A DNA stretch of 64,000 bases from a virus, in the IMG/VR virus record IMGVR_UViG_3300045988_174823. The stretch is one strand, 5' to 3'. The position numbers and the translations under genes are program-made. The notes under the pieces were generated by a model. That model was not told the DNA's origin, ran no database searches, and saw only the letters and a program-made list of their open reading frames with translations. This document shows, one piece after another, positions 1-64,000 of this stretch. Numbering within the stretch: the stretch's first letter is position 1; the number at the start of each line of letters is the position of its first letter.

Positions 1-238
1 ATTTCTTACAGTTATCGTCGAAAACCTTGGTAACGGCCGCGCCCGGAGCGCGATAACGAATACGCTTGCCAGCATAAAGGTTATCGGCCATAGCCTTGGC
101 CTGGGCTTCAGGGGCACGCAACGTCGAAGTGATAACGACATCAGGGTTCTTAGTGGCATCAGCCACACGGCTGATAAGATCCTTTACAGTGTCGTTGATT
201 GCGAACGCCGAAGAGTTAGCGTATGTAATATTTGCCAT
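1..238 (-). CDS. hypothetical protein, N-terminal fragment (ORF runs off the window edge)
   Basis: ATG at 238-236 (MANITYANSSAFAINDTVKDLISRVADATKNPDVV...) stays open to position 1. Same strand as, and 23-nt overlap with, the upstream gene. Absent from the ORF track because it is truncated. Confidence 0.4.
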   Translation of the reverse strand, partial: MANITYANSSAFAINDTVKDLISRVADATKNPDVVITSTLRAPEAQAKAMADNLYAGKRIRYRAPGAAVTKVFDDNCKK

Positions 239-632
239 ACGGAATTGTTATTTTAAGTGATTCTGCACTAATTGAGTTCGTGTTCATCCAATCCAGTAAG
301 TAATCCGATTTTTCGGAATTACTTAATTTTACAAAATCCTCAGGCGTGATAGCTCGGTCGAGTAAGTAATCACGAAAACCGCTTTCCATGATGGCGATGC
401 GTTGTCCTTCGGTGGCTACCTTTTGGAACATAGGTGATAACTCGTCAAGAGTTAAGGTGTTCTGGATAGCCTTACGAAATTCCCGTGCATCCAATTCGTT
501 TAACATCGGGAATTCGCCACGGAATGGTATGAGTTCCGACGGCCGTTTACGGTCGATGTATCGCGACGCTGCACCCCCTACAACCGAAGTCGTGAAGTTA
601 CGCGGTACACCATATCTTCCTTTGTCTTTCAT
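216..632 (-). CDS. hypothetical protein
   Basis: 138-aa ORF, co-directional, 3-nt gap to the upstream gene. No motif recognised. Confidence 0.5.
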   Translation of the reverse strand: MKDKGRYGVPRNFTTSVVGGAASRYIDRKRPSELIPFRGEFPMLNELDAREFRKAIQNTLTLDELSPMFQKVATEGQRIAIMESGFRDYLLDRAITPEDFVKLSNSEKSDYLLDWMNTNSISAESLKITIPYGKYYIR

Positions 633-635
633 GGC

Positions 636-3014
636 TTATTTCCTTGTGATTATCTTCGAGCGGTTGAACACAATCATAAATGAGTTGCCGCAGTAATTAC
701 CATTAGGCTGTATCATGGCGTCGTACCCTTGAAGCGCAGCATACACACCAAGGACTTCGTCGTATGAACGCGAAGATTGGTATATAGCCGCATAAATATC
801 CTTATCGGGGTCACCGACGCTATTAGAGCTAACTTTGCGCGCTGCGGCACTCTTTTCCTGATAGACCTTGAACGCTTCAGCGCGCTCCTTTTGTAAGCGA
901 TTCACCTCATCGTCAAGGTTCTTGACAGCTTCTTTCACGGCATCCTCGATTTTACCGTAGTGCTCGCGCATAATCCACCCCTTGAATTGGCGGACAGGAT
1001 AGTTGTACGGGCGCACGAAACCGTTCTTGCGCTTAATAGCATCGTTCTCGTAACGATAGCGCGAAAACACAAATCGCTCTGAAGTGTTAGGCATCTTGAT
1101 GACAAAATCGCCTGTTCCATTACCCTTTTCGGTAATGGTTCCGCCGTTAGCCGTTACCCAACCGCGGAGGTGATTATTCATAAAGTCGTCAAACTTCATA
1201 TATGACGGATTGCCGTCATCGTCAATAGCACCCCAATCGATCACTTGGTCGATTTGAAGCGGAATGTCGGTATATGCCGCGTCATCCCAATGCATAGAGG
1301 TTTTAACCCTTTTCTCGGTGTTGGAGGTGATATTGTGAAGTTCTGACGACAGCTGGTTATAAACGGCTTCGGCTTCTTGTTCTTCTTTCAGAGCCTTCTC
1401 AACTGCAGGAGATTTTCGGGCTGAAAGTTGTTGTATTTCCTTACGAGCATCTTCGACGGTGATGACTTTTGCCGAATCATCCAAAACAGCTTCAATAATA
1501 GCACCATCATCGCTTGCGTAACCGAGTGCGTTCTTATAAGAAGATGTTGATTTGTAGCCTGACGGCGTCTTATTGGCATTGGCTGAATCATTGACGTGAA
1601 AATAGATGCCTTCGCCGCAAACACCTTGTGTACCAAAAAAGCACGTGTCGTTGTACTTAAAATCGTCAGTGTAATACTCCGAATCTGTTCCGCGAGGCTG
1701 TACGCCACGGAACATATGATACTTTGATTTGGCCACTTTGGCCCAGAAAGTGTTATCATCTACAACGTCCGGACGTGCGTCGAAACCACGAGCAGCGCAA
1801 ATGTTAGATAACATTTGCCAACCTACTTGCCTATCGGTATTTGTTAATCGGTCCGTAGGGGTATTGCCATTGACACTCTTGTAAAGGGAATCCAGTTCAT
1901 CTTCCGAGAATTCGCGATACATATCCTCCTCGGACTTCAGGTTACGTGGTTTGACCTTACGATTAGCGCGCTGAATTTTAACTTGATAAATCCCTCGTAT
2001 TCGGTCCAAATCATTGAAACGTCCCTCAATGATAGCACGTATTTTAGATTTGGCGCCGAGTTTTCCAGCGTCAAAAAACGCTAAGATTTCGTCCTTACGG
2101 GCTTTCAAAGCGTCAATCTGGTCGATGAAGTCTTGCGACGTAAGATGGGCAACGATATTCGGATTGTGTTTTATCATACCATCCCAGTCGATCTTGTTGC
2201 CGAACGTCTTAGTCGAACCCTGTGCTCGGTAATTGAACAACCCGCCATTATCGACGCGGTAAACCTTGCCGGCAGCATCTACCAAACAATTGTCGTTTTG
2301 GTATATATCCCAATTGGCTAAAAAGGTGTCAACAACAAAACCCTTAGCCATAGCGGCATAATCCTTAGCCTGGGGTTCTGACACTCCGCGCATGTAGTTA
2401 GAGATAAGCGTCAAATCAGTTCCGTCGTCATACATTTCGTAATCCGGCGTGTCTAATCCAAACAAACTGTACACCTGTGCAACGTAGTATTCCGCGGCGA
2501 CGTGACCGCGGTTAGTGTTCTTTGAACTCTTAACGACAAACTCGCGACCCTTGGCGTCCTTCATCAGGACAGCTCCCGTGGAACCGCCTAATTTCTGTAC
2601 AAAGGTCAGCTGTGAAGGATCAGCCGGGAACATTTCGTTCACCTCCTTCTCCTGTTTAGCCAGTATAGCTTTGGAACGAAAAGCCCCTTTTCCAACAGGT
2701 ATTCCTTGCGGATTCTTGTAAACGCGCCAATCGTACGTCGTCTTTGCATTAGGCGTCAATGTCCAAATATACACCACGCCATCGACTACCTTTGTTTGGC
2801 CAGGCATGATAGCCTTTACAATGTCCGGGTCCTGTTTAACGCCGTGAAGGTGATCATACAACGACTTGGTTACATACAAGCTGTACTCGTAGTCATCGAC
2901 GAACTCGGAACGGGCCTTGTACGCTTCACAGGCTTTCTCCAATACGGCGTCAGAAACAGCACCCTCGGCATTACGGAGGGTGAAAATTTCCAACGCTTTT
3001 CTCAGTTCGTCCAT
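636..3014 (-). CDS. large multidomain protein with atypical kinase-like and ADP-ribosyltransferase-like regions (possible virion-packaged effector)
   Basis: 792-aa ORF. Residues ~140-270 (GGSTGAVLMKDAKGREFVVK ... ANWDIYQNDNCLVD ... YRVDNGG) resemble a PI3/4-kinase or actin-fragmin-kinase-like core. Residues ~430-515 (MFRGV ... CGEGIYFH ... STSSY ... IIEAV) resemble a PARP/Alt-like ART fold. Motif-level only. Confidence 0.45.
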   Translation of the reverse strand: MDELRKALEIFTLRNAEGAVSDAVLEKACEAYKARSEFVDDYEYSLYVTKSLYDHLHGVKQDPDIVKAIMPGQTKVVDGVVYIWTLTPNAKTTYDWRVYKNPQGIPVGKGAFRSKAILAKQEKEVNEMFPADPSQLTFVQKLGGSTGAVLMKDAKGREFVVKSSKNTNRGHVAAEYYVAQVYSLFGLDTPDYEMYDDGTDLTLISNYMRGVSEPQAKDYAAMAKGFVVDTFLANWDIYQNDNCLVDAAGKVYRVDNGGLFNYRAQGSTKTFGNKIDWDGMIKHNPNIVAHLTSQDFIDQIDALKARKDEILAFFDAGKLGAKSKIRAIIEGRFNDLDRIRGIYQVKIQRANRKVKPRNLKSEEDMYREFSEDELDSLYKSVNGNTPTDRLTNTDRQVGWQMLSNICAARGFDARPDVVDDNTFWAKVAKSKYHMFRGVQPRGTDSEYYTDDFKYNDTCFFGTQGVCGEGIYFHVNDSANANKTPSGYKSTSSYKNALGYASDDGAIIEAVLDDSAKVITVEDARKEIQQLSARKSPAVEKALKEEQEAEAVYNQLSSELHNITSNTEKRVKTSMHWDDAAYTDIPLQIDQVIDWGAIDDDGNPSYMKFDDFMNNHLRGWVTANGGTITEKGNGTGDFVIKMPNTSERFVFSRYRYENDAIKRKNGFVRPYNYPVRQFKGWIMREHYGKIEDAVKEAVKNLDDEVNRLQKERAEAFKVYQEKSAAARKVSSNSVGDPDKDIYAAIYQSSRSYDEVLGVYAALQGYDAMIQPNGNYCGNSFMIVFNRSKIITRK

Positions 3015-3017
3015 AAA

Positions 3018-4769
3018 CTATCCAAACAAAAGGGTTTCTGCTTTTTCAATCGACATATCGTCAGCGGATAACGTACCGAGTTCCGCGTTATGGGCTTTCC
3101 ACGTGTCGGGAATCATATCCTCAGCGCCAAGCGTTTTGGCGCGACGTTTAATCCAGCGGCGAGCCCGTTCAGGATTCTTTGCGTTGCCGGCCAAGCGGAT
3201 GGCATTCTTCAGGTCGGACTTGTTACGAATCGGGAATGAACCATCGGGGAGGGCCTCCTTTTTATCAGCAAGACGCTCACGTTGCTTTTCGGTAAAATCG
3301 GCCTTTTCGAGCGATTCTGCGGAGTCGAGCAGCGCTTCGGCCTTGGCTATCTCATCGGAAGTTTCGACGGGCTGGATGGCCTCGTACACGAATCCTTTCG
3401 TCAGTGCACGTACTGCGGCCCGCTCCCACTCTTTTTGCTTATCACCGATGAGATTGGTCCACTCACCGCCTATCTTGGCCATCCTGTTAGAACGGTCAGT
3501 AGAACGCTTCTCCGATAAGATGGTTCCGAAAGTACGGGTGGTAAACTTAGCAGGGTCGATTTTGTTCTTATTCTTAACGATAAGATCGAACAATTCTTTG
3601 CGTTCCTTTTTATCCTCTTCAGGGTCGTCGAGGTGCGGTTGCTGGGGAATATCCATTTCCTCGTAACGATCCTTCAGAACTTCGATCGTTTCATCGACGG
3701 TAAGATATACCTCCGACGTCAGCGTAGCGCGCGAAATGATGACCTTAGTGTCCTCGTTCTTCGAAAGGTTCACGAGGTCCTTGTTGGTCATGATAATGAT
3801 ACGGCCCGTGAATACGAAATTCGACTTGACGTCTTCCGGGTCGCCGACCACACGCTTACCTGAAGCGGCGGTGGCTTTCTTCATGATGGAAGCCAAGTCG
3901 GCGCGAGTGATAACGGAGTCGGTATCATCGAACAGAAGAATCTTACCGTTGTGTGCTTTCAGTACACCCAGCAGCTGCTTCTTGGAGTTGATGTCGCCGA
4001 GCTCAACGTAGTCATAGTCGCCGTCGCCTGGAGAATCGGTTTCAGCGTCGAATGGACGTTTATTGAGCAGTTCGGCAATTTTCTTGAAACCGTACGATTT
4101 ACCGATACCTGCGCCGCCAGCCGAGATCATGAACCGATGTTCCTTGTTATCGAGGAACTCAAGATACTGACGGTTAAGATCATACATAACCTCAACAGGC
4201 GGTTCGTAATCGGGATCCTTTTTCTTCATCGCATAGACGAAGCGGTCGTAAGCGATACGGTCTTGACGGCTCTGAAGTTTATTAAACTTTTTCTGAATGC
4301 GCGGGTCTTCGGGGTTAAGAAACCAGTCCTCGACGATTTCACCATCGTCGTTTCCACCCTCGCCGTCGTTAATGTCCACTTGAGCTCCGGTACTGGTAGG
4401 CGCAACAGGATCCTGTTTGGCAGTCATCTTAAGCAACGTAGATAACGTTCCGCTGGTATCCACCTGCGACATATCGGCATTACGGGATTTCAGTTCGTTG
4501 TAAGCGATATGTCGCAGCTGCGCATTGCCCTTGGGGTTGTTGACAACTTTCAAAAGGTTATCATCGCTGGTCTTCTTGGCCCACGCTTCAAGACTCGTCG
4601 CAGGACCCGAATCGCCCGATTCTTTACCAGTATCGGCGCTGGGCTTGGGTTTAGCGTTCTTATCGACACGCCAGTTGAACTTTCCAGGCTTGTACTCCGT
4701 CCACACCCACGGCTGGGTGGGGTGATGGTCGCCGACGTTGTGCTTTGCTTTTTGAATAATATCTGACAT
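3018..4769 (-). CDS. P-loop NTPase
   Basis: 583-aa ORF with Walker A ISAGGAGIGKSYGF and Walker B KILLFDDTD. C-terminal ALPDGSFPIRNKSDLKNAIRLAG motif. ATG confirmed at 4769. Confidence 0.6.
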   Translation of the reverse strand: MSDIIQKAKHNVGDHHPTQPWVWTEYKPGKFNWRVDKNAKPKPSADTGKESGDSGPATSLEAWAKKTSDDNLLKVVNNPKGNAQLRHIAYNELKSRNADMSQVDTSGTLSTLLKMTAKQDPVAPTSTGAQVDINDGEGGNDDGEIVEDWFLNPEDPRIQKKFNKLQSRQDRIAYDRFVYAMKKKDPDYEPPVEVMYDLNRQYLEFLDNKEHRFMISAGGAGIGKSYGFKKIAELLNKRPFDAETDSPGDGDYDYVELGDINSKKQLLGVLKAHNGKILLFDDTDSVITRADLASIMKKATAASGKRVVGDPEDVKSNFVFTGRIIIMTNKDLVNLSKNEDTKVIISRATLTSEVYLTVDETIEVLKDRYEEMDIPQQPHLDDPEEDKKERKELFDLIVKNKNKIDPAKFTTRTFGTILSEKRSTDRSNRMAKIGGEWTNLIGDKQKEWERAAVRALTKGFVYEAIQPVETSDEIAKAEALLDSAESLEKADFTEKQRERLADKKEALPDGSFPIRNKSDLKNAIRLAGNAKNPERARRWIKRRAKTLGAEDMIPDTWKAHNAELGTLSADDMSIEKAETLLFG

Positions 4770-4780
4770 ACGTTGTGCAG

Positions 4781-4804
4781 TTTTCCAAATAAATACTTGG
4801 AAAA
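4781..4804. repeat. inverted repeat TTTTCCAA-N8-TTGGAAAA between two genes
   Basis: 8-bp perfect arms at 4781-4788 and 4797-4804, 12 nt upstream of the ATG at 4769 and abutting the stop at 4805. It shares the TTGGAAAA word with the promoter-like repeat family. Confidence 0.5.
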
Positions 4805-5608
4805 TTACACTTCTACAGCGTCAAAGTCAATATCAAATTTCTTATATACAATGCGCAACTCGGGCACACCATTGATCGGCTTCTTCTTTTCATCAACACG
4901 AGCGTTAAGCGGCCAACGCTTCAAGATGATATCATGCGCACGTTGAACGCGCTCACGACGTTCGTACACATCCTGGAGACCGCCACCTTGTGTAGCTTCC
5001 TTGTTCATCTTACTCTGGAGCAAGAACCGTACGAATCGCGCATACACGATGCCGAGATACATACATTTTAACGAATAGTCGATATCACATTTCAACTCCA
5101 ACCGCTCATCAAAGTCCAACTCTAACGTGCGAAGACCCTTGAACACGATAAGGTGTGGAATACCGCCGTATTTGAAACGCGGACTAACGTCGATGCAATT
5201 CCAATCAAAAGCACTTTTGCCCATGGTGCCATATTCGAAGTCGGTTTTCATCACCTCTCGGTCGAATTCGTTGAAGAATTCAGCCAACTCTTCATGGGTT
5301 TTCAACGACAGTCCGCATTTGGCTTCACCGTCAATTGAGTAGAAGAAGTTGGCGATATCGTCATCCATCACCACAACGGGATACCCCTCGCGCAAGTAGG
5401 TATTCTTGCAGAAATTGACTACGTAGCTGTAGCCACGATTCGAGGCTGGAAGCACAATGAGGCGTTCGCGCTCATGCCCGGCTTCAACATATTTTTCAAC
5501 ATCCTCTTTTTCTACCACGATGTGGTAATCCACGCCGCCCTTTTTCAACAATCGAGTCGTGACGCATTTAGGGCGGTTTTTAGACACGACAAAGAATTGA
5601 CAGTTCAT
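4805..5608 (-). CDS. GT-A-like glycosyltransferase candidate (DxD type), paralog-like to 23500-24315
   Basis: FFVVSKNRP strand, then VVVMDDDIANFF (DxD) about 85 aa later, and a C-terminal GGGLQDVY...RWP motif shared with ORF 23500-24315. The ATG at 5608 is preferred over the TTG at 5638 (3 nt after the upstream stop). Confidence 0.45.
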   Translation of the reverse strand: MNCQFFVVSKNRPKCVTTRLLKKGGVDYHIVVEKEDVEKYVEAGHERERLIVLPASNRGYSYVVNFCKNTYLREGYPVVVMDDDIANFFYSIDGEAKCGLSLKTHEELAEFFNEFDREVMKTDFEYGTMGKSAFDWNCIDVSPRFKYGGIPHLIVFKGLRTLELDFDERLELKCDIDYSLKCMYLGIVYARFVRFLLQSKMNKEATQGGGLQDVYERRERVQRAHDIILKRWPLNARVDEKKKPINGVPELRIVYKKFDIDFDAVEV

Positions 5609-5610
5609 AC

Positions 5611-6291
5611 TCAAAATGGTAAGTCGCCCTCGTACCAAATTTCCTCAGGCGGGTTCTGTTCTATAAAACGTTGATAATTGTCCAGTGTACTTTCTAACGA
5701 TGGATAAAACCTCATGAACAACTCCCACTTAACGTCAAACATATCATCACACGATACGCGGCGTTTCATCAGTAGGCTTTCGCTATTATAGCACTGCACG
5801 CAGACCTGACGACGGCCTCGTAGTACGTACGAATAGGGAAAGTCGCGATAGTATTCCGCACCAGACGCTGTATTATACACCACATCATGGATAAACTGGT
5901 TGAACGGGTGTCCTGCGCCGAGAGGTGCCAGTAACGTATAACCGGGATTGCGGTGCATAAACTTCCGCAAATGATCGCGAAGCGCTTGTTCGGCGAAATT
6001 AAGGCCGTCATTCCCGAATTTGGCGCGTAAGTACGTATAGACGCTCTCATAATTACAGTCCTTGGAATGGGCCTGAAAATCGCTACAACGGACATTTTCT
6101 AACTCCAGGTCCAGACAATCCATGGCTATACCCAGAAAATTGTACAGAAGCCGCTGCTCTGAAACGCGCTTTGGGTCGCTATCTACAGTAAGCACCCGAA
6201 CGTCATATTCGGGTGCTACTAAAACGTGACAAGCACTCATCAGGAGATCACCCGCGTGTGGCTCGACACAGAGGTATTTTATTTTTCCCAT
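5611..6291 (-). CDS. LmbE/PIG-L-family deacetylase-like protein
   Basis: N-terminal VEPHAGDLLMSA (compare AHPDD, with His/Asp spacing conserved) and a later GAGHPFNQFIHD (compare HPDH). Overlaps the upstream gene by 13 nt. Confidence 0.4.
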   Translation of the reverse strand: MGKIKYLCVEPHAGDLLMSACHVLVAPEYDVRVLTVDSDPKRVSEQRLLYNFLGIAMDCLDLELENVRCSDFQAHSKDCNYESVYTYLRAKFGNDGLNFAEQALRDHLRKFMHRNPGYTLLAPLGAGHPFNQFIHDVVYNTASGAEYYRDFPYSYVLRGRRQVCVQCYNSESLLMKRRVSCDDMFDVKWELFMRFYPSLESTLDNYQRFIEQNPPEEIWYEGDLPF

Positions 6292-7238
6292 GGCCGTTTG
6301 TATATCTTCTCGACGCAGGGGCCGTCCTTCGATACGTCCTCAGCCATACGGCGAATTTCTGGCGTGATAGGCGGGAGCGTTTTCTTACCCATCTTATCAG
6401 GCAGGAAACCGACACGGACGCTGACATGTGTACACCCCTGACACGGACGGAACCGACGATCGTTGTTGTACAGCATCACGCGGGCAGCATGAAAGCGCGG
6501 ATGGTTCCAGAGGTCTTCGATAGGCATGTCGTGGATGTTGGCGATAGGGTACTCGCCGCGAAAGTCGTCGCAGCACAAGCACACCTGGCCGTTCCAACGC
6601 ACATCCAGTTCGCGGAACGGAAAAGTACATCGTTTGTTGTTGAACGAGTCGTCGAGCGGGAACGCTGCGCCACAGTGGTTAGCCAGACGACGCGTCATCT
6701 TGTTGGTATCGTCTTCGGCGATAGGCGGCAACAGACAGATACGGCGGCCCTGCTTGGGGTAGTAGTACGGAACGCCCGGTTCCAGCGTAACGACGTTGTA
6801 TTTCTCGATGTCGATTTTCTCGACGAAATTCCAGTCACCCTTAGCCGTATAGCAGTCCACCAGAATATCATTCATGCCGGCTTCAAAAAGACGGTCTAAA
6901 TATTCCGACGTATCCTTGGCGTGGTTCATACCGTACCCGTTGCTGTACATATGAAATACGGCTTTGGGCAGGTGTTTACGGAACGTAGCCACGATGTCGA
7001 TGAATGCGGGGTTGAGCGTCGGTTCGCCGTGCATAGCGAATACGAACTTACATTTCCACCCTACGCGGGCTACCTCTGAAGCGATACGCTCGGCGGTTTC
7101 AACGGTCATGAAATTCCACGGCTTAGTGCCTTTTTCGCGCATGCCGTGGAGACCGCAAAACGAACAACCCAGATTACACCCCTCCGTCGGTTCAATCTGC
7201 ATAGTGAACGGAGGGTCTTGTACGATTTTGTTTTTCAT
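6279..7238 (-). CDS. radical SAM enzyme with C-terminal Cys-rich (SPASM/twitch-like) domain
   Basis: EGCNLGCSFCG (CxxxCxxC) and HGEPTLNP. C-terminal CLCCDDFRG...RPCQGC. The ATG shares one nt with the stop of the MuF-like gene. Confidence 0.8.
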   Translation of the reverse strand: MKNKIVQDPPFTMQIEPTEGCNLGCSFCGLHGMREKGTKPWNFMTVETAERIASEVARVGWKCKFVFAMHGEPTLNPAFIDIVATFRKHLPKAVFHMYSNGYGMNHAKDTSEYLDRLFEAGMNDILVDCYTAKGDWNFVEKIDIEKYNVVTLEPGVPYYYPKQGRRICLLPPIAEDDTNKMTRRLANHCGAAFPLDDSFNNKRCTFPFRELDVRWNGQVCLCCDDFRGEYPIANIHDMPIEDLWNHPRFHAARVMLYNNDRRFRPCQGCTHVSVRVGFLPDKMGKKTLPPITPEIRRMAEDVSKDGPCVEKIYKRPWEK

Positions 7239-9268
7239 TATTTGGTAACTTTAATGTTAAGTTTCACGTTCTTTAACTTTGGGTTCTTAAACTGGCGTTT
7301 GATAGGCTTGATGAAAGCGCGGGTTGCAGGGTCCCAATCAAAGCCATCAGGAACGTGGTTGACTGTACACCGGCAATTGTGAACCACAATTCCATCGGCA
7401 ATGTAGCTTTCATCTTCGGCAACTGAAATATTGTACAATTTAGTGTACTTTTTAGATCTCGGAACTTGTTTAATGTATAAAACCTTCACACCACGCGAAA
7501 CTATTTGCCCCCGGTGATTTTTGAACAGCCGTTTCAGGCGGTTGTAAACCATATCGCCGTGGTTGTTTATCTCATCTTCAGTGAAGCGGAATGTCTCATA
7601 GCCGTAACACTCCAAAATGTCCTTATCGCGGTTGGAATCGTATTCCGGATCGTTGTGCCATTTTTCGCCGTCAGCCTCCAAAACAATCTTGAGATCGGGA
7701 ATCAGTAAATCGGGGAAATACCCCACAACATCGTTGCGGAACTTTCCGTTATTTTTCAAGAACACCCCTGTCTTAGCTTCAACTCCTAACGACTTACACA
7801 GATACTCCAACTTGCGCTCGATGAACGACCGTTTCTTACCATTGGTAGAATTAGTCTTCTTCAGCGCCTCAGCCATCCAAGGATACTCACCTTGATATTT
7901 ATCTTCGATAGCTTTTCTTGCTCTGGTGGTAAGTTTCTGACGATCGACAGCACTCATATTGGCATAACGAACAGCCATCTCTTCTTTGACTTTCTTACTC
8001 ATGTAAGAACGGAACTCTGTGTCTTGCCATTGCGAGACGCACTGTTCGCTCCGGTGACAAGCTATACACAGCCCCCTCTCCAAAAGAGTATCGCTGGCTG
8101 AAACGTATATTGGCATAAACGAACCGCATTTTTCACAACAAACACCTTCGATTGTTATCAAATCGCCTGTTTTCAATGAAGCAGCCTCTCGCCATTCACC
8201 GTTTGAAAGAATTGGATGATTTCCTGTTATACGACGCACCTTCCGTACCTTTTTACGCCCTAAAAGGTTTTTGACGGCATAATAGATGTCGTACAGGGGT
8301 TCATCCTTATGATCGTGAATAATCACTTCCGTAACAGGCCTAAACCTCCCTCGGTGAGTCAAAACCATATCCCCTTTCTTTAGAGAAGATATGTTTCTCC
8401 ATCCGTTGATGGTGTACACCTTTGTAGCCGGATTATTGAAACAATAGGGGTGCGTTGGGTCAATCGTAGGGAGCCATTCTGCCACCTTACGACCGATGTT
8501 GTTACCGTTAGCGATAAGGTCTGCCAAACGGAACAGTTTCGGTTTCGAGGTAGGGTCTTCGGGGTCTTCTAAGTACAACTCCCGGCACTTAGCGCACGCG
8601 CCTGGATAGACGTCGAAATACACTTTGGCGTCAGGACCGTGTTGCTTGAAAATACTTTCGGCACGGCCCACGTTGTAGGCTTCGTGTAGAAGGTAGTACG
8701 CAATACGCAGCCAATCGCGTCCCCAGTCTTGGGTAAGGTTTCCGAGTTCGCTGGCTATATACCGGGCTCCCTTACGGAGTTGAACAGCTTGAATGGCCTT
8801 GTCTTTTATTTGTTGACGTATTTCTGATTGTTGACGGAAATTCGATTTGAGTACAGCGTTGCGTGTTCCGGTGACGATACGATTACCAAGCGACGTGATG
8901 TCGGTATAGGCACGATTCTTGAGGTAGTTGAGCGCGTTTTCTTCCTGTTCGGTAAGCGGAACAAAGTTTCCCGATTTCAAGAACTGGAGAAACTGCTTGT
9001 AATTCATCTTCTTGGCGCGAGTGTCGCCAATTGCTTCGGCCAGTATTCCAAACAAAAAGGCGTGTTCGATGATGCCCTTTGAGTTCTTGTACTTATCGAC
9101 GTTGACCCCTGAAGCTACCAAGATATCAATTTCAGACTGCGTGAGGTAGTCCAATCCGACGTGCTTGGCAATAAAGAGATATTGCCAACGCCGGAGAATA
9201 CCGACCATGTCGTCTATTTGACGGTTGTTGAAAATCATAACTTTTCGACGTCTTTTCGGGGAATCCAT
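7238..9268 (-). CDS. MuF/SPP1 gp7-like head morphogenesis protein interrupted by an intein
   Basis: Removing residues 276-631 joins THPY to CRCTV. This restores the HPxCRC motif typical of Mu F/SPP1 gp7 family proteins. Confidence 0.7.
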   Translation of the reverse strand: MDSPKRRRKVMIFNNRQIDDMVGILRRWQYLFIAKHVGLDYLTQSEIDILVASGVNVDKYKNSKGIIEHAFLFGILAEAIGDTRAKKMNYKQFLQFLKSGNFVPLTEQEENALNYLKNRAYTDITSLGNRIVTGTRNAVLKSNFRQQSEIRQQIKDKAIQAVQLRKGARYIASELGNLTQDWGRDWLRIAYYLLHEAYNVGRAESIFKQHGPDAKVYFDVYPGACAKCRELYLEDPEDPTSKPKLFRLADLIANGNNIGRKVAEWLPTIDPTHPYCFNNPATKVYTINGWRNISSLKKGDMVLTHRGRFRPVTEVIIHDHKDEPLYDIYYAVKNLLGRKKVRKVRRITGNHPILSNGEWREAASLKTGDLITIEGVCCEKCGSFMPIYVSASDTLLERGLCIACHRSEQCVSQWQDTEFRSYMSKKVKEEMAVRYANMSAVDRQKLTTRARKAIEDKYQGEYPWMAEALKKTNSTNGKKRSFIERKLEYLCKSLGVEAKTGVFLKNNGKFRNDVVGYFPDLLIPDLKIVLEADGEKWHNDPEYDSNRDKDILECYGYETFRFTEDEINNHGDMVYNRLKRLFKNHRGQIVSRGVKVLYIKQVPRSKKYTKLYNISVAEDESYIADGIVVHNCRCTVNHVPDGFDWDPATRAFIKPIKRQFKNPKLKNVKLNIKVTK
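7376..8443 (-). mobile_element. intein (356 aa) with Zn-finger-like Cys cluster and DUF559/Vsr-like PD-(D/E)XK nuclease domain
   Basis: Starts with Cys (tgt, 8443-8441) and ends VVHN (aat, 7378-7376), followed by +1 Cys. Internal CCEKCG...CIACH cluster and PDLLIPDLKIVLEADGEKWHNDPEYDSNRDKDILECYGYETFRF. Confidence 0.7.
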
Positions 9269-9759
9269 TTCCCAGTGCCACGTGGTGCGCCGCTGTACGA
9301 AGGTTTACCTGTAAGTTGAATTAACTGTATTTCCGTGTCACCTTCCTTGATGTTTTTCACTGAATACACGCTGCGAACTCTTCCGGCGTAACGGACCTTA
9401 TCGCCAATTTTCACTTTTTCGTAGTGCTTGACGTATTTCTCCACCTTTTGATTTTCATAAAAATCGTTACGTGCAACGCCGTCGTCGCCAATTACAAGTG
9501 CTTCGGTGCCATCGCCAACCGTGAGCGTGTGAATATACGTATCGTCTTGACGACATTCAGAGTTTCGGCGTTGACTGGGATCGGGAAACTTTGCGCGTCC
9601 CGTGTAAAGTGCGCCGACGCGGCCTAACTTTCGGTTCTTAGACGTGTTGGCGTATCGTCCTGTTCTCGAACGCGCCTTTTCAATGAACCCCGCCACCACC
9701 TGCTCACGCATTGTATTGTGGTGTTCGTGTATTGCTTTTGTGATCGCGTCTATTTCCAT
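9235..9759 (-). CDS. hypothetical protein sharing an N-terminal motif with ORF 10437-12224
   Basis: 174-aa ORF. GFIEKARSRTGRYANTSKNRKLGRVGALYTG parallels IEKARHGVYADNAQNRRLQRVGQEYG in the 595-aa protein. Confidence 0.5.
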   Translation of the reverse strand: MEIDAITKAIHEHHNTMREQVVAGFIEKARSRTGRYANTSKNRKLGRVGALYTGRAKFPDPSQRRNSECRQDDTYIHTLTVGDGTEALVIGDDGVARNDFYENQKVEKYVKHYEKVKIGDKVRYAGRVRSVYSVKNIKEGDTEIQLIQLTGKPSYSGAPRGTGKWIPRKDVEKL

Positions 9760-10265
9760 AATCTGACCCGTGAAATTTGACTGCGTTTGACAACCATGTG
9801 TAGGCCGTTGTTTAACTCGATTTCCGCACCTTCATCGCCGGACACCAGAACCTTCCCGAACCTGTAGTAGAAACCTGCCTCGGAGTTTCCAGTCTTTGCG
9901 ATAACGGTATTATTCTGGGATAGTTCGGCGAGGTCTTTAATCTTGATGGCGTCATCGTCAAACATCTTCTTCCAAAACCACTCAACATCGGGGCAAAGAC
10001 GGATCTCTTCGTCGGGCTGTAACGATACTGTGATCGATGTGCCGGAGGGGTGCATCTTCACTTCACACCTACCATCACTAATGCGTGATAGCGTGCCGAC
10101 GTTATACTTCATCTGCCCTCTTTCATCCCTCATACGAGTAACGACCCATACCGGGTATGGTGGTTCTTTCTCCAGCGCGCTATTGACGGCAATCACTGTG
10201 CCGATATTCCAAACCTGTTCAATCTTCCTTGGCGGTATGGCCCAAATTGCCTTTCTTTGTTTCAT
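9750..10265 (-). CDS. hypothetical protein
   Basis: 171-aa ORF with an ATG start, overlapping both neighbours. Confidence 0.5.
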   Translation of the reverse strand: MKQRKAIWAIPPRKIEQVWNIGTVIAVNSALEKEPPYPVWVVTRMRDERGQMKYNVGTLSRISDGRCEVKMHPSGTSITVSLQPDEEIRLCPDVEWFWKKMFDDDAIKIKDLAELSQNNTVIAKTGNSEAGFYYRFGKVLVSGDEGAEIELNNGLHMVVKRSQISRVRLWK

Positions 10266-10437
10266 CCTCGTTTAGTTCTTTAATCGCCGCAGCCGTAGCG
10301 TCGGCGATGTACTTCAAGACATCACCGAGCGCCGCGGCATTATTGGCGTTCCATTCCCGGATAAACCGATTTTCGTACTGAGTAACGGTGGGGAATGGCG
10401 ACGGAAGAAAGTGGGTATGTTTGGCGTTGTAGGGCAT
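10219..10437 (-). CDS. hypothetical protein
   Basis: 72-aa ORF. Its ATG overlaps the stop of the upstream gene. Confidence 0.4.
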   Translation of the reverse strand: MPYNAKHTHFLPSPFPTVTQYENRFIREWNANNAAALGDVLKYIADATAAAIKELNEDETKKGNLGHTAKED

Positions 10438-12224
10438 TACTCTTCGGTGTTACCGCCGTAAATCTCCAGGAACTTGTCAACGAATTCCTTGTTGGTGCGT
10501 TTCATTACCTCCAATTGCGCGTCAACCTTCTTGCGGTATTCTTCCGGGTCATACACCCCGCGAAGCGAATCGCGTGCAGCCTGACGCTCGTCAGCGATTT
10601 TCTTCAACTCGGGATGACTGAGGAGTTCTTGACCAACACCCTGATCACGCGACTGCGGATCGGTAAGCGAATTGAGACTCAAAGCAGCACGCTGGGCCTC
10701 CTTGTCGCCAGATGCGATCCTTGCCTTCAGAGCGCGGGCAATACCTTCAGGGTTCTTGGCGATCATCTTGGCGTACTCAGCCGGATCAGCTCCCCTGTCG
10801 GTTTTCTTGATGAATTTGTCCGCGGCAGCGTTGTCCTTCTCGGGCGAAGACTTTGCGGCTTTGTCGGTCTTGGCTTTTGCGCCCTTCTCGGCACTCTTCA
10901 CTTCAGCCTTCGCCTTCTCGCCTTGCTTAGTGGCGCTTTCCTCCTCGCCGCCAATCAGCGCGTCGAGTTCCTTCTGGCCGTCCTTCGATACCTTCACGCC
11001 AGCCATCTCGAACATATTGGCGATGGTGTCGGCAATTTCGTCGTCCGTAGCGTCGGACTGAGCGCCGCTGACATCAGCCGGGTTTGCTTTCATGGCTGCG
11101 GCCAGTTCCTTGATAGCTGCAGCGTCACCCTTCTGCTTTACGAAGGACTTGAAGCCTTTGGTGTCGAAGTCGGTATCGTTTTCGGCCATATCGTCGAAAC
11201 TCTGAACGAGGCTTTCAGCGCTGCTGACCTTACCATCGCCGTTGGAATCAGCACGCATCTTGTCGAGCGTGGCTTGGCCTTTCTTCGAAAGATCGATTCC
11301 GGCCTCTTCGAAGATATTGGCAATCTCGTCGGCGATTTCATCATCACCCAGATCACTCTGTCCAGCCTCACTGGGCGTCTTACGGATAGCGTCGGCCAGT
11401 TCCTTCACAGCCTTTCCACCCTTTTCCTTGACGAAAGATTTGAACGACTTGGCGTCAAAATCAGCGTTACCTTCAGCCATTTCGTTGAAACTGTCAATGA
11501 GCGATGCGGCATCAGCCTTTCCGCCCTTTGCTTTAGCGTCGGGGTCGCCGAATTTAGACGCAGCGCCCTCAACATCGCTGATTTCCTTCACCGTCGTAGA
11601 TTCAAAGTTGTCCACGTCGGCGTAAGGATATTTATCTACGCGGTAGCCGTCGCTGGTCTTGGTAACTACCAGATCGAAACCGTCTTCGTCGCCGCCTACT
11701 TGCTTGATAAAAGCATGAGAAGCGTCCTCTACCCCGGCGTATTGCTCCAGATCACGATCGTCCATTTGACGGAAGCCCATGCCCTCAAACGTCGAGGTAG
11801 ATTTGGCATCGCCGTCAGCCAGCCCATTGCGCAGCGACGTATCGCCTTTCTTATTCTTGGCGCGAACGTTTATGCCACGACGCTCCAACTCAGCCGTGGC
11901 TACCTTACGCATCTCAGCGTCGGCCGACGGGTCGTTGGCTACTTTCACGAGGGCCTCTTCTGAAGCCTGACGTGCATGGTTCTGGAGGCTGACGTTCCCC
12001 TCGGGTACACCCTCGCCGCCTTCTTGACCTGCCTCGGGCTTTTCCTGAGCGGCATGACCATATTCCTGTCCCACGCGCTGCAGACGACGGTTTTGAGCGT
12101 TATCAGCATAAACACCGTGACGCGCTTTTTCGATCGGCGTTTCCTCAACGCACTCTTCTATGTTGGTAAATCCTTTCAAAATCTGTTGACGACGCGCTTC
12201 GCCATAGTTGATAATTTCTTTCAT
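10437..12224 (-). CDS. acidic Ala/Lys/Glu-rich repeat protein with one canonical EF-hand loop (scaffold or internal virion protein candidate)
   Basis: 595-aa ORF with two ~95-aa tandem repeats (aa ~236-325 and 326-421). DSNGDGKVSSAE fits the DxNxDGxxxxxE Ca-binding loop. Preceded by a promoter-like repeat. Confidence 0.5.
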   Translation of the reverse strand: MKEIINYGEARRQQILKGFTNIEECVEETPIEKARHGVYADNAQNRRLQRVGQEYGHAAQEKPEAGQEGGEGVPEGNVSLQNHARQASEEALVKVANDPSADAEMRKVATAELERRGINVRAKNKKGDTSLRNGLADGDAKSTSTFEGMGFRQMDDRDLEQYAGVEDASHAFIKQVGGDEDGFDLVVTKTSDGYRVDKYPYADVDNFESTTVKEISDVEGAASKFGDPDAKAKGGKADAASLIDSFNEMAEGNADFDAKSFKSFVKEKGGKAVKELADAIRKTPSEAGQSDLGDDEIADEIANIFEEAGIDLSKKGQATLDKMRADSNGDGKVSSAESLVQSFDDMAENDTDFDTKGFKSFVKQKGDAAAIKELAAAMKANPADVSGAQSDATDDEIADTIANMFEMAGVKVSKDGQKELDALIGGEEESATKQGEKAKAEVKSAEKGAKAKTDKAAKSSPEKDNAAADKFIKKTDRGADPAEYAKMIAKNPEGIARALKARIASGDKEAQRAALSLNSLTDPQSRDQGVGQELLSHPELKKIADERQAARDSLRGVYDPEEYRKKVDAQLEVMKRTNKEFVDKFLEIYGGNTEE

Positions 12225-12248
12225 GACTTTATAGGTTCATAAGTTTCA

Positions 12249-12293
12249 TTTCCAATACAAAGGTAGTTAAATTTCTCCAAACTGCCAAGAGCG
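12249..12293 (-). promoter_or_regulatory. promoter-like repeat, copy P1 (divergent)
   Basis: Plus strand reads TTTCCAATACAAAGGTAGTTAAATTTCTCCAAACTGCCAAGAGCG. The sense strand has TACCTTTG (12265-12258), which matches TAnnTTTG, 34 nt upstream of the ATG at 12224. Confidence 0.45.
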
Positions 12294-12296
12294 TTG

Positions 12297-12854
12297 TTAA
12301 AATTTTATGCCAAAATCTAACGTGTAGCCCCATTGGTCATCAATTCTTATAGCTGACGCACCAACCAAAAACCGTTGGCGGAAGTCGGCCCCAGCGGAAA
12401 ACTTTTGCGTACCAAAATCCAAAGAAGTACCTATCTGGGCATAACCCTGTATGAAGGGGATCTGTTTATCAATAATCGTGCGTTCTACCTCATGAACGCG
12501 AATAAGCGGCTTGACGTGTGACACAACCTCTGTAATGGCGTTGCGCTGGACAGTGGCGTCAACGCGGAACTCGCCGATACTGTCGTTAGAAAAATCAAGG
12601 CGGTATTCCTTGCGTGCCAGATAGTCGGCCAGCAAAGCTGCGGTATCTATTTCGCCCGGTAAGTATATCGTAGTATCGCGGACGATGATCTGCGGAACAG
12701 GAATCTTAACCGTATCGCGATATTCGACCGTGTCATACTTTGTCAGCCACTTTTCAACGACTTTAGGGGGTTCAGGGGTATAACTACTCCGCCCCAGAAA
12801 GAACGCGAAAATTAAGGCCGCTACAACGATAATTATAGATGCCGCCGTCTTCAT
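12297..12854 (-). CDS. signal-anchored beta-rich protein ending in an OMP-like beta-signal (outer-membrane or spanin-like candidate)
   Basis: N-terminal TM segment IIIVVAALIFAFFL. C-terminus YTLDFGIKF has alternating hydrophobic residues and a terminal Phe. ATGA overlap with the upstream gene. Confidence 0.4.
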   Translation of the reverse strand: MKTAASIIIVVAALIFAFFLGRSSYTPEPPKVVEKWLTKYDTVEYRDTVKIPVPQIIVRDTTIYLPGEIDTAALLADYLARKEYRLDFSNDSIGEFRVDATVQRNAITEVVSHVKPLIRVHEVERTIIDKQIPFIQGYAQIGTSLDFGTQKFSAGADFRQRFLVGASAIRIDDQWGYTLDFGIKF

Positions 12855-13351
12855 GACCTTTTGCCACTTTTAATCATTTCTTCATAAGCCATTATTGATG
12901 CCTCCAGTTCGTTGATTCGCTCTTTGTAAACCTCAGCTGCCTGGCTGGCTTCACGCTCCTGAGCGCGGAACTCTTCCATTAGGCGGTTATATTTATCGCG
13001 GTCTGCCTGGCGTTGCGCCTCGTATTCCTCGCGAATCTTGTTGAGCTCATTACGAAAGTTCGTCGTCATTTCGTTAGATAACTTACGTTCGTTTTGAACT
13101 TCCTGATACAGGTTATCATAGCGCTCCTTCCACCACGATTCTTTCTTATCAAGTTCCGCCATCAGGGTATCATAGCGCCCTTTCCAGAATTCCTCCCCTT
13201 TCAGGTCAGCGTCAGCCTGGCTATAACGTACCTCTTGAGCATATTTCTTACGATCCAACATACGCGCCACAATGGCGTAGCCAATACCGCCCGCCCCGAA
13301 TAGAAGCGAAATTACAGGGAAGATGGTGGTCATGAAATTTCCGTCAGCCAT
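12851..13351 (-). CDS. N-terminal TM plus long coiled-coil protein (i-spanin/holin-like candidate)
   Basis: TM segment IFPVISLLFGAGGIGYAIVA followed by ~120 aa of heptad-like charged sequence. Overlaps both neighbours. Confidence 0.4.
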   Translation of the reverse strand: MADGNFMTTIFPVISLLFGAGGIGYAIVARMLDRKKYAQEVRYSQADADLKGEEFWKGRYDTLMAELDKKESWWKERYDNLYQEVQNERKLSNEMTTNFRNELNKIREEYEAQRQADRDKYNRLMEEFRAQEREASQAAEVYKERINELEASIMAYEEMIKSGKRS

Positions 13352-13913
13352 TGCGTTTCATTCTTTCGTTAATACGTATGCGCGCGGCCTTGGCAGCCAA
13401 GGAATACGCATGGGAATCGTAATTAGAGCGAAGACACCTCAAGATTTCGTCGGCAAACACTTTTATAATATCCGGTTGAGCGCTTTTGTAAGCGTCCATG
13501 TCTCCTTCGTTTGTAAGTGTAGCGGGATAAATGATGAGTTTCACCTCAGCACTTACATGATTGAAGAAACGATACCATTGAGAGTCGTATGAATCAACAA
13601 ATGAGAACGACCGCCAACGTATTTGAGGTGTTAAAAGGTCATAGTGATTTGACAAGTTGTAGGCGAAGTCGCGTGTCAATATCGGACAAGCCCGGTTTAG
13701 TGTTAGACTGCAACCGTCCTTACGATCGGCGAAGAAGTCAATCGCCAAGGCTATGCCGTATGTGCGGTGCGGCCGAAAATAATTCCAAACATCATAAGCG
13801 TTACCAACGACAACTTCGATATGTCGCCGTCGCAGTTCCTCAGCCAGTGCCTGAACGAAACGGCGTGCTTCAGCGTTGAAACGCTTCGATGTTAAATAGA
13901 CCACCTTACGCAT
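13344..13913 (-). CDS. Amidase_3-like (N-acetylmuramoyl-L-alanine amidase fold) protein, possible endolysin
   Basis: C-terminal AEVKLIIYPATLTNEGDMDAYKSAQPDIIKVFADEILRCL resembles the Amidase_3 C-terminal region. The N-terminal catalytic motif is not obvious. The ATG at 13913 is preferred (1 nt after the upstream stop) over the track start at 14051. Confidence 0.3.
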   Translation of the reverse strand: MRKVVYLTSKRFNAEARRFVQALAEELRRRHIEVVVGNAYDVWNYFRPHRTYGIALAIDFFADRKDGCSLTLNRACPILTRDFAYNLSNHYDLLTPQIRWRSFSFVDSYDSQWYRFFNHVSAEVKLIIYPATLTNEGDMDAYKSAQPDIIKVFADEILRCLRSNYDSHAYSLAAKAARIRINERMKRNG

Positions 13914-13914
13914 G

Positions 13915-15540
13915 TTATATGATGTATGTAACTTCAGAAATGAAGCATTCGAAGTTGAGCGTTTCTTCCGATACATATTCGCTTGCCCACGCCACAAGAT
14001 GGTAATACCCCTTAGACATCTGATAGTCCCTCGTTCCAGTACCATCAACAATCTTAAGATTTTGGGTAGTACTCGGATTGGAATGTATGATTACTTCAAT
14101 CGCTCCGCCAACGCTCTCACGCGTGTACATTTTCAAAGCCGAAGGGGAATTAAGCATACCAAGCCGCAAAGTCCAATTTTGCGAACCAACGGCCGCATCA
14201 ATATTGAAGAAATAGCGTCCCCCCAACTCCAGGTTGTAATTATTTCCACCAGCGAGAATCGTAAATCCTGTGGCGCCACCAACAATTCCATTAGCCAGAT
14301 GTCGTTTCAATATACTACGATCGTATATAGAATCCGTAGCGACTAATTGCCGCAACTTACTACCTTCGTCGTCACCTGTAAGGATATTGGTCAATACACT
14401 CCAAATTGTTTCCAGACCTGTATAAACGCTGCCTGCGGTGTTGAAAGCGGTATTGTAAGGAATTCGCGGAAAATCGGTTGACTTACCACCTACCTTGATA
14501 TTGTTAGAATCGCCGTATTCGGAAAAGTCTATGTCCAAAATAGCGCGGTGAAGTAACGCTATGGCCTGTTCAACAGGATCGCCTGCTGCAGGCATAGGAC
14601 TTTCAGCAGCGGCAGCGGCATATCCTGACGACAGGCTCATTCCAGTAGCCAGTTTCAAACGGTTATACCAACCCTGAATTTTATTCAGGGCTGCCATTAG
14701 GTCGTCTTCCGTGGTAAGATCTTGTGGATTGGCGATAGTGGCCGTAACGGGTGCGACATTGGTCAGCTTGGCCGAAAATATTATCGTTTGAGAACCATTC
14801 TGCCAATCGGTGACGATTTTCTCAACCTGTTCGAATATCTTATTCATCGCGGCGTAATCGACCACGTACTGCTTGTATCCGACCACTTGGGTATCGTTAG
14901 CTTGCTCAGAAACGATAACGCCGCTCATCGCCGCACTGAAGTCAAAGAACAGACCATTTACGAACCCTAACGAATTCTTGGATGACGTCGAGAGCAACGA
15001 CTTCACACTACGTTTAACCAGCATGGGGTTATCACTAACAACCCGCATGCCATACAACACGTCGGTCAACGCCGGGTTGTCTGTTAACTGCTGAAAATCG
15101 AAATTGAGCTGTGACGTCCTTTGGTCGAAAGTCGCCACAACGTTGTCGAAGAAATAGTTTGTCGAAGCAACGTATTGCGTGGTTGTGCCTTGGCCTGCAA
15201 GATCTTCGACGATGATGTTGTTCTGTTTATCAACGTATTGAATACGTGTTTGACCTACCACCCACACCATAGTATTCCATGACGGATCGGAATCGCGTTT
15301 CAAGACGTTGTAGAACGCCGCGATAGGTAAACCGCCGGGAAGATTAGCTTTGTTGATAAGGTCGTTAAAATCGTTTATCTGAGACACGATTGCCTGCGAC
15401 ATCGGAACCCACTGCCCGAGCGAGGCATCGTAACTTTTGTGGAGTTTGTCGGTAGTGTCGTACCAAATAATCGCCGAATTCGACGGCGGCGTCGTGCCAA
15501 TAGAAATACCTGATACAGTTCCGACGTCAATAGTTGCCAT
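13915..15540 (-). CDS. structural protein (tail fibre/receptor-binding candidate)
   Basis: 541-aa ORF. N-terminus MATIDVGTVSGISIGTTPPSNSAIIWYDTTDKLHKSYDASLGQWVP is fibre-like. Sits between the portal and the lysis-like genes. Confidence 0.3.
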   Translation of the reverse strand: MATIDVGTVSGISIGTTPPSNSAIIWYDTTDKLHKSYDASLGQWVPMSQAIVSQINDFNDLINKANLPGGLPIAAFYNVLKRDSDPSWNTMVWVVGQTRIQYVDKQNNIIVEDLAGQGTTTQYVASTNYFFDNVVATFDQRTSQLNFDFQQLTDNPALTDVLYGMRVVSDNPMLVKRSVKSLLSTSSKNSLGFVNGLFFDFSAAMSGVIVSEQANDTQVVGYKQYVVDYAAMNKIFEQVEKIVTDWQNGSQTIIFSAKLTNVAPVTATIANPQDLTTEDDLMAALNKIQGWYNRLKLATGMSLSSGYAAAAAESPMPAAGDPVEQAIALLHRAILDIDFSEYGDSNNIKVGGKSTDFPRIPYNTAFNTAGSVYTGLETIWSVLTNILTGDDEGSKLRQLVATDSIYDRSILKRHLANGIVGGATGFTILAGGNNYNLELGGRYFFNIDAAVGSQNWTLRLGMLNSPSALKMYTRESVGGAIEVIIHSNPSTTQNLKIVDGTGTRDYQMSKGYYHLVAWASEYVSEETLNFECFISEVTYII

Positions 15541-15551
15541 TTTGAACTTTG

Positions 15552-15836
15552 TTAGCGTGAATATACGTAGGTCTTACGGTCAGCCCACACGAAATTATAA
15601 CTCATATCCCCCTGAGGATACTCGGTAATGGTAATACCATCAGCAGTGGTTTCCCGCTCGATGCGCCATCCTGCCTGCTGTTGACCTGTGCCAATAGGCG
15701 CATAACCGCGGTAGATAACGTCGCCCCCTGAGGCGTCAACAATCGGTTTCGGCATAGCATCGCTCAGCAATTGGACAATGGGCGCGGTGTTTTTCTCGTT
15801 ACTCGTCATGGTGTATTGCTTTTTGTAAGTATTCAT
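15552..15836 (-). CDS. hypothetical protein
   Basis: 94-aa ORF immediately after the portal gene. Start uncertain (alternative ATG at 15809). Confidence 0.45.
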   Translation of the reverse strand: MNTYKKQYTMTSNEKNTAPIVQLLSDAMPKPIVDASGGDVIYRGYAPIGTGQQQAGWRIERETTADGITITEYPQGDMSYNFVWADRKTYVYSR

Positions 15837-17574
15837 CGAATGCAGCTACGAGAGGATTGGACTCGCGTGCCTTCATAGTTTCTTCTTGATCACCCTCAGC
15901 GTAAAGGTCAAACGGATTTCCTGGCTGAGCGGTATCGTCTTCTTCCTCTTCGTCGCCAGCCACGGGTTGATCAGCAGGGCCTCCAGCTTCCATCCCCATA
16001 CCAGCAGCCTCTTCAAACGGATTGCCTCCGCCCATACCGCCCATTGCGGCCTGTTGCTGTTGTTGCTGCTTGGCGCTGATGGCTTGCTGTATAACAGAGT
16101 TTTCGATAGTATCGCCACCCTTTTCTTCGCCGATAGCCGGGAGGTCCCACTTCTCGCGAATTTCGTCCACGGTCTGGAAAGCCTGGAGACGTTTGATGTC
16201 CATATCCAGTTCCTCAGAGATGGTCATTCCGTTGAGGCCCATGAATACGAACTCGAAGTCGGGGTTGATTTGCTCGACGATGAACTTGTTAACCTTACGT
16301 TGGATGAATTTCAGCATCGGGTAAAGACCCTTGTCCTTCGACTGCTCCATGCGCTGCTTTTGGCCGTCGCCGAACGTTAGGCCACTGCCATTGGAACGCG
16401 AAATATCCCAGCCAATTTCCGTAGGGTCAATGCAGAATACTGCACAGGCGATTTTGATCAGATATTCCATCCACGAGTTATACTCCATATCGCGGTTGTT
16501 CTTCTGAAGGTCAACCCAGTCGATATCTCCCTCAACGACAGGCGTCTTCCATGACTGCATAACACCCGATATCATGGCCTGCCATTGCTGCTTGAACTGC
16601 TGAAGCGAGGCTTCGTTCACGTTACCTTTGATACGCAGAAGACCTTTCGGAGCCGAACCCTGTGAGAAGAAGCGGCGGTTGTACTCGTCGCCCCAAAGCA
16701 TCGATGTCACAACGTTGATTAACTCTTCCAACTCAGAGTTTCCGTAACCGTTAGCGTAAATCGACGTGGTCGGATTGCGAATTCCAAAGCACAACTCCCA
16801 TGGGTAGAACTGCGCTACCTTGGCCGTCTGGTACACCTGGACGTAGGCCGGATAATAGCCATCAACCTTAGGTCCCCAGTTCTGGCGATCGTCCATCATC
16901 GCTCCTTCAAAGTAGGGGTTGTTGTACTCGCCATCGAAATACGATTCCGCCAGGCGGAATGTAGCGGCATCAACGGCCTGGAAGCGGACCAGTTTGCCGC
17001 GGCGGTTGCGAATGCACTCAAACGTCATCTGATCGAACGTTAGCGAGTCGTCCACAATCTTACGTATAAATTCGTCAAACTCGTCGCCGTCCCACATAGC
17101 GGTATCGCCACAGTTGAGGATGAAGTCGGTGATGGAAGACGCAATTTTGCGGTCCTGCGTGTCCATCTTCTGCTCTTGGCCGAACTTAGGCTTGCGTCGA
17201 ATAACAAATCCCGTTGAATAGCGGTCGGCCTGCGGTTCGGCGAAGTCAGCTATCTGGTTTTTACGGGTCTTGATAATCGAATTAATAATGGGGGTGCGAC
17301 TCATCCGGCGTAACGTTTCGTACGAAAGCGAAAACGGCTTATCCTTATATCCTAAAAACGAGTTGAACTCCAAAGGATCGATCAGATATGCCTTCGGGGC
17401 AACGTTAGCAGGCTTGTGTTGCTGGTTTAATATTTCAGCAGCTTTGAGTATATCAGACGGGCTCTCGCTGCGCATCGCACGCTCTAACAACAGCGATTTG
17501 CGTATCGTCAAAGCCTGCATGGCGCGTTCCACCGATTCCAATCTTTCTTTCACACCGGACATAATTGTTTTCAC
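15799..17574 (-). CDS. portal protein
   Basis: 591-aa ORF. GYGNSELEELINVVTSMLWGDEYNRRFFSQGSAPKGLLRIKG and its surroundings are portal-like. Poly-Q plus an acidic C-terminal tail. The track start is GTG; an ATG alternative lies at 17562. Confidence 0.75.
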   Translation of the reverse strand: MKTIMSGVKERLESVERAMQALTIRKSLLLERAMRSESPSDILKAAEILNQQHKPANVAPKAYLIDPLEFNSFLGYKDKPFSLSYETLRRMSRTPIINSIIKTRKNQIADFAEPQADRYSTGFVIRRKPKFGQEQKMDTQDRKIASSITDFILNCGDTAMWDGDEFDEFIRKIVDDSLTFDQMTFECIRNRRGKLVRFQAVDAATFRLAESYFDGEYNNPYFEGAMMDDRQNWGPKVDGYYPAYVQVYQTAKVAQFYPWELCFGIRNPTTSIYANGYGNSELEELINVVTSMLWGDEYNRRFFSQGSAPKGLLRIKGNVNEASLQQFKQQWQAMISGVMQSWKTPVVEGDIDWVDLQKNNRDMEYNSWMEYLIKIACAVFCIDPTEIGWDISRSNGSGLTFGDGQKQRMEQSKDKGLYPMLKFIQRKVNKFIVEQINPDFEFVFMGLNGMTISEELDMDIKRLQAFQTVDEIREKWDLPAIGEEKGGDTIENSVIQQAISAKQQQQQQAAMGGMGGGNPFEEAAGMGMEAGGPADQPVAGDEEEEDDTAQPGNPFDLYAEGDQEETMKARESNPLVAAFDEYLQKAIHHDE

Positions 17575-17599
17575 GAGATTTGTTTACCTATAATTGGTA

Positions 17600-17923
17600 T
17601 CAACACAACAGTTTCAAAATGTCGTTCCGCGCTGTTTTACGAATTATCAATGCCTGATGAAGAAGGTCGCCCCATACCGCTATCTGGTAACCATTCCACG
17701 TGTAATAATCCGTTTGATCGTCGTACGAGCCATTCCATTCACCGTCGTGGCGTATGTCAGCGACGAGGCGTTTAAAACGCGCTGTTTCTTCGGTGGTAAG
17801 GGGTGATATGAAAGTGCCGACGACTACTAATCGTGCGGCACTTGTGGAAAGATCATCGGCCAAAATCTGAAAGTCGATGCCCATAAAATCGCCCGTTTCC
17901 AACGGCGTGTGAAAGGTTATCAT
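17600..17923 (-). CDS. hypothetical protein
   Basis: 107-aa ORF, 4-nt overlap with the upstream gene. Confidence 0.5.
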   Translation of the reverse strand: MITFHTPLETGDFMGIDFQILADDLSTSAARLVVVGTFISPLTTEETARFKRLVADIRHDGEWNGSYDDQTDYYTWNGYQIAVWGDLLHQALIIRKTARNDILKLLC

Positions 17924-18930
17924 TTGCCTATCAATTTACAAGCTCTTGGTTCAAATGTAGAGCGTTGTTTACCTTCACCAATCTTCATTTTCCAGTACTT
18001 TTGATACTCACACAGCCACATTTCCACCTGGTGAAGTGATATCTCGCCCGACGGCGTGACGTAATACCCCGATTCAAGTTTGTGCCAGTGTAGGTACGGA
18101 AAATCGCCAAACGAAGATAACGCTGCCTGTGCCTCATCACGCAGGCGATATATACCGTCAATTTGACGCTTCAACGATGGGAACACCAACCGCAGCCCTA
18201 TGGACGCACCAGGCCCCACATTGGTATAGTCATCCTGGGTAAAGTGCATGAAACGGCGATAGGTATAGCGCGGTATGTAGGTGAAGTCTTGGTAGAATTC
18301 GTGAGCGATAAATGTCGCCGACGAAGGTAACTCCTGAAGGAACTTGATAATCTGCCCAGGATCGGTAGCCGTCAACACCGTCCGCATCAGTTTACCTAAC
18401 TTACGATGAAGCGTAGGCACAACCAAATGCGTGTAGCAGTAGTCGCGCGGTTTTCCAGGTGTGGCCATCGAATTGATGAGGTAGGCCGTGGTGTAGGGGT
18501 TGTTGCCTGTGGCACGGTACGACGTTATCATTTCCGCAAAGCGGTCCTCGTCGTATTGGTTATAATCCGGAATGCCCGCTCCCCAACCGTACTTTTCACG
18601 AGCATATTCAAACGTTTCAGGGTTGTTAAAATACCGGAACACCATCATCTTCCAAACCAGATTCGTCAGCGTTAATTCGTCATCCAGCAAGATATTACGT
18701 ATCTGCCACTGCGAATTACGATCCAGTTCACGATACACATTGGTGAATTTGTAATCGCGTAATATAGGATCATCAGTCCACGGACGCGGTTTCTGATCCA
18801 GGAACCGTCGCTTCCATATCATTTGGCGCTCAAACATCGTGCGGAAGAACTCGTGATAGTGTTCCTCGCTGACGTCAAGTGCGGCGTCAGGTAATTTATC
18901 AGCCCAAGGGTAATGATCAAATTTCGCCAT
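17920..18930 (-). CDS. aGPT-Pplase / 5-hmdU-DNA-kinase helical-domain-like protein (DNA base hypermodification candidate)
   Basis: 336-aa all-alpha-looking ORF. WKRRFLDQKPRPWTDDPILRDYKFTNVYRELDRNSQW matches my recollection of the conserved N-terminal motif of these families. Not verifiable here. Confidence 0.4.
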   Translation of the reverse strand: MAKFDHYPWADKLPDAALDVSEEHYHEFFRTMFERQMIWKRRFLDQKPRPWTDDPILRDYKFTNVYRELDRNSQWQIRNILLDDELTLTNLVWKMMVFRYFNNPETFEYAREKYGWGAGIPDYNQYDEDRFAEMITSYRATGNNPYTTAYLINSMATPGKPRDYCYTHLVVPTLHRKLGKLMRTVLTATDPGQIIKFLQELPSSATFIAHEFYQDFTYIPRYTYRRFMHFTQDDYTNVGPGASIGLRLVFPSLKRQIDGIYRLRDEAQAALSSFGDFPYLHWHKLESGYYVTPSGEISLHQVEMWLCEYQKYWKMKIGEGKQRSTFEPRACKLIGK

Positions 18931-19282
18931 TTTGTTTACGATAAGTTCTAATCAACAATTCACGCCGTGCCTCCGTGCTTTTTCCTACCAAATGCCGCAA
19001 CGCGGCGTCCGTAATCTTCATCAACGGACGCTTAGGGGCATTTACAAGTCGCGTTTCAGGCACGCCGAGGTTTACTCTTATGCGTTTACCTCGAATCGGT
19101 TTAAGGGACTCTGCAGCGATTAATGGACAGTAGTCGTTACCGTGAAACGAACGTATCACAAAAGTCGTCCGACCCCATACCTCGGGGTCTGCTACGATAT
19201 CGCCTATTTTGAAATATCTCCATGCGTTCATACAGTTAAAAACTTTGGCCCCGAAACGCTTACGAATCGGAGCCGTTGTCAT
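18917..19282 (-). CDS. hypothetical protein
   Basis: 121-aa ORF overlapping the upstream gene by 14 nt. Confidence 0.5.
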   Translation of the reverse strand: MTTAPIRKRFGAKVFNCMNAWRYFKIGDIVADPEVWGRTTFVIRSFHGNDYCPLIAAESLKPIRGKRIRVNLGVPETRLVNAPKRPLMKITDAALRHLVGKSTEARRELLIRTYRKQNGEI

Positions 19283-19315
19283 AACTACCTACAAAATAGA
19301 AACAGAAAAAAGAAA

Positions 19316-19993
19316 CTAAAACCCGAATATCGTCAGCTGACGAGGCGACAGCTGATAGCGTTCGTTGTCGGAAAGATTGGTCTCGAGAATTTCACACGTC
19401 TTGATGTCGGTAGCCACGTTGGCGTATTCACGCACCTTTTCGTTATACTCCTCGCGGCAACGACACATTTCAGGAGTAATCGGGTTCTCCTTTTCCTCGT
19501 CAACAAGCGTACCAGCCAATTGAGGACCGGGATTGCAATCGCGGTCCTCCCAGCTGAAGATACGGAACGGCAGTTCCATCTTGATTTCGCCCGTCCACCA
19601 CGTAGGCGCACTTTCGGTAGGTACGCCACCACACTCCTCAAGTTTACTCTCGATTTCAGCCGAGAGGACTTGCAATTTAGCGTTCAGCGACGGAAGAATC
19701 TCGGCCTTGATTTTGGCCTTGATTTCTTTGCCCAGTTTACTGAACTTGATGTTGGAATCGTAACCGCTGATGGCGTTCATGATATCCGACTTTTCGATTT
19801 CAGCCTGAAGAGCTTCCTTGGCGTCGTTGAAACAAGACTTCTCGATGGCATTGGCCATTTTCTCGAAGACGTTATCCCCCTTTTCCACCTTATCGCTTTC
19901 GGTTTCGTCGCCTACAGGGACAAATCCCTTCAGCATGTGTTCCTGGCGCTCAGCGCGAGCGCTAAGGATAGTTTCACGAATGTTTTCCATCAC
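19316..19993 (-). CDS. hypothetical acidic protein
   Basis: 225-aa ORF. No motif recognised. Confidence 0.5.
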   Translation of the reverse strand: MMENIRETILSARAERQEHMLKGFVPVGDETESDKVEKGDNVFEKMANAIEKSCFNDAKEALQAEIEKSDIMNAISGYDSNIKFSKLGKEIKAKIKAEILPSLNAKLQVLSAEIESKLEECGGVPTESAPTWWTGEIKMELPFRIFSWEDRDCNPGPQLAGTLVDEEKENPITPEMCRCREEYNEKVREYANVATDIKTCEILETNLSDNERYQLSPRQLTIFGF

Positions 19994-20174
19994 CGTTGCC
20001 CTGTTTAACAGCCTTGGCGGCCACGTACTTGCCCCACGCCCAATGAGCCACCACTCCCGCTACAAACGAGAATATAGCCACCAGCGTGTGAATAATCTTT
20101 GCCTCATGGGCGTAAATCACCGCAGCAATCGTCAAGACCACTGCAATAATCAGAATCCACATCCACTTTTTCAT
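19974..20174 (-). CDS. small membrane protein (two predicted TM helices)
   Basis: 66 aa, with TM-like segments WMWILIIAVVLTIAAVIYA and LVAIFSFVAGVVAHWAW. Confidence 0.5.
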   Translation of the reverse strand: MKKWMWILIIAVVLTIAAVIYAHEAKIIHTLVAIFSFVAGVVAHWAWGKYVAAKAVKQGNGDGKHS

Positions 20175-20193
20175 AGCGTCTTATCTTGGTTAG

Positions 20194-21186
20194 TTACTTT
20201 ATTAACATTCCGTAGAAGTCTTCAAGCGTGTACGCCTTTTTATAGTTGTATGAATCCTTCGTGTTGGCTACTTCCTCAGCCATCGTCACCAATAATTCTT
20301 CCTGACGCGGCCCATACACCGACGGTGACAACCACGTCAACTGGACGTTGAACAAAATCTGCCCTATTTCTTCGGTGCTCAACGGCACTCCAAGAAATTT
20401 CTCGAACTTGGATTGAATCCACAACGCCATCTTCGTAGAACTATACCCCTGGAATGTAGTCGGCGACGGAAGACGCCCATTCAGTTCTCCTTTCAACGAC
20501 TCTATAAAACGGTTAAATGCCTTATCGCCAAATCCACGACGCACCTTGGGGATATTATCCGACTTATCACCCATCAACACCTTATAGAGCAGAACCTCCA
20601 ACGCTTCAGTCGTGAGTACCTGGATGTCGGCATCCAAGTGTTCATTCCAAAACCCCTCTTTCCCTGGAAAGACGTAGAATTTCATGAACTTGGAGTTGTA
20701 GTTGAAGACCGAAACCGTTGGCGTTATCAACTGCCGAATATCGCTATCGGCCGTGAGTATTACGGTTTCTTCATCGGGGAGTTCATCCAGCGCGAAAGCC
20801 CACAACATCATCAGATCGTCACCTTCAGCGCCTGGCACACGTGTGACAATTAACCCGCGTTTACGCAGCAGCGCTTCAAACTCACCAAGAACCTCTACAA
20901 ATGCGTCGCTCCACGGTTCCTTCACACGCGTGAGGGCGTATTTGTAGTCTTCGTACACCTCACGTCGCCACGAATGAGAGTCGATGACTACCACCACGCG
21001 GTTTACGTCATCGCCAAATCGCCGCACCGCAGCGCACAGGTTCATCACGCATTTACGTATCAGAACCTGGCGCTTTTCGCGGTCGTCCAAGACCTCACAG
21101 AGATCTTCGTTGCGGTAGTACGTCGAAAATATCGAGAACGACAGATGGTACAGGAAATTCCCGTCAAATACGAGGTTTATTTTCAT
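20194..21186 (-). CDS. 5'-3' exonuclease / flap endonuclease (PIN-like, T4 RNase H / T5 D15 type)
   Basis: Motifs LVFDGNFLYH, VVVIDSHSWRREVYEDYKY, GAEGDDLMMLWA and ILTADSDIRQLI. Confidence 0.75.
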   Translation of the reverse strand: MKINLVFDGNFLYHLSFSIFSTYYRNEDLCEVLDDREKRQVLIRKCVMNLCAAVRRFGDDVNRVVVVIDSHSWRREVYEDYKYALTRVKEPWSDAFVEVLGEFEALLRKRGLIVTRVPGAEGDDLMMLWAFALDELPDEETVILTADSDIRQLITPTVSVFNYNSKFMKFYVFPGKEGFWNEHLDADIQVLTTEALEVLLYKVLMGDKSDNIPKVRRGFGDKAFNRFIESLKGELNGRLPSPTTFQGYSSTKMALWIQSKFEKFLGVPLSTEEIGQILFNVQLTWLSPSVYGPRQEELLVTMAEEVANTKDSYNYKKAYTLEDFYGMLIK

Positions 21187-22010
21187 TGCGCTATCTGGTT
21201 AGGGTTGGTATTCGAAGCAGCGATACCGCCGCGGGTTATATTAACCTTGCGACCATCCTCAAAACCCATCGACATAGCGTGGCTACTGCCAATATGCCCT
21301 GGGCGGGTGGAGCGTAAATTCTTGTAATTCTCAGCCACGTAGTCGTTCAATTTCTGGTCCGTACGCAGCACCAGCGCGTTCACTTGTACCTGAGCCTGGA
21401 GTTCGCGATCACGCTCTTCTTTAAGACGATTCTGAACGCCTTTAGCTGCCCCGGCCAGATACGACCTCAAGAACGTACCGCGGTGCATCCGCTTTTCGCC
21501 CGTAAATACCCGCATCAGCGCCTGCGAATCGTCATTGCAGTACTCCTCGTAACGTTTCAGTGCCAAACGGTACAACTGGCTCGCCAACACGTCAAACAGC
21601 CATTTTACGACCTCGATATTATGCGGCTCGCCAATAACGACATACTTTTGACGCATTTCACGCACCTCCTTGCCGTTACGGTTTACGCGACACTCACGAC
21701 GTTTACTAACTATCGCGTAGCAGAAATTGTACTTACAAATTCCGTACAGCAGGAATTGATCCCAGAATCCGCCACACTTACGGGACCAGCTGTCGCCGAG
21801 TTTTTCTTCAACGACGTTAGTCGCCTGCTCGTTATCGGCTACCGCGTCCAAGTCGGCCATCGAAAGATTGTACTGGGTGAGGAGATTCTGAATTTTAGCA
21901 GCGGCGTTGGCAGCTTCAGCCTCGGAATTGATGGCCTTTGCTCCTTCGTAGAGCCGCTGCAGTTTCTTCAGTTTCGAGAGAATTGAGTTGATGTCCTGTG
22001 TAGTTTCCAT
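21183..22010 (-). CDS. DUF2786-like phage protein
   Basis: N-terminal ILSKLKKLQRLYEGAKAINSEAEAANAAAKIQNLLTQYNL. The ATG at 22010 is preferred over the TTG at 22040, which lies inside the promoter-like repeat. Confidence 0.4.
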   Translation of the reverse strand: METTQDINSILSKLKKLQRLYEGAKAINSEAEAANAAAKIQNLLTQYNLSMADLDAVADNEQATNVVEEKLGDSWSRKCGGFWDQFLLYGICKYNFCYAIVSKRRECRVNRNGKEVREMRQKYVVIGEPHNIEVVKWLFDVLASQLYRLALKRYEEYCNDDSQALMRVFTGEKRMHRGTFLRSYLAGAAKGVQNRLKEERDRELQAQVQVNALVLRTDQKLNDYVAENYKNLRSTRPGHIGSSHAMSMGFEDGRKVNITRGGIAASNTNPNQIAQ

Positions 22011-22033
22011 AACCAATTTTGTTTTACGATTCC

Positions 22034-22092
22034 TTTCCAAGAGCGAAGGTACGGCGAAAAATCGGATTCTCCAAGAGAATTTGAAAAAATTT
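22034..22092 (-). promoter_or_regulatory. promoter-like repeat, copy P2
   Basis: Plus strand reads TTTCCAAGAGCGAAGGTACGGCGAAAAATCGGATTCTCCAAGAGAATTTGAAAAAATTTT. The sense-strand TACCTTCG box (22051-22044) lies 34 nt upstream of the ATG at 22010. Confidence 0.45.
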
Positions 22093-22383
22093 TCAACAAT
22101 CCATCACCAAATTACCTTTCAACTCCAATTCGTACAACCGTTCGGCATCAGGTTTGGCATAGCAGAATATCAGCTTACCACCACCTGCACACGCCAACGC
22201 TTGGCGATACACCTCCTTTATACGCGCGAATTCCTCACTGCGATAAAAATCATAATCGCTAACACACAACTCCCACCACCGCTCTTGATGAGACGCCCAG
22301 GCTATGACACCTGGGCGTTCGGCTTCGATACGCTTTACAGCGGCTAATAGTAACAAGGTATATTTCTGGCGATCGGCTTTCAT
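22093..22383 (-). CDS. hypothetical protein
   Basis: 96-aa ORF with an ATGA overlap with the upstream gene. Confidence 0.5.
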   Translation of the reverse strand: MKADRQKYTLLLLAAVKRIEAERPGVIAWASHQERWWELCVSDYDFYRSEEFARIKEVYRQALACAGGGKLIFCYAKPDAERLYELELKGNLVMDC

Positions 22384-22976
22384 AATGTAGCATCTTCCTC
22401 GCCGAGAGAGCGTGCCAACTCCACCAACAAACGGACGTGCACGTGTTCGTCGGCAACGATCTTATTAATGAGTTGGATAGCCAACGCGGAAGTTACAGTC
22501 GGCGTAGGGTTGTTGGCTTGAATACGCTGACTGAGTTTTTCATACGCAGAAATTGTGTCTTCTTCGGCGACGATATTAATCTGAACAGCTTCGGCTGCGC
22601 TTTTAGTCGTAATGTCCACTTTGGCTGCCGAAAATGCAGGTTGTGATACGTTACCCCCGATGTGGTTAATGAAGTCGCCTAATCGGTCGTAGTGCTTCAT
22701 CTCAGTAAGGGCGATGCCGAGGAACGTTTCGCCAATTTCGTCGAAGAGCATCCGCTGCTGCGTGTACTGGAGAATGGCCGTGAGTTCCGACGTGGGAGCC
22801 GTACCGACGTATGCCTTGTAGAACCACTCAGCCGGAACGCCGTCATCGGGTCTGGCCTTGGAAATATCAGGATAATCAACCGCGTTATTGGCGTAACGCA
22901 TCGACTCTACTAACGCGTCAGCCATCGCTTCGACGTTATCCTGTTTGGCGGGGTTATGTAAGAGAATCGTTTTCAT
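22380..22976 (-). CDS. ferritin-like di-metal carboxylate protein (Mn-catalase/CotJC-like four-helix bundle)
   Basis: Two E...ExxH pairs: SELTAILQY...LTEMKHYD and VAEEDTISAY...VADEHVHV. Confidence 0.6.
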   Translation of the reverse strand: MKTILLHNPAKQDNVEAMADALVESMRYANNAVDYPDISKARPDDGVPAEWFYKAYVGTAPTSELTAILQYTQQRMLFDEIGETFLGIALTEMKHYDRLGDFINHIGGNVSQPAFSAAKVDITTKSAAEAVQINIVAEEDTISAYEKLSQRIQANNPTPTVTSALAIQLINKIVADEHVHVRLLVELARSLGEEDATL

Positions 22977-22978
22977 GG

Positions 22979-23503
22979 CTATTTAATCGTTGAACCGAAC
23001 CCTCCGGCGTCGCGCATCGAAGGCGTCAACGTGTCGGTTTCCTCCACTTCAATATACGGCGCAGGGACGATGACCAACTGGGCTACAACGTCTCCTGCCT
23101 TAAATTCCTTGGTGCTCAGATTCACGTTTTGAGGCTTCATCCCCGCAACCTCACCGAAGACGTTGGAAAGTAATCCACAAACGCTCTTGAAGAACCTGTG
23201 AACCAGCGTAGGCAAATGCCACGTCTTCTTGTAACGAGCACGTATCGTGCCGCGGTAGCCAGGGTCGATAACCCCTGGAGCATTACACATCACCAGGTCC
23301 ATTTTTGAACAACGCGAATTCGGGACCAGCAACCCGCAATACCCCCTGGGAATTTCGACGGCGATGCCGGTATCGTATTCGATGTAATCTTCAGTTTCCT
23401 TTACGGTTACAGCCACGAGGTCCAGGCCGTTATCCTCACCACCAGGATGAGCATACGTCGGCAGTACGGCTTCAGGGTGTACTTTCTTGAATTTTACGGT
23501 CAT
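22979..23503 (-). CDS. dut: dUTPase (trimeric type) with a ~30-aa insertion between motifs III and IV
   Basis: Motifs NGLDLVAV, VPNSRCSK, GVIDPGYRGTI, GDVVAQLV and RDAGGFGSTIK. Confidence 0.85.
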   Translation of the reverse strand: MTVKFKKVHPEAVLPTYAHPGGEDNGLDLVAVTVKETEDYIEYDTGIAVEIPRGYCGLLVPNSRCSKMDLVMCNAPGVIDPGYRGTIRARYKKTWHLPTLVHRFFKSVCGLLSNVFGEVAGMKPQNVNLSTKEFKAGDVVAQLVIVPAPYIEVEETDTLTPSMRDAGGFGSTIK

Positions 23504-24315
23504 TTCTTGTATCCTTTTAAGTGTAATTTGACTTCTATCATTTCACGATCCTTCATCTCGCCACCCCAGTTGGTACACTTCTTGGTGCGGAGTGTGATGT
23601 ATTCAGGGAACGTTTCCCTTAAACGTTGTGACTCGGCGTTGGAGTTCTCGATAGTTCGGTACACAGAACAACCGCCAGCAGCGTTGGCTCCTGTCATTTT
23701 ATCGAACGAATACTGATACGAAACCACGTTATCCAACCCAGCACGACGCAGGCCACAAGCCAAGGCAAAATCCTCTTTTATAGGCCAATCACTGAACCTA
23801 ACAGGCTGGCTCAGATATTGCTCAATATTCAGCCCCCAAATGGAGAAGAACCGCCCATTAATTTGTACGTCGTGCGTCTTATCGCGGTTGAATGGCCTAT
23901 ACGAAAGAGCCGCCACGGCGTAGGTGTCCAACTGCTCCGCTACCCAGTCAAACATCATCGAATAGATGCATTCCTGGGCCTCGACGGTGAAATTGTCGTT
24001 GTTTACCACTACAGGGGTCTTGGCATCGTCTAAACGCAGTGAGAAAGACACGTTATCGTCTAAGAAAAAGACTCCGCCAAATCCCCTATCAGCGGCCTCT
24101 ACAACAATGTAGTCTCGTATGTCGCCTACACCGCGACATACCGTACTGTATTCCTCGATGGCGGCAACCTTACCGCCCCAGTTGCGTTGGTGAGCGGCCA
24201 ATTCGCCAGGGTGACAGAATACCGTTACGCGGCGACGGGCCTCAGGCGTTAGGCGCTGGAGGGTTTTCTGGCGGTCAATACGACCACGGGTGAATAGTGC
24301 TATCAGAGTTTTCAT
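23500..24315 (-). CDS. GT-A-like glycosyltransferase candidate, paralog-like to 4805-5608
   Basis: IALFTRGRIDR strand, VFFLDDNVSF (DxD-like), and a C-terminal AAGGCSVYRT...TFPEY motif shared with ORF 4805-5608. ATGA overlap with dut. Confidence 0.45.
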   Translation of the reverse strand: MKTLIALFTRGRIDRQKTLQRLTPEARRRVTVFCHPGELAAHQRNWGGKVAAIEEYSTVCRGVGDIRDYIVVEAADRGFGGVFFLDDNVSFSLRLDDAKTPVVVNNDNFTVEAQECIYSMMFDWVAEQLDTYAVAALSYRPFNRDKTHDVQINGRFFSIWGLNIEQYLSQPVRFSDWPIKEDFALACGLRRAGLDNVVSYQYSFDKMTGANAAGGCSVYRTIENSNAESQRLRETFPEYITLRTKKCTNWGGEMKDREMIEVKLHLKGYKK

Positions 24316-24334
24316 ATCACTTAAAACGATGGCG

Positions 24335-27052
24335 CTAACCTAACATATCGAATTTAAATCCGGTAGTCATACGCGACGCCGCCAAGTCGGCCAGCCAAAA
24401 CGACGACGAAATATCATCGTGACTACCGACACTCTCCAGCCCTTTTTCGGTAAAGGCAACGGAACCGAGGTCTTGGAAGATGAGGTCCTTGACCTGCTGA
24501 GAATAAACGTTACCTATCGGGATGTGGATTTTGCCGCGCTCGAACAACGTCGAAAGGTGCGGCCATCCGGTCTTCAGGTCGTACTTATCAATTCCCGTAG
24601 TGTGACCAATAACGGGCATACCCTCGGTGTCGGCTGTCTCGACGAATATCTGTTGGAATGTGTTATTCTCCATCACGATAAGGTCAGGCCGGAAGCGGGA
24701 GTTGATACGGCGCAGAACGTTCATCTGCTCGAAAAACTTGGCACCTTTTTCACGGTAGAGGTGCAACAGCCAGCGCTCGTCGGTCAATTCGTCAATACCC
24801 CATACGCTAAATACGGCGTAGTCGGCGCCGACGTTGGCTGAAATAGCGAAGTCGCACCCGACAACCACTTTAGAGAACTTAATGGGGAATTCTTCGCGCG
24901 AATCAACCAACGTGTAATTTTCCATCCGCAGTAGCGAACGCGTGAGGATTTCCATCGGGAAGATTGACGACTCGTTGGTAATCGGGCGACAAAGGTTCTC
25001 ACGCGAGAAGATGATTGAACCCTGGGTCTCCTTTTTATCCATCAGGTCCTTAAACGACCAACGCTGGGGCCAAAGGATTCGTCCGTCGGGGAAGATGGCT
25101 GGATACTCGATAACGAACCAACCGTTCTTGGTCTTCAGGTCGCCGTAAAGGTCTTCGGCGTGGAACGGCGTACCGACGACGATAATCTGGCCACCAGGTA
25201 CGAGCATATTCATGATTACGGAGTGGAAATAGTCGGTGGACTTATTTCGTTGGAGACTGGAGTAAATGACGTTGTCCTTCAAGCCGTCATCTACGATAAT
25301 CCAATACGGGTGAGCACCACGCACCGACGATCCAAAACCTTTTCCCGTCAAACGTGCTCCGTTACGGCACACGATATTGGTAGCCGACCAGTTGTTGGCT
25401 GTCGATTGGGGAAACAGCCGTTCCTTCAATATCTCGTTTTCCTCAATAGTGCCTTTCAGAATCTCCAAAAGGTCCACACTCTGTTGTAACGAGAACGAGA
25501 ACAAGAATCCGCGATTTGATGAAGCTGCCGCAGGTCGTTTCGAGTAGCGGGTGGTTGACGGCTTCTTGTAACGGTATAGCTGCCACGCGGCGTAGGCGTT
25601 GGAGAAATAGAACGAGTTGTGCGTAACCGTACCGTCACCCAGCACGAAGCGGTGGTCGCCGTCGGTGGTGATAGATATGTAGTCACCTTCACCCGCGGGC
25701 GTGATCTTCAACGACGATACCACCGTAGGGTGTACGCCGTCGATAGTGCCCCAGTCCTTGTGTGACGTCTTGGCGGCCCAGTCGGTTTGGACCTTTTTAC
25801 GAGCGATCTTTACTGGGATGCGGTCCAGTTCACCAGAAATAGTCACGCACCACGACGAATAGTCGCGGCCTAACGCTTTACAATACCGCGTTCCACCACC
25901 CATTCGGGTACAGAAGCCAAGGCTGTCGGCCAAGTTCTTCACGTCACACACCAACTGGTAGTTCGTATTACCGAAGTGATAGCCGCCCTGCCAATAGTTA
26001 CCGTCGGAATCGATCAACCCAGCCAACACCTGAAGACGAACTTCTTCGCTGTTGACGAGGTACTGCTCCGGAATGTGCTTATTGTAGAGCAGGTTGTAAC
26101 CCTTGAGCATCCTTTCCAGCGGGTTACGCTTACCGCGGCCACGAACGTCAATTCCAAGTGTCACTACCATACCATTTTGGCCATAGTGAAGCCCCAAGCG
26201 CTCGGCGTAAGAGTGTAAGTACTCACACACTTCAGGGTCGGCGGTGGTGATCTTCTGGTTGTTGGAGTTGCCGTCGCCTAACCAGTACCCAAGAAAATAT
26301 GGTTCCAACCCCACGGGCCGCGTGGGGTACTGCACTGCCACCTTGAAACCGCGGTAACGTTCCTTCACCCAGTTCGGGGTCTTGCTTAAAAGCGTCGGAA
26401 TATCAATATCCACTATCCGCTTCGACGCTGTAGCGATGGAACCGTTGCGGTCCTTCTCGATCAGCGTACAAATGTGGCGTGAGTTGACGGTGTGGCTATC
26501 ACCGCGCGACTGGTCGATACGGTACATCATCGAATCGTGGCCACGGCGCGTAGCAACCACGCGGCGGGGCTTAGAGTCGATGCCCATCAACAAGTCGCCA
26601 ACCACAACGTCTTCGACCTTTTTGATAGTTCCGTCGTACATTCGGACGGGGGTTCCGACGGCTTCGCACTTTCCGTGGTCACGCGCTGCGTTGATACACA
26701 ATTTCTTGTGGTTATGGACTAATTCACCCCATTCCAGGTGGTGCCACGACAGCTGGAAGTCAGGGATAACAGAGGTGATGAAATACGTCAAGTTGGCGCA
26801 TCGTAGGGTATCTTCTACGACGGCCGAAACGTTTTCTTCGTAGCGGGGTTTGAAGTCAATCGACGCGTCACCCGTGTACATAATACGATATGTGTCCTCC
26901 AACAGAGCGTCGAATATCGTATCAACGTCGTGTATATCGCCACTCATCATCTCATTCAACCCACGCTCGTCCATACCCTCGATTATTTCATCAACGAGGT
27001 CTAAACAAGCCAAACGGTGCGTAACCGAGGGTGCTGTAATCTGAGGTATCAT
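24335..27052 (-). CDS. terL: terminase large subunit interrupted by an intein in the Walker A motif
   Basis: Removing residues 129-479 gives NAARDHGK-SFYFS (P-loop). The remaining ~550 aa have a terminase-like layout. Confidence 0.8.
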   Translation of the reverse strand: MIPQITAPSVTHRLACLDLVDEIIEGMDERGLNEMMSGDIHDVDTIFDALLEDTYRIMYTGDASIDFKPRYEENVSAVVEDTLRCANLTYFITSVIPDFQLSWHHLEWGELVHNHKKLCINAARDHGKCEAVGTPVRMYDGTIKKVEDVVVGDLLMGIDSKPRRVVATRRGHDSMMYRIDQSRGDSHTVNSRHICTLIEKDRNGSIATASKRIVDIDIPTLLSKTPNWVKERYRGFKVAVQYPTRPVGLEPYFLGYWLGDGNSNNQKITTADPEVCEYLHSYAERLGLHYGQNGMVVTLGIDVRGRGKRNPLERMLKGYNLLYNKHIPEQYLVNSEEVRLQVLAGLIDSDGNYWQGGYHFGNTNYQLVCDVKNLADSLGFCTRMGGGTRYCKALGRDYSSWCVTISGELDRIPVKIARKKVQTDWAAKTSHKDWGTIDGVHPTVVSSLKITPAGEGDYISITTDGDHRFVLGDGTVTHNSFYFSNAYAAWQLYRYKKPSTTRYSKRPAAASSNRGFLFSFSLQQSVDLLEILKGTIEENEILKERLFPQSTANNWSATNIVCRNGARLTGKGFGSSVRGAHPYWIIVDDGLKDNVIYSSLQRNKSTDYFHSVIMNMLVPGGQIIVVGTPFHAEDLYGDLKTKNGWFVIEYPAIFPDGRILWPQRWSFKDLMDKKETQGSIIFSRENLCRPITNESSIFPMEILTRSLLRMENYTLVDSREEFPIKFSKVVVGCDFAISANVGADYAVFSVWGIDELTDERWLLHLYREKGAKFFEQMNVLRRINSRFRPDLIVMENNTFQQIFVETADTEGMPVIGHTTGIDKYDLKTGWPHLSTLFERGKIHIPIGNVYSQQVKDLIFQDLGSVAFTEKGLESVGSHDDISSSFWLADLAASRMTTGFKFDMLG
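25616..26668 (-). mobile_element. intein (351 aa) with LAGLIDADG homing endonuclease
   Basis: Starts with Cys (tgc, 26668-26666) and ends VTHN (aac, 25618-25616), followed by +1 Ser. Contains LGYWLGDGNS and LAGLIDSDGNY. Confidence 0.8.
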
Positions 27053-27070
27053 AGCTTCGGTATTAATAGC

Positions 27071-27106
27071 AACACCCAGCAGGGGTCTCGATTCCCTCTG
27101 GGTGTT
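27071..27106 (-). other. strong hairpin in the gap upstream of terL
   Basis: AACACCCAG-C-AGGG, loop GTCTCGATT, CCCT-CTGGGTGTT: 13 bp with a 1-nt bulge. No U-tract follows on the sense strand. Confidence 0.5.
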
Positions 27107-27125
27107 ACCGGGCCTACAACAAAAC

Positions 27126-27602
27126 TCACTTCTTCAAATTTAACACCTTGGCGATGTAACGTTCCATTCCCAGGGTCTCGCGCTGATACACCTCTTCAGG
27201 GTATTCTTTCAAGAGTACGGAGTTGTAACTCTCAATAGCTGCCTCAAGCAACGTAGTCAGCTGTATAATCTTGGCCTTATGAACCGCTGCACGGTCGTCG
27301 GCGTTAAAAGTGAAGCAGAATTTTGTTTTGTTGGCGTCCATTATATCGACGTAACCGAACGTCTGAAGTGTTTCCAAAAGATCCAACGCCTTACGGTGTG
27401 ACAGCGTCGTCTTCTTTACAACCTCTGTACGGGTGAAAGTGCGTTGAGATCTCATCTCTTGCTCCAAAGCGTCTTTGCACAAAATACGAAGCAATTCGAG
27501 TGCTTTGGAAAAGGCCAATTGGCGGTTTTCGTCCTTTTCGGTGTACTGTTTTGCCGCTTCTACCTCCTCGGGTGTTTGAGCGACACGTGTGTTATCTGCC
27601 AT
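27126..27602 (-). CDS. hypothetical protein (small terminase candidate by position only)
   Basis: 158-aa ORF directly upstream of terL. No diagnostic motif. Confidence 0.3.
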   Translation of the reverse strand: MADNTRVAQTPEEVEAAKQYTEKDENRQLAFSKALELLRILCKDALEQEMRSQRTFTRTEVVKKTTLSHRKALDLLETLQTFGYVDIMDANKTKFCFTFNADDRAAVHKAKIIQLTTLLEAAIESYNSVLLKEYPEEVYQRETLGMERYIAKVLNLKK

Positions 27603-28028
27603 TTTGTTTTACAGTTTCTCGTTTTATAGTTGGAAACAACTCGCCGCGGAAACGCACCATAGTCTGTGCCAAATACGCGTACACGTCTTCAGGTCGGGCG
27701 TAGAGATCGTGCAGCGGCAACCTCGCCATGTATTTCAGTTCGTCGTCCTCCGACAGGCGATACACCACGTGAAACGCATACCGCCCGTCTTCAGGGTCGC
27801 GCATAACACCAACGACCTTGACCTCGATGATTTCGATAACCCCTTCGTTGGCCGACAGTATATAGCGCGAATCGCCAACGTTAGGCAGCAGATTGCCCTT
27901 GAGGCGCGTGGCCTTTCCGTTCTGGTTGACGTCCCGCGGGGGGTTACGCGTTTTTGCTTTCCGGCGCCGCTCTTCAGGCGGTTGTAGGCTTGATTGGCGT
28001 CGAATACCTTTTCAGCCAACGAGTCCAA
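27592..28028 (-). CDS. hypothetical protein encoded in two frames joined at a C6 run (frameshift, homopolymer error or decayed gene)
   Basis: Frame A (28028 down, TTG start) and frame B (ends 27592) both look protein-like. Frame B has no start codon upstream of 27804. Adding one C to the C6 run (plus-strand G6 at 27938-27943) fuses ...KQKRVTPPRDVNQNGK.... Confidence 0.35.
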
Positions 28029-28073
28029 ATCAGGCGTAATTTGACCGACAGGCTGGTAGCGGTAACGAATCGC

Positions 28074-28280
28074 CTACTTATCGCCCAAACGTTCTACCAG
28101 CCCGTTGGCGGTCAGTACCTCGAAAAGCGGCGGCGTGATTTTGGGACTCAGGCCGTTCTTAGCCAGTATAGCGCCAAACGACGCTCCGGGTTCCAATACA
28201 CTCACCCACTTATTCGCGGAACGCTCCAAGACTTCGGTGATTGACGCCTTAACGCGTTGAATAAATTGTTGCTTGTTCAT
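28074..28280 (-). CDS. hypothetical protein
   Basis: 68-aa ORF ending in TAG. The downstream frame-A ORF is in the same frame. Confidence 0.5.
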   Translation of the reverse strand: MNKQQFIQRVKASITEVLERSANKWVSVLEPGASFGAILAKNGLSPKITPPLFEVLTANGLVERLGDK

Positions 28281-28330
28281 TTTCGTTGTACAGTTTTTGT
28301 TGTTAGACGCACTGTATAACGTTGGCTATT

Positions 28331-28999
28331 TTATTTGGCGCACTTGAACTCGAAGAACTCGTTCCCGCGACGGCGAGATCTTTTCTCGGTGGCGGATGAC
28401 ATATCACCTGTAGCGCGTAACCGTCGTACACAGTAGCGAAAATACTCGGCCGTGGCTTCCACGTCGTTCATCGCGCCGTGGGCATCGGTAAGTACAATTC
28501 CTGCACGATCACACGTAGCGCCAAGAGTCATTTTCTCATCACCCGTCAGCCCGTACATCATCTTGGAAAGATACATCGTATCCAGCGTCTGATCCTGGAT
28601 GTAGTTGAACAGGCTCTGCTTTTTACCGTGTACGGAATAGTAGAACGCTGCTTCCAACATCCCTACATCGAACATCACGTTGTGACCCACGGCTACCAAC
28701 CGCCGTTGGTCCTTACCCTTGACGTCAGCAAAATTCTGGACACAAAACCGCATAAACGCGTCAATAAACGCATTCAGTTCCATACCGCGGTTCACCTCCG
28801 CCATATTTACCATCGTCTTTGCGATGGATTCCTTCGTTATTTGGAGATCGTTGTAGGGCTTCACGTAAGTCTCCCAGCGATCTATCTCTTTCAGGGTGTT
28901 AAAGTCTAACACAACGGCTGCAAATGACGTTATGGGATTTTTTGCGGGATCTAAGCCTCCCGTTTCGGTATCCATTACAAGGTACGGCGAACGTTTCAT
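28331..28999 (-). CDS. DEDDh 3'-5' exonuclease (DnaQ/epsilon-like)
   Basis: Motifs LVMDTETGGLD (Exo I), AVGHNVMFDVGML (Exo II) and AHGAMNDVEATAE (Exo III). Confidence 0.85.
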   Translation of the reverse strand: MKRSPYLVMDTETGGLDPAKNPITSFAAVVLDFNTLKEIDRWETYVKPYNDLQITKESIAKTMVNMAEVNRGMELNAFIDAFMRFCVQNFADVKGKDQRRLVAVGHNVMFDVGMLEAAFYYSVHGKKQSLFNYIQDQTLDTMYLSKMMYGLTGDEKMTLGATCDRAGIVLTDAHGAMNDVEATAEYFRYCVRRLRATGDMSSATEKRSRRRGNEFFEFKCAK

Positions 29000-29026
29000 A
29001 TCATTTCATTTTTCGTAAGTAACGCT

Positions 29027-29067
29027 GTAAAAAAACCGCCTCGCTGTATCACTACTGTGGGGCGGTT
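29027..29067 (-). terminator. Rho-independent terminator candidate downstream of the tRNA region
   Basis: Sense strand AACCGCC-(20-nt loop)-GGCGGTT followed by T7-8. Confidence 0.5.
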
Positions 29068-29288
29068 GGGGATGGATTAAACCTTTGATTGATGGAAGTA
29101 TGTTAAATACTTTATGGTCGGGGCGATATTTCACGCCCCGTGTTCGTCGGTTGTCGTTCCTATTGGTGCTCCCCTGTGCCGGCCGGGCGAACTGCCACAA
29201 CGATGACGAACGAAATTTCTTAAAAAGCCCCTCACCCATGGACTTTCGGGCCGCGTCTGCCGCACGCGGTTTTAATTGGGGCTTCTTG

Positions 29289-29359
29289 TTGACCCGGAAG
29301 GATTCGAACCTCCAACACCGGAACCAAAATCCGATGTGTTACCATTACACCACAGGTCA
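29289..29359 (-). tRNA. tRNA-Gln: tRNA-Gln (anticodon UUG)
   Basis: Hand-folded cloverleaf. Acceptor TGACCTG/CGGGTCA (U1-A72 as in bacterial tRNA-Gln), D arm GTGT-AATGGTA-ACAC, anticodon arm TCGGA-TTTTGGT-TCCGG, T arm GGAGG-TTCGAAT-CCTTC, discriminator A. No encoded CCA. Confidence 0.85.
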
Positions 29360-29742
29360 GTTAAGGGGCGCGACGCATCGCTTATACTCTTCCCCCCTTG
29401 TAGAGTCTGTCTCCTCCGCTCCGGCGCTCGCTATGGAGGAAGTCTGCGTTGCTGCCTTGGAGACAATTTTGTTACTGGTGTCAGGACTTATACGTTCCGA
29501 GACCTGACTTAACCCCACCAGCCTTGAGGTATTGGTGCCAGCCGACTGGGCGTCGGGACGGACACTGTGTAGAGTAATTCGTGGCCACTCTTTGACTCAA
29601 CAGCACCCTTTTCTGGCCAAAAGTAGAGGAAATACCGCGGTTGGAAAAGAAACTACACTCGTTGAAAACCTAACTCTTCATTGCTTGGCGTTAAGCGGCG
29701 TTTCCTCGTTTCAGATACTATAACGTTGAAGCGAAAGTAACT
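29360..29742 (-). ncRNA. candidate structured non-coding RNA upstream of (co-transcribed with?) tRNA-Gln
   Basis: About 380 nt with no credible ORF, lying between a terminator and the tRNA. Composite helix CTGGT-GTCAGG...CCTGAC-(8-nt bulge)-ACCAG (29474-29520), GTCTCC/GGAGAC (29409-14/29459-64), and TGGCCA/TGGCCA (29582-87/29613-18). Family not recognised. Confidence 0.25.
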
Positions 29743-29776
29743 AAAAATCCGCCAGGGGCAACCACATCCCTGGCGG
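29743..29776 (-). terminator. Rho-independent terminator after the HU gene
   Basis: Perfect 9-bp stem CCGCCAGGG/CCCTGGCGG with a 10-nt loop, followed on the sense strand by ATTTTT. Confidence 0.7.
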
Positions 29777-29810
29777 ACGTACGAAAGCGAACTGTGCTAC
29801 CAGTTACGGG

Positions 29811-30098
29811 CTATTTCTTAGCCTTTTTGCCGTAGGCGCGGAAACTGTACGCCGGACGGAACTGGATAGTCTTGTAGGGGTCAGTGGGGGCCGTAACACC
29901 CGTCTGCGGGTTACGTGCCATACGCGACGGTTGGTCCTTGGGGACGAACTTTCCCACCTTACCGATAGGGATGATTTCGTCCTTGTCGCGAACCTCCTCG
30001 GTGAGAATCTCTTCCAAAGCACGGACGAAAGCAATCGCCTGGGCCTTGGTAGTGCCGGCCTTGGCGGCCAAAGCACCGTAAAAATCTTGCACTTTCAT
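29811..30098 (-). CDS. hup: HU/IHF-family DNA-binding protein
   Basis: MKVQDFYGALAAKAGTTKAQAIAFVRALEEILTEEV...IPIGKVGKFVPKDQPSRMARNPQTGV...FRPA. The ATG at 30098 is chosen (track ORF extends to 30233) because it does not overlap the upstream gene. Confidence 0.8.
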   Translation of the reverse strand: MKVQDFYGALAAKAGTTKAQAIAFVRALEEILTEEVRDKDEIIPIGKVGKFVPKDQPSRMARNPQTGVTAPTDPYKTIQFRPAYSFRAYGKKAKK

Positions 30099-30136
30099 TG
30101 TACGATAATTTTGATTGTTGATAAATATGGGGTTTG

Positions 30137-30616
30137 TTAAACCTTTGTCGAAGCGATGGTAATTCCTAATTCTACCAGCTGTGAACGTAACGAATTCCAA
30201 GCAGCGTCGCGGGCTTCGGGGTTTATCCACCATTCGGAGAAATTATCACCTTCCGCAGCCATAGTGTCGTGGTTAAGGACGATGCCGTATTCGAAGCGTT
30301 GTTGTGAGTCGTTATATCGATCTACGCGGACTATCGACCGGATGGCGTACCACGGGACCACGACATCGCCCAACTCAATAAACACGCCATTCAAGCGTTT
30401 TTTATTCGTCGCTTCGTCAGCGTGACCCAGGAAGTCGGTTAACGACATATCGTAATCTGGACCATCGTCGGCGTTGCGTTCGGCGTCATACGGCCGTGCC
30501 TTTACCGTCGCGGGCTTATCACCAAATAGCGGCAGGCCATTGGCGCCGCGAGGTATCTTATGAGCCTTTTCAGGCGGCTGTTTTTCGTCAATTTTCGACG
30601 TGCGGACCTTTACCAT
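30137..30616 (-). CDS. hypothetical protein
   Basis: 159-aa ORF with an ATG start. Confidence 0.5.
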   Translation of the reverse strand: MVKVRTSKIDEKQPPEKAHKIPRGANGLPLFGDKPATVKARPYDAERNADDGPDYDMSLTDFLGHADEATNKKRLNGVFIELGDVVVPWYAIRSIVRVDRYNDSQQRFEYGIVLNHDTMAAEGDNFSEWWINPEARDAAWNSLRSQLVELGITIASTKV

Positions 30617-31526
30617 CTTGTTTCATCATTCTGACGTATCCGGCCTTCACCAACTTACGCATGGCGTTACGGGGGTTGAGGGCCTGTAAGTAAACGCAAT
30701 CGGGGTTGTATTGAACCTTAACAGCACGACGCGCAGTCGGTTTCCCGGTGGCGACATCTAACTCCAGTGTTGTTGTGGTGTCAATCTCCCTACATTCTCC
30801 GGTCTTATAGTTGAACTCGAATGATCTCATTCCCGGAAGCAGCGTGGATGAACCCAAATAGCGTTGTTCCTGCTTTTGGCGTTCTAACTGCTCGGTACGT
30901 GTAGGTTCGGCATCCTGCTGATCGAAACGTCCGGTGTGGAAGAATTCACTCATCTTGAAAATGTTTAATCCTCGTTCTATGCCTGCCAACATTTCGCTGG
31001 TAAAGGCGTGAATAATATCAAGTCGGGTGTTACAGCGCCAATACGGAACCGCTCCTCCTACGTCAGGCCCGGTGAGGCGATACTGCATAAGCGAAAATTC
31101 CAACGCGTAATCAGCCTCCGGGGAGTTGTAATTACCCGGCAGCCGTACTTGAACCTGAAGCAGGTGGGCATATTGGCCACAGAATATCTCATCACGACGC
31201 TGAGCGGGTTCCAAACGAATACGATAGGCGTCCATCGTAAGTTGGAATTCGCGAATGTAGGTAAAATTGACGAGATTCACCGTTTTCGTCAAAACGTGAT
31301 GCGTGTTGTCTTCCCAATTGGCGTGAATTACTTCGGCGTGATTTGGCAGGTGGAGTATTACCGCAGCCCAAATTTCTTGAGGGATGATGGACGATTTGCG
31401 TTCAGGACGCTGGCGAAATGCCTCAGGCCATGTAGCTTCGAATTCGTCCGCGACCGCCTCTTGCACCAAGGCGGTGATTTCTTCGGCGTAGAGCCAATTG
31501 ATTATCCAACGAATCAGGCGTTTCAT
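30588..31526 (-). CDS. hypothetical protein
   Basis: 312-aa ORF with an ATG start. Confidence 0.55.
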   Translation of the reverse strand: MKRLIRWIINWLYAEEITALVQEAVADEFEATWPEAFRQRPERKSSIIPQEIWAAVILHLPNHAEVIHANWEDNTHHVLTKTVNLVNFTYIREFQLTMDAYRIRLEPAQRRDEIFCGQYAHLLQVQVRLPGNYNSPEADYALEFSLMQYRLTGPDVGGAVPYWRCNTRLDIIHAFTSEMLAGIERGLNIFKMSEFFHTGRFDQQDAEPTRTEQLERQKQEQRYLGSSTLLPGMRSFEFNYKTGECREIDTTTTLELDVATGKPTARRAVKVQYNPDCVYLQALNPRNAMRKLVKAGYVRMMKQDGKGPHVEN

Positions 31527-31539
31527 CGTGTTAAGGATT

Positions 31540-31803
31540 TTACCACTGGACCATCATCCGGAAATAGGCGAAATATTTCCTTGTGCGGTTCAGGCCCACA
31601 GTTTCGGTTTTGTAAACTTCATCTATCGTTACTTCGTAACCTTGTTTCTTCAAACGCTGAGCAACGTATTTCAACCTGTTGCCGTTGGCGTCTTCGTTGA
31701 AGAATTCGCGTTTCCCCCTGGCGATAGCGCGTTGGATTCCAAACTCTACGTCAGCCAATGCCAATTCGTAAATCCAATTCCCCAGCCAAAAGATCTTCGG
31801 CAA
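31540..31803 (-). CDS. hypothetical protein (start uncertain, TTG in track)
   Basis: 87-aa ORF overlapping the upstream ORF by 53 nt. Confidence 0.35.
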   Translation of the reverse strand: MPKIFWLGNWIYELALADVEFGIQRAIARGKREFFNEDANGNRLKYVAQRLKKQGYEVTIDEVYKTETVGLNRTRKYFAYFRMMVQW

Positions 31804-31954
31804 TTTCGTAATTCAGGTGGCGCTGGGCCAAGGTGGTAAGTTTACGAGCCTGGGCGGCGGTGAGTATGGGACGGAATTGCTTGTTATCGAGTTGTACGCT
31901 GGGTGTTTGCTGTTGGCGTTCCATTTCGTGATTTTTGAGGTTTTCAACACTCAT
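31751..31954 (-). CDS. hypothetical protein, first gene after the non-coding hub
   Basis: 67-aa ORF with its ATG at 31954. Confidence 0.45.
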   Translation of the reverse strand: MSVENLKNHEMERQQQTPSVQLDNKQFRPILTAAQARKLTTLAQRHLNYEIAEDLLAGELDLRIGIG

Positions 31955-31977
31955 AACGTTGGCGATGTCTTACGCTG

Positions 31978-32074
31978 GTGTGTACGCGTGTGTACGCTGG
32001 CGTGTGGGGTGCTTGGCGGCTTGCTTCTCTCGCGCGCGCGTATGTCCACACGTGTACGCGCTTGCACGCGCGTG
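31978..32074. repeat. cluster of alternating purine-pyrimidine tracts and GTGTACGC repeats
   Basis: Uninterrupted alternating Pu/Py runs at 31978-31997 (20 nt), 32031-32045 (15 nt, including (CG)5), 32047-32061 (15 nt) and 32063-32074 (12 nt). GTGTACGC(G/T) occurs three times. Confidence 0.8.
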
Positions 32075-32084
32075 AGGCCCCAAA

Positions 32085-32116
32085 GTGTAGAGAGAAGTGT
32101 TTTTTTCTCTCTACAC
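32085..32116. repeat. perfect 12-bp inverted repeat (hairpin)
   Basis: GTGTAGAGAGAA (32085-32096), 8-nt loop, TTCTCTCTACAC (32105-32116). Confidence 0.85.
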
Positions 32117-32254
32117 CGGGTATTGGGGTAAAGGAGGGGGGGATTATAGGGGGGAAGGATAGGGAAGGTTAGGAAGTAAGGGGGTGTGGGGGGAGAGAAA
32201 CCTGCAGGAAGGGGAAGTAAGGGGGGAAGAAAGGGGAGGAGGAGAAGGGGGAAA
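32117..32254 (+). repeat. polypurine / G-run tract (G-quadruplex or triplex-prone)
   Basis: No C on the plus strand across 32117-32199 or 32207-32254. Eleven runs of G3-G7. Terminal pure-purine block of ~35 nt. Confidence 0.85.
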
Positions 32255-32444
32255 CCGCCAAAAGGGCGAAAATCTCTCTAAAAAACGAGAAAAATCTCAA
32301 CGACAGAAAATCGTCAAAACCAAAAACTGCCAAAGGGTGAAAACCGTCAAGAAAATCTTACAAGAAGAGCGAAACTGCCAAGACAGTCAATCAGGAAATC
32401 GCCAACAGCGAAAACCATCAACAGTCGTACAGCCCTCTTGGCAG
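32251..32444. promoter_or_regulatory. iteron-like array: about 10 imperfect direct repeats GAAA(A)yCGyCAA plus one inverted CTCTTGGCAG
   Basis: Copies start near 32251, 32268, 32289, 32306, 32322, 32339, 32351, 32371, 32395 and 32410, spaced 12-24 nt. An inverted copy lies at 32435-32444. The words CTGCCAAGA and AAATCGCCAACAG recur in promoter-like repeats P1 and P4. Confidence 0.6.
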
Positions 32445-32642
32445 CCAGGCGAAGGATGAAAGACGTCGCTGGAATGTCGTGGTCGGTGCTGGTGAGGCGT
32501 TACAGCCGAGGTGAACGTGTAACATCGTTCAACATGTCGCTGCGAGGTCGTTAAGACGTTAACGCGATTTTAGACCATTTGACGAACTATCTATCCTCAG
32601 GGGACCCCGGTGTACCGGAAAAGCATTTTGCGCAGTCAAACG

Positions 32643-32680
32643 AAAAGAAAAAGGGCCAATACAACAATTTGCATTGACCC
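32643..32680 (-). terminator. Rho-independent terminator after ORF 32706-33704
   Basis: Sense strand GGGTCAAT-(12 nt)-ATTGGCCC (8 bp, one G-U) followed by TTTTTCTTTT. Confidence 0.7.
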
Positions 32681-32705
32681 TCTACAGACGCAAATAGCCT
32701 ACGTG

Positions 32706-33704
32706 TTACGATACAGGCTTTTCGTCGGCTTTCAACACAGCTTCAGCATCAGCGACCTTGTCGTCCAGGTCCGTCACCTGAGGCTCGCTACCATCGGTGG
32801 GGACGTCAATACGCTTCAGCCCTACCTTGGACCCCAGCTCACGACCTAACATCGCAGCCAACGCCGCCATGGGGTTATCCTGGGAAGCGAAAGTGGGTTG
32901 TTCCTCTTCGTCAGGGTCAGGGATACCGTGTTCGCGACGAAAAGCCTCCGACTGAGTACGAAAACGTGCGTGGTACTCTTGTTGAATGCCGTCAGGATTG
33001 GTACGGAGCCAACCCTCATCAGCCAGCGTGGCCAACAGCGGTACGTTGAAAGCGACCAGTTTCTCTACCAGGAACGTACCAACGCCAAACACGTTGACCA
33101 ATAGCACACCGTCGGTGCGGCGATACGTAGCGCCCATCAGGTCCTGATCTACCAACACGAACTGACCGTAGAGTTCGCGCGGATTGGTAGTGGGGACGTG
33201 TTGAGCAATTTTCTCCACACCGATGCCGCAGTGGCCGTAACGTTCGTTGACGATCTCCAGTATCGTACGCTCGATAACGCGCCACTCCTCGTCCAGCACC
33301 GGGCCGTATTTTTCGATAGCCTTGGCGCCAAGGGCGGTGAAGTAAAGCGCATCGTCGTCAGGGCAGAACTCCATCAATCCGGCGTCGGTACATTCGTGCG
33401 ACAAACGCTTGATTTCGCTGACGACCGTGGCGCCATCGCTGATAGGTATCACCGCCCTAAACGCCAGGTTGTTATCCAGGAACGTTCCCAGCCACTGACG
33501 AATTTCGCCGTAACGCGGAGCAGCCTCAGCTACGTCAGTGAAAGGCAGCGGACCCTCATCCACACGGATGATACTCGGGCGGTCGGCAGCAGCGTTGGCC
33601 GCAGCGTACAGGAACAGGACCTGAGTCTTGGTGATACGCGCTTCGTCGTTGATAGGTAACGCCTCCTGGGCGTTGAACACGGTGGTAATTACGTTTGTTT
33701 CCAT
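32706..33704 (-). CDS. hypothetical acidic protein
   Basis: 332-aa ORF with an ATG start, followed by a terminator. Confidence 0.55.
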   Translation of the reverse strand: METNVITTVFNAQEALPINDEARITKTQVLFLYAAANAAADRPSIIRVDEGPLPFTDVAEAAPRYGEIRQWLGTFLDNNLAFRAVIPISDGATVVSEIKRLSHECTDAGLMEFCPDDDALYFTALGAKAIEKYGPVLDEEWRVIERTILEIVNERYGHCGIGVEKIAQHVPTTNPRELYGQFVLVDQDLMGATYRRTDGVLLVNVFGVGTFLVEKLVAFNVPLLATLADEGWLRTNPDGIQQEYHARFRTQSEAFRREHGIPDPDEEEQPTFASQDNPMAALAAMLGRELGSKVGLKRIDVPTDGSEPQVTDLDDKVADAEAVLKADEKPVS

Positions 33705-33743
33705 TTTGTTGTACTATGTTTTGAATGGTTTGTCTAATTTCGG

Positions 33744-33974
33744 TTATTGGGCGGCTTCCTTCTCGAATGCCCGTAGCAGTTCACGGGTGTCGGCTATACG
33801 CTCACACAACCGACGAACTTCTTCTTCGCTGGCGTTGGCCTTAGCGCGGTTAAGTGATTTTACCTGCTCGCGATACAGGGCTACCTGTACGCGGAGAGCC
33901 TCCTTGGAATGGGTTTTAGCGTAGCCACGGGCCGTAGCCATGGCCGTGGCGCGGGTTACTCGGTTAGGTGCCAT
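33744..33974 (-). CDS. hypothetical coiled-coil protein
   Basis: 76-aa ORF with an ATG start. Confidence 0.45.
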   Translation of the reverse strand: MAPNRVTRATAMATARGYAKTHSKEALRVQVALYREQVKSLNRAKANASEEEVRRLCERIADTRELLRAFEKEAAQ

Positions 33975-33992
33975 AATTCGTTGTATTAGGGG

Positions 33993-34295
33993 TTAAACTT
34001 CGATTTCTACTTTCTCGAACATCTGACGATCGGGGTCGAAGTCGCCAAACGTCACCCCTACGCGATACCACGCCTCGGTCGCCTCGCGGTGTGTAATGTT
34101 ATTGACCGCTATGGCGTTTCGCCGTTCGTCATGGATTATTACGTGGGCGAAGATGTTAGGATCGGGCAGCAGCTCACGTGCCATTATCAGCCGTCGCTCT
34201 TCGACTATACAGCGTTCGTTGTCGCCCATATCGCGTAGGTCGCTGTTGGCGTCGGTATTGACGATGTAAAGATTTACGCGGGTTTCAGGTTTCAT
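33993..34295 (-). CDS. hypothetical protein
   Basis: 100-aa ORF. Codon-by-codon check of the frame is consistent. Confidence 0.5.
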   Translation of the reverse strand: MKPETRVNLYIVNTDANSDLRDMGDNERCIVEERRLIMARELLPDPNIFAHVIIHDERRNAIAVNNITHREATEAWYRVGVTFGDFDPDRQMFEKVEIEV

Positions 34296-34298
34296 GGC

Positions 34299-35183
34299 TT
34301 ACCAGTTTTGAAGTTCGTACTCTTCGAAGCGGGCTTCGTAGTCCTCCAAGCCGAGTTCACGTAATTGAACGTTGGCGGTGCTGATGGCAGTCGTCATCCG
34401 TCTTACGCCGGACCCGTACCTTACCATCGCCTCTTTAAGCGATTTTAGGCGGTCGTCCAACAGCAGTAGCCCCATCCACGCATATCGGACGAACTGCGGT
34501 CCCACCTCTTCGCACGAAAACCGCCCTTGATTCTCGACTGCGGTCACCAGCGTGGGTTCGTCGTTGCCGGTAACGCCACGATAGATGTGAAAAGTCAACG
34601 CCGATCGCTGGTCGATTTTACCTTCTGCGTCCACCAACCCAAACGTTACGGAGTTCTCGCTATACCGCGCCACACGCCAGTCGGCGCAGTTACGGTTCTT
34701 TTCCAGGAACTCAACCAAATCGCGGGAGAAATTATTCGTTAACTCCTCGACGGCGGCGTGATAGGTGTTAATCTTTTCACGCAGGGCTTCGTGTTCGCTC
34801 TTTCCGGCGTCGGTGGAAAGATAGCAGTGCTGGGTGTAGAAACGGAACCATTCCAGGCGAGCGTCGCGGAACAGCGACTCCATATCGTTCAGGTATTTGA
34901 CCATTTCGCGCTTTGATTTCTGGTACTCACCCACCCGGAACGAATTACCACCCATCGACTGGAATGCCAGATCGTACGCCTTTTGAGCCTCGAACGTAGG
35001 TTCGGGGTTGATGCCGGTACGACGGGCCTCAGCTTCGGTCCAGTCCTCGCGACGTTTGAAGACCTCGATGATAGCGTCCATGACGGCCTCCTTGGTTCTG
35101 AATTGGTTGATACGATACGTTTTCATCGTGCTATTTGGTTTTGCGGTTTTGACTATTTTATTCAGTGATGATTTCAGCGCCAT
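34299..35183 (-). CDS. hypothetical protein
   Basis: 294-aa ORF with an ATG start. Confidence 0.55.
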   Translation of the reverse strand: MALKSSLNKIVKTAKPNSTMKTYRINQFRTKEAVMDAIIEVFKRREDWTEAEARRTGINPEPTFEAQKAYDLAFQSMGGNSFRVGEYQKSKREMVKYLNDMESLFRDARLEWFRFYTQHCYLSTDAGKSEHEALREKINTYHAAVEELTNNFSRDLVEFLEKNRNCADWRVARYSENSVTFGLVDAEGKIDQRSALTFHIYRGVTGNDEPTLVTAVENQGRFSCEEVGPQFVRYAWMGLLLLDDRLKSLKEAMVRYGSGVRRMTTAISTANVQLRELGLEDYEARFEEYELQNW

Positions 35184-35775
35184 ATTTACCTACCAACTTG
35201 GCAGCCAGCGGAGCTGTCTTAGCGAATTCCGCAATAGCCTCCTGTGTGGTCGGCATTTTGGCTGACGAAATAATCACACGGCCAAGGTAGTCGCCGCCTT
35301 CGGTGTTAAACTGGAAGAGCCATTGTTTAGGCTCGCCACCCGATATGCGGCGAACGTAGTCAGCAGCCGATTCCTCGTTCTTGGGTTCTTCAGGCTGGAT
35401 AGGCGCCTTGGCCCACTCCATCCACGCCTTATTCCACGCCGAGCGAACGAACAACATATCACCGCTACCATCACCCCACCAATCGTTACAGTGCGAAAGG
35501 TGAGCGCCAATCTGGTTACGGTTAGCGGTGCAGAGTTTCTTGTAAATTGAGCGGAACATCGTCGATACCGCACGCCCAGCGAAATGACCACCTTCGCGAG
35601 CGTCGTTGGTACAATACCCCCAAGCGCCAACGGTTTCTACCTTACCCTCTTCGTTGAGGAACTCAGTTTCGGTATCGCCCCAGGCTCCAAACAAGAAGGT
35701 ATCTTTCAGGAGCTGCTGTTCTTCGGAGGTCAGGACCTTCACGATTTCGCGGATGGTTTCAACGGTTGCTTTCAT
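35158..35775 (-). CDS. hypothetical protein
   Basis: 205-aa ORF with its ATG at 35775, preceded by promoter-like repeat P3. Confidence 0.55.
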   Translation of the reverse strand: MKATVETIREIVKVLTSEEQQLLKDTFLFGAWGDTETEFLNEEGKVETVGAWGYCTNDAREGGHFAGRAVSTMFRSIYKKLCTANRNQIGAHLSHCNDWWGDGSGDMLFVRSAWNKAWMEWAKAPIQPEEPKNEESAADYVRRISGGEPKQWLFQFNTEGGDYLGRVIISSAKMPTTQEAIAEFAKTAPLAAKLVGKYGAEIITE

Positions 35776-35799
35776 AGTTTACGAGTGTTTTAGTTTAAC

Positions 35800-35889
35800 T
35801 TTTCCAAGAGCGAAGGTACGGCGAATTTCCCAAACCGCCAAGAGAATCTTGAAAATTTTTCTATTTTTACGAAGATTTTTCCAAGACCC
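35800..35889 (-). promoter_or_regulatory. promoter-like repeat, copy P3
   Basis: Plus strand reads TTTTCCAAGAGCGAAGGTACGGCGAATTTCCCAAACCGCCAAGAGAATCTTGAAAATTTTTC...TTTTTCCAAGACCC. The sense-strand TACCTTCG box (35818-35811) lies 36 nt upstream of the ATG at 35775. Confidence 0.5.
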
Positions 35890-35952
35890 TCGTTCTATCA
35901 ACACCAGAAGGCGTATAACGTCATCGCCAATAACGCCAATACTACCGACCAA

Positions 35953-35997
35953 GCCATAAAATAAAGGAGGTTGGCGACCACACGGACCACCAACCTC
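35953..35997 (-). terminator. Rho-independent terminator after ORF 36026-36409
   Basis: Perfect 8-bp stem GAGGTTGG/CCAACCTC (35967-74/35990-97) followed on the sense strand by CTTTATTTTAT. Confidence 0.65.
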
Positions 35998-36025
35998 AGT
36001 ATATACGTCAACAATTTCATCGCGT

Positions 36026-36409
36026 TCAATTCTTATAAGCATCCATCAATTTATCAAACGCACGAATTCGCGGTTCAATTTCGCGCCATGGCCACCAATA
36101 GTCCTCGCCGTCTATTTGAGTACCGCCAAGAAATTCGGGGTTAAACTCTGGTATCACCAAACGGAGCCACACAGGGTTGTAGAGCGGCTTTCCATACACA
36201 AATTGTCTAACGGCGTACCCCTTACCCTCATCGCGCAAGATATCGGCCAGCTGAAGGGTCAATTCTTCCGACTGCCACGCCGTATCATGGAACGCTACAC
36301 ACATTCCCAGACCGCTGTGAGGCGAAACGTGTTTCGACTTTTCAAAATAGTCTTTTCGCGCTGCCATAATCCAACGTGCAATAACGGTTCGTTTTTCGGT
36401 GATAGTCAT
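36026..36409 (-). CDS. hypothetical protein
   Basis: 127-aa ORF. Confidence 0.5.
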   Translation of the reverse strand: MTITEKRTVIARWIMAARKDYFEKSKHVSPHSGLGMCVAFHDTAWQSEELTLQLADILRDEGKGYAVRQFVYGKPLYNPVWLRLVIPEFNPEFLGGTQIDGEDYWWPWREIEPRIRAFDKLMDAYKN

Positions 36410-36843
36410 GGTTTAAACAGCATTTTGTTACACTTAGGACAGCGGAGTAGCACCTTGGGGAGGTAGCGTTGTTCGAGTGCTCCGCGTATGAATATCCGCA
36501 CCTGGTCGTGAGTTAGCACAATTCGTTCGCCACACTCACACGTCAGCGTCACCTCAACGGTGTATTTACCTTCACCAGGCTCTTCATCCAAGAACAGACG
36601 GTCGGGAAACTGGCGGAACTCCAGTACACCGTTGGCGTTGCGTGTCCACGAATTACAGCGTTCTTTACCAAACCCCATATCCATCGTGAATGCGTACCCC
36701 TTAGTGTTGGCCAGGAATTCGGGTGTCAGATAGATCTTAACGTCGTGCGGACGCTCAGGGTCGCCGCTGGGTAAGGTGTAACACCCGTAACGGCGCATTT
36801 CGTCACTAAGTCGCGGGTCGTCGTAGTTGCGTTCTTGGTCCAT
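36406..36843 (-). CDS. hypothetical Zn-ribbon-containing protein
   Basis: 145 aa with CECGERIV ... RCPKCNK. Confidence 0.5.
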   Translation of the reverse strand: MDQERNYDDPRLSDEMRRYGCYTLPSGDPERPHDVKIYLTPEFLANTKGYAFTMDMGFGKERCNSWTRNANGVLEFRQFPDRLFLDEEPGEGKYTVEVTLTCECGERIVLTHDQVRIFIRGALEQRYLPKVLLRCPKCNKMLFKP

Positions 36844-36858
36844 ATCGTTTACGAGATT

Positions 36859-37419
36859 TCAGTTAAACAACGTTCCGTTGGCGTATTTCATCACCCAGGC
36901 AGTAGATTCTAACAGATAATCACCTTCCTTAGCCATATCCACCAGCCGCCAATATTGAGGAAATACGCGACCCGTAGGATCTTCTCCGGTAGCGGAGTTG
37001 TAACGTACTTCCATCCGGGTAGTACGAAAATCGCGGAACCCTAACCGCGCAGCACGAAAATGGTGTTCGTCCTCAGGACTGGTAAGGGTTACGGCGATAG
37101 CGTCACACAGCGGCGCCACTTTTAACAACCCCTCTACGTCAGGAAACCCCGTGAAGAGTTTAACACGCACGTTGGCGTTGGCGGAACGGAGTTCGGTGAT
37201 GACGTCAATAACGCGTTGAGGGTAGTTCATCGGTTCACCACCGATAATCTGTACCACCGTGAAGGAATCGCCCAGAGCGCGGCCAGTTGAAACACAAACC
37301 TTACCCTGCTTGGCCCACAGCTCACGCGCTGTGGATAATACTCGCACACCGTAAGCGTCAACGGGCAGTTCATCCACTATCAGGCGACATATGCGTCCTT
37401 TGTAATCCATCACTATCAC
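36859..37419 (-). CDS. NrdG/radical-SAM-activase-like protein lacking the CxxxCxxC cluster
   Basis: VVQIIGGEPMNYPQRVIDVITELRSANANVRVKLFTGF parallels the T4 NrdG GLTLTGGDPLYPQN...IWLWTGY region. The N-terminal Cys triad is absent. Confidence 0.3.
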   Translation of the reverse strand: MIVMDYKGRICRLIVDELPVDAYGVRVLSTARELWAKQGKVCVSTGRALGDSFTVVQIIGGEPMNYPQRVIDVITELRSANANVRVKLFTGFPDVEGLLKVAPLCDAIAVTLTSPEDEHHFRAARLGFRDFRTTRMEVRYNSATGEDPTGRVFPQYWRLVDMAKEGDYLLESTAWVMKYANGTLFN

Positions 37420-37901
37420 TATCGGTTTTTAGTGTGTTGAAGAACACGACCTGTTTCTTCTGGCGTTTTATCCAGCCCCCGATTATAGGGTGCGTCGGCG
37501 ATTTCACTGAACGGATACGGTACAGGCATCGTGTTGAGTTCGGCACGCGATGAGGGCGTTCTCCAAGCGCGTGAATAGCGACCTCTCAGCTGTTTAAGTA
37601 ACGATGGCGGAATCATATCCTTTGGCGGTTCGTAAGCTGGTACGAGCAGGGTTTCGGGTTCGGGCTTAGGCGACGAGGGGTGCTTAATGCCCCTATCCGT
37701 GTTGGCGGTGCCGATTTTAGCCTCTTTCCCGCGAAAACGGCGTAAACCCCTCCGCGATGCCGTAGAACGAACTGTAGAGATCGCCAATCCCCATTTAGCA
37801 CAAAACGCTTCTACATCCATAGTGGCGTAGTTTTCTACGAGTTCCTTTAAAGCCTCACTCCCCTCACACAGCACAGCGTGTTTATCACGTAAATTAGCCA
37901 T
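37419..37901 (-). CDS. hypothetical protein (possible HTH)
   Basis: 160-aa ORF. WGLAISTVRSTASRRGL is HTH-like. Confidence 0.4.
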   Translation of the reverse strand: MANLRDKHAVLCEGSEALKELVENYATMDVEAFCAKWGLAISTVRSTASRRGLRRFRGKEAKIGTANTDRGIKHPSSPKPEPETLLVPAYEPPKDMIPPSLLKQLRGRYSRAWRTPSSRAELNTMPVPYPFSEIADAPYNRGLDKTPEETGRVLQHTKNR

Positions 37902-37902
37902 A

Positions 37903-38160
37903 TCACAGATAGGTTAAGGTGGTGGTGTATTTAGCCCGTTCTTCGTTCAGTAGGGCCAACAGCCGATCCTCGCTACGCGACGAAGAACCTTCGTAATGGT
38001 ATTCTTCCAACACGAGTTCTACTTCGGCGTCGTTGTGAACCGGATAACCGCGTCTTCGTGCTATCAACTGGCGTTCGGTCTTGGTGCGTTGGCGACGGAC
38101 ATCCTCAATTTGACGGATTATTTCGTCCTTAGTCATCACCGCGTCAGTTTTAACATCCAA
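37903..38160 (-). CDS. hypothetical protein
   Basis: 85-aa ORF. Confidence 0.45.
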   Translation of the reverse strand: MDVKTDAVMTKDEIIRQIEDVRRQRTKTERQLIARRRGYPVHNDAEVELVLEEYHYEGSSSRSEDRLLALLNEERAKYTTTLTYL

Positions 38161-38465
38161 TCGCGGAACTGGTACGGCGCACGCGGTTCGCGTTCTATCA
38201 GCTGGCCTGTACGTAGGTTACGAAGATGATAGGTCGGAAATTCGTCTTCGGTATCGCCGCCAACGATAAGGCACGTGTCTTCGCCCTTACCGGCAGCGTC
38301 GTACATTTCATCCAACAACCCAATAGGGTCGTCGTTAGCTTCGTCGTACACTACGCCGTACAACTCACGAAATTCTTCCTCGGTGAAGTCCACGCCAGTG
38401 TAGGCGGCTATCTCGACCCACGTCTTCACCTTTACGCGGGTGCCGATACGGTACAGCGGATTCAT
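38136..38465 (-). CDS. hypothetical protein
   Basis: 109-aa ORF. Confidence 0.5.
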   Translation of the reverse strand: MNPLYRIGTRVKVKTWVEIAAYTGVDFTEEEFRELYGVVYDEANDDPIGLLDEMYDAAGKGEDTCLIVGGDTEDEFPTYHLRNLRTGQLIEREPRAPYQFRDWMLKLTR

Positions 38466-38623
38466 TTCTGTGCTTGATTGGTGTAATATGCCATTTGTTT
38501 TACGATTTAAGTTCTACAATCTTACGGCGTCGGCCAAATAGGCTTCAGCTCCGGTAGCGTTGGGCGTTTCAGCGCCCCACCCAGCGGCATACGCAGCAGC
38601 AATAAGAACTTCGGGAGTCATAG

Positions 38624-38815
38624 CTACCTACGATTTAAGTATTCGATAACACGATCTATCGCATACGCGCCATACCCGATAACGAGCATCCCGAATAGTT
38701 TCACCAGCCCGTCGCCGTACCAAATCAAGTTGATACCCACAAACGCTATCACAGTGACGATTATTACTAACATCCAAACGGCGCGCTCTTCCTGCTGTTT
38801 ACGATTCTTGTTCAT
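38624..38815 (-). CDS. small membrane protein (two TM helices)
   Basis: The ATG at 38815 (MNKNRKQQEERAVWMLVIIVTVIAFVGINLIWYG...) follows the upstream stop by 1 nt. The track ORF start at 38950 overlaps the upstream gene. Confidence 0.45.
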   Translation of the reverse strand: MNKNRKQQEERAVWMLVIIVTVIAFVGINLIWYGDGLVKLFGMLVIGYGAYAIDRVIEYLNRR

Positions 38816-38816
38816 T

Positions 38817-39071
38817 TTACAGAGTCTTGAGGAGATTTTCGATAGCCTCACGACGCGTTGCGCCGTAAGCGGGGATATTGGTGTTACCTTGTGCGTCGAT
38901 GATTTCAGCAGCCGACCAACGGAGTTCGTAGTTACCGCGCAGCCCCTCATCGCGAGCCCAAGAGCGGCACAGCCCCGTATTATCGTCTTCGTAAACTACT
39001 TCGTCGCGGACCAGAACCTGGCACAGAACCTCAACTTCGAATTTTACAGTCTTTTTTACAATCGCCTTCAT
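38817..39071 (-). CDS. hypothetical protein
   Basis: The ATG at 39071 is preferred over 39092. It places the conserved TACCTTCG box 32 nt upstream, as in the other three repeat copies. Confidence 0.45.
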   Translation of the reverse strand: MKAIVKKTVKFEVEVLCQVLVRDEVVYEDDNTGLCRSWARDEGLRGNYELRWSAAEIIDAQGNTNIPAYGATRREAIENLLKTL

Positions 39072-39091
39072 AGCTTTAGAGTTTAGTTTCA

Positions 39092-39188
39092 TTTTCCAAG
39101 AGCGAAGGTAGTGTAAATCTCCAAGACTTCAAAGAGAATCGCGAAAAATCTTCCAAGAAAAGTGAATTATTTCGTAAATCGCCAACAG
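39092..39188 (-). promoter_or_regulatory. promoter-like repeat, copy P4
   Basis: Plus strand reads TTTTCCAAGAGCGAAGGTAGTGTAAATCTCCAAGACTTCAAAGAGAATCGCGAAAAATCTTCCAAGAAAAG...AAATCGCCAACAG. Confidence 0.5.
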
Positions 39189-39221
39189 AAACCCCCAGCG
39201 GACGAGTTGGTCCACCGGGGG
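39186..39221 (-). terminator. terminator-like imperfect hairpin after ORF 39242-39793
   Basis: CCCCCAGCGGAC / GTCCACCGGGGG (10 of 12 bp) followed on the sense strand by a weak TTTCTGTT tract. Confidence 0.35.
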
Positions 39222-39241
39222 CACAGATAATACAACGGTTG

Positions 39242-39793
39242 TTAGATGAATTTACGTGTTATCCACTGGATGTACTCCTTTCTCACTTTCAACCGTTCAT
39301 CGTCGCCGCGAAGACTATTTTGCTCACACACATACGACCGCTTGGCTATTTCGTAACACGTCATTTTATCCATTTGTTCCATCATCCACTGATACGCGTC
39401 GCCAAATTGTGCCGTTGACTCAATACCTGTAATATGTCCCACGGGATGTTCCGTACTTATATGCACTACCAACGGGAATTGGCGCATATCTTGACGCTTT
39501 AGGTATAGCCTAATAAAAGCCGGATACGTGCCACCAACGTTTGGCGGTGCTCCTGGAATATATTCCGCATATACGCCGTTAGATAACGCTACGCGGTTAT
39601 GGTAGTACGCATTCAGAGCACGCTTAGTAATACGATTCACCACTTCGTCAAAATCCATCGTATTAACGTCAACGGTTTCGAGTCCTACCAGTTGGCGCAC
39701 CTTAAACAACGACGGACGGTATTCATACCACATCGCAATTAATATAACCACGATACATACCGCTGCGGCGAAAAGTGTCGATTTGTCGTCCAT
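39242..39793 (-). CDS. hypothetical membrane-anchored protein
   Basis: 183 aa with an N-terminal TM segment LFAAAVCIVVILIAMWY. Confidence 0.5.
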   Translation of the reverse strand: MDDKSTLFAAAVCIVVILIAMWYEYRPSLFKVRQLVGLETVDVNTMDFDEVVNRITKRALNAYYHNRVALSNGVYAEYIPGAPPNVGGTYPAFIRLYLKRQDMRQFPLVVHISTEHPVGHITGIESTAQFGDAYQWMMEQMDKMTCYEIAKRSYVCEQNSLRGDDERLKVRKEYIQWITRKFI

Positions 39794-39811
39794 AGTGCTC
39801 TTGAATTTTCG

Positions 39812-40384
39812 TTATCGCTCAGCGAACGTTACCTTGTACCACCCCGCTCCCGCCACGGCCACAAATCGCACGTTACGGTCTCTTTCGTCAAGGGAGATAT
39901 ACACCGCTGCTGACGTGTTGGCGAACGCCGGAACTACACCTGTCTCGCGGGACGACGCTACGGCAGCTATTTCTGTCGCGGTCATCTTCTCCACCGTGGT
40001 GTCAGGGCGAACGTCAAAACCCAGCGAACGGATGGCGCCCATCACGTAGTCTGAAACCTCAACGCGCGTCTGCAGCGTGCTCATCATATTTTCGAAGTCG
40101 CGTCGAAATTCGCCAAACGAACGCACCTTGGTGGTGGTAGTTACAGGCTTCCCTACCACGTCGTCGCCAACGAATATCAGGTTACGAGTATGCTCGGCCC
40201 AGCCGTTGGCGACGGATACTACCTTTGAGGCCTGCCAACCGATGGTTTCGGCCTTTTGAGTGACATACGACGCACGCTCTTCCAGTTCGCGCGGAAGATT
40301 TACCAACACGCACGCTTCCTCGTTGCTAATGAGCTCGATGGGCTGGCCATTCCAGCGCTGCTTGAATTCTTGAATTTCCATCAC
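39812..40384 (-). CDS. hypothetical protein
   Basis: 190-aa ORF. Confidence 0.5.
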   Translation of the reverse strand: MMEIQEFKQRWNGQPIELISNEEACVLVNLPRELEERASYVTQKAETIGWQASKVVSVANGWAEHTRNLIFVGDDVVGKPVTTTTKVRSFGEFRRDFENMMSTLQTRVEVSDYVMGAIRSLGFDVRPDTTVEKMTATEIAAVASSRETGVVPAFANTSAAVYISLDERDRNVRFVAVAGAGWYKVTFAER

Positions 40385-41619
40385 TTCTTGAATTTAGATT
40401 TTTGTTTTTTGTTGAATTTGTGTTGCGGTACGCGTCCCTCTTCACGTGTTAGTTCGTGGTCCTCGTCCGGCGTTTTATTAAACTTTGAACGCCAAAAATC
40501 AACCTCGGCCTCTGCTCGGTGTTTAGGCCCTTCCAAGGTCTCACGCTGCTTGGCGATACGCTGAAGGAAGAGCTGTTTTATGGCTTCGCTGGAAGTACGT
40601 TCTTCGTCAGTCAGGGGCTGTGCCTTAACGTCCTCAACCTCATCGATGCCATTAACAGCGTGGTTGTGCTGAATACGGTTGAAATCGTAGTTCATCGACG
40701 ATGGATATTCCATCTCGGCTTGGGGGTCGTATTCGTCGTTTGTAGGCATGAATTTAGCGTAATACGAGTTATGCAACCCGGCTACCAGTTTAGCCAGATC
40801 CCAGTTCATACGTGCAGCCACACGGCCAAGGATTATCTCCTTGAGGTTTACCGATTTGTAGATGGTTTGCTGGATGTGGAGGCGAATCTCTGTTTCGACG
40901 TTGACGTCTATGGCGCCGTTAATGAATATCTGGTCACCTTCGGCCTCTTTACGTATCTGTTCCAGAGTGCGTAGCATCGAATTATAGGCGTCGTTCGAGC
41001 GGAGGGCCTTGTAGCGCATTTTCATCTGGGTGTACATCCAGCTGAGTTCCTCCAACCGCGGACGCTTCGAGTACAGGCGCACATCCTGGACGCGGTTACG
41101 GAATTCCTCGCGACGTTTTTCAATATCGTTAATAAACCGCTTCAACACGTCCTGGACGTAGTTCAGTTCTACCTCTATTTCACGACTTTCAGCCAATATA
41201 CGGACTACCTCCCGCGGGGTGAACATCTTCCCCAAGAGTTCCTTTATATCCTCTACCAGCGTCACGTCGCTCATATGAAGCGATTTGTGTTCTTCGCGCT
41301 CGGCCTGTTTACGCTTACGCGCCAATTCGAACGAACCCCGTGCCACGGCTAAGAGGCGGTTGGCCGTCACCTGGACCTTACGGCGTTCGGTGTACATTTC
41401 CAGAATTTCTTCGCGTTCGCTGGCAGAGAGGTGCTTAATAGTGTCGTGTAGCTTACGCGGGAACCACATCAGGTTGATTTCCGTACCGTCAGAAGCCAGC
41501 ACGTGAATACGTTTCAACGTGGCCGACTCTTTCATCACCAGATATTTCTTCCACGCCACTGTATCAACGATTTCCGGAGGCACCGGGGCGTTTAATATGT
41601 CCTTGAAGTCTTTTTCCAT
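40381..41619 (-). CDS. hypothetical protein
   Basis: 412-aa ORF with a charged C-terminal tail. No motif recognised. Confidence 0.55.
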   Translation of the reverse strand: MEKDFKDILNAPVPPEIVDTVAWKKYLVMKESATLKRIHVLASDGTEINLMWFPRKLHDTIKHLSASEREEILEMYTERRKVQVTANRLLAVARGSFELARKRKQAEREEHKSLHMSDVTLVEDIKELLGKMFTPREVVRILAESREIEVELNYVQDVLKRFINDIEKRREEFRNRVQDVRLYSKRPRLEELSWMYTQMKMRYKALRSNDAYNSMLRTLEQIRKEAEGDQIFINGAIDVNVETEIRLHIQQTIYKSVNLKEIILGRVAARMNWDLAKLVAGLHNSYYAKFMPTNDEYDPQAEMEYPSSMNYDFNRIQHNHAVNGIDEVEDVKAQPLTDEERTSSEAIKQLFLQRIAKQRETLEGPKHRAEAEVDFWRSKFNKTPDEDHELTREEGRVPQHKFNKKQKSKFKK

Positions 41620-41663
41620 TGCGTTGTACTGTATATGAGTCGTTGGAATAATAACTGTTGGCG

Positions 41664-42002
41664 CTATTCATCTACCATTGACGATGGTTGCGATGAACGA
41701 TCAACGTCGTTGTGGTATAGCGCTGGCGCCACTTCATTACGATAATCCACAAATGCCCAACGGTTGTGGTCGCCGCTGAGAGCGCCGAGTAATTCGCGAT
41801 CGCGCCAAATGTTGTTATGCACGGGAAACGGTTGGCGTTTCATACGTGTAGGAACTATGCCGTAAACGACAGTGTTACGTGCTATACCCTCACTGACCTT
41901 CACAGCGTCGGGAACCGTTAAGCGAAACGCCTGACCCGCGTCCTCTGGGTAGAGTACAGGGATCAGGAGTCCGTCGCGTGTTTTATAGATTTCGTATTTC
42001 AT
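41664..42002 (-). CDS. hypothetical protein
   Basis: 112-aa ORF. Confidence 0.5.
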   Translation of the reverse strand: MKYEIYKTRDGLLIPVLYPEDAGQAFRLTVPDAVKVSEGIARNTVVYGIVPTRMKRQPFPVHNNIWRDRELLGALSGDHNRWAFVDYRNEVAPALYHNDVDRSSQPSSMVDE

Positions 42003-42215
42003 CTATCGTACAGGTAAGCGGTCGCGTTTCGCTCGTTCCTTAAACAACAACCATCGTAAACGATTCGATATTTTAGCCAACTTCTCATCATCCAGCACAA
42101 CGCTTGGTTGGCGATCGATATACGTGTTCAATATTCCAACCAACGCTTCCAATTCGTCGATTTCCAATCTGATGTTGTTACGCGGCGTGTTATTCATAAC
42201 GTTCGTATTCGTCAA
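42003..42215 (-). CDS. hypothetical protein
   Basis: 70-aa ORF abutting the next gene. Confidence 0.45.
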   Translation of the reverse strand: MTNTNVMNNTPRNNIRLEIDELEALVGILNTYIDRQPSVVLDDEKLAKISNRLRWLLFKERAKRDRLPVR

Positions 42216-42498
42216 CCAGTTCTTCTGCTGTTAGGCGTACTTTTTTCTCATAGAACAACCGCCAACGCCAATAAGGTATATATGTATCAGGGTCAACAGG
42301 TACGCGCTGCCCACACTCAGGGCATGTCGTGAAGTCGTTGTCGTAACGCATGCCTGTGGGGACAATTTCGGCGTTAGTGAACAAGAGTTTCGCGCCACAC
42401 ATTTCACAACGTTTCTTATACACTGGATTTTGGAGATATTCTTTTCTGCGTTGTGATCTTTTATATCGTCTTGGATCTCCCTTTTTGAGTGTTATCAT
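42190..42498 (-). CDS. hypothetical Zn-ribbon protein
   Basis: 102 aa with CEMCGAKL ... CPECGQRV. Confidence 0.5.
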   Translation of the reverse strand: MITLKKGDPRRYKRSQRRKEYLQNPVYKKRCEMCGAKLLFTNAEIVPTGMRYDNDFTTCPECGQRVPVDPDTYIPYWRWRLFYEKKVRLTAEELVDEYERYE

Positions 42499-43043
42499 CG
42501 CTTACGATTCTTGTACATCAACCGTATATTCTGACCTGTCAAATCGGCAAATGCCTCTTTGGATACCTCGATGCAGTCGGCAGGTATTTTGGCGCGTCCC
42601 GATTCTACCATCCATTTTGATACGGCAAAACCTAATTTAGAGCCAACGATCTTGATATTGGCCTCTACCTTTAAACAACATCCGCCAAAATAGTCCGTAT
42701 AACCAACCAAGGCGTTAACCTCGTTACACCCCACACGCGGCAAGCGCTGAATACGTTCGTAAACCGCACGTCCCTCAGGTGTGCGGTCGGGACGATACAT
42801 ATTGGCCAACGGTGAACCGTCTCGCTGCCATCCTGGCGGTGGAGTGGTGGTGAATTCCACAGCACTGATTCCACCAGCCCAAAGCAATTTAGCTGGACGA
42901 TAGCTTACACCGCCAACACTCTTTACAAACGCTCGCGCGGCGTTAAGAGCTTGTATTCGTTTCCACGCCAACGAGAATATCTCGTCGTAGGTTTTGGTTC
43001 CAACGTCCGCGACGTAGTATTTCATCGCTTCTTTTTTTTTCAT
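42495..43043 (-). CDS. hypothetical protein
   Basis: 182-aa ORF. Confidence 0.5.
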   Translation of the reverse strand: MKKKEAMKYYVADVGTKTYDEIFSLAWKRIQALNAARAFVKSVGGVSYRPAKLLWAGGISAVEFTTTPPPGWQRDGSPLANMYRPDRTPEGRAVYERIQRLPRVGCNEVNALVGYTDYFGGCCLKVEANIKIVGSKLGFAVSKWMVESGRAKIPADCIEVSKEAFADLTGQNIRLMYKNRKR

Positions 43044-43843
43044 ATCGCGCTTTCTTTTTGTAACATCGCTGTAGCGTACAATAAGGCGCCAAATGACGCC
43101 ATGGCGATATTACGATCAACGTACATATTCCTTGACTGGTCGATTTCTATCAACACACGTCCATCATCCAACAATTCGAGGTGAACACGTCCGTACGTCA
43201 ACAGTTCCATCAACACGTCCTCCAAAGTAAACGCTGGCTGATAGCGGTGTGAACGTAAGATTTCGTACGCTCGCGGTTGATTGGTGGTGAGCAGTGCGCC
43301 TGATTGGTGTCCACGACGTAATAAATACCCTAATTGCTTTCGCGGTTTCAAGCCCCTTTTCAAGAGTTCTGCCGAAGCCATAGCAGGTAATACATCAGTA
43401 CCAATCAAAGACTCTGTATAGGCTTGTTTAGGGCCATATTGTGAGGGGTATTTATCGTCTGGGGTTGGGATACGCGGCAGACGTCCTTCCAACACACGTT
43501 TATCTACCAATTCCGAACGACCATCGGTGGTGTACCATTGACCGTCGTAGTATGACGGTCGGCGTTCAAACCAATGAAACGTACCATCAGCATCGGCGGT
43601 ATAATATCCAGGTTTGATAGCTACCATCGACGACGAACGCAGTTGGACATATTCACCGTTCTTTAGTGTAGCGCCATCCAACAAGACATTAGCTTGTTCA
43701 GGTGTTATGTGAGTGGACTTGGCCTCGCTAAAGAACAACTGATGGTCTTTAATCCTAATTGGGTGCCGGTTGGTGAGGATGTAACCCTCCACGGCGTGTC
43801 TAACCAACCAGGCCATGGCTGTCCAGTATTTCGTAGAACTCAC
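43040..43843 (-). CDS. hypothetical protein
   Basis: 267-aa ORF. Confidence 0.5.
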   Translation of the reverse strand: MSSTKYWTAMAWLVRHAVEGYILTNRHPIRIKDHQLFFSEAKSTHITPEQANVLLDGATLKNGEYVQLRSSSMVAIKPGYYTADADGTFHWFERRPSYYDGQWYTTDGRSELVDKRVLEGRLPRIPTPDDKYPSQYGPKQAYTESLIGTDVLPAMASAELLKRGLKPRKQLGYLLRRGHQSGALLTTNQPRAYEILRSHRYQPAFTLEDVLMELLTYGRVHLELLDDGRVLIEIDQSRNMYVDRNIAMASFGALLYATAMLQKESAI

Positions 43844-44270
43844 GCGGCCAAACGATATTATCAGGCAGTGGTACCAAGAACGACCCTAATGCCACGGCAA
43901 ATGCCTGCGCCACATCCTTCACTTCCCAACTTGCTATTCCGCAACCGATTTTAGTCACGTAGAATGTCTGTTCGGGGTGTTGGCTGGTGTAGAGGATGAA
44001 GCGGTCACATGCATCTATCAACGCTTTATACGGAACGTGTGTCTTTCGGTACAACGGGCGATTGGTGTAATCTTCTTCAACCTCGACGTACTCCATCGTC
44101 GGGATGGCGTAGCTTCGGCCCTGCGGACCTTCAGCTTGACCGTTTATGGCGCCAAAACGTTTCATCGCCGTGTAAGCCGCACCACCGCAGTGGTCACCGT
44201 CAGTATTAGAACCAAACACAAATACGCCATCGTCGGGCAGTTCGTCAATATTTTCAGGTGTAAATTTCAT
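43800..44270 (-). CDS. SLOG-superfamily (A1S_2505-like) nucleotide-binding or -processing protein
   Basis: VFVFGSNTDGDHCGGAAYTAMKRFGAINGQAEGPQGRSYAIPT matches the remembered N-terminal signature of this phage family. Confidence 0.45.
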   Translation of the reverse strand: MKFTPENIDELPDDGVFVFGSNTDGDHCGGAAYTAMKRFGAINGQAEGPQGRSYAIPTMEYVEVEEDYTNRPLYRKTHVPYKALIDACDRFILYTSQHPEQTFYVTKIGCGIASWEVKDVAQAFAVALGSFLVPLPDNIVWPREFYEILDSHGLVG

Positions 44271-44276
44271 AGGTAG

Positions 44277-44489
44277 TTAGATTTCTTCAATTTCTCCTCG
44301 TTGGAGTGCTTTCTTGTAGTTTACTAAATTAACCGATTCGACGTCCGAAGTGGAGCAATCAGGACCGATGAATTGAACGTTCATTGCGTTCTGTTCAGGG
44401 CGTATCTTTACCACGACAAATGTCGTGCCTACAGGCAACAGATACCTCTTCCCTACACGAAAGAACCGCGCTTTACTCTTCTTCGCCAT
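44277..44489 (-). CDS. hypothetical protein
   Basis: 70-aa ORF. Confidence 0.45.
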   Translation of the reverse strand: MAKKSKARFFRVGKRYLLPVGTTFVVVKIRPEQNAMNVQFIGPDCSTSDVESVNLVNYKKALQRGEIEEI

Positions 44490-45147
44490 CTACTTTCTTG
44501 ATTATTTTGGTGGCCGATTTGATAAGCGCCTCGGTGTCTTTCAACGCAGCTAACTGGTCCGCGGTGTACTCACGCCAACGGTCCTTGTTAATTAAACCGC
44601 TGATTTTAACGGCAATTCGCCGAACGTTTTCGCGTAGAGTGTCGTACTTGAGTATATCCAGCTGGCGAGTTGTAATGTACTGAAAATAACTACCCGTGAT
44701 GGTCTTTGTTTCACCCGATACCGTAATGACATTTTCGCTGGTAACGATGGGATCTACGTTGGGCACAGGTTCGCCACCCGTTGGCGTAAGGTCGTAGAAA
44801 TTCAACGGCACCAAATTATATTTTATCGAAAAAGAAAGAGCCGCTCCTGATTCCTCTTCAGTCACCCTGTAAATCTGCACTATCGAGCCGTGATTAAATC
44901 GGGCGACGAGGTCTCCAGAAAACAGCGTCGCAGGACACAGACAACGTTCGCGGAACTTTTCCAGGGGGATCAATACCGAATTTTTGGATGTAGGAAAGTT
45001 CTTGACGACTACCATCATTTCAGAACTCTCCGTCGTTTCTCCTGGCGTTTCCATTACAGGCATACAACCCGTGGTAAAGACTCGGGCGATGGTGTTATCG
45101 ACACGATAATACCATTCGCGATTTACATAATTTTCAACAGTTTTCAT
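44473..45147 (-). CDS. hypothetical protein
   Basis: 224-aa ORF. Confidence 0.5.
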   Translation of the reverse strand: MKTVENYVNREWYYRVDNTIARVFTTGCMPVMETPGETTESSEMMVVVKNFPTSKNSVLIPLEKFRERCLCPATLFSGDLVARFNHGSIVQIYRVTEEESGAALSFSIKYNLVPLNFYDLTPTGGEPVPNVDPIVTSENVITVSGETKTITGSYFQYITTRQLDILKYDTLRENVRRIAVKISGLINKDRWREYTADQLAALKDTEALIKSATKIIKKVDGEEE

Positions 45148-45542
45148 TATGCGTAGTTTTTACGTAATTCTTCCAATTTGGCAGTGTAAACCTCCATTAG
45201 AGCTGGATCGCAGGTCATACGGCGTTTCCAAACCTCGATATTTTCGGTGGCCGGAAGTACGTTTTTGTATTCAGAAGTTGAACTCTCATCAGCCCACGAA
45301 CGTTGAGCGTCGTCCATCATGTAGGCTACCAACTGCCATTCGTAGGGTGACTGGATTTCCGTGCGGAGGTATTCGTAATGTGCCAGGATTTCGATAGGAT
45401 CCTTGGTGCGAAACGCGAAGTCGGGGTCTGACGATTCCGAAAAGCCGCGCCCTCGGCCTATCAACCCCGACCGGAGCCACTGGTGATAAGCGGGCTTCCC
45501 ATCATCAGTATTACATTTCAAAAGGTAGTATAAATTTTTCAT
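45147..45542 (-). CDS. hypothetical protein
   Basis: The ATG at 45542 (MKNLYYLLKCNTDDGK...) is preferred. The upstream 51 codons of the track ORF are basic and low-complexity, and they overlap another ORF. Confidence 0.45.
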   Translation of the reverse strand: MKNLYYLLKCNTDDGKPAYHQWLRSGLIGRGRGFSESSDPDFAFRTKDPIEILAHYEYLRTEIQSPYEWQLVAYMMDDAQRSWADESSTSEYKNVLPATENIEVWKRRMTCDPALMEVYTAKLEELRKNYA

Positions 45543-45558
45543 CGTTGTTAAAAAGTTT

Positions 45559-45747
45559 TCATTTCTTAAAAACGTTGGCGATTTCTTTGGGCGACGGGAA
45601 TCGTGTCCGTTGGCGTGGTGCACGGCGGGGGAAATGACGCTCGATGGTTTCCTCTTCACGGTCCTCGATACGGTCTTCGGCCTTGTTGAGTTCATCCTCG
45701 TGAACCTTGGATCGGATATCTTCCGTTGAATGGTTGGCTGATGTCAT
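45559..45747 (-). CDS. small acidic hypothetical protein
   Basis: 62-aa ATG-initiated ORF overlapping the helicase 3' end by 56 nt. Coding status uncertain. Confidence 0.3.
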   Translation of the reverse strand: MTSANHSTEDIRSKVHEDELNKAEDRIEDREEETIERHFPRRAPRQRTRFPSPKEIANVFKK

Positions 45748-47227
45748 AACTTGCTTGATTTAAGGGAACGTATATTAGTGAATTTTTTGCGCGTGTAATG
45801 GCTACATATTTAAGGTTAGATTCTTGTTCCAACTGCCACGGCTGTGTAGCGAAGCGCGACGGGATAAGTTCTGGAGCCAGAAAGAACACATTGTCGCTTT
45901 CAAGGCCCTTGGATTTGTGGATAGTCATCAACATTATTCCCTCAAGGTCGTCGGTAAAAATTCCCTCGATTATTTCACGCAGTTCTGCTACCGTATCGGC
46001 TTCAACGGCCAACGCGCGTAACACTTCTATTTTCTCCAATAGTTCGTCCATCTTCGGCGACGCATCAGGGTTCTTCCAACCCTTAGCACGCAATTTCTGA
46101 GCCAGTTTGTCAGCTTCTTTCCAAAGTAGCTTTTCCAACTCGTCGATAGTACGGGCTCCTGTCTTGGATACCAAATCCACCAAACTGCGGCCGATGTCCT
46201 TGCCACGAACGCGTGATTTAATCTTGTTTTTCAACAACCACAGGTAAACCTCCACCAGCGGGCGCAGGTTACGGCATATTATCCAATCACCGTCCTCAAT
46301 GTCGTTCAAAGAGCCGACGCTGACCTCGCCCTCGTGAGCGCGTTCGTAGGGACGTATATAGGGAACAATTTTTTCGGCTTCTTCGACAATACGGCGTCCA
46401 CAGCGATAACAAACCGACAACGGCATTTCCACACTTTCGCCATTTAATTCAGCCAACCGGGAATAACTGTTGGCGTCGGCGCCTGCAAAACCGTATATAG
46501 CTTGACGTGGATCGCCAACGGTTATCAACCGTGAACGGCGGTCCAGCGCGTGTTTTATCAATTCGTGCTGCAGGAGACTCATATCCTGGCTCTCGTCCAC
46601 CATTATCACCTCATACTTACGGAAGCGAATACTGGGGTCCGTCACCGGGACATACAACATATCGGTAAAATCAAACTGTGAATGGTCAGCAGCTCCCTTG
46701 GCAAACGTTTCCAATGCCAGTTGTTTCTCCAGCAAGTCACAGTCGATATCGTGATATTCGCACAATGCCTCAATTTCGCCGATTTCAGGACGGCAAAGCG
46801 ACGTCCGCATCAAATCTACTATCTTCGGAATTAAATAAAACAGATATCCCTTTTTACGCCTCAACAACAATTCCTGTACCTGCTCGTCGCGGGCGTGATG
46901 TTTCAACACCACTTCTAACTTGGCTATGGACTTATTCGGGTTCATCTGGGCGGTACGGCCGTACCGACGTAGCAACAACCGCCACCCATAGGAGTGCAAC
47001 GTCATTATATCGACGTTCGGGCGACGGTTTCGGGCCTGCAATTCCTTCACGATGGAATTGTTGAAGGCCATGAAGATGATGGATTTTCCACGTGGTATGC
47101 GTTCCAAGCAACCGAGTAGAGTGGTAGTCTTACCACTGCCAGCCACAGCGTTAACATTGATATTGTGGTTTGTAGTAGCTACCTCATTGTATATTGCCTG
47201 TTGATAAGGCGACGGCTGAAAAGCCAT
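45692..47227 (-). CDS. SF1 UvrD/PcrA/Rep-like DNA helicase
   Basis: Motifs AVAGSGKTTTL (Walker A), VIMVDESQDMS (motif II), TIHKSKGLESDNVFF and YVAITRAKNSL (motif VI). Confidence 0.9.
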   Translation of the reverse strand: MAFQPSPYQQAIYNEVATTNHNINVNAVAGSGKTTTLLGCLERIPRGKSIIFMAFNNSIVKELQARNRRPNVDIMTLHSYGWRLLLRRYGRTAQMNPNKSIAKLEVVLKHHARDEQVQELLLRRKKGYLFYLIPKIVDLMRTSLCRPEIGEIEALCEYHDIDCDLLEKQLALETFAKGAADHSQFDFTDMLYVPVTDPSIRFRKYEVIMVDESQDMSLLQHELIKHALDRRSRLITVGDPRQAIYGFAGADANSYSRLAELNGESVEMPLSVCYRCGRRIVEEAEKIVPYIRPYERAHEGEVSVGSLNDIEDGDWIICRNLRPLVEVYLWLLKNKIKSRVRGKDIGRSLVDLVSKTGARTIDELEKLLWKEADKLAQKLRAKGWKNPDASPKMDELLEKIEVLRALAVEADTVAELREIIEGIFTDDLEGIMLMTIHKSKGLESDNVFFLAPELIPSRFATQPWQLEQESNLKYVAITRAKNSLIYVPLNQASYDISQPFNGRYPIQGSRG

Positions 47228-47259
47228 GACGATTTTGTTTTACAATTTTGTTACTGATA

Positions 47260-47583
47260 CTATCCGCGAGTCGATGTCCAGTAAATCCATTTGACGCTTT
47301 TGTGAAACTGGAAATTCAGCGCTTTCTGGTTCTGTACGATGGATTCGAGTTTCGACAGCACAGCCGCCTTTCCTCGATGTATATCTAACGACTCTAAGCG
47401 TATAAACGCTGTAATATCATACCCCGTTACCTCGCAGTAGTCGATTGACGCCACGTTGGACTCTACTGACGGTGTAAATTTGTTTACTAAGAACACCAAC
47501 GGGTCGTTACCGTACATCCAAACCTCCAAAACGGCAAAACCGCTTTCCAAAATGGTGGTGATGATTTCAATCTTTCTTTCCAT
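47260..47583 (-). CDS. hypothetical protein
   Basis: 107-aa ORF. Confidence 0.5.
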   Translation of the reverse strand: MERKIEIITTILESGFAVLEVWMYGNDPLVFLVNKFTPSVESNVASIDYCEVTGYDITAFIRLESLDIHRGKAAVLSKLESIVQNQKALNFQFHKSVKWIYWTSTRG

Positions 47584-48205
47584 TGTGATATTCCTTTTTG
47601 ATGTTTTCTAATAGCTTTTTCATGCGTACCAACGCGCGGCTGTAAAGGTTTTCGGTGACGTCAGGATTATCGGCCAAGAACTCTGATTTACGCTGGCCTG
47701 CTAATCGCGACATCGTGATCCTTCGTTCCAAATCAGTAAATCCCAGTGTGTCAAACGTTATTTCCATATCGTTGACATAACCTGGAGTGCGCATATCGGG
47801 GTGCGAAGACTCTACGGCGTCCGATATTTCACCATGACGTGCCTTGAGGTTCTTCTTGTAGAGTGTGTAGAAATTACGCGCGATAGATTTGTTGAAATAG
47901 AAATAGAAATTCGCACCCGGAAGGATGGTAAACTTTTCTATACATTTGTCAAACATCGCGTAACAATCGGCAATGGCTTCGTCGCGTGAGGGGATATCCG
48001 GCGTGTTAGAACCGTTCAACAGATTGATGTAGTTCGTGATGTTTTTCAACACGATATGCCCCATCATCCTGAATACAAGGTTACGATACGCAGACGCCCG
48101 GCGCGGGTCGTCACAATGTCTGATGATGAGAATACATTTATTCACCAGCCCGATTCGGTATTTGAATGACTGGCGAAACATTTGACGCTCGACCGACTTA
48201 CGCAT
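47567..48205 (-). CDS. sigma-70-family (ECF-like, regions 2 and 4) sigma factor
   Basis: Region-2-like AIADCYAMFDKCIEKFTILPGANFYFYFNKSIARNFYTLYKK. Region-4-like LGFTDLERRITMSRLAGQRKSEFLADNPDVTENLYSRALVRMKKLL. Confidence 0.6.
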   Translation of the reverse strand: MRKSVERQMFRQSFKYRIGLVNKCILIIRHCDDPRRASAYRNLVFRMMGHIVLKNITNYINLLNGSNTPDIPSRDEAIADCYAMFDKCIEKFTILPGANFYFYFNKSIARNFYTLYKKNLKARHGEISDAVESSHPDMRTPGYVNDMEITFDTLGFTDLERRITMSRLAGQRKSEFLADNPDVTENLYSRALVRMKKLLENIKKEYHNGKKD

Positions 48206-48213
48206 AACCGCTT

Positions 48214-48543
48214 CTATTTTTTCAACATCGACTTAGCTTCAGCACGAACGGCAGCCAACTTTGCGCGGCGTTCCGGAGCGATTTTCTTCTTGAAGTGTTC
48301 ATGAGAGCGCCGCTTTAGGGATTCCTGCTTCTGCTCCTTGGACATCGCTCTAAAACGGCCGAAATAGATACCTTTCAGGTCAGCGGGCGTTTCCTTTTTG
48401 ATTTCTTCACGTATCTTACCACAAGCCGGGCACGGCGATTGCTTACAGAACGGCTTACCGTCACGCATCACCACGCTTACCGATGAATAGTAGTCGCGCT
48501 GGTCGTAGCGCGGACATTCGGGGTTTTTACAAACGAATTCCAT
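48214..48543 (-). CDS. Zn-ribbon protein with basic tail
   Basis: 109 aa with CKNPECPRY ... CPACGK. Confidence 0.5.
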   Translation of the reverse strand: MEFVCKNPECPRYDQRDYYSSVSVVMRDGKPFCKQSPCPACGKIREEIKKETPADLKGIYFGRFRAMSKEQKQESLKRRSHEHFKKKIAPERRAKLAAVRAEAKSMLKK

Positions 48544-48551
48544 AGGGCTGA

Positions 48552-49025
48552 TTATTGACGGCTACCGTACAACGCAATCAGCATCGCGTCGCAAGTGGCC
48601 AAAGTTACGTTGAATTGCGGGAATAGCTGCTGGGCCTTAGCTTTGAGTTTGTTCTTCCATTCGGTCTTGGTCATCTTGCCGCGAACGCCGAGTTGAAATT
48701 CCTTCTGCCATTTCTGGGGTGTTACGGTCTCGGTCGGAATACGACACGCCAACAGAGCCATCTCTAAATGACCGTAACCGCGGCCGAAATTGAACATCGC
48801 GTTGGCGCCGTTACCCGGTATGCCTCCAACCTTCTCCAAATAGCATTTCGAGTTGAGCGAATGGAGTTTCAGGAACGCCAAAAGGTCAGTTGGTGTTTCG
48901 GGCATTTTTACCGCCGCCACCAACCGACCTTTGTCAATGGAGTAAACTCCGATACCACCTGCGGCTCCGGGGTCTATGCCGATTATCAATCGGTCCTTGT
49001 AGTAGGTTGTTACAGATGATTTCAT
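48552..49025 (-). CDS. ruvC: RuvC-like Holliday junction resolvase
   Basis: LIIGIDPGAAGGIGVY N-terminal catalytic Asp motif and C-terminal TCDAMLIALYG. Confidence 0.7.
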   Translation of the reverse strand: MKSSVTTYYKDRLIIGIDPGAAGGIGVYSIDKGRLVAAVKMPETPTDLLAFLKLHSLNSKCYLEKVGGIPGNGANAMFNFGRGYGHLEMALLACRIPTETVTPQKWQKEFQLGVRGKMTKTEWKNKLKAKAQQLFPQFNVTLATCDAMLIALYGSRQ

Positions 49026-49044
49026 CGTTATATCTTAGTTGAAA

Positions 49045-49896
49045 CTATAAGATAATAACGTTGGTGCGAATCATACCCTTGAACCACCCATCAGGTACGG
49101 GAACTCCCTTTGGTAAACGTTTATTTTTCAATCCATTATTAATCCATACAAATTTCGTTCCGGTTAGCGGATGTGGATGGGTAGAATAGTATTTCTTCAT
49201 CCGTTCCGACACCACATTTTTATGTTTACTATAATATTTCTTGTTAGCTTCAGAAATTTTGCGTTTAGTATCATCCGACATTGCGCCTCGTACACGCCCT
49301 GACATAATTTCCGAATGTCTTCTTTTCCATTCTTCGGTGTGATGTTTACCGCGCAACGCCTCGGCAACTTTGTTTATGTGCTCTTGAGTCTTTTTCTTTC
49401 CTCTTAACGCTTTCGATATCTTTTCGCGGTGTTCTGCAGTGATAATTCTCCCGATAAGAGATTGGGACTTCTTGGCTTTTGACTCTTCTGATTGCTTAAT
49501 TCCTGTCATCCGAATCCTTATTGCTTCTCGCGCTGCTGGAGAAGATAACCTCCGTTTAGCGGCGATTGACATTTTACACTTAACCTCAGGAATTTTAGCC
49601 GGGTTTACTTGACCAAACATATTCGATGAACCCGGAAGGATGTTATATCCTATGTCCTTTTCAGTCGAGTGCAGCTTCTTGATGTAAAGCATCTCCCAAG
49701 CATCCAACTGAGGTTGTGTGTCGCAAATACGGAGCGTTTCACGCTTGAAATTCTCAGGGCCGTAATGTCTAACAGCTAAGAGCAAGTTCCTTCCGCTTCC
49801 CAAATACCCGTCGAATTCGTCAGATTCACAAACGTGTTAACCGATGTAAATCTTGCCGTTGACGAGGTTCGTAGTTTTGTAAATTATACCGTACAT
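49045..49896 (-). pseudogene. free-standing GIY-YIG homing endonuclease gene with an in-frame TAA at codon 20
   Basis: MYGIIYKTTNLVNGKIYIG*HVCESDEFDGYLGSG.... The TAA at 49839-49837 replaces the CAA found in the paralog at 59772. The rest of the frame stays open (NUMOD-like C-terminus). The first 32 nt are identical to copy 2. Confidence 0.75.
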
Positions 49897-49936
49897 ATTA
49901 CCAGTTTTGTACGGTTATAATTGTTTAGTAGGCTTA

Positions 49937-51808
49937 TTAGACAAGTGTAGAAACGCCGTCTATTTTACGAACACAAATAACGCTATCAAAGAAAGAGGGG
50001 TCTTCTATATTCTGAGTGATAAGTAAAATGGTTGTTTTAAGCCGTTTCATCGTTTTAACGATAGACATAGTTCCCAGTGAATCGACCCCACTCAGACTTT
50101 CGTCTAATAACAACATGTCCAAGCCGCGTCCATCGGTACTCATGTTAAGCAAACGCTGAACTCCTAAAAGAGCCGCAATACCTACTCGTTGTCGCTCACC
50201 GCCAGAGTACGTTGCGTAACCGTTAGTAGATATTCCATCCGAAGATATGAAGACTTCCATTTTATCACGCGCATCGCCATTCTTAAGCGTTTGAAACGGA
50301 GTAATATGTAAGCGAAAATCCATGTCCATTATCTCCAAGAATCGGTTGGCGCTACCTGTCAAAGCGTCAATTGCTTTGTTAGCGAGATACGTAGTGAACC
50401 CGTTCTTGCCCATATGGAAGTCCCAGAACGCCATCGACTCGGCCAAATACCGGAAGTCGGCCAGTTCGGCCTTAGCGGTCTTTAGTTCGGCTTTGGCTGC
50501 TTTAATCTTACTTTCGATAGATTTAATTGAAGTATCCTCGGCGGCGGCTTGTTTAGCCGCTTCAATACGTTTAGCCAGATCTTCCTTACGACGGTCGATT
50601 TCATCCATCTGGCGTTTCAACCTGTCGGCCCGGTCGCGAATGTCCTTCATGTTACGCTTTACACGAGCCAGTTCAGCTTCCACCTGTTCGTAGTCCCGTT
50701 GTTTTTCTTCGAGTTCTTCAAGCGCCTTTTCGGCCTTTTTGACGTCCAGCGCAAACTGTTCGTCGTCGCGTTCCAGCTGGGCGATATTCCTACGAATCTG
50801 GGCTGGGGTAAGGTTAAGTTCGCTATTGGGGAGAAACTGCTCGCCACACTTAGGACATTCGATAACACCCTCCAACGCCAATTCCAAATCGACCTTAGCG
50901 CGGCGATTCTTCTTGCGTTGGTTTTTGAGGGTAGTAATATTATCCTCCGCCGCGGCGATATCTTCCGCAAAGTTCGGCGCAGTTTCCAGCTGTTGTTCGA
51001 ATTGAATGCGTTTAGTCTTTTCTTCCTCGAATTCGCGGCGAATTTCCTTGGCTTGAATACCAAGCAAGGCAGCATCCTTAATGTATTCGCCAAGCAGATC
51101 ACGCATTCCCTTGATATTGGTCGCTGAAGCGTTATTGGCTTTTAACTCCTTCAGGTTCTCTTCGAGGGTCTCGATCTTGGTATTCAGCGTAAGTGCCTTT
51201 GTATCGTATTCCGCCACACGCTCGTCGGCGGTCTTGTGATCGGCCTTGATAGCGTCCAAAACAGGCTGGAGCATATCAGCATTAGTGATACGGTTCAGAA
51301 TCTCCTTTTTGGTAGTATCGGGTGCGGTCAGAAAGTTGTACTGACGATCCTGGCTGATAATGTAGTAGCGGAGGAGATCCTCACGGCTCAGTCCCAGCAA
51401 CTCCAATACTCGCTTATCTACCTCGGCCACGGACGTCAACTGAGTGTTCTCATGGCCGTTTTCGAAGAGCGCGGCCTTTGCGCTTCGCTTACGATAAAAG
51501 CGACGACGAATCTCCATAGTGTGGTGAAGAACATCGTTAGCCAACTGCATCGCCACCCACGCTTCGTCGCTGGAACGGTTGATGGCCTTATCGCGCGTGA
51601 TAGGTGTATCGCGTGGCAACAAATCGCCTGTAAGCGCCAGTGATATCGCTTCGAACAGCGTCGATTTACCGGAGCCGTTATTCAGTGAACCGCGGTCGGT
51701 CTGGTTATCGCCGAATATTACCGTACATTCGCCGCGCTTGAATACTACCTCGGCCCGGTCACGAAACGCGAACAAGCCGCCAAATTCTATTTTTACAGGA
51801 TACCACAT
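49937..51808 (-). CDS. Rad50/SbcC-like ATPase (T4 gp46-like)
   Basis: NGSGKSTLFEAISLALTG Walker A, central coiled coil with CPKCGEQF hook, YSGGERQRVGIAALLG signature and MLLLDESLSGVD Walker B. Confidence 0.9.
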   Translation of the reverse strand: MWYPVKIEFGGLFAFRDRAEVVFKRGECTVIFGDNQTDRGSLNNGSGKSTLFEAISLALTGDLLPRDTPITRDKAINRSSDEAWVAMQLANDVLHHTMEIRRRFYRKRSAKAALFENGHENTQLTSVAEVDKRVLELLGLSREDLLRYYIISQDRQYNFLTAPDTTKKEILNRITNADMLQPVLDAIKADHKTADERVAEYDTKALTLNTKIETLEENLKELKANNASATNIKGMRDLLGEYIKDAALLGIQAKEIRREFEEEKTKRIQFEQQLETAPNFAEDIAAAEDNITTLKNQRKKNRRAKVDLELALEGVIECPKCGEQFLPNSELNLTPAQIRRNIAQLERDDEQFALDVKKAEKALEELEEKQRDYEQVEAELARVKRNMKDIRDRADRLKRQMDEIDRRKEDLAKRIEAAKQAAAEDTSIKSIESKIKAAKAELKTAKAELADFRYLAESMAFWDFHMGKNGFTTYLANKAIDALTGSANRFLEIMDMDFRLHITPFQTLKNGDARDKMEVFISSDGISTNGYATYSGGERQRVGIAALLGVQRLLNMSTDGRGLDMLLLDESLSGVDSLGTMSIVKTMKRLKTTILLITQNIEDPSFFDSVICVRKIDGVSTLV

Positions 51809-51809
51809 A

Positions 51810-52868
51810 TCACAGTTCTTTAAGCATCGCCAGGCCCTCTTTCATACGCTCGCCACGTATGTCGCGTTCCTTACAGAATTCCATGAAATTCTTAACGATG
51901 GTTGATTTACGGAACGTTACAATCTTCTCAGGGTCGGCCGCTGTGGCCATGGCTGCGGCAGTTTCGTCAGCTTGAAACTTGATTTCGATACCCACGGCCG
52001 AGAACTCTGAAGCGTTGAGTTTCTCGCAATCGGCTTTAGACCCCGTTACGACGATTCTGACGCGATCATAATCCTCGCCGGAGTACTTATCCATGAGGTT
52101 ACGCAAAGTCGCTGTATCGGTCGCTGAGACAGTTTCACGGATATACCGCGGAAAGCGTAACGGGCGGTGCTCCCATGTGCCGTCATCATACACGATGGTC
52201 ACCCCCTTATCGTCGGCCGTTTCGCCAAAGTTGTTCTGGCACATCGAACCCAGATAGTGGACCTTTTCACCCACGTCCGAGGCGTTATGATAATGGCCTA
52301 CAAACACCGCGTCGTAGTTACGGAACATATCCGGACGGATGTCGCTTTCAACCTGCGTACCGTCGTTATTACGAACGCCCTCCACAGCCACGTGCGTTAT
52401 CATGAACCGCGGCCCGTCAAACGTTTCGCGTTCCAAACCGTTATCGACGGCCAGTTTCTCCTCTAACCACTTGGCGTCGCCATAGTAGGGTATCAACACG
52501 AACGACACCCCATTCCACACAAACTCCGACGCCCGGCTTACAACCGTAGCCGCTCCCGGGCACGCGCTGAGGTAGCTGCGATCGGAGTTCGGGTCGGTCT
52601 TATCGTGGTTGCCGGGGATAGCCGCGATTTCCAGTCCACGCGCTTCAGCTTCTTCGGTAATTTCACGCCAAGCGTCGAGGACTTCCAAAGGTTGTGCCGA
52701 GCGGGACGTGAATACGTCACCGCCCAGAATCACAATCTTACAACCTATTTCTTCAGCCAGCGCAAACGTCTGGTTGAATAAATCCCGTACCACCATCACG
52801 TTGTCTTTCGACAAGTGAGGGTCGAAACCTAAGATGGCCACAGGACTTTTGTTCGATTTCCGTTTCAT
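51810..52868 (-). CDS. Mre11/SbcD-like nuclease (T4 gp47-like)
   Basis: Motifs ILGFDPHLS, ILGGDVFTS, IPGNHD, ITHVAVEG and FVGHYHN. The ATG at 52868 is preferred (no overlap with the upstream gene). Confidence 0.85.
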   Translation of the reverse strand: MKRKSNKSPVAILGFDPHLSKDNVMVVRDLFNQTFALAEEIGCKIVILGGDVFTSRSAQPLEVLDAWREITEEAEARGLEIAAIPGNHDKTDPNSDRSYLSACPGAATVVSRASEFVWNGVSFVLIPYYGDAKWLEEKLAVDNGLERETFDGPRFMITHVAVEGVRNNDGTQVESDIRPDMFRNYDAVFVGHYHNASDVGEKVHYLGSMCQNNFGETADDKGVTIVYDDGTWEHRPLRFPRYIRETVSATDTATLRNLMDKYSGEDYDRVRIVVTGSKADCEKLNASEFSAVGIEIKFQADETAAAMATAADPEKIVTFRKSTIVKNFMEFCKERDIRGERMKEGLAMLKEL

Positions 52869-52897
52869 TTTGTAAAGTTTACCGAGATAAACGTTGG

Positions 52898-54031
52898 CTA
52901 ATTGTCGGAAACGACTTCCGCCTCCTCTGCCATCTTGCTTCTCCACTCACGAAGATCCTTGTGGCGAGTAGCTGCAATAACCTTTTCCAGCGCCGAAATG
53001 AGCGGGTTCTGGTCATAGTACAGCTGGTAGAGTTCGCGGTCCGATTTCCAACGTAGTTTACCATTCAAGGCCGAGTACACGGTCTTGGACGGTTTCTGGA
53101 TAATACCGCGTTCAACGCCGTACTCGATGTCTTCCTCGGAAAGGATAATGCCGTACCCAAGCAAGATACGGATGTACGTCTTTTGGCGCGAACCGAAGTC
53201 GTTCTTGATAACCTTAACCTCTGAAATTTGAGCCACCTCCACGTCGTCAATTTTCTTCATTTCCGTCACGCGCATCTGGAGACGCATAGTGGGCATGAGT
53301 TCCACCCATTCTCCGCCAGTACTTTTGCGCGACGTAACGCCCATGACGTTCTGTTCGTACTGGTGGTTGAGGATGACGAAATGGATGATATTGGTGTAGC
53401 ACAGCCCGACCAACCCCTTAGCGAACATCTTGGCCGATTTGGCGAACGCCATCATCTTCGGTTCCTGGAGTTTCTCCAACTCTTCGCCCCTGGAAGCGGC
53501 CTTGTCCATATTATCGACGTTGGCGCGGAGGGCGTCGTACTCGGCCTTAGAAAGCGTTGCGCCAAGCGAGTCCCAAAGGAAGAAGAACCGCGGCTTTTCT
53601 TTGATACCCGCCTCGGCGAACAGCGCGTGAGCGTCCTTTACGAACTTACTAACGCGCACGAACATCTGCTCGACGTAGTGAATTTTGATGATAGCCACAC
53701 GAGAAATATCCACGCCCAGCTGGATGGCGTAGTCCTTGTTGTCGCGGTTTTCGGACGAAAGGATACATGCCAACCCGGTATCGGGATTCTCGGCCAGAAA
53801 GTATTTCATGGCCTCCAGGCCCTCGGTAGTCTTACCACTGCGACTACGACCCGCAATCTCGATGATACCCGTTGGCAAACCGAACGTGCGCAAATTCCAG
53901 TCTAATTCGGGACTACCGGTATAGGCCCACGATTTAATCTCCGAGAAACCATCTTTCTTCTTGAACGTGATGACGTCTTCAGAGTTGAACTGGGCCGTGA
54001 GTTTATTCAAAACGCTTGAAATTTTCGACAT
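52898..54031 (-). CDS. RecA/UvsX-like recombinase
   Basis: IIEIAGRSRSGKTTEGLEAM Walker A and FFFLWDSLGAT Walker-B-like motif. The ATG at 54031 is preferred, leaving room for the upstream terminator. Confidence 0.8.
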   Translation of the reverse strand: MSKISSVLNKLTAQFNSEDVITFKKKDGFSEIKSWAYTGSPELDWNLRTFGLPTGIIEIAGRSRSGKTTEGLEAMKYFLAENPDTGLACILSSENRDNKDYAIQLGVDISRVAIIKIHYVEQMFVRVSKFVKDAHALFAEAGIKEKPRFFFLWDSLGATLSKAEYDALRANVDNMDKAASRGEELEKLQEPKMMAFAKSAKMFAKGLVGLCYTNIIHFVILNHQYEQNVMGVTSRKSTGGEWVELMPTMRLQMRVTEMKKIDDVEVAQISEVKVIKNDFGSRQKTYIRILLGYGIILSEEDIEYGVERGIIQKPSKTVYSALNGKLRWKSDRELYQLYYDQNPLISALEKVIAATRHKDLREWRSKMAEEAEVVSDN

Positions 54032-54044
54032 AGTGTAGATAGTT

Positions 54045-54075
54045 AAAAACGGCTGGCCAACCACGAAAGCCAGCC
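54045..54075 (-). terminator. Rho-independent terminator after ORF 54101-55372
   Basis: Sense strand GGCTGGC-(11 nt)-GCCAGCC followed by GTTTTT. Confidence 0.6.
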
Positions 54076-54100
54076 AGCCGCGGGGAAAGTATCACGGGGG

Positions 54101-55372
54101 TTATTTCTTACCGAGTTTGGCGCGAATCGACGCCAGCGAGCGGGTTGCGCTTGAGGGTTCCGGAGCTTCAGCTTCGTCTTCCGGTTCAGGTTCCGGAGCT
54201 TCCTCTTCCTCTTCGTCGCCGCCGTTTAACCCCAGGGCTTCGCGAATCTTCTCGCGAATCTGGTCGTCGGTCGTGGACTTGTAAACCTTAACCACTTCGC
54301 CGAGATCGTTGTCGTGGATGAACGCCTTGAGTTCGGCGCGGTCCATATCGTCCAGACCATCGTCGCTGCCTTCTGCCTCAGGCTCCGGTTCAGGTTCGTT
54401 GTCCGGTTCCTCTTCCAGCTCCTCGGGCTCGGGGATGCGGACACCGGGGCGGTTCTTCTTCGTGCGAACTGCCGGAACGTCATCCTCTTCGTCATCGTCA
54501 CGACGCTTGGCAGCTTTCTTAGTTACCTTCTTCTTGGGCTCGTCGTCAGAGTCACTGTACTGGGCGCGTACTTTCTCCACGATTTCCATCCATTCGTCGT
54601 CGCCGAAGACGTCGATACCGTGCTGCTCGTCGAAATTCTGGAGACCCTCCAAAGCGCGTTCGAACGTTTCCAGCGTGTACGTTCCGGCGACCTCCTCGAT
54701 GGGCTTCAGTTTCATGAATTTCTCGATAGCCTCGTCCGTGAGGGGGCATGCCTTGGGCTTCTTGCCGAGCGACACGTCGTAGTAGTTCTCACCCTTTTTC
54801 TTGTTCGGGTTTTTGATGTACTTGACGAACAGCGGCAGACCCTCGTCCGGGTCGGTGAACGGGTCAGTCTCGATAGGTTCATCCTCCTCCTCGGTAATGG
54901 CCAGGCGGTTCATGGCGTCGCGGACGGTCTTCTTGAACTCCCACAGCTTGGGGTCCATATCGTCTTCCTTGACCTCAGCGGCGTAGCACAGCCACGAAAG
55001 CGACGGCAGCAGGCCATCGCGCTGAGCCGTAACGGCGGCCACGGCATTCTCCGACCCGTGGGCCTTCACATAGGCGACATACTCCTGGACAATGTCCATG
55101 GCGGTCTTGCCGTGGAAAATGGAATCCAGTACCGTACCGCGGCGCTCGTCGCCAGAGTCCGTAGTAAACGGCAGCCAGTAGCATTTCCGGGGTACGTAGA
55201 AATTGTCGTGGTCGGGATGGGCGGGGAAGATACGAATCTTCATAAGTTTGCCATCCTCAAGCGACAGGAACTCGGCGTTGCCGTTGTTCAGCATCGAGTT
55301 GTCTTCGTCGATGCGGGCCTTGAGTTTTTTGATGGGAGTTGCTTTCAGCTTACTCCGCAAATCATTTGCCAT
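54101..55372 (-). CDS. hypothetical protein with long acidic low-complexity region (ssDNA-binding protein candidate by position only)
   Basis: 423-aa ORF between replication and recombination genes. The globular N-terminal ~270 aa are followed by D/E/P-rich repeats. No diagnostic motif. Confidence 0.25.
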   Translation of the reverse strand: MANDLRSKLKATPIKKLKARIDEDNSMLNNGNAEFLSLEDGKLMKIRIFPAHPDHDNFYVPRKCYWLPFTTDSGDERRGTVLDSIFHGKTAMDIVQEYVAYVKAHGSENAVAAVTAQRDGLLPSLSWLCYAAEVKEDDMDPKLWEFKKTVRDAMNRLAITEEEDEPIETDPFTDPDEGLPLFVKYIKNPNKKKGENYYDVSLGKKPKACPLTDEAIEKFMKLKPIEEVAGTYTLETFERALEGLQNFDEQHGIDVFGDDEWMEIVEKVRAQYSDSDDEPKKKVTKKAAKRRDDDEEDDVPAVRTKKNRPGVRIPEPEELEEEPDNEPEPEPEAEGSDDGLDDMDRAELKAFIHDNDLGEVVKVYKSTTDDQIREKIREALGLNGGDEEEEEAPEPEPEDEAEAPEPSSATRSLASIRAKLGKK

Positions 55373-55410
55373 AATACTTTGATTTTGTTAAGGTGTTAAT
55401 ATAAACGTTG

Positions 55411-55950
55411 TTAACTGTCGTCTTCGTCGGGAATCAGTTTGCGGCGTTTGCGTACTTTCATAACCGAATTCGCCTTACTCTGGAGGAGGTGCTCCTCGAT
55501 ATCGCCTGCCGGTATCGACAGCGATAGCTTATCCAGTTTCGACGACTTATCCTTAGCGGAAAAAAGAAGCGAAGCGACATAATCACGCGTCTTCTGGGCC
55601 TCAAACAATTTGAGTTTGTTAGCCTTATAAACCGGGCTCTGATAGACCGCCGTGTTTACCTCATCGACGGTTGCCGGTTTCTTACGGTCCTCTTCATCGT
55701 TGAGGGCGGTGCGTATCTCCTCGCGAACCTTGGCTTCCATAATCTCGCAGTTGAGTTTCGTTTCAGCCAGCGCCCGCTCGGCATCGGCCAGCAACAGGCC
55801 GAGACGGTTTACGACAACCGGGAAAGTGATAATCTCACCAACCAGATTTTCGTAGTGGATGGTCATCAATTCGTCAACGTCTATTTCGCCCTCGAACTCC
55901 TGAAATTCGATTTCGTAAACGTTCTTTCCAATCAGCAGTTTCCGTTTCAT
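55411..55950 (-). CDS. hypothetical protein
   Basis: 179-aa ORF. Confidence 0.5.
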   Translation of the reverse strand: MKRKLLIGKNVYEIEFQEFEGEIDVDELMTIHYENLVGEIITFPVVVNRLGLLLADAERALAETKLNCEIMEAKVREEIRTALNDEEDRKKPATVDEVNTAVYQSPVYKANKLKLFEAQKTRDYVASLLFSAKDKSSKLDKLSLSIPAGDIEEHLLQSKANSVMKVRKRRKLIPDEDDS

Positions 55951-56312
55951 TCTTTAGGTTCATGTTGGTTTACGTCGCCAAAACGTACACGACGCGTAAT
56001 TTCGATAATGAGATAATGAGCGGCTTTTTCCAAGTCGCGAATCAGACGGCTCTTGTTGTGCCCCACGGTGATGTATCGCTGGAGATAGCGCGTTACCTGG
56101 TAGATGTTAATGGCCGCACCGTGGTCCATGCCATATAACATCTTTTTGGTGTCGATAACCTTTTCACCATCGGCGTACTTATCAGAGTAGGTTCCGGCAA
56201 TGTGGTTGATAGTCATTGCCAGGGCCTGCGCGGCTTCAGGTTCAGATTGGCAGATACGCTCGATGTCATAAGACACCTGCGAAATTAATGAATCTTGAGT
56301 TTTCTTGTCCAT
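55947..56312 (-). CDS. DUF3310-like phage protein
   Basis: GAAINIYQVTRYLQRY...IRDLEKAAHYL resembles the NIxKYLxR...DLxKAxxYL signature. Confidence 0.4.
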   Translation of the reverse strand: MDKKTQDSLISQVSYDIERICQSEPEAAQALAMTINHIAGTYSDKYADGEKVIDTKKMLYGMDHGAAINIYQVTRYLQRYITVGHNKSRLIRDLEKAAHYLIIEITRRVRFGDVNQHEPKE

Positions 56313-56313
56313 G

Positions 56314-56961
56314 TTAAATTATATCGTTTTGTAAGTCATTAATGGCTCCTACCCATACGTACATCAGGCGTTCTTGCTCACAAATATCCGCCGATACACA
56401 CGTACTTTGTAACGTTGAAACCGCCCTACGATAGCTATCCTTACAATACGGTAATAAATCCAAAGGCCAAGAGCGGTTTCCCATCCCCACCTCACGATGC
56501 AAGAAATACAACAACGCCATCCAATCGGCCACCTTTACAATCGCGTGAGCAACGTCGTAATACGGTGCATCCTTTGAAAGCGTTTTGGCAATTACCGAAT
56601 CGTCTCCGAATTCGGCCATTACCTGGTGCGCAACAAACTCGTCCAAAACGTTACGCAGTTCCGACCCGTTATAAGCGTTATATTTAAGTTCGTGGGTGAT
56701 ATCGCGACGCAGAATAGCCTCGTCGAAGTCATGCATCAGCGCCATCTTCAGCGTCTGATACTTGAACGTAGCCACCGTATTATTATCGTCCCCTCCAGGC
56801 CAGAGATAGTCCAGCAGGCACATCGTGAAGACCGATACCTTGTACGAATGTTGCGAAACGCTTTCCTGCTGGTGGCGGTCATACTCCAACCACTGCTTGA
56901 TGTTATCCAACCGCGCAAGATGATCGCGGTTGAAGAGTTTGATTAAATCATCCTTTTGCAT
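56314..56961 (-). CDS. HD-domain 5'-deoxynucleotidase (YfbR-like) candidate
   Basis: ESVSQHSYKVSVFTMCLL and MALMHDFDEAILRRDITHELKY parallel YfbR ENVAEHS... and ...HDASEVLTGDLPTPVKY. Confidence 0.55.
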   Translation of the reverse strand: MQKDDLIKLFNRDHLARLDNIKQWLEYDRHQQESVSQHSYKVSVFTMCLLDYLWPGGDDNNTVATFKYQTLKMALMHDFDEAILRRDITHELKYNAYNGSELRNVLDEFVAHQVMAEFGDDSVIAKTLSKDAPYYDVAHAIVKVADWMALLYFLHREVGMGNRSWPLDLLPYCKDSYRRAVSTLQSTCVSADICEQERLMYVWVGAINDLQNDII

Positions 56962-56976
56962 AACCGATTTGTTTTA

Positions 56977-59022
56977 CTATTGTAATATCTCTAACCTTGT
57001 AGATTGTGAAGACTGTACGGTCTTCTTTCCAGCGAAATAATTCACACGCCCTGAAACAGCCACAATACGGTTCAACAGCGTAGCTTCGTTTTCCGGCTGA
57101 TGAAGCCAAAAGTCAGGCCACAACGTAATCTGGATGATGAGGTCGTTGACCTCCACTTGCAGTACACCGTAAGAATCGCCACCTTTGGTTTGACGTTCGA
57201 ATACGTTATTCGCACGACCAACGATACAAACCTCGTCGCCCTCGTGTTTACGCTCAAACTCGGCGGCGGTAACGTACAGCCGAACCATCCGTTTTCCGAG
57301 TCCGTATTCGTTCATCATACGTTCGTAGTCCACCTCGCCGTACCCGGTTAATTCACGCTGTTTGAAGACCCACCAGGCGTTAGTGTGAGCATCAGGCGAA
57401 GTGAATTCGTCGGAAAGCGGTTCACCGCGGCGTTCGAGATATTGCTTGACGATATCCAGACGCTGACGAGGATTGCGTATGTCTTCTACCAGATCGAACG
57501 CTCCAGCCATAATAAGACGCAACACCACAGTACGGTTTATGCCTTTAGGGGCAGAAGTTATGAAGTCCTCAAACGAGAACACTTCGCCGTGTTCATCTTT
57601 CATGGCTTTCAATAGCGTCAACGCCCGCTCGCCTACTCCCTTGACCTTACCCAGCGAAAAGAAGATACGGTTCGTCTTGGGGTCGCACGTAAAGGTTTCA
57701 CCCGAGAAATTGATATCCGGCGGACGGACCTCAATTTCGGCCCCGGTTTTCTTCATCTCCACCAAGCGATACGGGATATCGGACTCCTTCGAGGCGTACT
57801 GAAGCGACGTCGTCCAGAACTCCAGCGGGTAGTTAACCTTAAACCACTGTGACCAGTACGACATCATGGTATAGGCCACGGCGTGCGACTTGTTGAAGCC
57901 GTACCCTGAAAAGGCCAGCAGTTTGCTCCAAACCTCATCAGCCCGCGCTTCAGGTTTCTCAGTCAACCCGCGTTCGCGCAACAAGGTCGCGTATCCGGCA
58001 CGGAACTTATCGTGAAACGACTCGATAAGGTCCATATTTTTCTTCTTGATGGCGGTACGCAGGATATCGGATTCCACTGGACTCAGACCGCCTACAACGA
58101 CGGCTTTCATTATCTGCTCCTGGTAGGTATAGAGCGAATAGGTGTCGCGCGTTATTTCCTCCATACCGGGGTCGAATTTAGGCTTCCGGGCGCCATTCTT
58201 AATTTCAACGAACGTTTCGTGCGCCTTAACATCCATAGGACCCGGACGGAACAACGCCGTCATAGCGATAAGGTCGTCCAGGCTATGCGGTTTGGCCTCG
58301 CGGCAGTAGTTCATCAACCCCATAGCGCCAAACTGGAACACATCCTCGCACCAACCGCGCTGGAAATACCGGAATACCTCCTCGTCGTTGAACGGGATGG
58401 TGTTGACGTCGATTTGCTCCTTGCGGTTCTTGGCGATAAGTTTCAGAATAGATGAAAATTTATCCAGCTGGTTGAGACCTAAAATATCCTCTTTCAAGAA
58501 CCCTGACTTGTCGATATACTTACCCTCCCACTCGGAGACCAGCACACCACCCATGCGTTTCATAGGCATCCACCCGTAAAGGTCGATGGGGTTTCCGTCT
58601 TCGTCTTTCCGGGGTACGATGATAACGGCCGACGGATGAACTGAACCCGTCTTACACTGCGTAAGGGCGTATTTCGTCATGTGCACCAACTCCGGATGGT
58701 CCTGGACGAAACGGAACAATTCCCGCGACGTAGCGGCGTAGTTGAACAGGTCGCCCCACGTGTATTCTATCTGGTCGTCAATGTCCTTGGTGAGTTTATT
58801 CATCACCGCAAACGGCACGCCCATAACCTTACCAAAGTCCTTCAAACAGGTTTTCAGTTTCATGCGTGTGTACGTACCCACGGAGCAAACGTGGTCAACG
58901 CCGTAACGACGAGCCATGTACTCCTTTACCGTATCGCGGAACGCCACCGGGAAGTCGCAATCCACGTCCGGCATGCTGTCCTGACGAGCAACTTCAATCT
59001 TTTTTATTTTTAGAATTCTCAT
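56977..59022 (-). CDS. dnaE: DNA polymerase III alpha (DnaE-type), C-terminal piece starting at the catalytic PDxDxDF motif
   Basis: MRILKIKKIEVARQD-SMPDVDCDF, FRPGPMD and GYGFNKSHAVAYTMMSYWSQWFKVNYPLEFW. Its ATG (59022-59020) overlaps the endonuclease TGA as ATGA. Confidence 0.85.
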   Translation of the reverse strand: MRILKIKKIEVARQDSMPDVDCDFPVAFRDTVKEYMARRYGVDHVCSVGTYTRMKLKTCLKDFGKVMGVPFAVMNKLTKDIDDQIEYTWGDLFNYAATSRELFRFVQDHPELVHMTKYALTQCKTGSVHPSAVIIVPRKDEDGNPIDLYGWMPMKRMGGVLVSEWEGKYIDKSGFLKEDILGLNQLDKFSSILKLIAKNRKEQIDVNTIPFNDEEVFRYFQRGWCEDVFQFGAMGLMNYCREAKPHSLDDLIAMTALFRPGPMDVKAHETFVEIKNGARKPKFDPGMEEITRDTYSLYTYQEQIMKAVVVGGLSPVESDILRTAIKKKNMDLIESFHDKFRAGYATLLRERGLTEKPEARADEVWSKLLAFSGYGFNKSHAVAYTMMSYWSQWFKVNYPLEFWTTSLQYASKESDIPYRLVEMKKTGAEIEVRPPDINFSGETFTCDPKTNRIFFSLGKVKGVGERALTLLKAMKDEHGEVFSFEDFITSAPKGINRTVVLRLIMAGAFDLVEDIRNPRQRLDIVKQYLERRGEPLSDEFTSPDAHTNAWWVFKQRELTGYGEVDYERMMNEYGLGKRMVRLYVTAAEFERKHEGDEVCIVGRANNVFERQTKGGDSYGVLQVEVNDLIIQITLWPDFWLHQPENEATLLNRIVAVSGRVNYFAGKKTVQSSQSTRLEILQ

Positions 59023-59772
59023 TTCTTTCTCGGTTTCATTCCATGCCAAAATCCATCGGGGAGAGAGGCGTCCTTGCAAATAGTAGCGTTTATTTCGCCG
59101 TTAGTTATCCTAACTTTGCCTTGCATAGGGTTCGTGTATCCACGTTCATACCTATCGCGTAATTTCTTTCCAAAATCTTTTCGCCGCTCCTCGGGCCAGC
59201 GATTATGCCAGTTAGGGTTATTTTCACCCTTGTATCGCCCTTTCATTTTAGCCGACAAATTTGCCTTTTGTTCAGCCGTCCATCGGTTGCCGTAGTTTGG
59301 ATTCTTTTCGCCTATGTATCGCCCTTTTAAGGTCTTCGAAATTTTTTTTCTTATAATCAGTATTATCTAAAGCAATTTGACGTTTTTGATGAATTTGCTT
59401 CATTAATTCTGGATGATTCTTGAATGTCTTTTTAAGCGACCGTGAAACTTTCAAAGCAACCTCTGGAATCAACATGGGTGAGCCGCTTCCAAACTTATTA
59501 GCCGTACCCGATAAGATATTGTAGCCAATCCTCTTATTGGTTGAATTGAGTTTCTTGATGTATAGCATTCCCCAGGCGTCGAGTTGTAACTGGGTATCGC
59601 ATACGCGGAGCGTTTCACGCTTGAAGTTCTCAGGTCCGTAATGTTTAACCGCGTTCGTCAAAGATACACCACTACCCAAATACCCGTCAAACTCGTCAGA
59701 TTCGCAAACATGTTGGCCGATATAAATCTTGCCGTTAATTAGGTTCGTAGTTTTGTAAATTATACCGTACAT
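59019..59772 (-). mobile_element. GIY-YIG homing endonuclease gene inserted in dnaE, split into two frames at an A8 run
   Basis: ORF 59272-59772 has GIIY...KIYIG. The NUMOD3-like repeats (GEKNPNYG, GENNPNWH) continue in the frame of ORF 59019-59258, open from 59366. The frames meet at sense-strand A8 (plus T8 at 59342-59349), and A7 would give one ORF. Confidence 0.75.
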
Positions 59773-61463
59773 AAAGTTCGCAATTTATCAATATCTATGT
59801 CGAGGTCTATATTTGATAAATCGCAGTCTATGTCTATCGCTTCCCCGCTTCGAAGAGGAATCTTAGTATTTTCAGGCAACTTGAATTTCCCGTATCCTTC
59901 TATTTCTATCTCCCAGAATTTTGGGATGTTAACACGCGTCTCGTTCAAGAAACGCTCAAACATCAAGTTGTATTTCAGCGGATCAACATCCGTAATATAC
60001 AGGCAATACGCAATCAGCGAACCACACACTGAACCACGGCCCGACCCGGTCATGATACCTTGTTCGCGGCACCAGTTCATGATGTCCCAAAGTATCATAA
60101 AGTAGTCGCACAGCCCGTTCGGCACGATAATGGCACATTCCTTTTCCAACTCGGCCATATAGTGGTCGAGATTATCGACTTTACCTACTAACCGCTCTTG
60201 TACGCCAGCTTCAAGTTTTTCAAAAAAGGCGTCTTCAACCGTAGTTTTTACAAACTCGTATTTCGGTAGATGGCGTATTCCGACGGGTATCTGAAAGTCT
60301 ATACTCTCCGTCAACGTAGTGGAATTAGCCATGCCATCAATTATCTTTTCGTAAAGGGGCGCGGCTACGTCCATCCACTCTTCATACGCTAAAATCGTCT
60401 CTTTTGAGTTTTTGAAATACTGGGTTGCGCTTTCGGCATTGACCACGCCTGCCACCTTGTTCAGGAGCGACTTCAGCGGAGCCTCTTCAGGGTCGAGATA
60501 GTACGAGTCGTTGATAACGAGCGGTGGTGTATCGCGGTAAAGTTTAATTTTACGGCAACGACATACGTAGGTATCAATACTTTCCAAGTGATCGCGGAAT
60601 AAGGTTTCGGACGCGTACTCCACCGTATCGATCTGGTAATACACACGGTCGAATGCGGCGTGATAGGCCGTCAGTAACCGCTTGCAACGCTCGACATCTC
60701 CCTTGAAATAGTTTAATTCACTGTCAGGCGGTATTACACATACCAGGCCGCGTCCTAACTTGTAGAGTTCTTCCGCGGGTATAAACCCCTGATAATCGAC
60801 GTTTATAGCCTTATTAACCAATAACAGGTTACGCCATCCGTGGGTACTCATGGCGTATAGCTTCAACGAAAAAGTTTCCTGAACATCAGCTGCCGGATCA
60901 TAGTTACAAACCACGGTAACGGTTTCACCGATGATAGGTTTCAGTCCCTTGCCTAAGCAAGCGGTCTGAAAGGCGAGCGTGCCAGCCAGCGTATTACGGT
61001 CACAAATACCCAGAGCCGTCATACGGTTGAATTTGGCCTTAGCAGCCCACTCTTCGCAGTTGGACGAACCGTTCAAGAACTCGTATTCGCTATGAACACC
61101 CAGGTGAACGAACGGAACCAGTTCCTCAGCCGTGCTTGTACCAAGATATTTGAAGTCGCGGAATTCGGGACGGAAAACCACAGTTTTATCCAGCCGCAGG
61201 TGGTCCTTTTTGATATTCGAGTAGTAGAACTTGCCGCCGAATTCGAAGAGAATGTATTTCACCACGCCATCGTACAGTGCGTCGAATTCAGCAGCCGTTA
61301 CTGCGAACGAGAATCGTTCGTCGATTATCTTTCCGCTATCGTCGGGGTGTAGGTACAAGAAGTCCCCTACACCCTCAATGGCGATTATGTTCAATTCGTC
61401 GTCGCGCTTTTCTTCGATAGCCAGATAGTTATCTTCCGCCCACCGACGTAGCGAGTCAGTCAT
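59760..61463 (-). CDS. dnaE: DNA polymerase III alpha (DnaE-type), N-terminal piece (PHP domain to just before the catalytic Asp motif)
   Basis: FVHLGVHSEYEFLNGS (PHP) and GRGSVCGSLIAYCLYITDVDPLKYNLMFERFLNETRV. A 56-aa non-canonical tail then runs into the endonuclease start. Confidence 0.85.
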   Translation of the reverse strand: MTDSLRRWAEDNYLAIEEKRDDELNIIAIEGVGDFLYLHPDDSGKIIDERFSFAVTAAEFDALYDGVVKYILFEFGGKFYYSNIKKDHLRLDKTVVFRPEFRDFKYLGTSTAEELVPFVHLGVHSEYEFLNGSSNCEEWAAKAKFNRMTALGICDRNTLAGTLAFQTACLGKGLKPIIGETVTVVCNYDPAADVQETFSLKLYAMSTHGWRNLLLVNKAINVDYQGFIPAEELYKLGRGLVCVIPPDSELNYFKGDVERCKRLLTAYHAAFDRVYYQIDTVEYASETLFRDHLESIDTYVCRCRKIKLYRDTPPLVINDSYYLDPEEAPLKSLLNKVAGVVNAESATQYFKNSKETILAYEEWMDVAAPLYEKIIDGMANSTTLTESIDFQIPVGIRHLPKYEFVKTTVEDAFFEKLEAGVQERLVGKVDNLDHYMAELEKECAIIVPNGLCDYFMILWDIMNWCREQGIMTGSGRGSVCGSLIAYCLYITDVDPLKYNLMFERFLNETRVNIPKFWEIEIEGYGKFKLPENTKIPLRSGEAIDIDCDLSNIDLDIDIDKLRTLCTV

Positions 61464-61464
61464 A

Positions 61465-62682
61465 TTACAGGAGTTTATTGATTTCTGCGTTAGAAAACCT
61501 TGCCGCGAAGAAATTGCGAGCCAACATCAGGTAGTCCCACTTTTCTTCAACGGATACGGTCCCTGTGATACGGTCCATCAGCACAAAGCACGACTTCAGC
61601 AACGAATCACGGTCATCCTTATAGGCACCAATATTTCGCTTGTAGAAGACGTACACCTTCAACATCTGGTAAACTACCCAGAAATAGGTTGATTTCTCAA
61701 ATACGTAGTTCTCAAACCCGGCCTCGTCTTCCAAGATATTGCCTTTTGCGTATCGCACCGCCAAACGATTTATCATCTCTTCCATAAAGGCCGTTATTTC
61801 ACACAGGCGGTTTACCGGAACCTCCGATTCGAACTTAAAGTCCATCATATACGACATCGCTCCCTCGTAATACAAGCTGCGGCGCGTATTATTGGACACG
61901 AAAAGTTCGCTCATCTGCTCGGCGATATTATTCCATTCGTAGATATGGAGCGACTGCGAGTTGTGAGTCTGAACACCTAACTCTACCCCCAAGCAGAGGG
62001 ACATTACCTCCGTCAGGAACGAGAACTGAAAGATGTTCGTTGGTAAGCCCCAGTGGAGATCATTCGAACGGTTCTGGACCGTGGTAACGAGTTTCCCATC
62101 GCGGATTTTCAACATCACCATATCGTTACACGGCAAGTCCTTCGATTTCACGCCGAGGTCAAACTTAGGATTCCAAATCGACATCACAACCTGACGTGTT
62201 TCCGGGTCAGTGCTCAGCAGGCGAATGGCTTCCTTCACCTGATCCAGGCCCGGGTCCATCGACTCACCCTCGGACGAAATACCCCAATGACGCAAACGCC
62301 AGCCGTAGGGAGCGTGGAACGTAACGCCATTATCGGAAAAATCGACCATCTTGCCGTTGAAGATCTTCAGGAACTCGACGTCCTTACGGCCCGTAACTAT
62401 CCACATAGCTTCAGCCAGCAGGAAGAAGATGTTGATGTTGCGGGCATAGCCGCCTACACAGCGGCGATACGGGTTGTTGATTATTGTCTTGACATCGAGC
62501 AGTTCGCGTACCTTACCAGCACGAGAATCCTGAAGCGGGAGCGTCGTCATCATCGTGCGGTTGATATACGGATACACCTCGGCGAACGAACCGCGCGGAT
62601 CGGTAAATACCACACGCCGCCGATAGTCAAACTCAAAACGGCTAATGCCTGTTTCGGTCTGGGAAATTGATTCTTGCTTCAT
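61465..62682 (-). CDS. thymidylate synthase-family enzyme (ThyA or dUMP hydroxymethylase) with ~130-aa C-terminal extension
   Basis: Motifs TRQVVMSIWNPKFDL, DLPCNDMVMLKI, VQNRSNDLHWGLPTNIFQFSFL and SLHIYE. Confidence 0.8.
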   Translation of the reverse strand: MKQESISQTETGISRFEFDYRRRVVFTDPRGSFAEVYPYINRTMMTTLPLQDSRAGKVRELLDVKTIINNPYRRCVGGYARNINIFFLLAEAMWIVTGRKDVEFLKIFNGKMVDFSDNGVTFHAPYGWRLRHWGISSEGESMDPGLDQVKEAIRLLSTDPETRQVVMSIWNPKFDLGVKSKDLPCNDMVMLKIRDGKLVTTVQNRSNDLHWGLPTNIFQFSFLTEVMSLCLGVELGVQTHNSQSLHIYEWNNIAEQMSELFVSNNTRRSLYYEGAMSYMMDFKFESEVPVNRLCEITAFMEEMINRLAVRYAKGNILEDEAGFENYVFEKSTYFWVVYQMLKVYVFYKRNIGAYKDDRDSLLKSCFVLMDRITGTVSVEEKWDYLMLARNFFAARFSNAEINKLL

Positions 62683-62732
62683 ATCCTTAATACGGTTTTA
62701 TCTGGGGTAAATAACGTTGAAGACGGGTGGAC

Positions 62733-62758
62733 GAAAAACCCCGGCCGTCATGGCCGGG
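62733..62758 (-). terminator. Rho-independent terminator after ORF 62799-63839
   Basis: Perfect 8-bp stem CCCCGGCC/GGCCGGGG with a 5-nt loop, followed on the sense strand by TTTTT. Confidence 0.75.
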
Positions 62759-62798
62759 GCGGGTAATTTAGTAACCTATCATATCCTCCCTTCCGGGT

Positions 62799-63839
62799 TT
62801 ATTTCTTGGCGGCCTTGGCTTTCTTAGCGGCCGCCGCTTTCATGAGCGCAGCACGGGCCTTAGCTTTGGGATCCTCGGCGGGCTCATTTGCTTCAGCCTT
62901 GGGAGCAACTTTCTTCGTAGCGGGCGCGGGTTTCTTAGCGGCCGGAGCGGCGGCTTTATTGCCGGTTGCCTTCAGATCGGCCTCCATCTTTTCGCGGTTC
63001 TTACCCAGACGCGTATCGGCGGTAGAAACGGCCGACTTGATATCGTCGAGGTAGGTCTTTACAACCTCCATCGCGTCGTTCCAGGCGATACCCTTGAGCC
63101 AGGGCAGGTTGTTCCACGTCATGACGAAGTCAAGACCATCCTCGGCCAGCTTGTCCTGCGAAGCCTGACTGCGGAACGTATTCAGGACGACGTTGGTCGT
63201 AGTGAACTGGCCGTCTTTCGAGTACACGTTCTCGAACATGATGACCACCGGATGCGAGTTGGCGCCGCCGAACTTGATGGAGATACCCTGCGACACGGCG
63301 ACGTACTGGAACTCCTTTTCAGGGAAGAACTTGCTCAGTTCCTTGCGGAGCAGGTCGAGGTGCTCAGGGTTCGTCTGAGGCTTCAGACGAATACCCTTTT
63401 CGTCGTGCTTCGAAGGCTTTTTGGTGGTCTTAGTTTTCTTGGGCTCGGCCTCTTTCTTGGTGGCGGGTTTCTTAGCCTTGGGCTGCGGCTTGGATTCCTC
63501 AGGCTCGGGCTCTGCTTCCGGTTCAGCTGGAGCGGCCTCTTCAGCCTCCTGAGCAGCCTCTTCTTCCTCTTCGGCGGCTTCCTCAGCCAGCTCGTCGGCC
63601 TGCTGCTCGGCGGGCGTAGGTTCTTCAGCCGGAGCGGCCTCTTCAGCCGAATCGCTCTCCAGTTCGGCGAACGAACCGACGATGTCAATCAGGTTGTCAA
63701 TCGTCTCCTCGTCCATGCCGGGGATTCCAGCCTGCTCAAGACGCTCAATGAGGATCTTCTTTGCCTCATCCTCGGTATTGGCGGTAATACCGAGTTTCTT
63801 CAGCCGTTCGGCGTTCACTTTCGAAATTTTAGTTGCCAT
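62799..63839 (-). CDS. protein with acidic E/A/P linker and Lys/Ala-rich histone-H1-like tails
   Basis: 346 aa. AEEAAEEEEEAAQEAEEAAPAEPEAEPEPEE followed by KPQPKAKKPATKKEAEPKKTKTTKKPSK. C-terminus AAPAAKKPAPATKK...AAAAKKAKAAKK. Has its own terminator. Confidence 0.5.
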   Translation of the reverse strand: MATKISKVNAERLKKLGITANTEDEAKKILIERLEQAGIPGMDEETIDNLIDIVGSFAELESDSAEEAAPAEEPTPAEQQADELAEEAAEEEEEAAQEAEEAAPAEPEAEPEPEESKPQPKAKKPATKKEAEPKKTKTTKKPSKHDEKGIRLKPQTNPEHLDLLRKELSKFFPEKEFQYVAVSQGISIKFGGANSHPVVIMFENVYSKDGQFTTTNVVLNTFRSQASQDKLAEDGLDFVMTWNNLPWLKGIAWNDAMEVVKTYLDDIKSAVSTADTRLGKNREKMEADLKATGNKAAAPAAKKPAPATKKVAPKAEANEPAEDPKAKARAALMKAAAAKKAKAAKK

Positions 63840-63883
63840 GATTTTTGTACGTTTTAGTGAAACAATTTTTATTTATTCATCGT

Positions 63884-64000
63884 TTAATCGGTAATAATCG
63901 TATCTTGTTGGCGTATAATATAACGCTGACTTGTGATTTGCCAACAAGTAGGCTTGCTGTTCGGCAATAATTTGGTCAACAAGCGTACACGCGTCACTGA
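63884..64000 (-). CDS. hypothetical protein, C-terminal fragment (ORF enters from beyond the window)
   Basis: Open frame from 64000 to the TAA at 63886-63884 (…KLLPNSKPTCWQITSQRYIIRQQDTIITD*). Confidence 0.3.
   Translation of the reverse strand, partial: SVTRVRLLTKLLPNSKPTCWQITSQRYIIRQQDTIITD

Follow-up and report, generated by a model that had tools for sequence, protein, structure and literature searches.

A predicted dUMP hydroxymethylase and a proposed route to modified thymine in a phage of gut Bacteroidota

We wish to determine whether a ThyA-like gene carried by a virus supplies ordinary thymidylate, or whether it opens a pathway that places 5-hmdU in the viral DNA. The gene lies in IMG/VR record IMGVR_UViG_3300045988_174823; by the window we mean the whole stretch of 64,000 nucleotides that was analysed. 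It is the following feature:

61465..62682, minus strand: predicted ThyA-superfamily dUMP hydroxymethylase (SPO1 gp29 type), 405 aa, ATG start

Judged from its sequence, the product of this gene almost certainly makes 5-hydroxymethyl-dUMP, not thymidylate. For the locus as a whole, we are fairly confident that the best explanation is a dUMP hydroxymethylase feeding a 5-hmdU/glycosylation pathway, the latter as suggested by gene content.

The initial annotation described an open reading frame of the ThyA family with a catalytic Cys in the motif DLPCND and a uracil-type Asn in the motif GLPTNIF. Both motifs are where they were said to be, at residues 182-187 and 212-218 of the 405-aa ORF, and in an alignment with E. 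coli ThyA the residues C185 and N216 fall on C146 and N177, respectively. C185 thus occupies the position of the catalytic Cys, and it is invariant in 119 homologues. Membership of the family is equally clear (Pfam PF00303, Thymidylat_synt, E 2.5e-23). The thymidylate synthase core extends to about residue 285-305, with an N-terminal extension of some 35-50 residues ahead of it and, after it, a C-terminal extension that forms a five-helix bundle, residues 289-393, in the AF2 model (pLDDT 87.7). The annotation was correct that a C-terminal extension exists, but its size is roughly 100-120 residues instead of the 130 proposed, and such extensions are common in dUMP hydroxymethylases rather than unusual: SPO1 gp29 (383 aa), SP10 gp188 (382 aa), M6 gp58 (351 aa) and MilA each carry one, although that of SPO1 gp29 and SP10 gp188 cannot be aligned in sequence with the one found here. 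We considered whether the extension is a novel domain and rejected the idea, given the helical bundle common to MilA and the similar lengths in gp29-type enzymes. The extension is a trait of the family (gp29, M6 gp58, MilA) and no novelty.

Among cultured phages, the top relatives of the enzyme are those of the classical 5-hmdU phages, SPO1 and then SP8, SP10, CP-51 and M6-like phages. SPO1 gp29 is 45% identical to the enzyme across 197 residues (E 8e-54), and identity between the enzyme's lineage and characterised dUMP hydroxymethylases ranges over 38-45%. The top PHROG of the protein is 5131 (E 2.3e-69, 235 bits), which is also top for SPO1 gp29 (456), SP10 gp188 (430) and M6 gp58 (574); for E. 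coli ThyA and T4 gp42 the top PHROG is instead 160. Phylogenetic placement against ThyA, SPO1 gp29-type and T4 gp42-type enzymes, which the initial annotation had put forward as a check, joins the enzyme to the gp29 type: in a neighbour-joining tree it groups with all seven dUMP hydroxymethylase references (100% bootstrap), with SPO1 and SP10 as its sister (74% bootstrap) and T4 gp42 in a different clade. Viewed in isolation, the enzyme is a typical representative of the known dUMP hydroxymethylase family.

The active site can be compared with published diagnostic positions, for which PMC13326640 names E. coli L143, D169 and N177. According to that study, Asn at the N177 position corresponds to uracil and not cytosine, an acidic residue replaces the water-excluding L143 in hydroxymethylases, and Asn at D169 marks 5-hydroxylases, RB69-type enzymes hydroxylating dCMP directly to 5-hydroxy-dCMP. 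In the enzyme studied here, D182, N186, D208 and N216 correspond to L143, H147, D169 and N177, all four being invariant in the 119 homologues, and the W80 column holds Phe or a gap. An identical signature, including the equivalents of these four residues and the lack of Trp at W80, appears in all seven dUMP hydroxymethylase references; the canonical ThyA sequences read W/L/H/D/N at W80, L143, H147, D169 and N177 in five cases out of five. T4 gp42 resembles the enzyme in having Asp at the L143 position, and an RB69-like control reproduced the published E/N/D pattern. It had been claimed that methylation and hydroxymethylation cannot be told apart from sequence by eye. Since the signature matches all seven references and the enzyme groups with them in the tree, the reaction can in fact be predicted, from D182, N186 and the missing W80 Trp together with the tree. 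We treat the signature as a correlation across known enzymes, not as a proven determinant of hydroxymethylation.

Structural comparison leads in the same direction. The AF2 model matches MilA and thymidylate synthase structures with E-values of 1e-17 to 1e-13, and among solved folds the hydroxymethylase MilA comes nearest (target-normalised TM-score 0.81), with 363 aligned columns versus about 270 for thymidylate synthase structures. The match to this CMP hydroxymethylase (PDB 5b6d, 5jnh) takes in part of the helical C-terminal extension; identity to the enzyme, however, is about 20%, and MilA has an Asp selector and acts on CMP in antibiotic biosynthesis. The ThyA C-terminal lid is missing from our protein, and the unrelated helical extension stands in its place.

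These features suggest a reaction scheme. Cys185 would attack C6 of dUMP, as in thymidylate synthase chemistry, and methylene-tetrahydrofolate would supply the one-carbon unit at C5. The exocyclic methylene would then be resolved by water and not by hydride, because Asp182 replaces the water-excluding Leu and both the Trp and the C-terminal lid are gone, and the products would be 5-hydroxymethyl-dUMP and tetrahydrofolate.

Other activities have to be weighed against this prediction. An ordinary though divergent thymidylate synthase, making dTMP for phage replication, would agree with the Thymidylat_synt domain, with the uracil-type Asn and with the label given to the protein in public sources, and Chryseobacterium phage MA9V-3, the nearest relative in culture, does carry a canonical ThyA. 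Yet the protein matches seven NCBIfam thymidylate synthase equivalogs and reaches the cut-off of none (best 77.6 bits versus 327; for TIGR03284, 64.3 versus 108.35), in a comparison where E. coli ThyA passes with 579 bits and SPO1 gp29, M6 gp58 and T4 gp42 fail. With L143, H147, W80 and the lid all missing, a fully supported place in the hydroxymethylase clade and a hydroxymethylase as top structural match, we regard a thymidylate synthase as very unlikely. Scarcely more probable is a dUMP enzyme with a different C5 chemistry, either direct hydroxylation or transfer of a one-carbon unit in another state. ThyA homologues that synthesise 5-hydroxy-dCMP offer a precedent (PMC13326640), and identity to characterised enzymes is just 38-45%; but the position where D169N is diagnostic of hydroxylases holds Asp without exception in the 119 homologues, and the remaining signature positions are the same as in SPO1 gp29. 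Use of dCMP, which would open a T4-like 5-hmC pathway, would suit the known 5-hmC DNA substrates of TAGT and T-even glucosyltransferases, as well as the cytidylate hydroxymethylase found as top solved-structure match. We give it almost no weight: the selector at the N177 position is Asp in T4 gp42, MilA and the RB69-like enzyme, while it is Asn216 here and Asn in 119/119 homologues, and the enzyme clusters with uracil-specific enzymes, apart from T4 gp42.

Because dUMP hydroxymethylation is the preferred reading, the genes that might supply its substrate or use its product are of interest, and these are, within the window:

56977..61463, minus strand: DnaE-type replicative polymerase, in two ORFs (59760-61463 and 56977-59079)
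59272-59772: GIY-YIG homing-endonuclease ORF, between the two DnaE ORFs
56314..56961, minus strand: HD-domain phosphohydrolase of the YfbR-like 5'-deoxynucleotidase/dNTP hydrolase type (PF12917, E 6.9e-11)
23500..24315, minus strand: TAGT 1, GT-A glycosyltransferase, 271 aa, FLDDN (PF20691, E 1e-13)
22979..23503, minus strand: dUTPase, 174 aa, carrying an insertion (PF00692, E 1.2e-11; PHROG 135, E 1.3e-30)
22380..22976, minus strand: ferritin-like di-iron protein, the terminal gene of the TAGT 1-dUTPase string
17920..18930, minus strand: stand-alone aGPT-Pplase clade 1 protein, 336 aa (PF18723, now HMUDK_hel, E 4.5e-52)
6279..7238, minus strand: radical SAM protein with a SPASM/twitch auxiliary-cluster domain, CNLGCSFC; closest solved relative BtrN
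5611..6291, minus strand: conserved alpha/beta protein, 226 aa, always with an adjoining glycosyltransferase in relatives
4805..5608, minus strand: TAGT 2, GT-A glycosyltransferase, VMDDD (PF20691, E 1.6e-13)

The dUTPase, the HD protein, the aGPT-Pplase-like protein and the two GT-A-like proteins had all been claimed for the window, and each is found with Pfam support; a dUTPase, an HD hydrolase, a PF18723 protein and two TAGT proteins together make a gene set of the type typical of phages that exchange T for 5-hmdU. The polymerase starts 1 base past the end of the hydroxymethylase gene. The top PHROG label of the HD protein is dATP triphosphohydrolase; from its family, it is a candidate remover of thymidine nucleotides. 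TAGT 1 and TAGT 2, members of the TET-associated GT-A DNA glycosyltransferases, score 52.2 and 51.5 bits on PF20691 (cut-off 27.5), bear the DxD-type motifs FLDDN and VMDDD, and have the same top PHROG, a beta-glucosyl-HMC alpha-glucosyltransferase. The reading frames of TAGT 1 and the dUTPase overlap by 4 bases. For TAGT 2 the mechanical ORF reaches 5638, with the likely start at the ATG at 5608, and relatives' calls give 248 aa. The ferritin-like protein may be unrelated to DNA modification. In relatives, a DNA methyltransferase is located within the same cassette, and in another clade of them a TAGT gene directly adjoins the PF18723 gene.

With 177.6 bits, the PF18723 protein passes its cut-off of 25. 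It matches M6 gp55 (E 2e-17) and residues 317-597 of SP10 gp186 (E 3.5e-28), and so is homologous to the C-terminal half of the SP10 gp186 5-hmdU DNA kinase, without the kinase domain. Proteins with PF18723 occur almost only in T-hypermodifying phages (ViI-like, YuA/M6-like and SP10), and this one is kept throughout the whole lineage of the phage.

The genes beside TAGT 2 are harder to assign. BtrN, the closest solved relative of the radical SAM protein, is a dehydrogenase whose substrate is a sugar-like aminocyclitol. The alpha/beta protein had no match in NCBIfam, PHROGs or Pfam, and its AF2 model is poor (pLDDT 66), the fold search returning generic Rossmann-like matches with E > 1e-3; in one relative (locus L104) its homologue is fused to a TAGT domain. 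By eye, a PHxxD motif in distant relatives (PHSDD) suggested an LmbE-type deacetylase. Profile and fold searches gave this candidate no support, a distant relative with a canonical PHxxD-type motif having no match in Pfam or PHROGs, and we rejected it. Sequence searches of the PDB yielded nothing usable for TAGT 1, the PF18723 protein or a 792-aa protein, and weak matches only for the HD and ferritin-like proteins.

It is important to ask which genes of the known thymidine hypermodification pathways are missing. For this purpose the roughly 99-kb genome was rebuilt from near-identical contigs, the part beyond the window being taken from IMG/VR contig 170732 (L035, L201, L011). With M6 gp54, a ViI-like kinase and the N-terminal half of SP10 gp186 as queries, along with a ViI-like dNMP kinase, BLASTP against the window ORFs and the rest of the genome found no P-loop 5-hmdU DNA kinase at E <= 0.01, which is a statement at BLAST-level sensitivity. 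The three Walker A motifs within the window belong to a RecA-like protein, UvrD and a 583-aa ATPase. For aGPT-Pplase clade 2, the transferases of amino acids or polyamines to DNA, there was no BLASTP match to M6 gp51 and no Pfam match among roughly 50 window proteins. Searches of the window and of the genome beyond it also turned up no PLP enzyme and no SPL-like radical SAM enzyme, nor three genes that 5-hmdU phages commonly carry: a dCMP deaminase, a recognised dTTPase and a dNMP kinase acting on 5-hmdUMP. Among the scanned window proteins, a set that leaves out some small ORFs, there was no TET_JBP match that would indicate a TET/JBP dioxygenase, and among the scanned proteins there was no C5 methyltransferase as a source of hydroxymethyl-pyrimidine; the sole hydroxymethyl source found in the window is the ThyA homologue. 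Without a 5-hmdU DNA kinase and a clade-2 transferase, therefore, the phage cannot run the known thymidine hypermodification chemistry. This agrees with the earlier remark that the partner enzymes match no described pathway, as the kinase, the clade-2 aGPT-Pplase and the PLP enzyme are missing genome-wide.

A pathway consistent with the gene content can nevertheless be proposed. The dUTPase would provide dUMP for the reaction while preventing dUTP from entering DNA, thymidine nucleotides would probably be depleted by the HD hydrolase, and host kinases, or kinases that we do not recognise, would make 5-hmdUTP. The split DnaE polymerase would accept 5-hmdUTP, so that 5-hmdU would replace T; the phage DNA, in our view, probably does contain thymine altered in this way. 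After replication, the two TAGT proteins would most likely glycosylate the hydroxymethyl group with one or more sugars, yielding a product like trypanosome base J, and the BtrN-like radical SAM protein and its alpha/beta neighbour might tailor the sugar. The stand-alone clade-1 protein would probably bind 5-hmdU in DNA. Sugar may thus be attached to 5-hmdU by an undescribed route, and family membership points to sugar-decorated 5-hmdU as the most likely product. The demonstrated substrate of TAGT enzymes is 5-hmC DNA and not 5-hmdU, and we found no report of glycosylated 5-hmdU in a phage in the literature searched (subscription journals lay outside it). The most specific form of the proposal is plausible but tentative: an abundant, uncultured lineage of myoviruses of gut Bacteroidota in which T is replaced by 5-hmdU, which is glycosylated directly without a kinase-activated intermediate, with radical-SAM tailoring of the sugar and a clade-1 protein that recognises or flips 5-hmdU.

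Although the enzyme family is known, the pathway proposed around the enzyme is a new variation, as comparison with described systems indicates. SPO1 gp29 and SP10 gp188 share its fold, its active-site signature, about 45% core identity and a sister position in the tree, but they come from phages of Bacillus and this phage belongs to gut Bacteroidota; moreover, SPO1 ends at 5-hmdU, whereas here glycosyltransferases and a PF18723 protein are added. M6, ViI, PhiW-14, SP10 and PaMx11 (Lee et al. 2018, 2021) likewise have a dUMP hydroxymethylase, a nearby HD gene and a clade-1 paralogue; in M6, for example, the HD gene gp59 directly follows the hydroxymethylase gp58. The M6/ViI logic of forming 5-hmdU before replication and decorating it afterwards would be common to both, but the P-loop 5-hmdU DNA kinase and clade-2 amino-acid:DNA transferase that define that type are missing here, as are its PLP and SPL-like radical SAM enzymes, and two GT-A proteins are present instead. 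The T-even 5-hmC system (gp42 with alpha/beta-glucosyltransferases) also joins a ThyA-family enzyme acting before replication to DNA glycosyltransferases acting after it, and the top PHROG of both TAGT proteins is the T2/T6 beta-glucosyl-HMC alpha-glucosyltransferase family. The T-even base is cytosine, however, versus uracil here, with Asp179 in T4 gp42 against Asn216 in an enzyme of a different clade. In kinetoplastids, base J (JBP plus a glucosyltransferase) is the same kind of product as that suggested here, an O-glycosylated 5-hydroxymethyluracil, but its 5-hmU arises by oxidation of T in DNA, as opposed to the nucleotide formed before replication that we propose.

By gene content, the phage fits the uncultured gut "Gratiaviridae", a candidate family of Bacteroides and Parabacteroides phages (Benler et al. 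2021). It matches them in DnaG, phiST-like DnaE, SF1/SF2 helicases, SbcCD and RecA, in a contractile sheath and ferritin-like proteins, and, in the head gene region, in a glycosyltransferase adjoining an ATPase and a large protein. The phage collection searched contains no near-identical cultured phage. The nearest isolate, Chryseobacterium phage MA9V-3, differs in having 7-deazaguanine genes alongside its ThyA and none of the modification genes described here. A public assembly collection has the identical protein in 76 blocks, and clustering at 90% identity places it in a set of 643 members. Most of these occurrences lie on contigs close to 99 kb in length, part of them derived from human gut samples, in which the phage is common.

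The lineage bears on one further alternative, namely that the dUMP hydroxymethylase is real but the targets of the TAGT proteins and the radical-SAM cassette lie outside DNA, for instance in the host capsule or in virion proteins, leaving the DNA with plain 5-hmdU or otherwise modified. Benler et al. proposed capsule modification by a glycosyltransferase/ATPase/kinase-like trio in "Gratiaviridae", reading the glycosyltransferase as a host-capsule modifier and making no mention of DNA modification. TAGT 2 stands among head and virion genes, and could for that reason glycosylate virion proteins instead. In addition, SPO1-type phages go no further than 5-hmdU, SPO1-like phages have portals with about 41% identity to the one encoded here, and in the metagenome survey of Pyle et al. 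most GT-A matches had no base-modification gene nearby. Conversely, both proteins fall in a DNA-associated TAGT family with a T-even DNA glucosyltransferase as top PHROG, the TAGT 1 frame overlaps that of the dUTPase, and in relatives a cassette includes the DNA methyltransferase and a TAGT gene adjoins the PF18723 gene. The conservation of the PF18723 protein across the lineage suggests more than bare 5-hmdU. We consider a role outside DNA unlikely, but it deserves far more weight than any of the alternative activities of the enzyme itself.

The enzyme by itself is one more dUMP hydroxymethylase, and its importance lies in its genomic setting. If glycosylated 5-hmdU is indeed what these phages make, thymidine hypermodification would gain a sugar branch, the resistance of the phages to Bacteroides restriction systems would be explained, and the sequencing and quantification of gut viromes would be affected. 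The function of the clade-1 aGPT-Pplase family would also become approachable for the first time.

The initial annotation had singled out an ORF of the thymidylate synthase (ThyA) family, together with a dUTPase, an HD hydrolase, an aGPT-Pplase-like protein and two GT-A proteins. All of these are present in the window, and they are listed here with two further genes:

61465-62682, minus strand: ThyA-family ORF, ATG start, 405 aa
22979-23503: dUTPase
56314-56961: HD YfbR-like hydrolase
17920-18930: PF18723 protein
23500-24315: TAGT 1, a GT-A glycosyltransferase
4805-5638: TAGT 2, a GT-A glycosyltransferase
6279-7238: radical SAM/SPASM enzyme; among solved structures, the sugar-type dehydrogenase BtrN is its nearest relative
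5611-6291: conserved alpha/beta protein

The ORF carries DLPCND at residues 182-187 and GLPTNIF at residues 212-218, and it matches both Pfam Thymidylat_synt (E 2.5e-23, residues 84-258) and PHROG 5131 (E 2.3e-69, residues 36-350). When aligned to E. coli ThyA, C185 falls on the nucleophile C146 and N216 on the pyrimidine selector N177, so that the catalytic Cys and the Asn selector are both as originally described. (The E. coli reference was confirmed by a 579-bit, end-to-end match to the ThyA equivalog model.) Given these matches and this alignment, the observation is real and well beyond chance.

In cultured phages, the closest proteins are those of the classical 5-hmdU phages. Among them is SPO1 gp29 (45% identity over 197 residues, E 8e-54), which is annotated in the SPO1 record as a dUMP hydroxymethylase, and the next relatives come from SP8, SP10, CP-51 and M6-like Pseudomonas phages. 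The ORF falls below the cut-off of every NCBIfam thymidylate synthase equivalog that it matches (at best 77.6 bits, versus 327), as do SPO1 gp29, M6 gp58 and the dCMP hydroxymethylase T4 gp42, while E. coli ThyA passes. Among PHROGs, the ORF, SPO1 gp29, SP10 gp188 and M6 gp58 all score best against family 5131; E. coli ThyA and T4 gp42 belong to PHROG 160. The initial annotation had proposed a phylogenetic placement against ThyA, SPO1 gp29 and T4 gp42, and neighbour-joining (200 bootstraps) nests the ORF and its relatives in the dUMP hydroxymethylase clade (100% support) as sister to SPO1/SP10 (74% support), with ThyA and T4 gp42 both outside.

A 2026 paper (PMC13326640) lists three diagnostic positions in phage ThyA homologues: N177 selects dUMP, and Asp at the same position dCMP; L143, which keeps water out in thymidylate synthase, is acidic in hydroxymethylases; and D169N marks 5-hydroxylating enzymes. 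Here the corresponding residues are N216, D182 and D208; in addition, N186 occupies the H147 position, and the W80 position lacks Trp. These signature residues are invariant among 119 homologues and identical in 7 of 7 dUMP hydroxymethylase references, as against W/L/H/D/N in all five canonical ThyA sequences. An RB69-like control of the 5-hydroxylase type reproduced the published E/N/D, which validates the alignment. Thus, the initial view that methylation could not be told from hydroxymethylation by eye needs revision, since hydroxymethylation can be predicted from the sequence. Five independent tests concur on a dUMP hydroxymethylase rather than a thymidylate synthase, an assignment that we regard as well supported, indeed very probable.

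The long C-terminal extension is present as reported, but it is not distinctive. A confident AlphaFold model built with 51 homologues as input (pLDDT 87.7, pTM 0.91) places five helices at residues 289-393, after a thymidylate synthase core. The best solved match to this model is the CMP hydroxymethylase MilA (target-normalised TM-score 0.81 over 363 aligned columns), compared with about 270 columns for thymidylate synthase structures. Among viral proteins, one of 359 aa from Maribacter phage Colly_1 matches best. Extensions of similar length occur in SPO1 gp29 (383 aa), SP10 gp188 (382 aa) and M6 gp58 (351 aa), although they show no sequence-level alignment with this one. The MilA match and these similar lengths make the extension a trait of the enzyme class, where it takes the place of the thymidylate synthase C-terminal lid, and its novelty is thereby ruled out. 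With these two corrections, the initial observation and its interpretation are supported.

The partner set, by contrast, is unlike the described pathways, as had been suggested. The window covers about two thirds of a genome of roughly 99 kb, whose remainder we rebuilt from a close relative in IMG/VR, a contig with 92-98% identity to the window in the overlap; this remainder encodes capsid, sheath, tube, tape-measure, baseplate and fibre proteins, an SF2 helicase, DnaB and primase. All ORFs of both parts were searched by BLASTP (E≤0.01) with the 5-hmdU DNA kinases of M6, ViI-like phage and SP10, the ViI-like dNMP kinase, and M6 gp51 (clade-2 transferase), gp52 (PLP enzyme) and gp53 (radical SAM). 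These queries recovered nothing beyond the PF18723 protein and the ThyA homologue itself. Walker A motifs are confined to a RecA-like protein, UvrD and a 583-aa ATPase. At BLASTP sensitivity, therefore, the phage lacks the capacity for the known kinase-plus-transferase chemistry. The region after TAGT 2 (636-4769), which encodes a 792-aa protein and the 583-aa P-loop ATPase, may hold a non-P-loop kinase with DNA or its sugars as substrate; Benler et al. describe a trio of HipA-like kinase, AAA ATPase and glycosyltransferase in "Gratiaviridae", and the 792-aa protein gave no Pfam, PHROG or PDB match that would confirm a kinase domain.

The PF18723 protein is a clade-1 aGPT-Pplase without a kinase domain. 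It matches M6 gp55 (E 2e-17), which was not needed in the published reconstitution. A second match (E 3.5e-28) is to gp186, the 5-hmdU DNA kinase of SP10, in its C-terminal half. Phage homologues of the PF18723 protein are nearly restricted to the ViI-like and YuA/M6-like groups, in which T is hypermodified. In Glutamicibacter phage Montesquieu (L200, 1-2342) a clade-1 gene lies directly upstream of a ThyA-type hydroxymethylase gene, whose unusually long product (516 aa) groups within the dUMP hydroxymethylase clade of the tree, a further case of a clade-1 protein linked to a hydroxymethylase. Directly upstream of the hydroxymethylase gene in the window is that of a 346-aa protein (62799-63839) with long Ala/Lys/Glu/Pro-rich tails of histone H1-like appearance, for which family searches gave no match; in SPO1, the annotated DNA-binding protein TF1 is encoded near gp29.

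DnaE and portal are nearest to proteins of Chryseobacterium phage MA9V-3, with DnaE also near Cellulophaga phiST-type and Bacteroides DAC phages, and portal near Bacteroides DAC and SPO1-like Herelleviridae (35-41% identity). In gene content the phage agrees with the candidate family "Gratiaviridae", with predicted hosts Bacteroides and Parabacteroides (Benler et al. 2021). MA9V-3, the closest cultured relative, encodes a canonical ThyA together with 7-deazaguanine genes and none of the window's modification genes; its DNA-modification strategy appears different. No cultured phage therefore represents the window's pathway. In MA9V-3 (L191, 45868-48854) the 7-deazaguanine genes folE and queE flank the ThyA gene, whose product has insertions, and a tmRNA gene is also present. 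DnaE (56977-61463) is in two ORFs, broken inside the PF07733 domain, with a GIY-YIG homing-endonuclease ORF (59272-59772) between the halves; near-identical contigs fill this gap with another endonuclease, a NUMOD3 protein of 250 aa, so the split is conserved while the endonuclease is swapped. Inteins interrupt the large terminase (24335-27052; LAGLIDADG-type block; some relatives appear to have no intein here) and a MuF-like head protein (7238-9268; DUF559 endonuclease-like domain). A single tRNA-Gln (anticodon TTG, 29288-29359, minus strand) sits where genes are sparse and the GC skew reverses its sign.

The exact protein occurs in 76 blocks of a public assembly collection, mostly on 87-100 kb contigs, and homologues at 50-60% identity on 90-115 kb contigs; the label of one related contig gives its source as human gut metagenome. 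Across the wider lineage the PF18723 gene is fixed between the flap endonuclease and portal genes (52-61% identity), and glycosyltransferase content varies. TAGT 2, the radical SAM/SPASM gene and the alpha/beta gene form a small cassette adjoining the MuF-like gene, and this cassette is variable (loci L078:1823-2530, L104:2477-4054 and L061:3187-4656): many distant relatives carry a GT4-like protein (about 480 aa, weak Pfam matches) in place of TAGT 2, the radical SAM gene is present in some and missing in others, an N6/N4 DNA methyltransferase gene sits inside the cassette of one relative, and in another the alpha/beta protein is fused to a TAGT domain. A second variable spot directly after the PF18723 gene (L174:11052-11927; L138:11114-12160) holds a TAGT1-like gene in one clade and a methyltransferase-like protein (PHROG 8156) in others. 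Immediately behind the terminase gene, those of TAGT 1, the dUTPase and a ferritin-like protein overlap in one string. The last of these (22380-22976) encodes a di-iron protein kept in distant relatives at 44-48% identity, where TAGT 1 and dUTPase are mostly undetected; Benler et al. regard such proteins in "Gratiaviridae" as oxidative-stress helpers.

Based on precedent and on the tight coupling of the hydroxymethylase with the polymerase gene, 5-hmdU would enter phage DNA. The best PHROG of both TAGT enzymes is the T2/T6 beta-glucosyl-HMC alpha-glucosyltransferase family. Family membership, genomic linkage, and the lack of another hydroxymethyl-pyrimidine source suggest that they glycosylate 5-hmdU in DNA, which we propose tentatively. 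The literature searched held no report of glycosylated 5-hmdU in phage; the survey of Pyle et al. describes GT-A enzymes co-occurring with ThyA homologues in metagenomes, leaving base and product open, and Benler et al. 2021, a paper without mention of DNA modification, assign the glycosyltransferase beside an ATPase and a kinase-like protein to capsule modification. The variation at the cassette and at the second spot, with the PF18723 gene fixed in place, is the pattern that would be expected of a DNA-modification island under diversifying selection, and it links the alpha/beta and PF18723 proteins to the glycosyltransferases. The explanation as a whole, from dUMP hydroxymethylase to 5-hmdU in phage DNA, with TAGT sugars most likely added, is in our judgment probable. 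The enzyme is a new member of an already known family, and the pathway around it is a new version of thymidine hypermodification that dispenses with the defining kinase and transferase.
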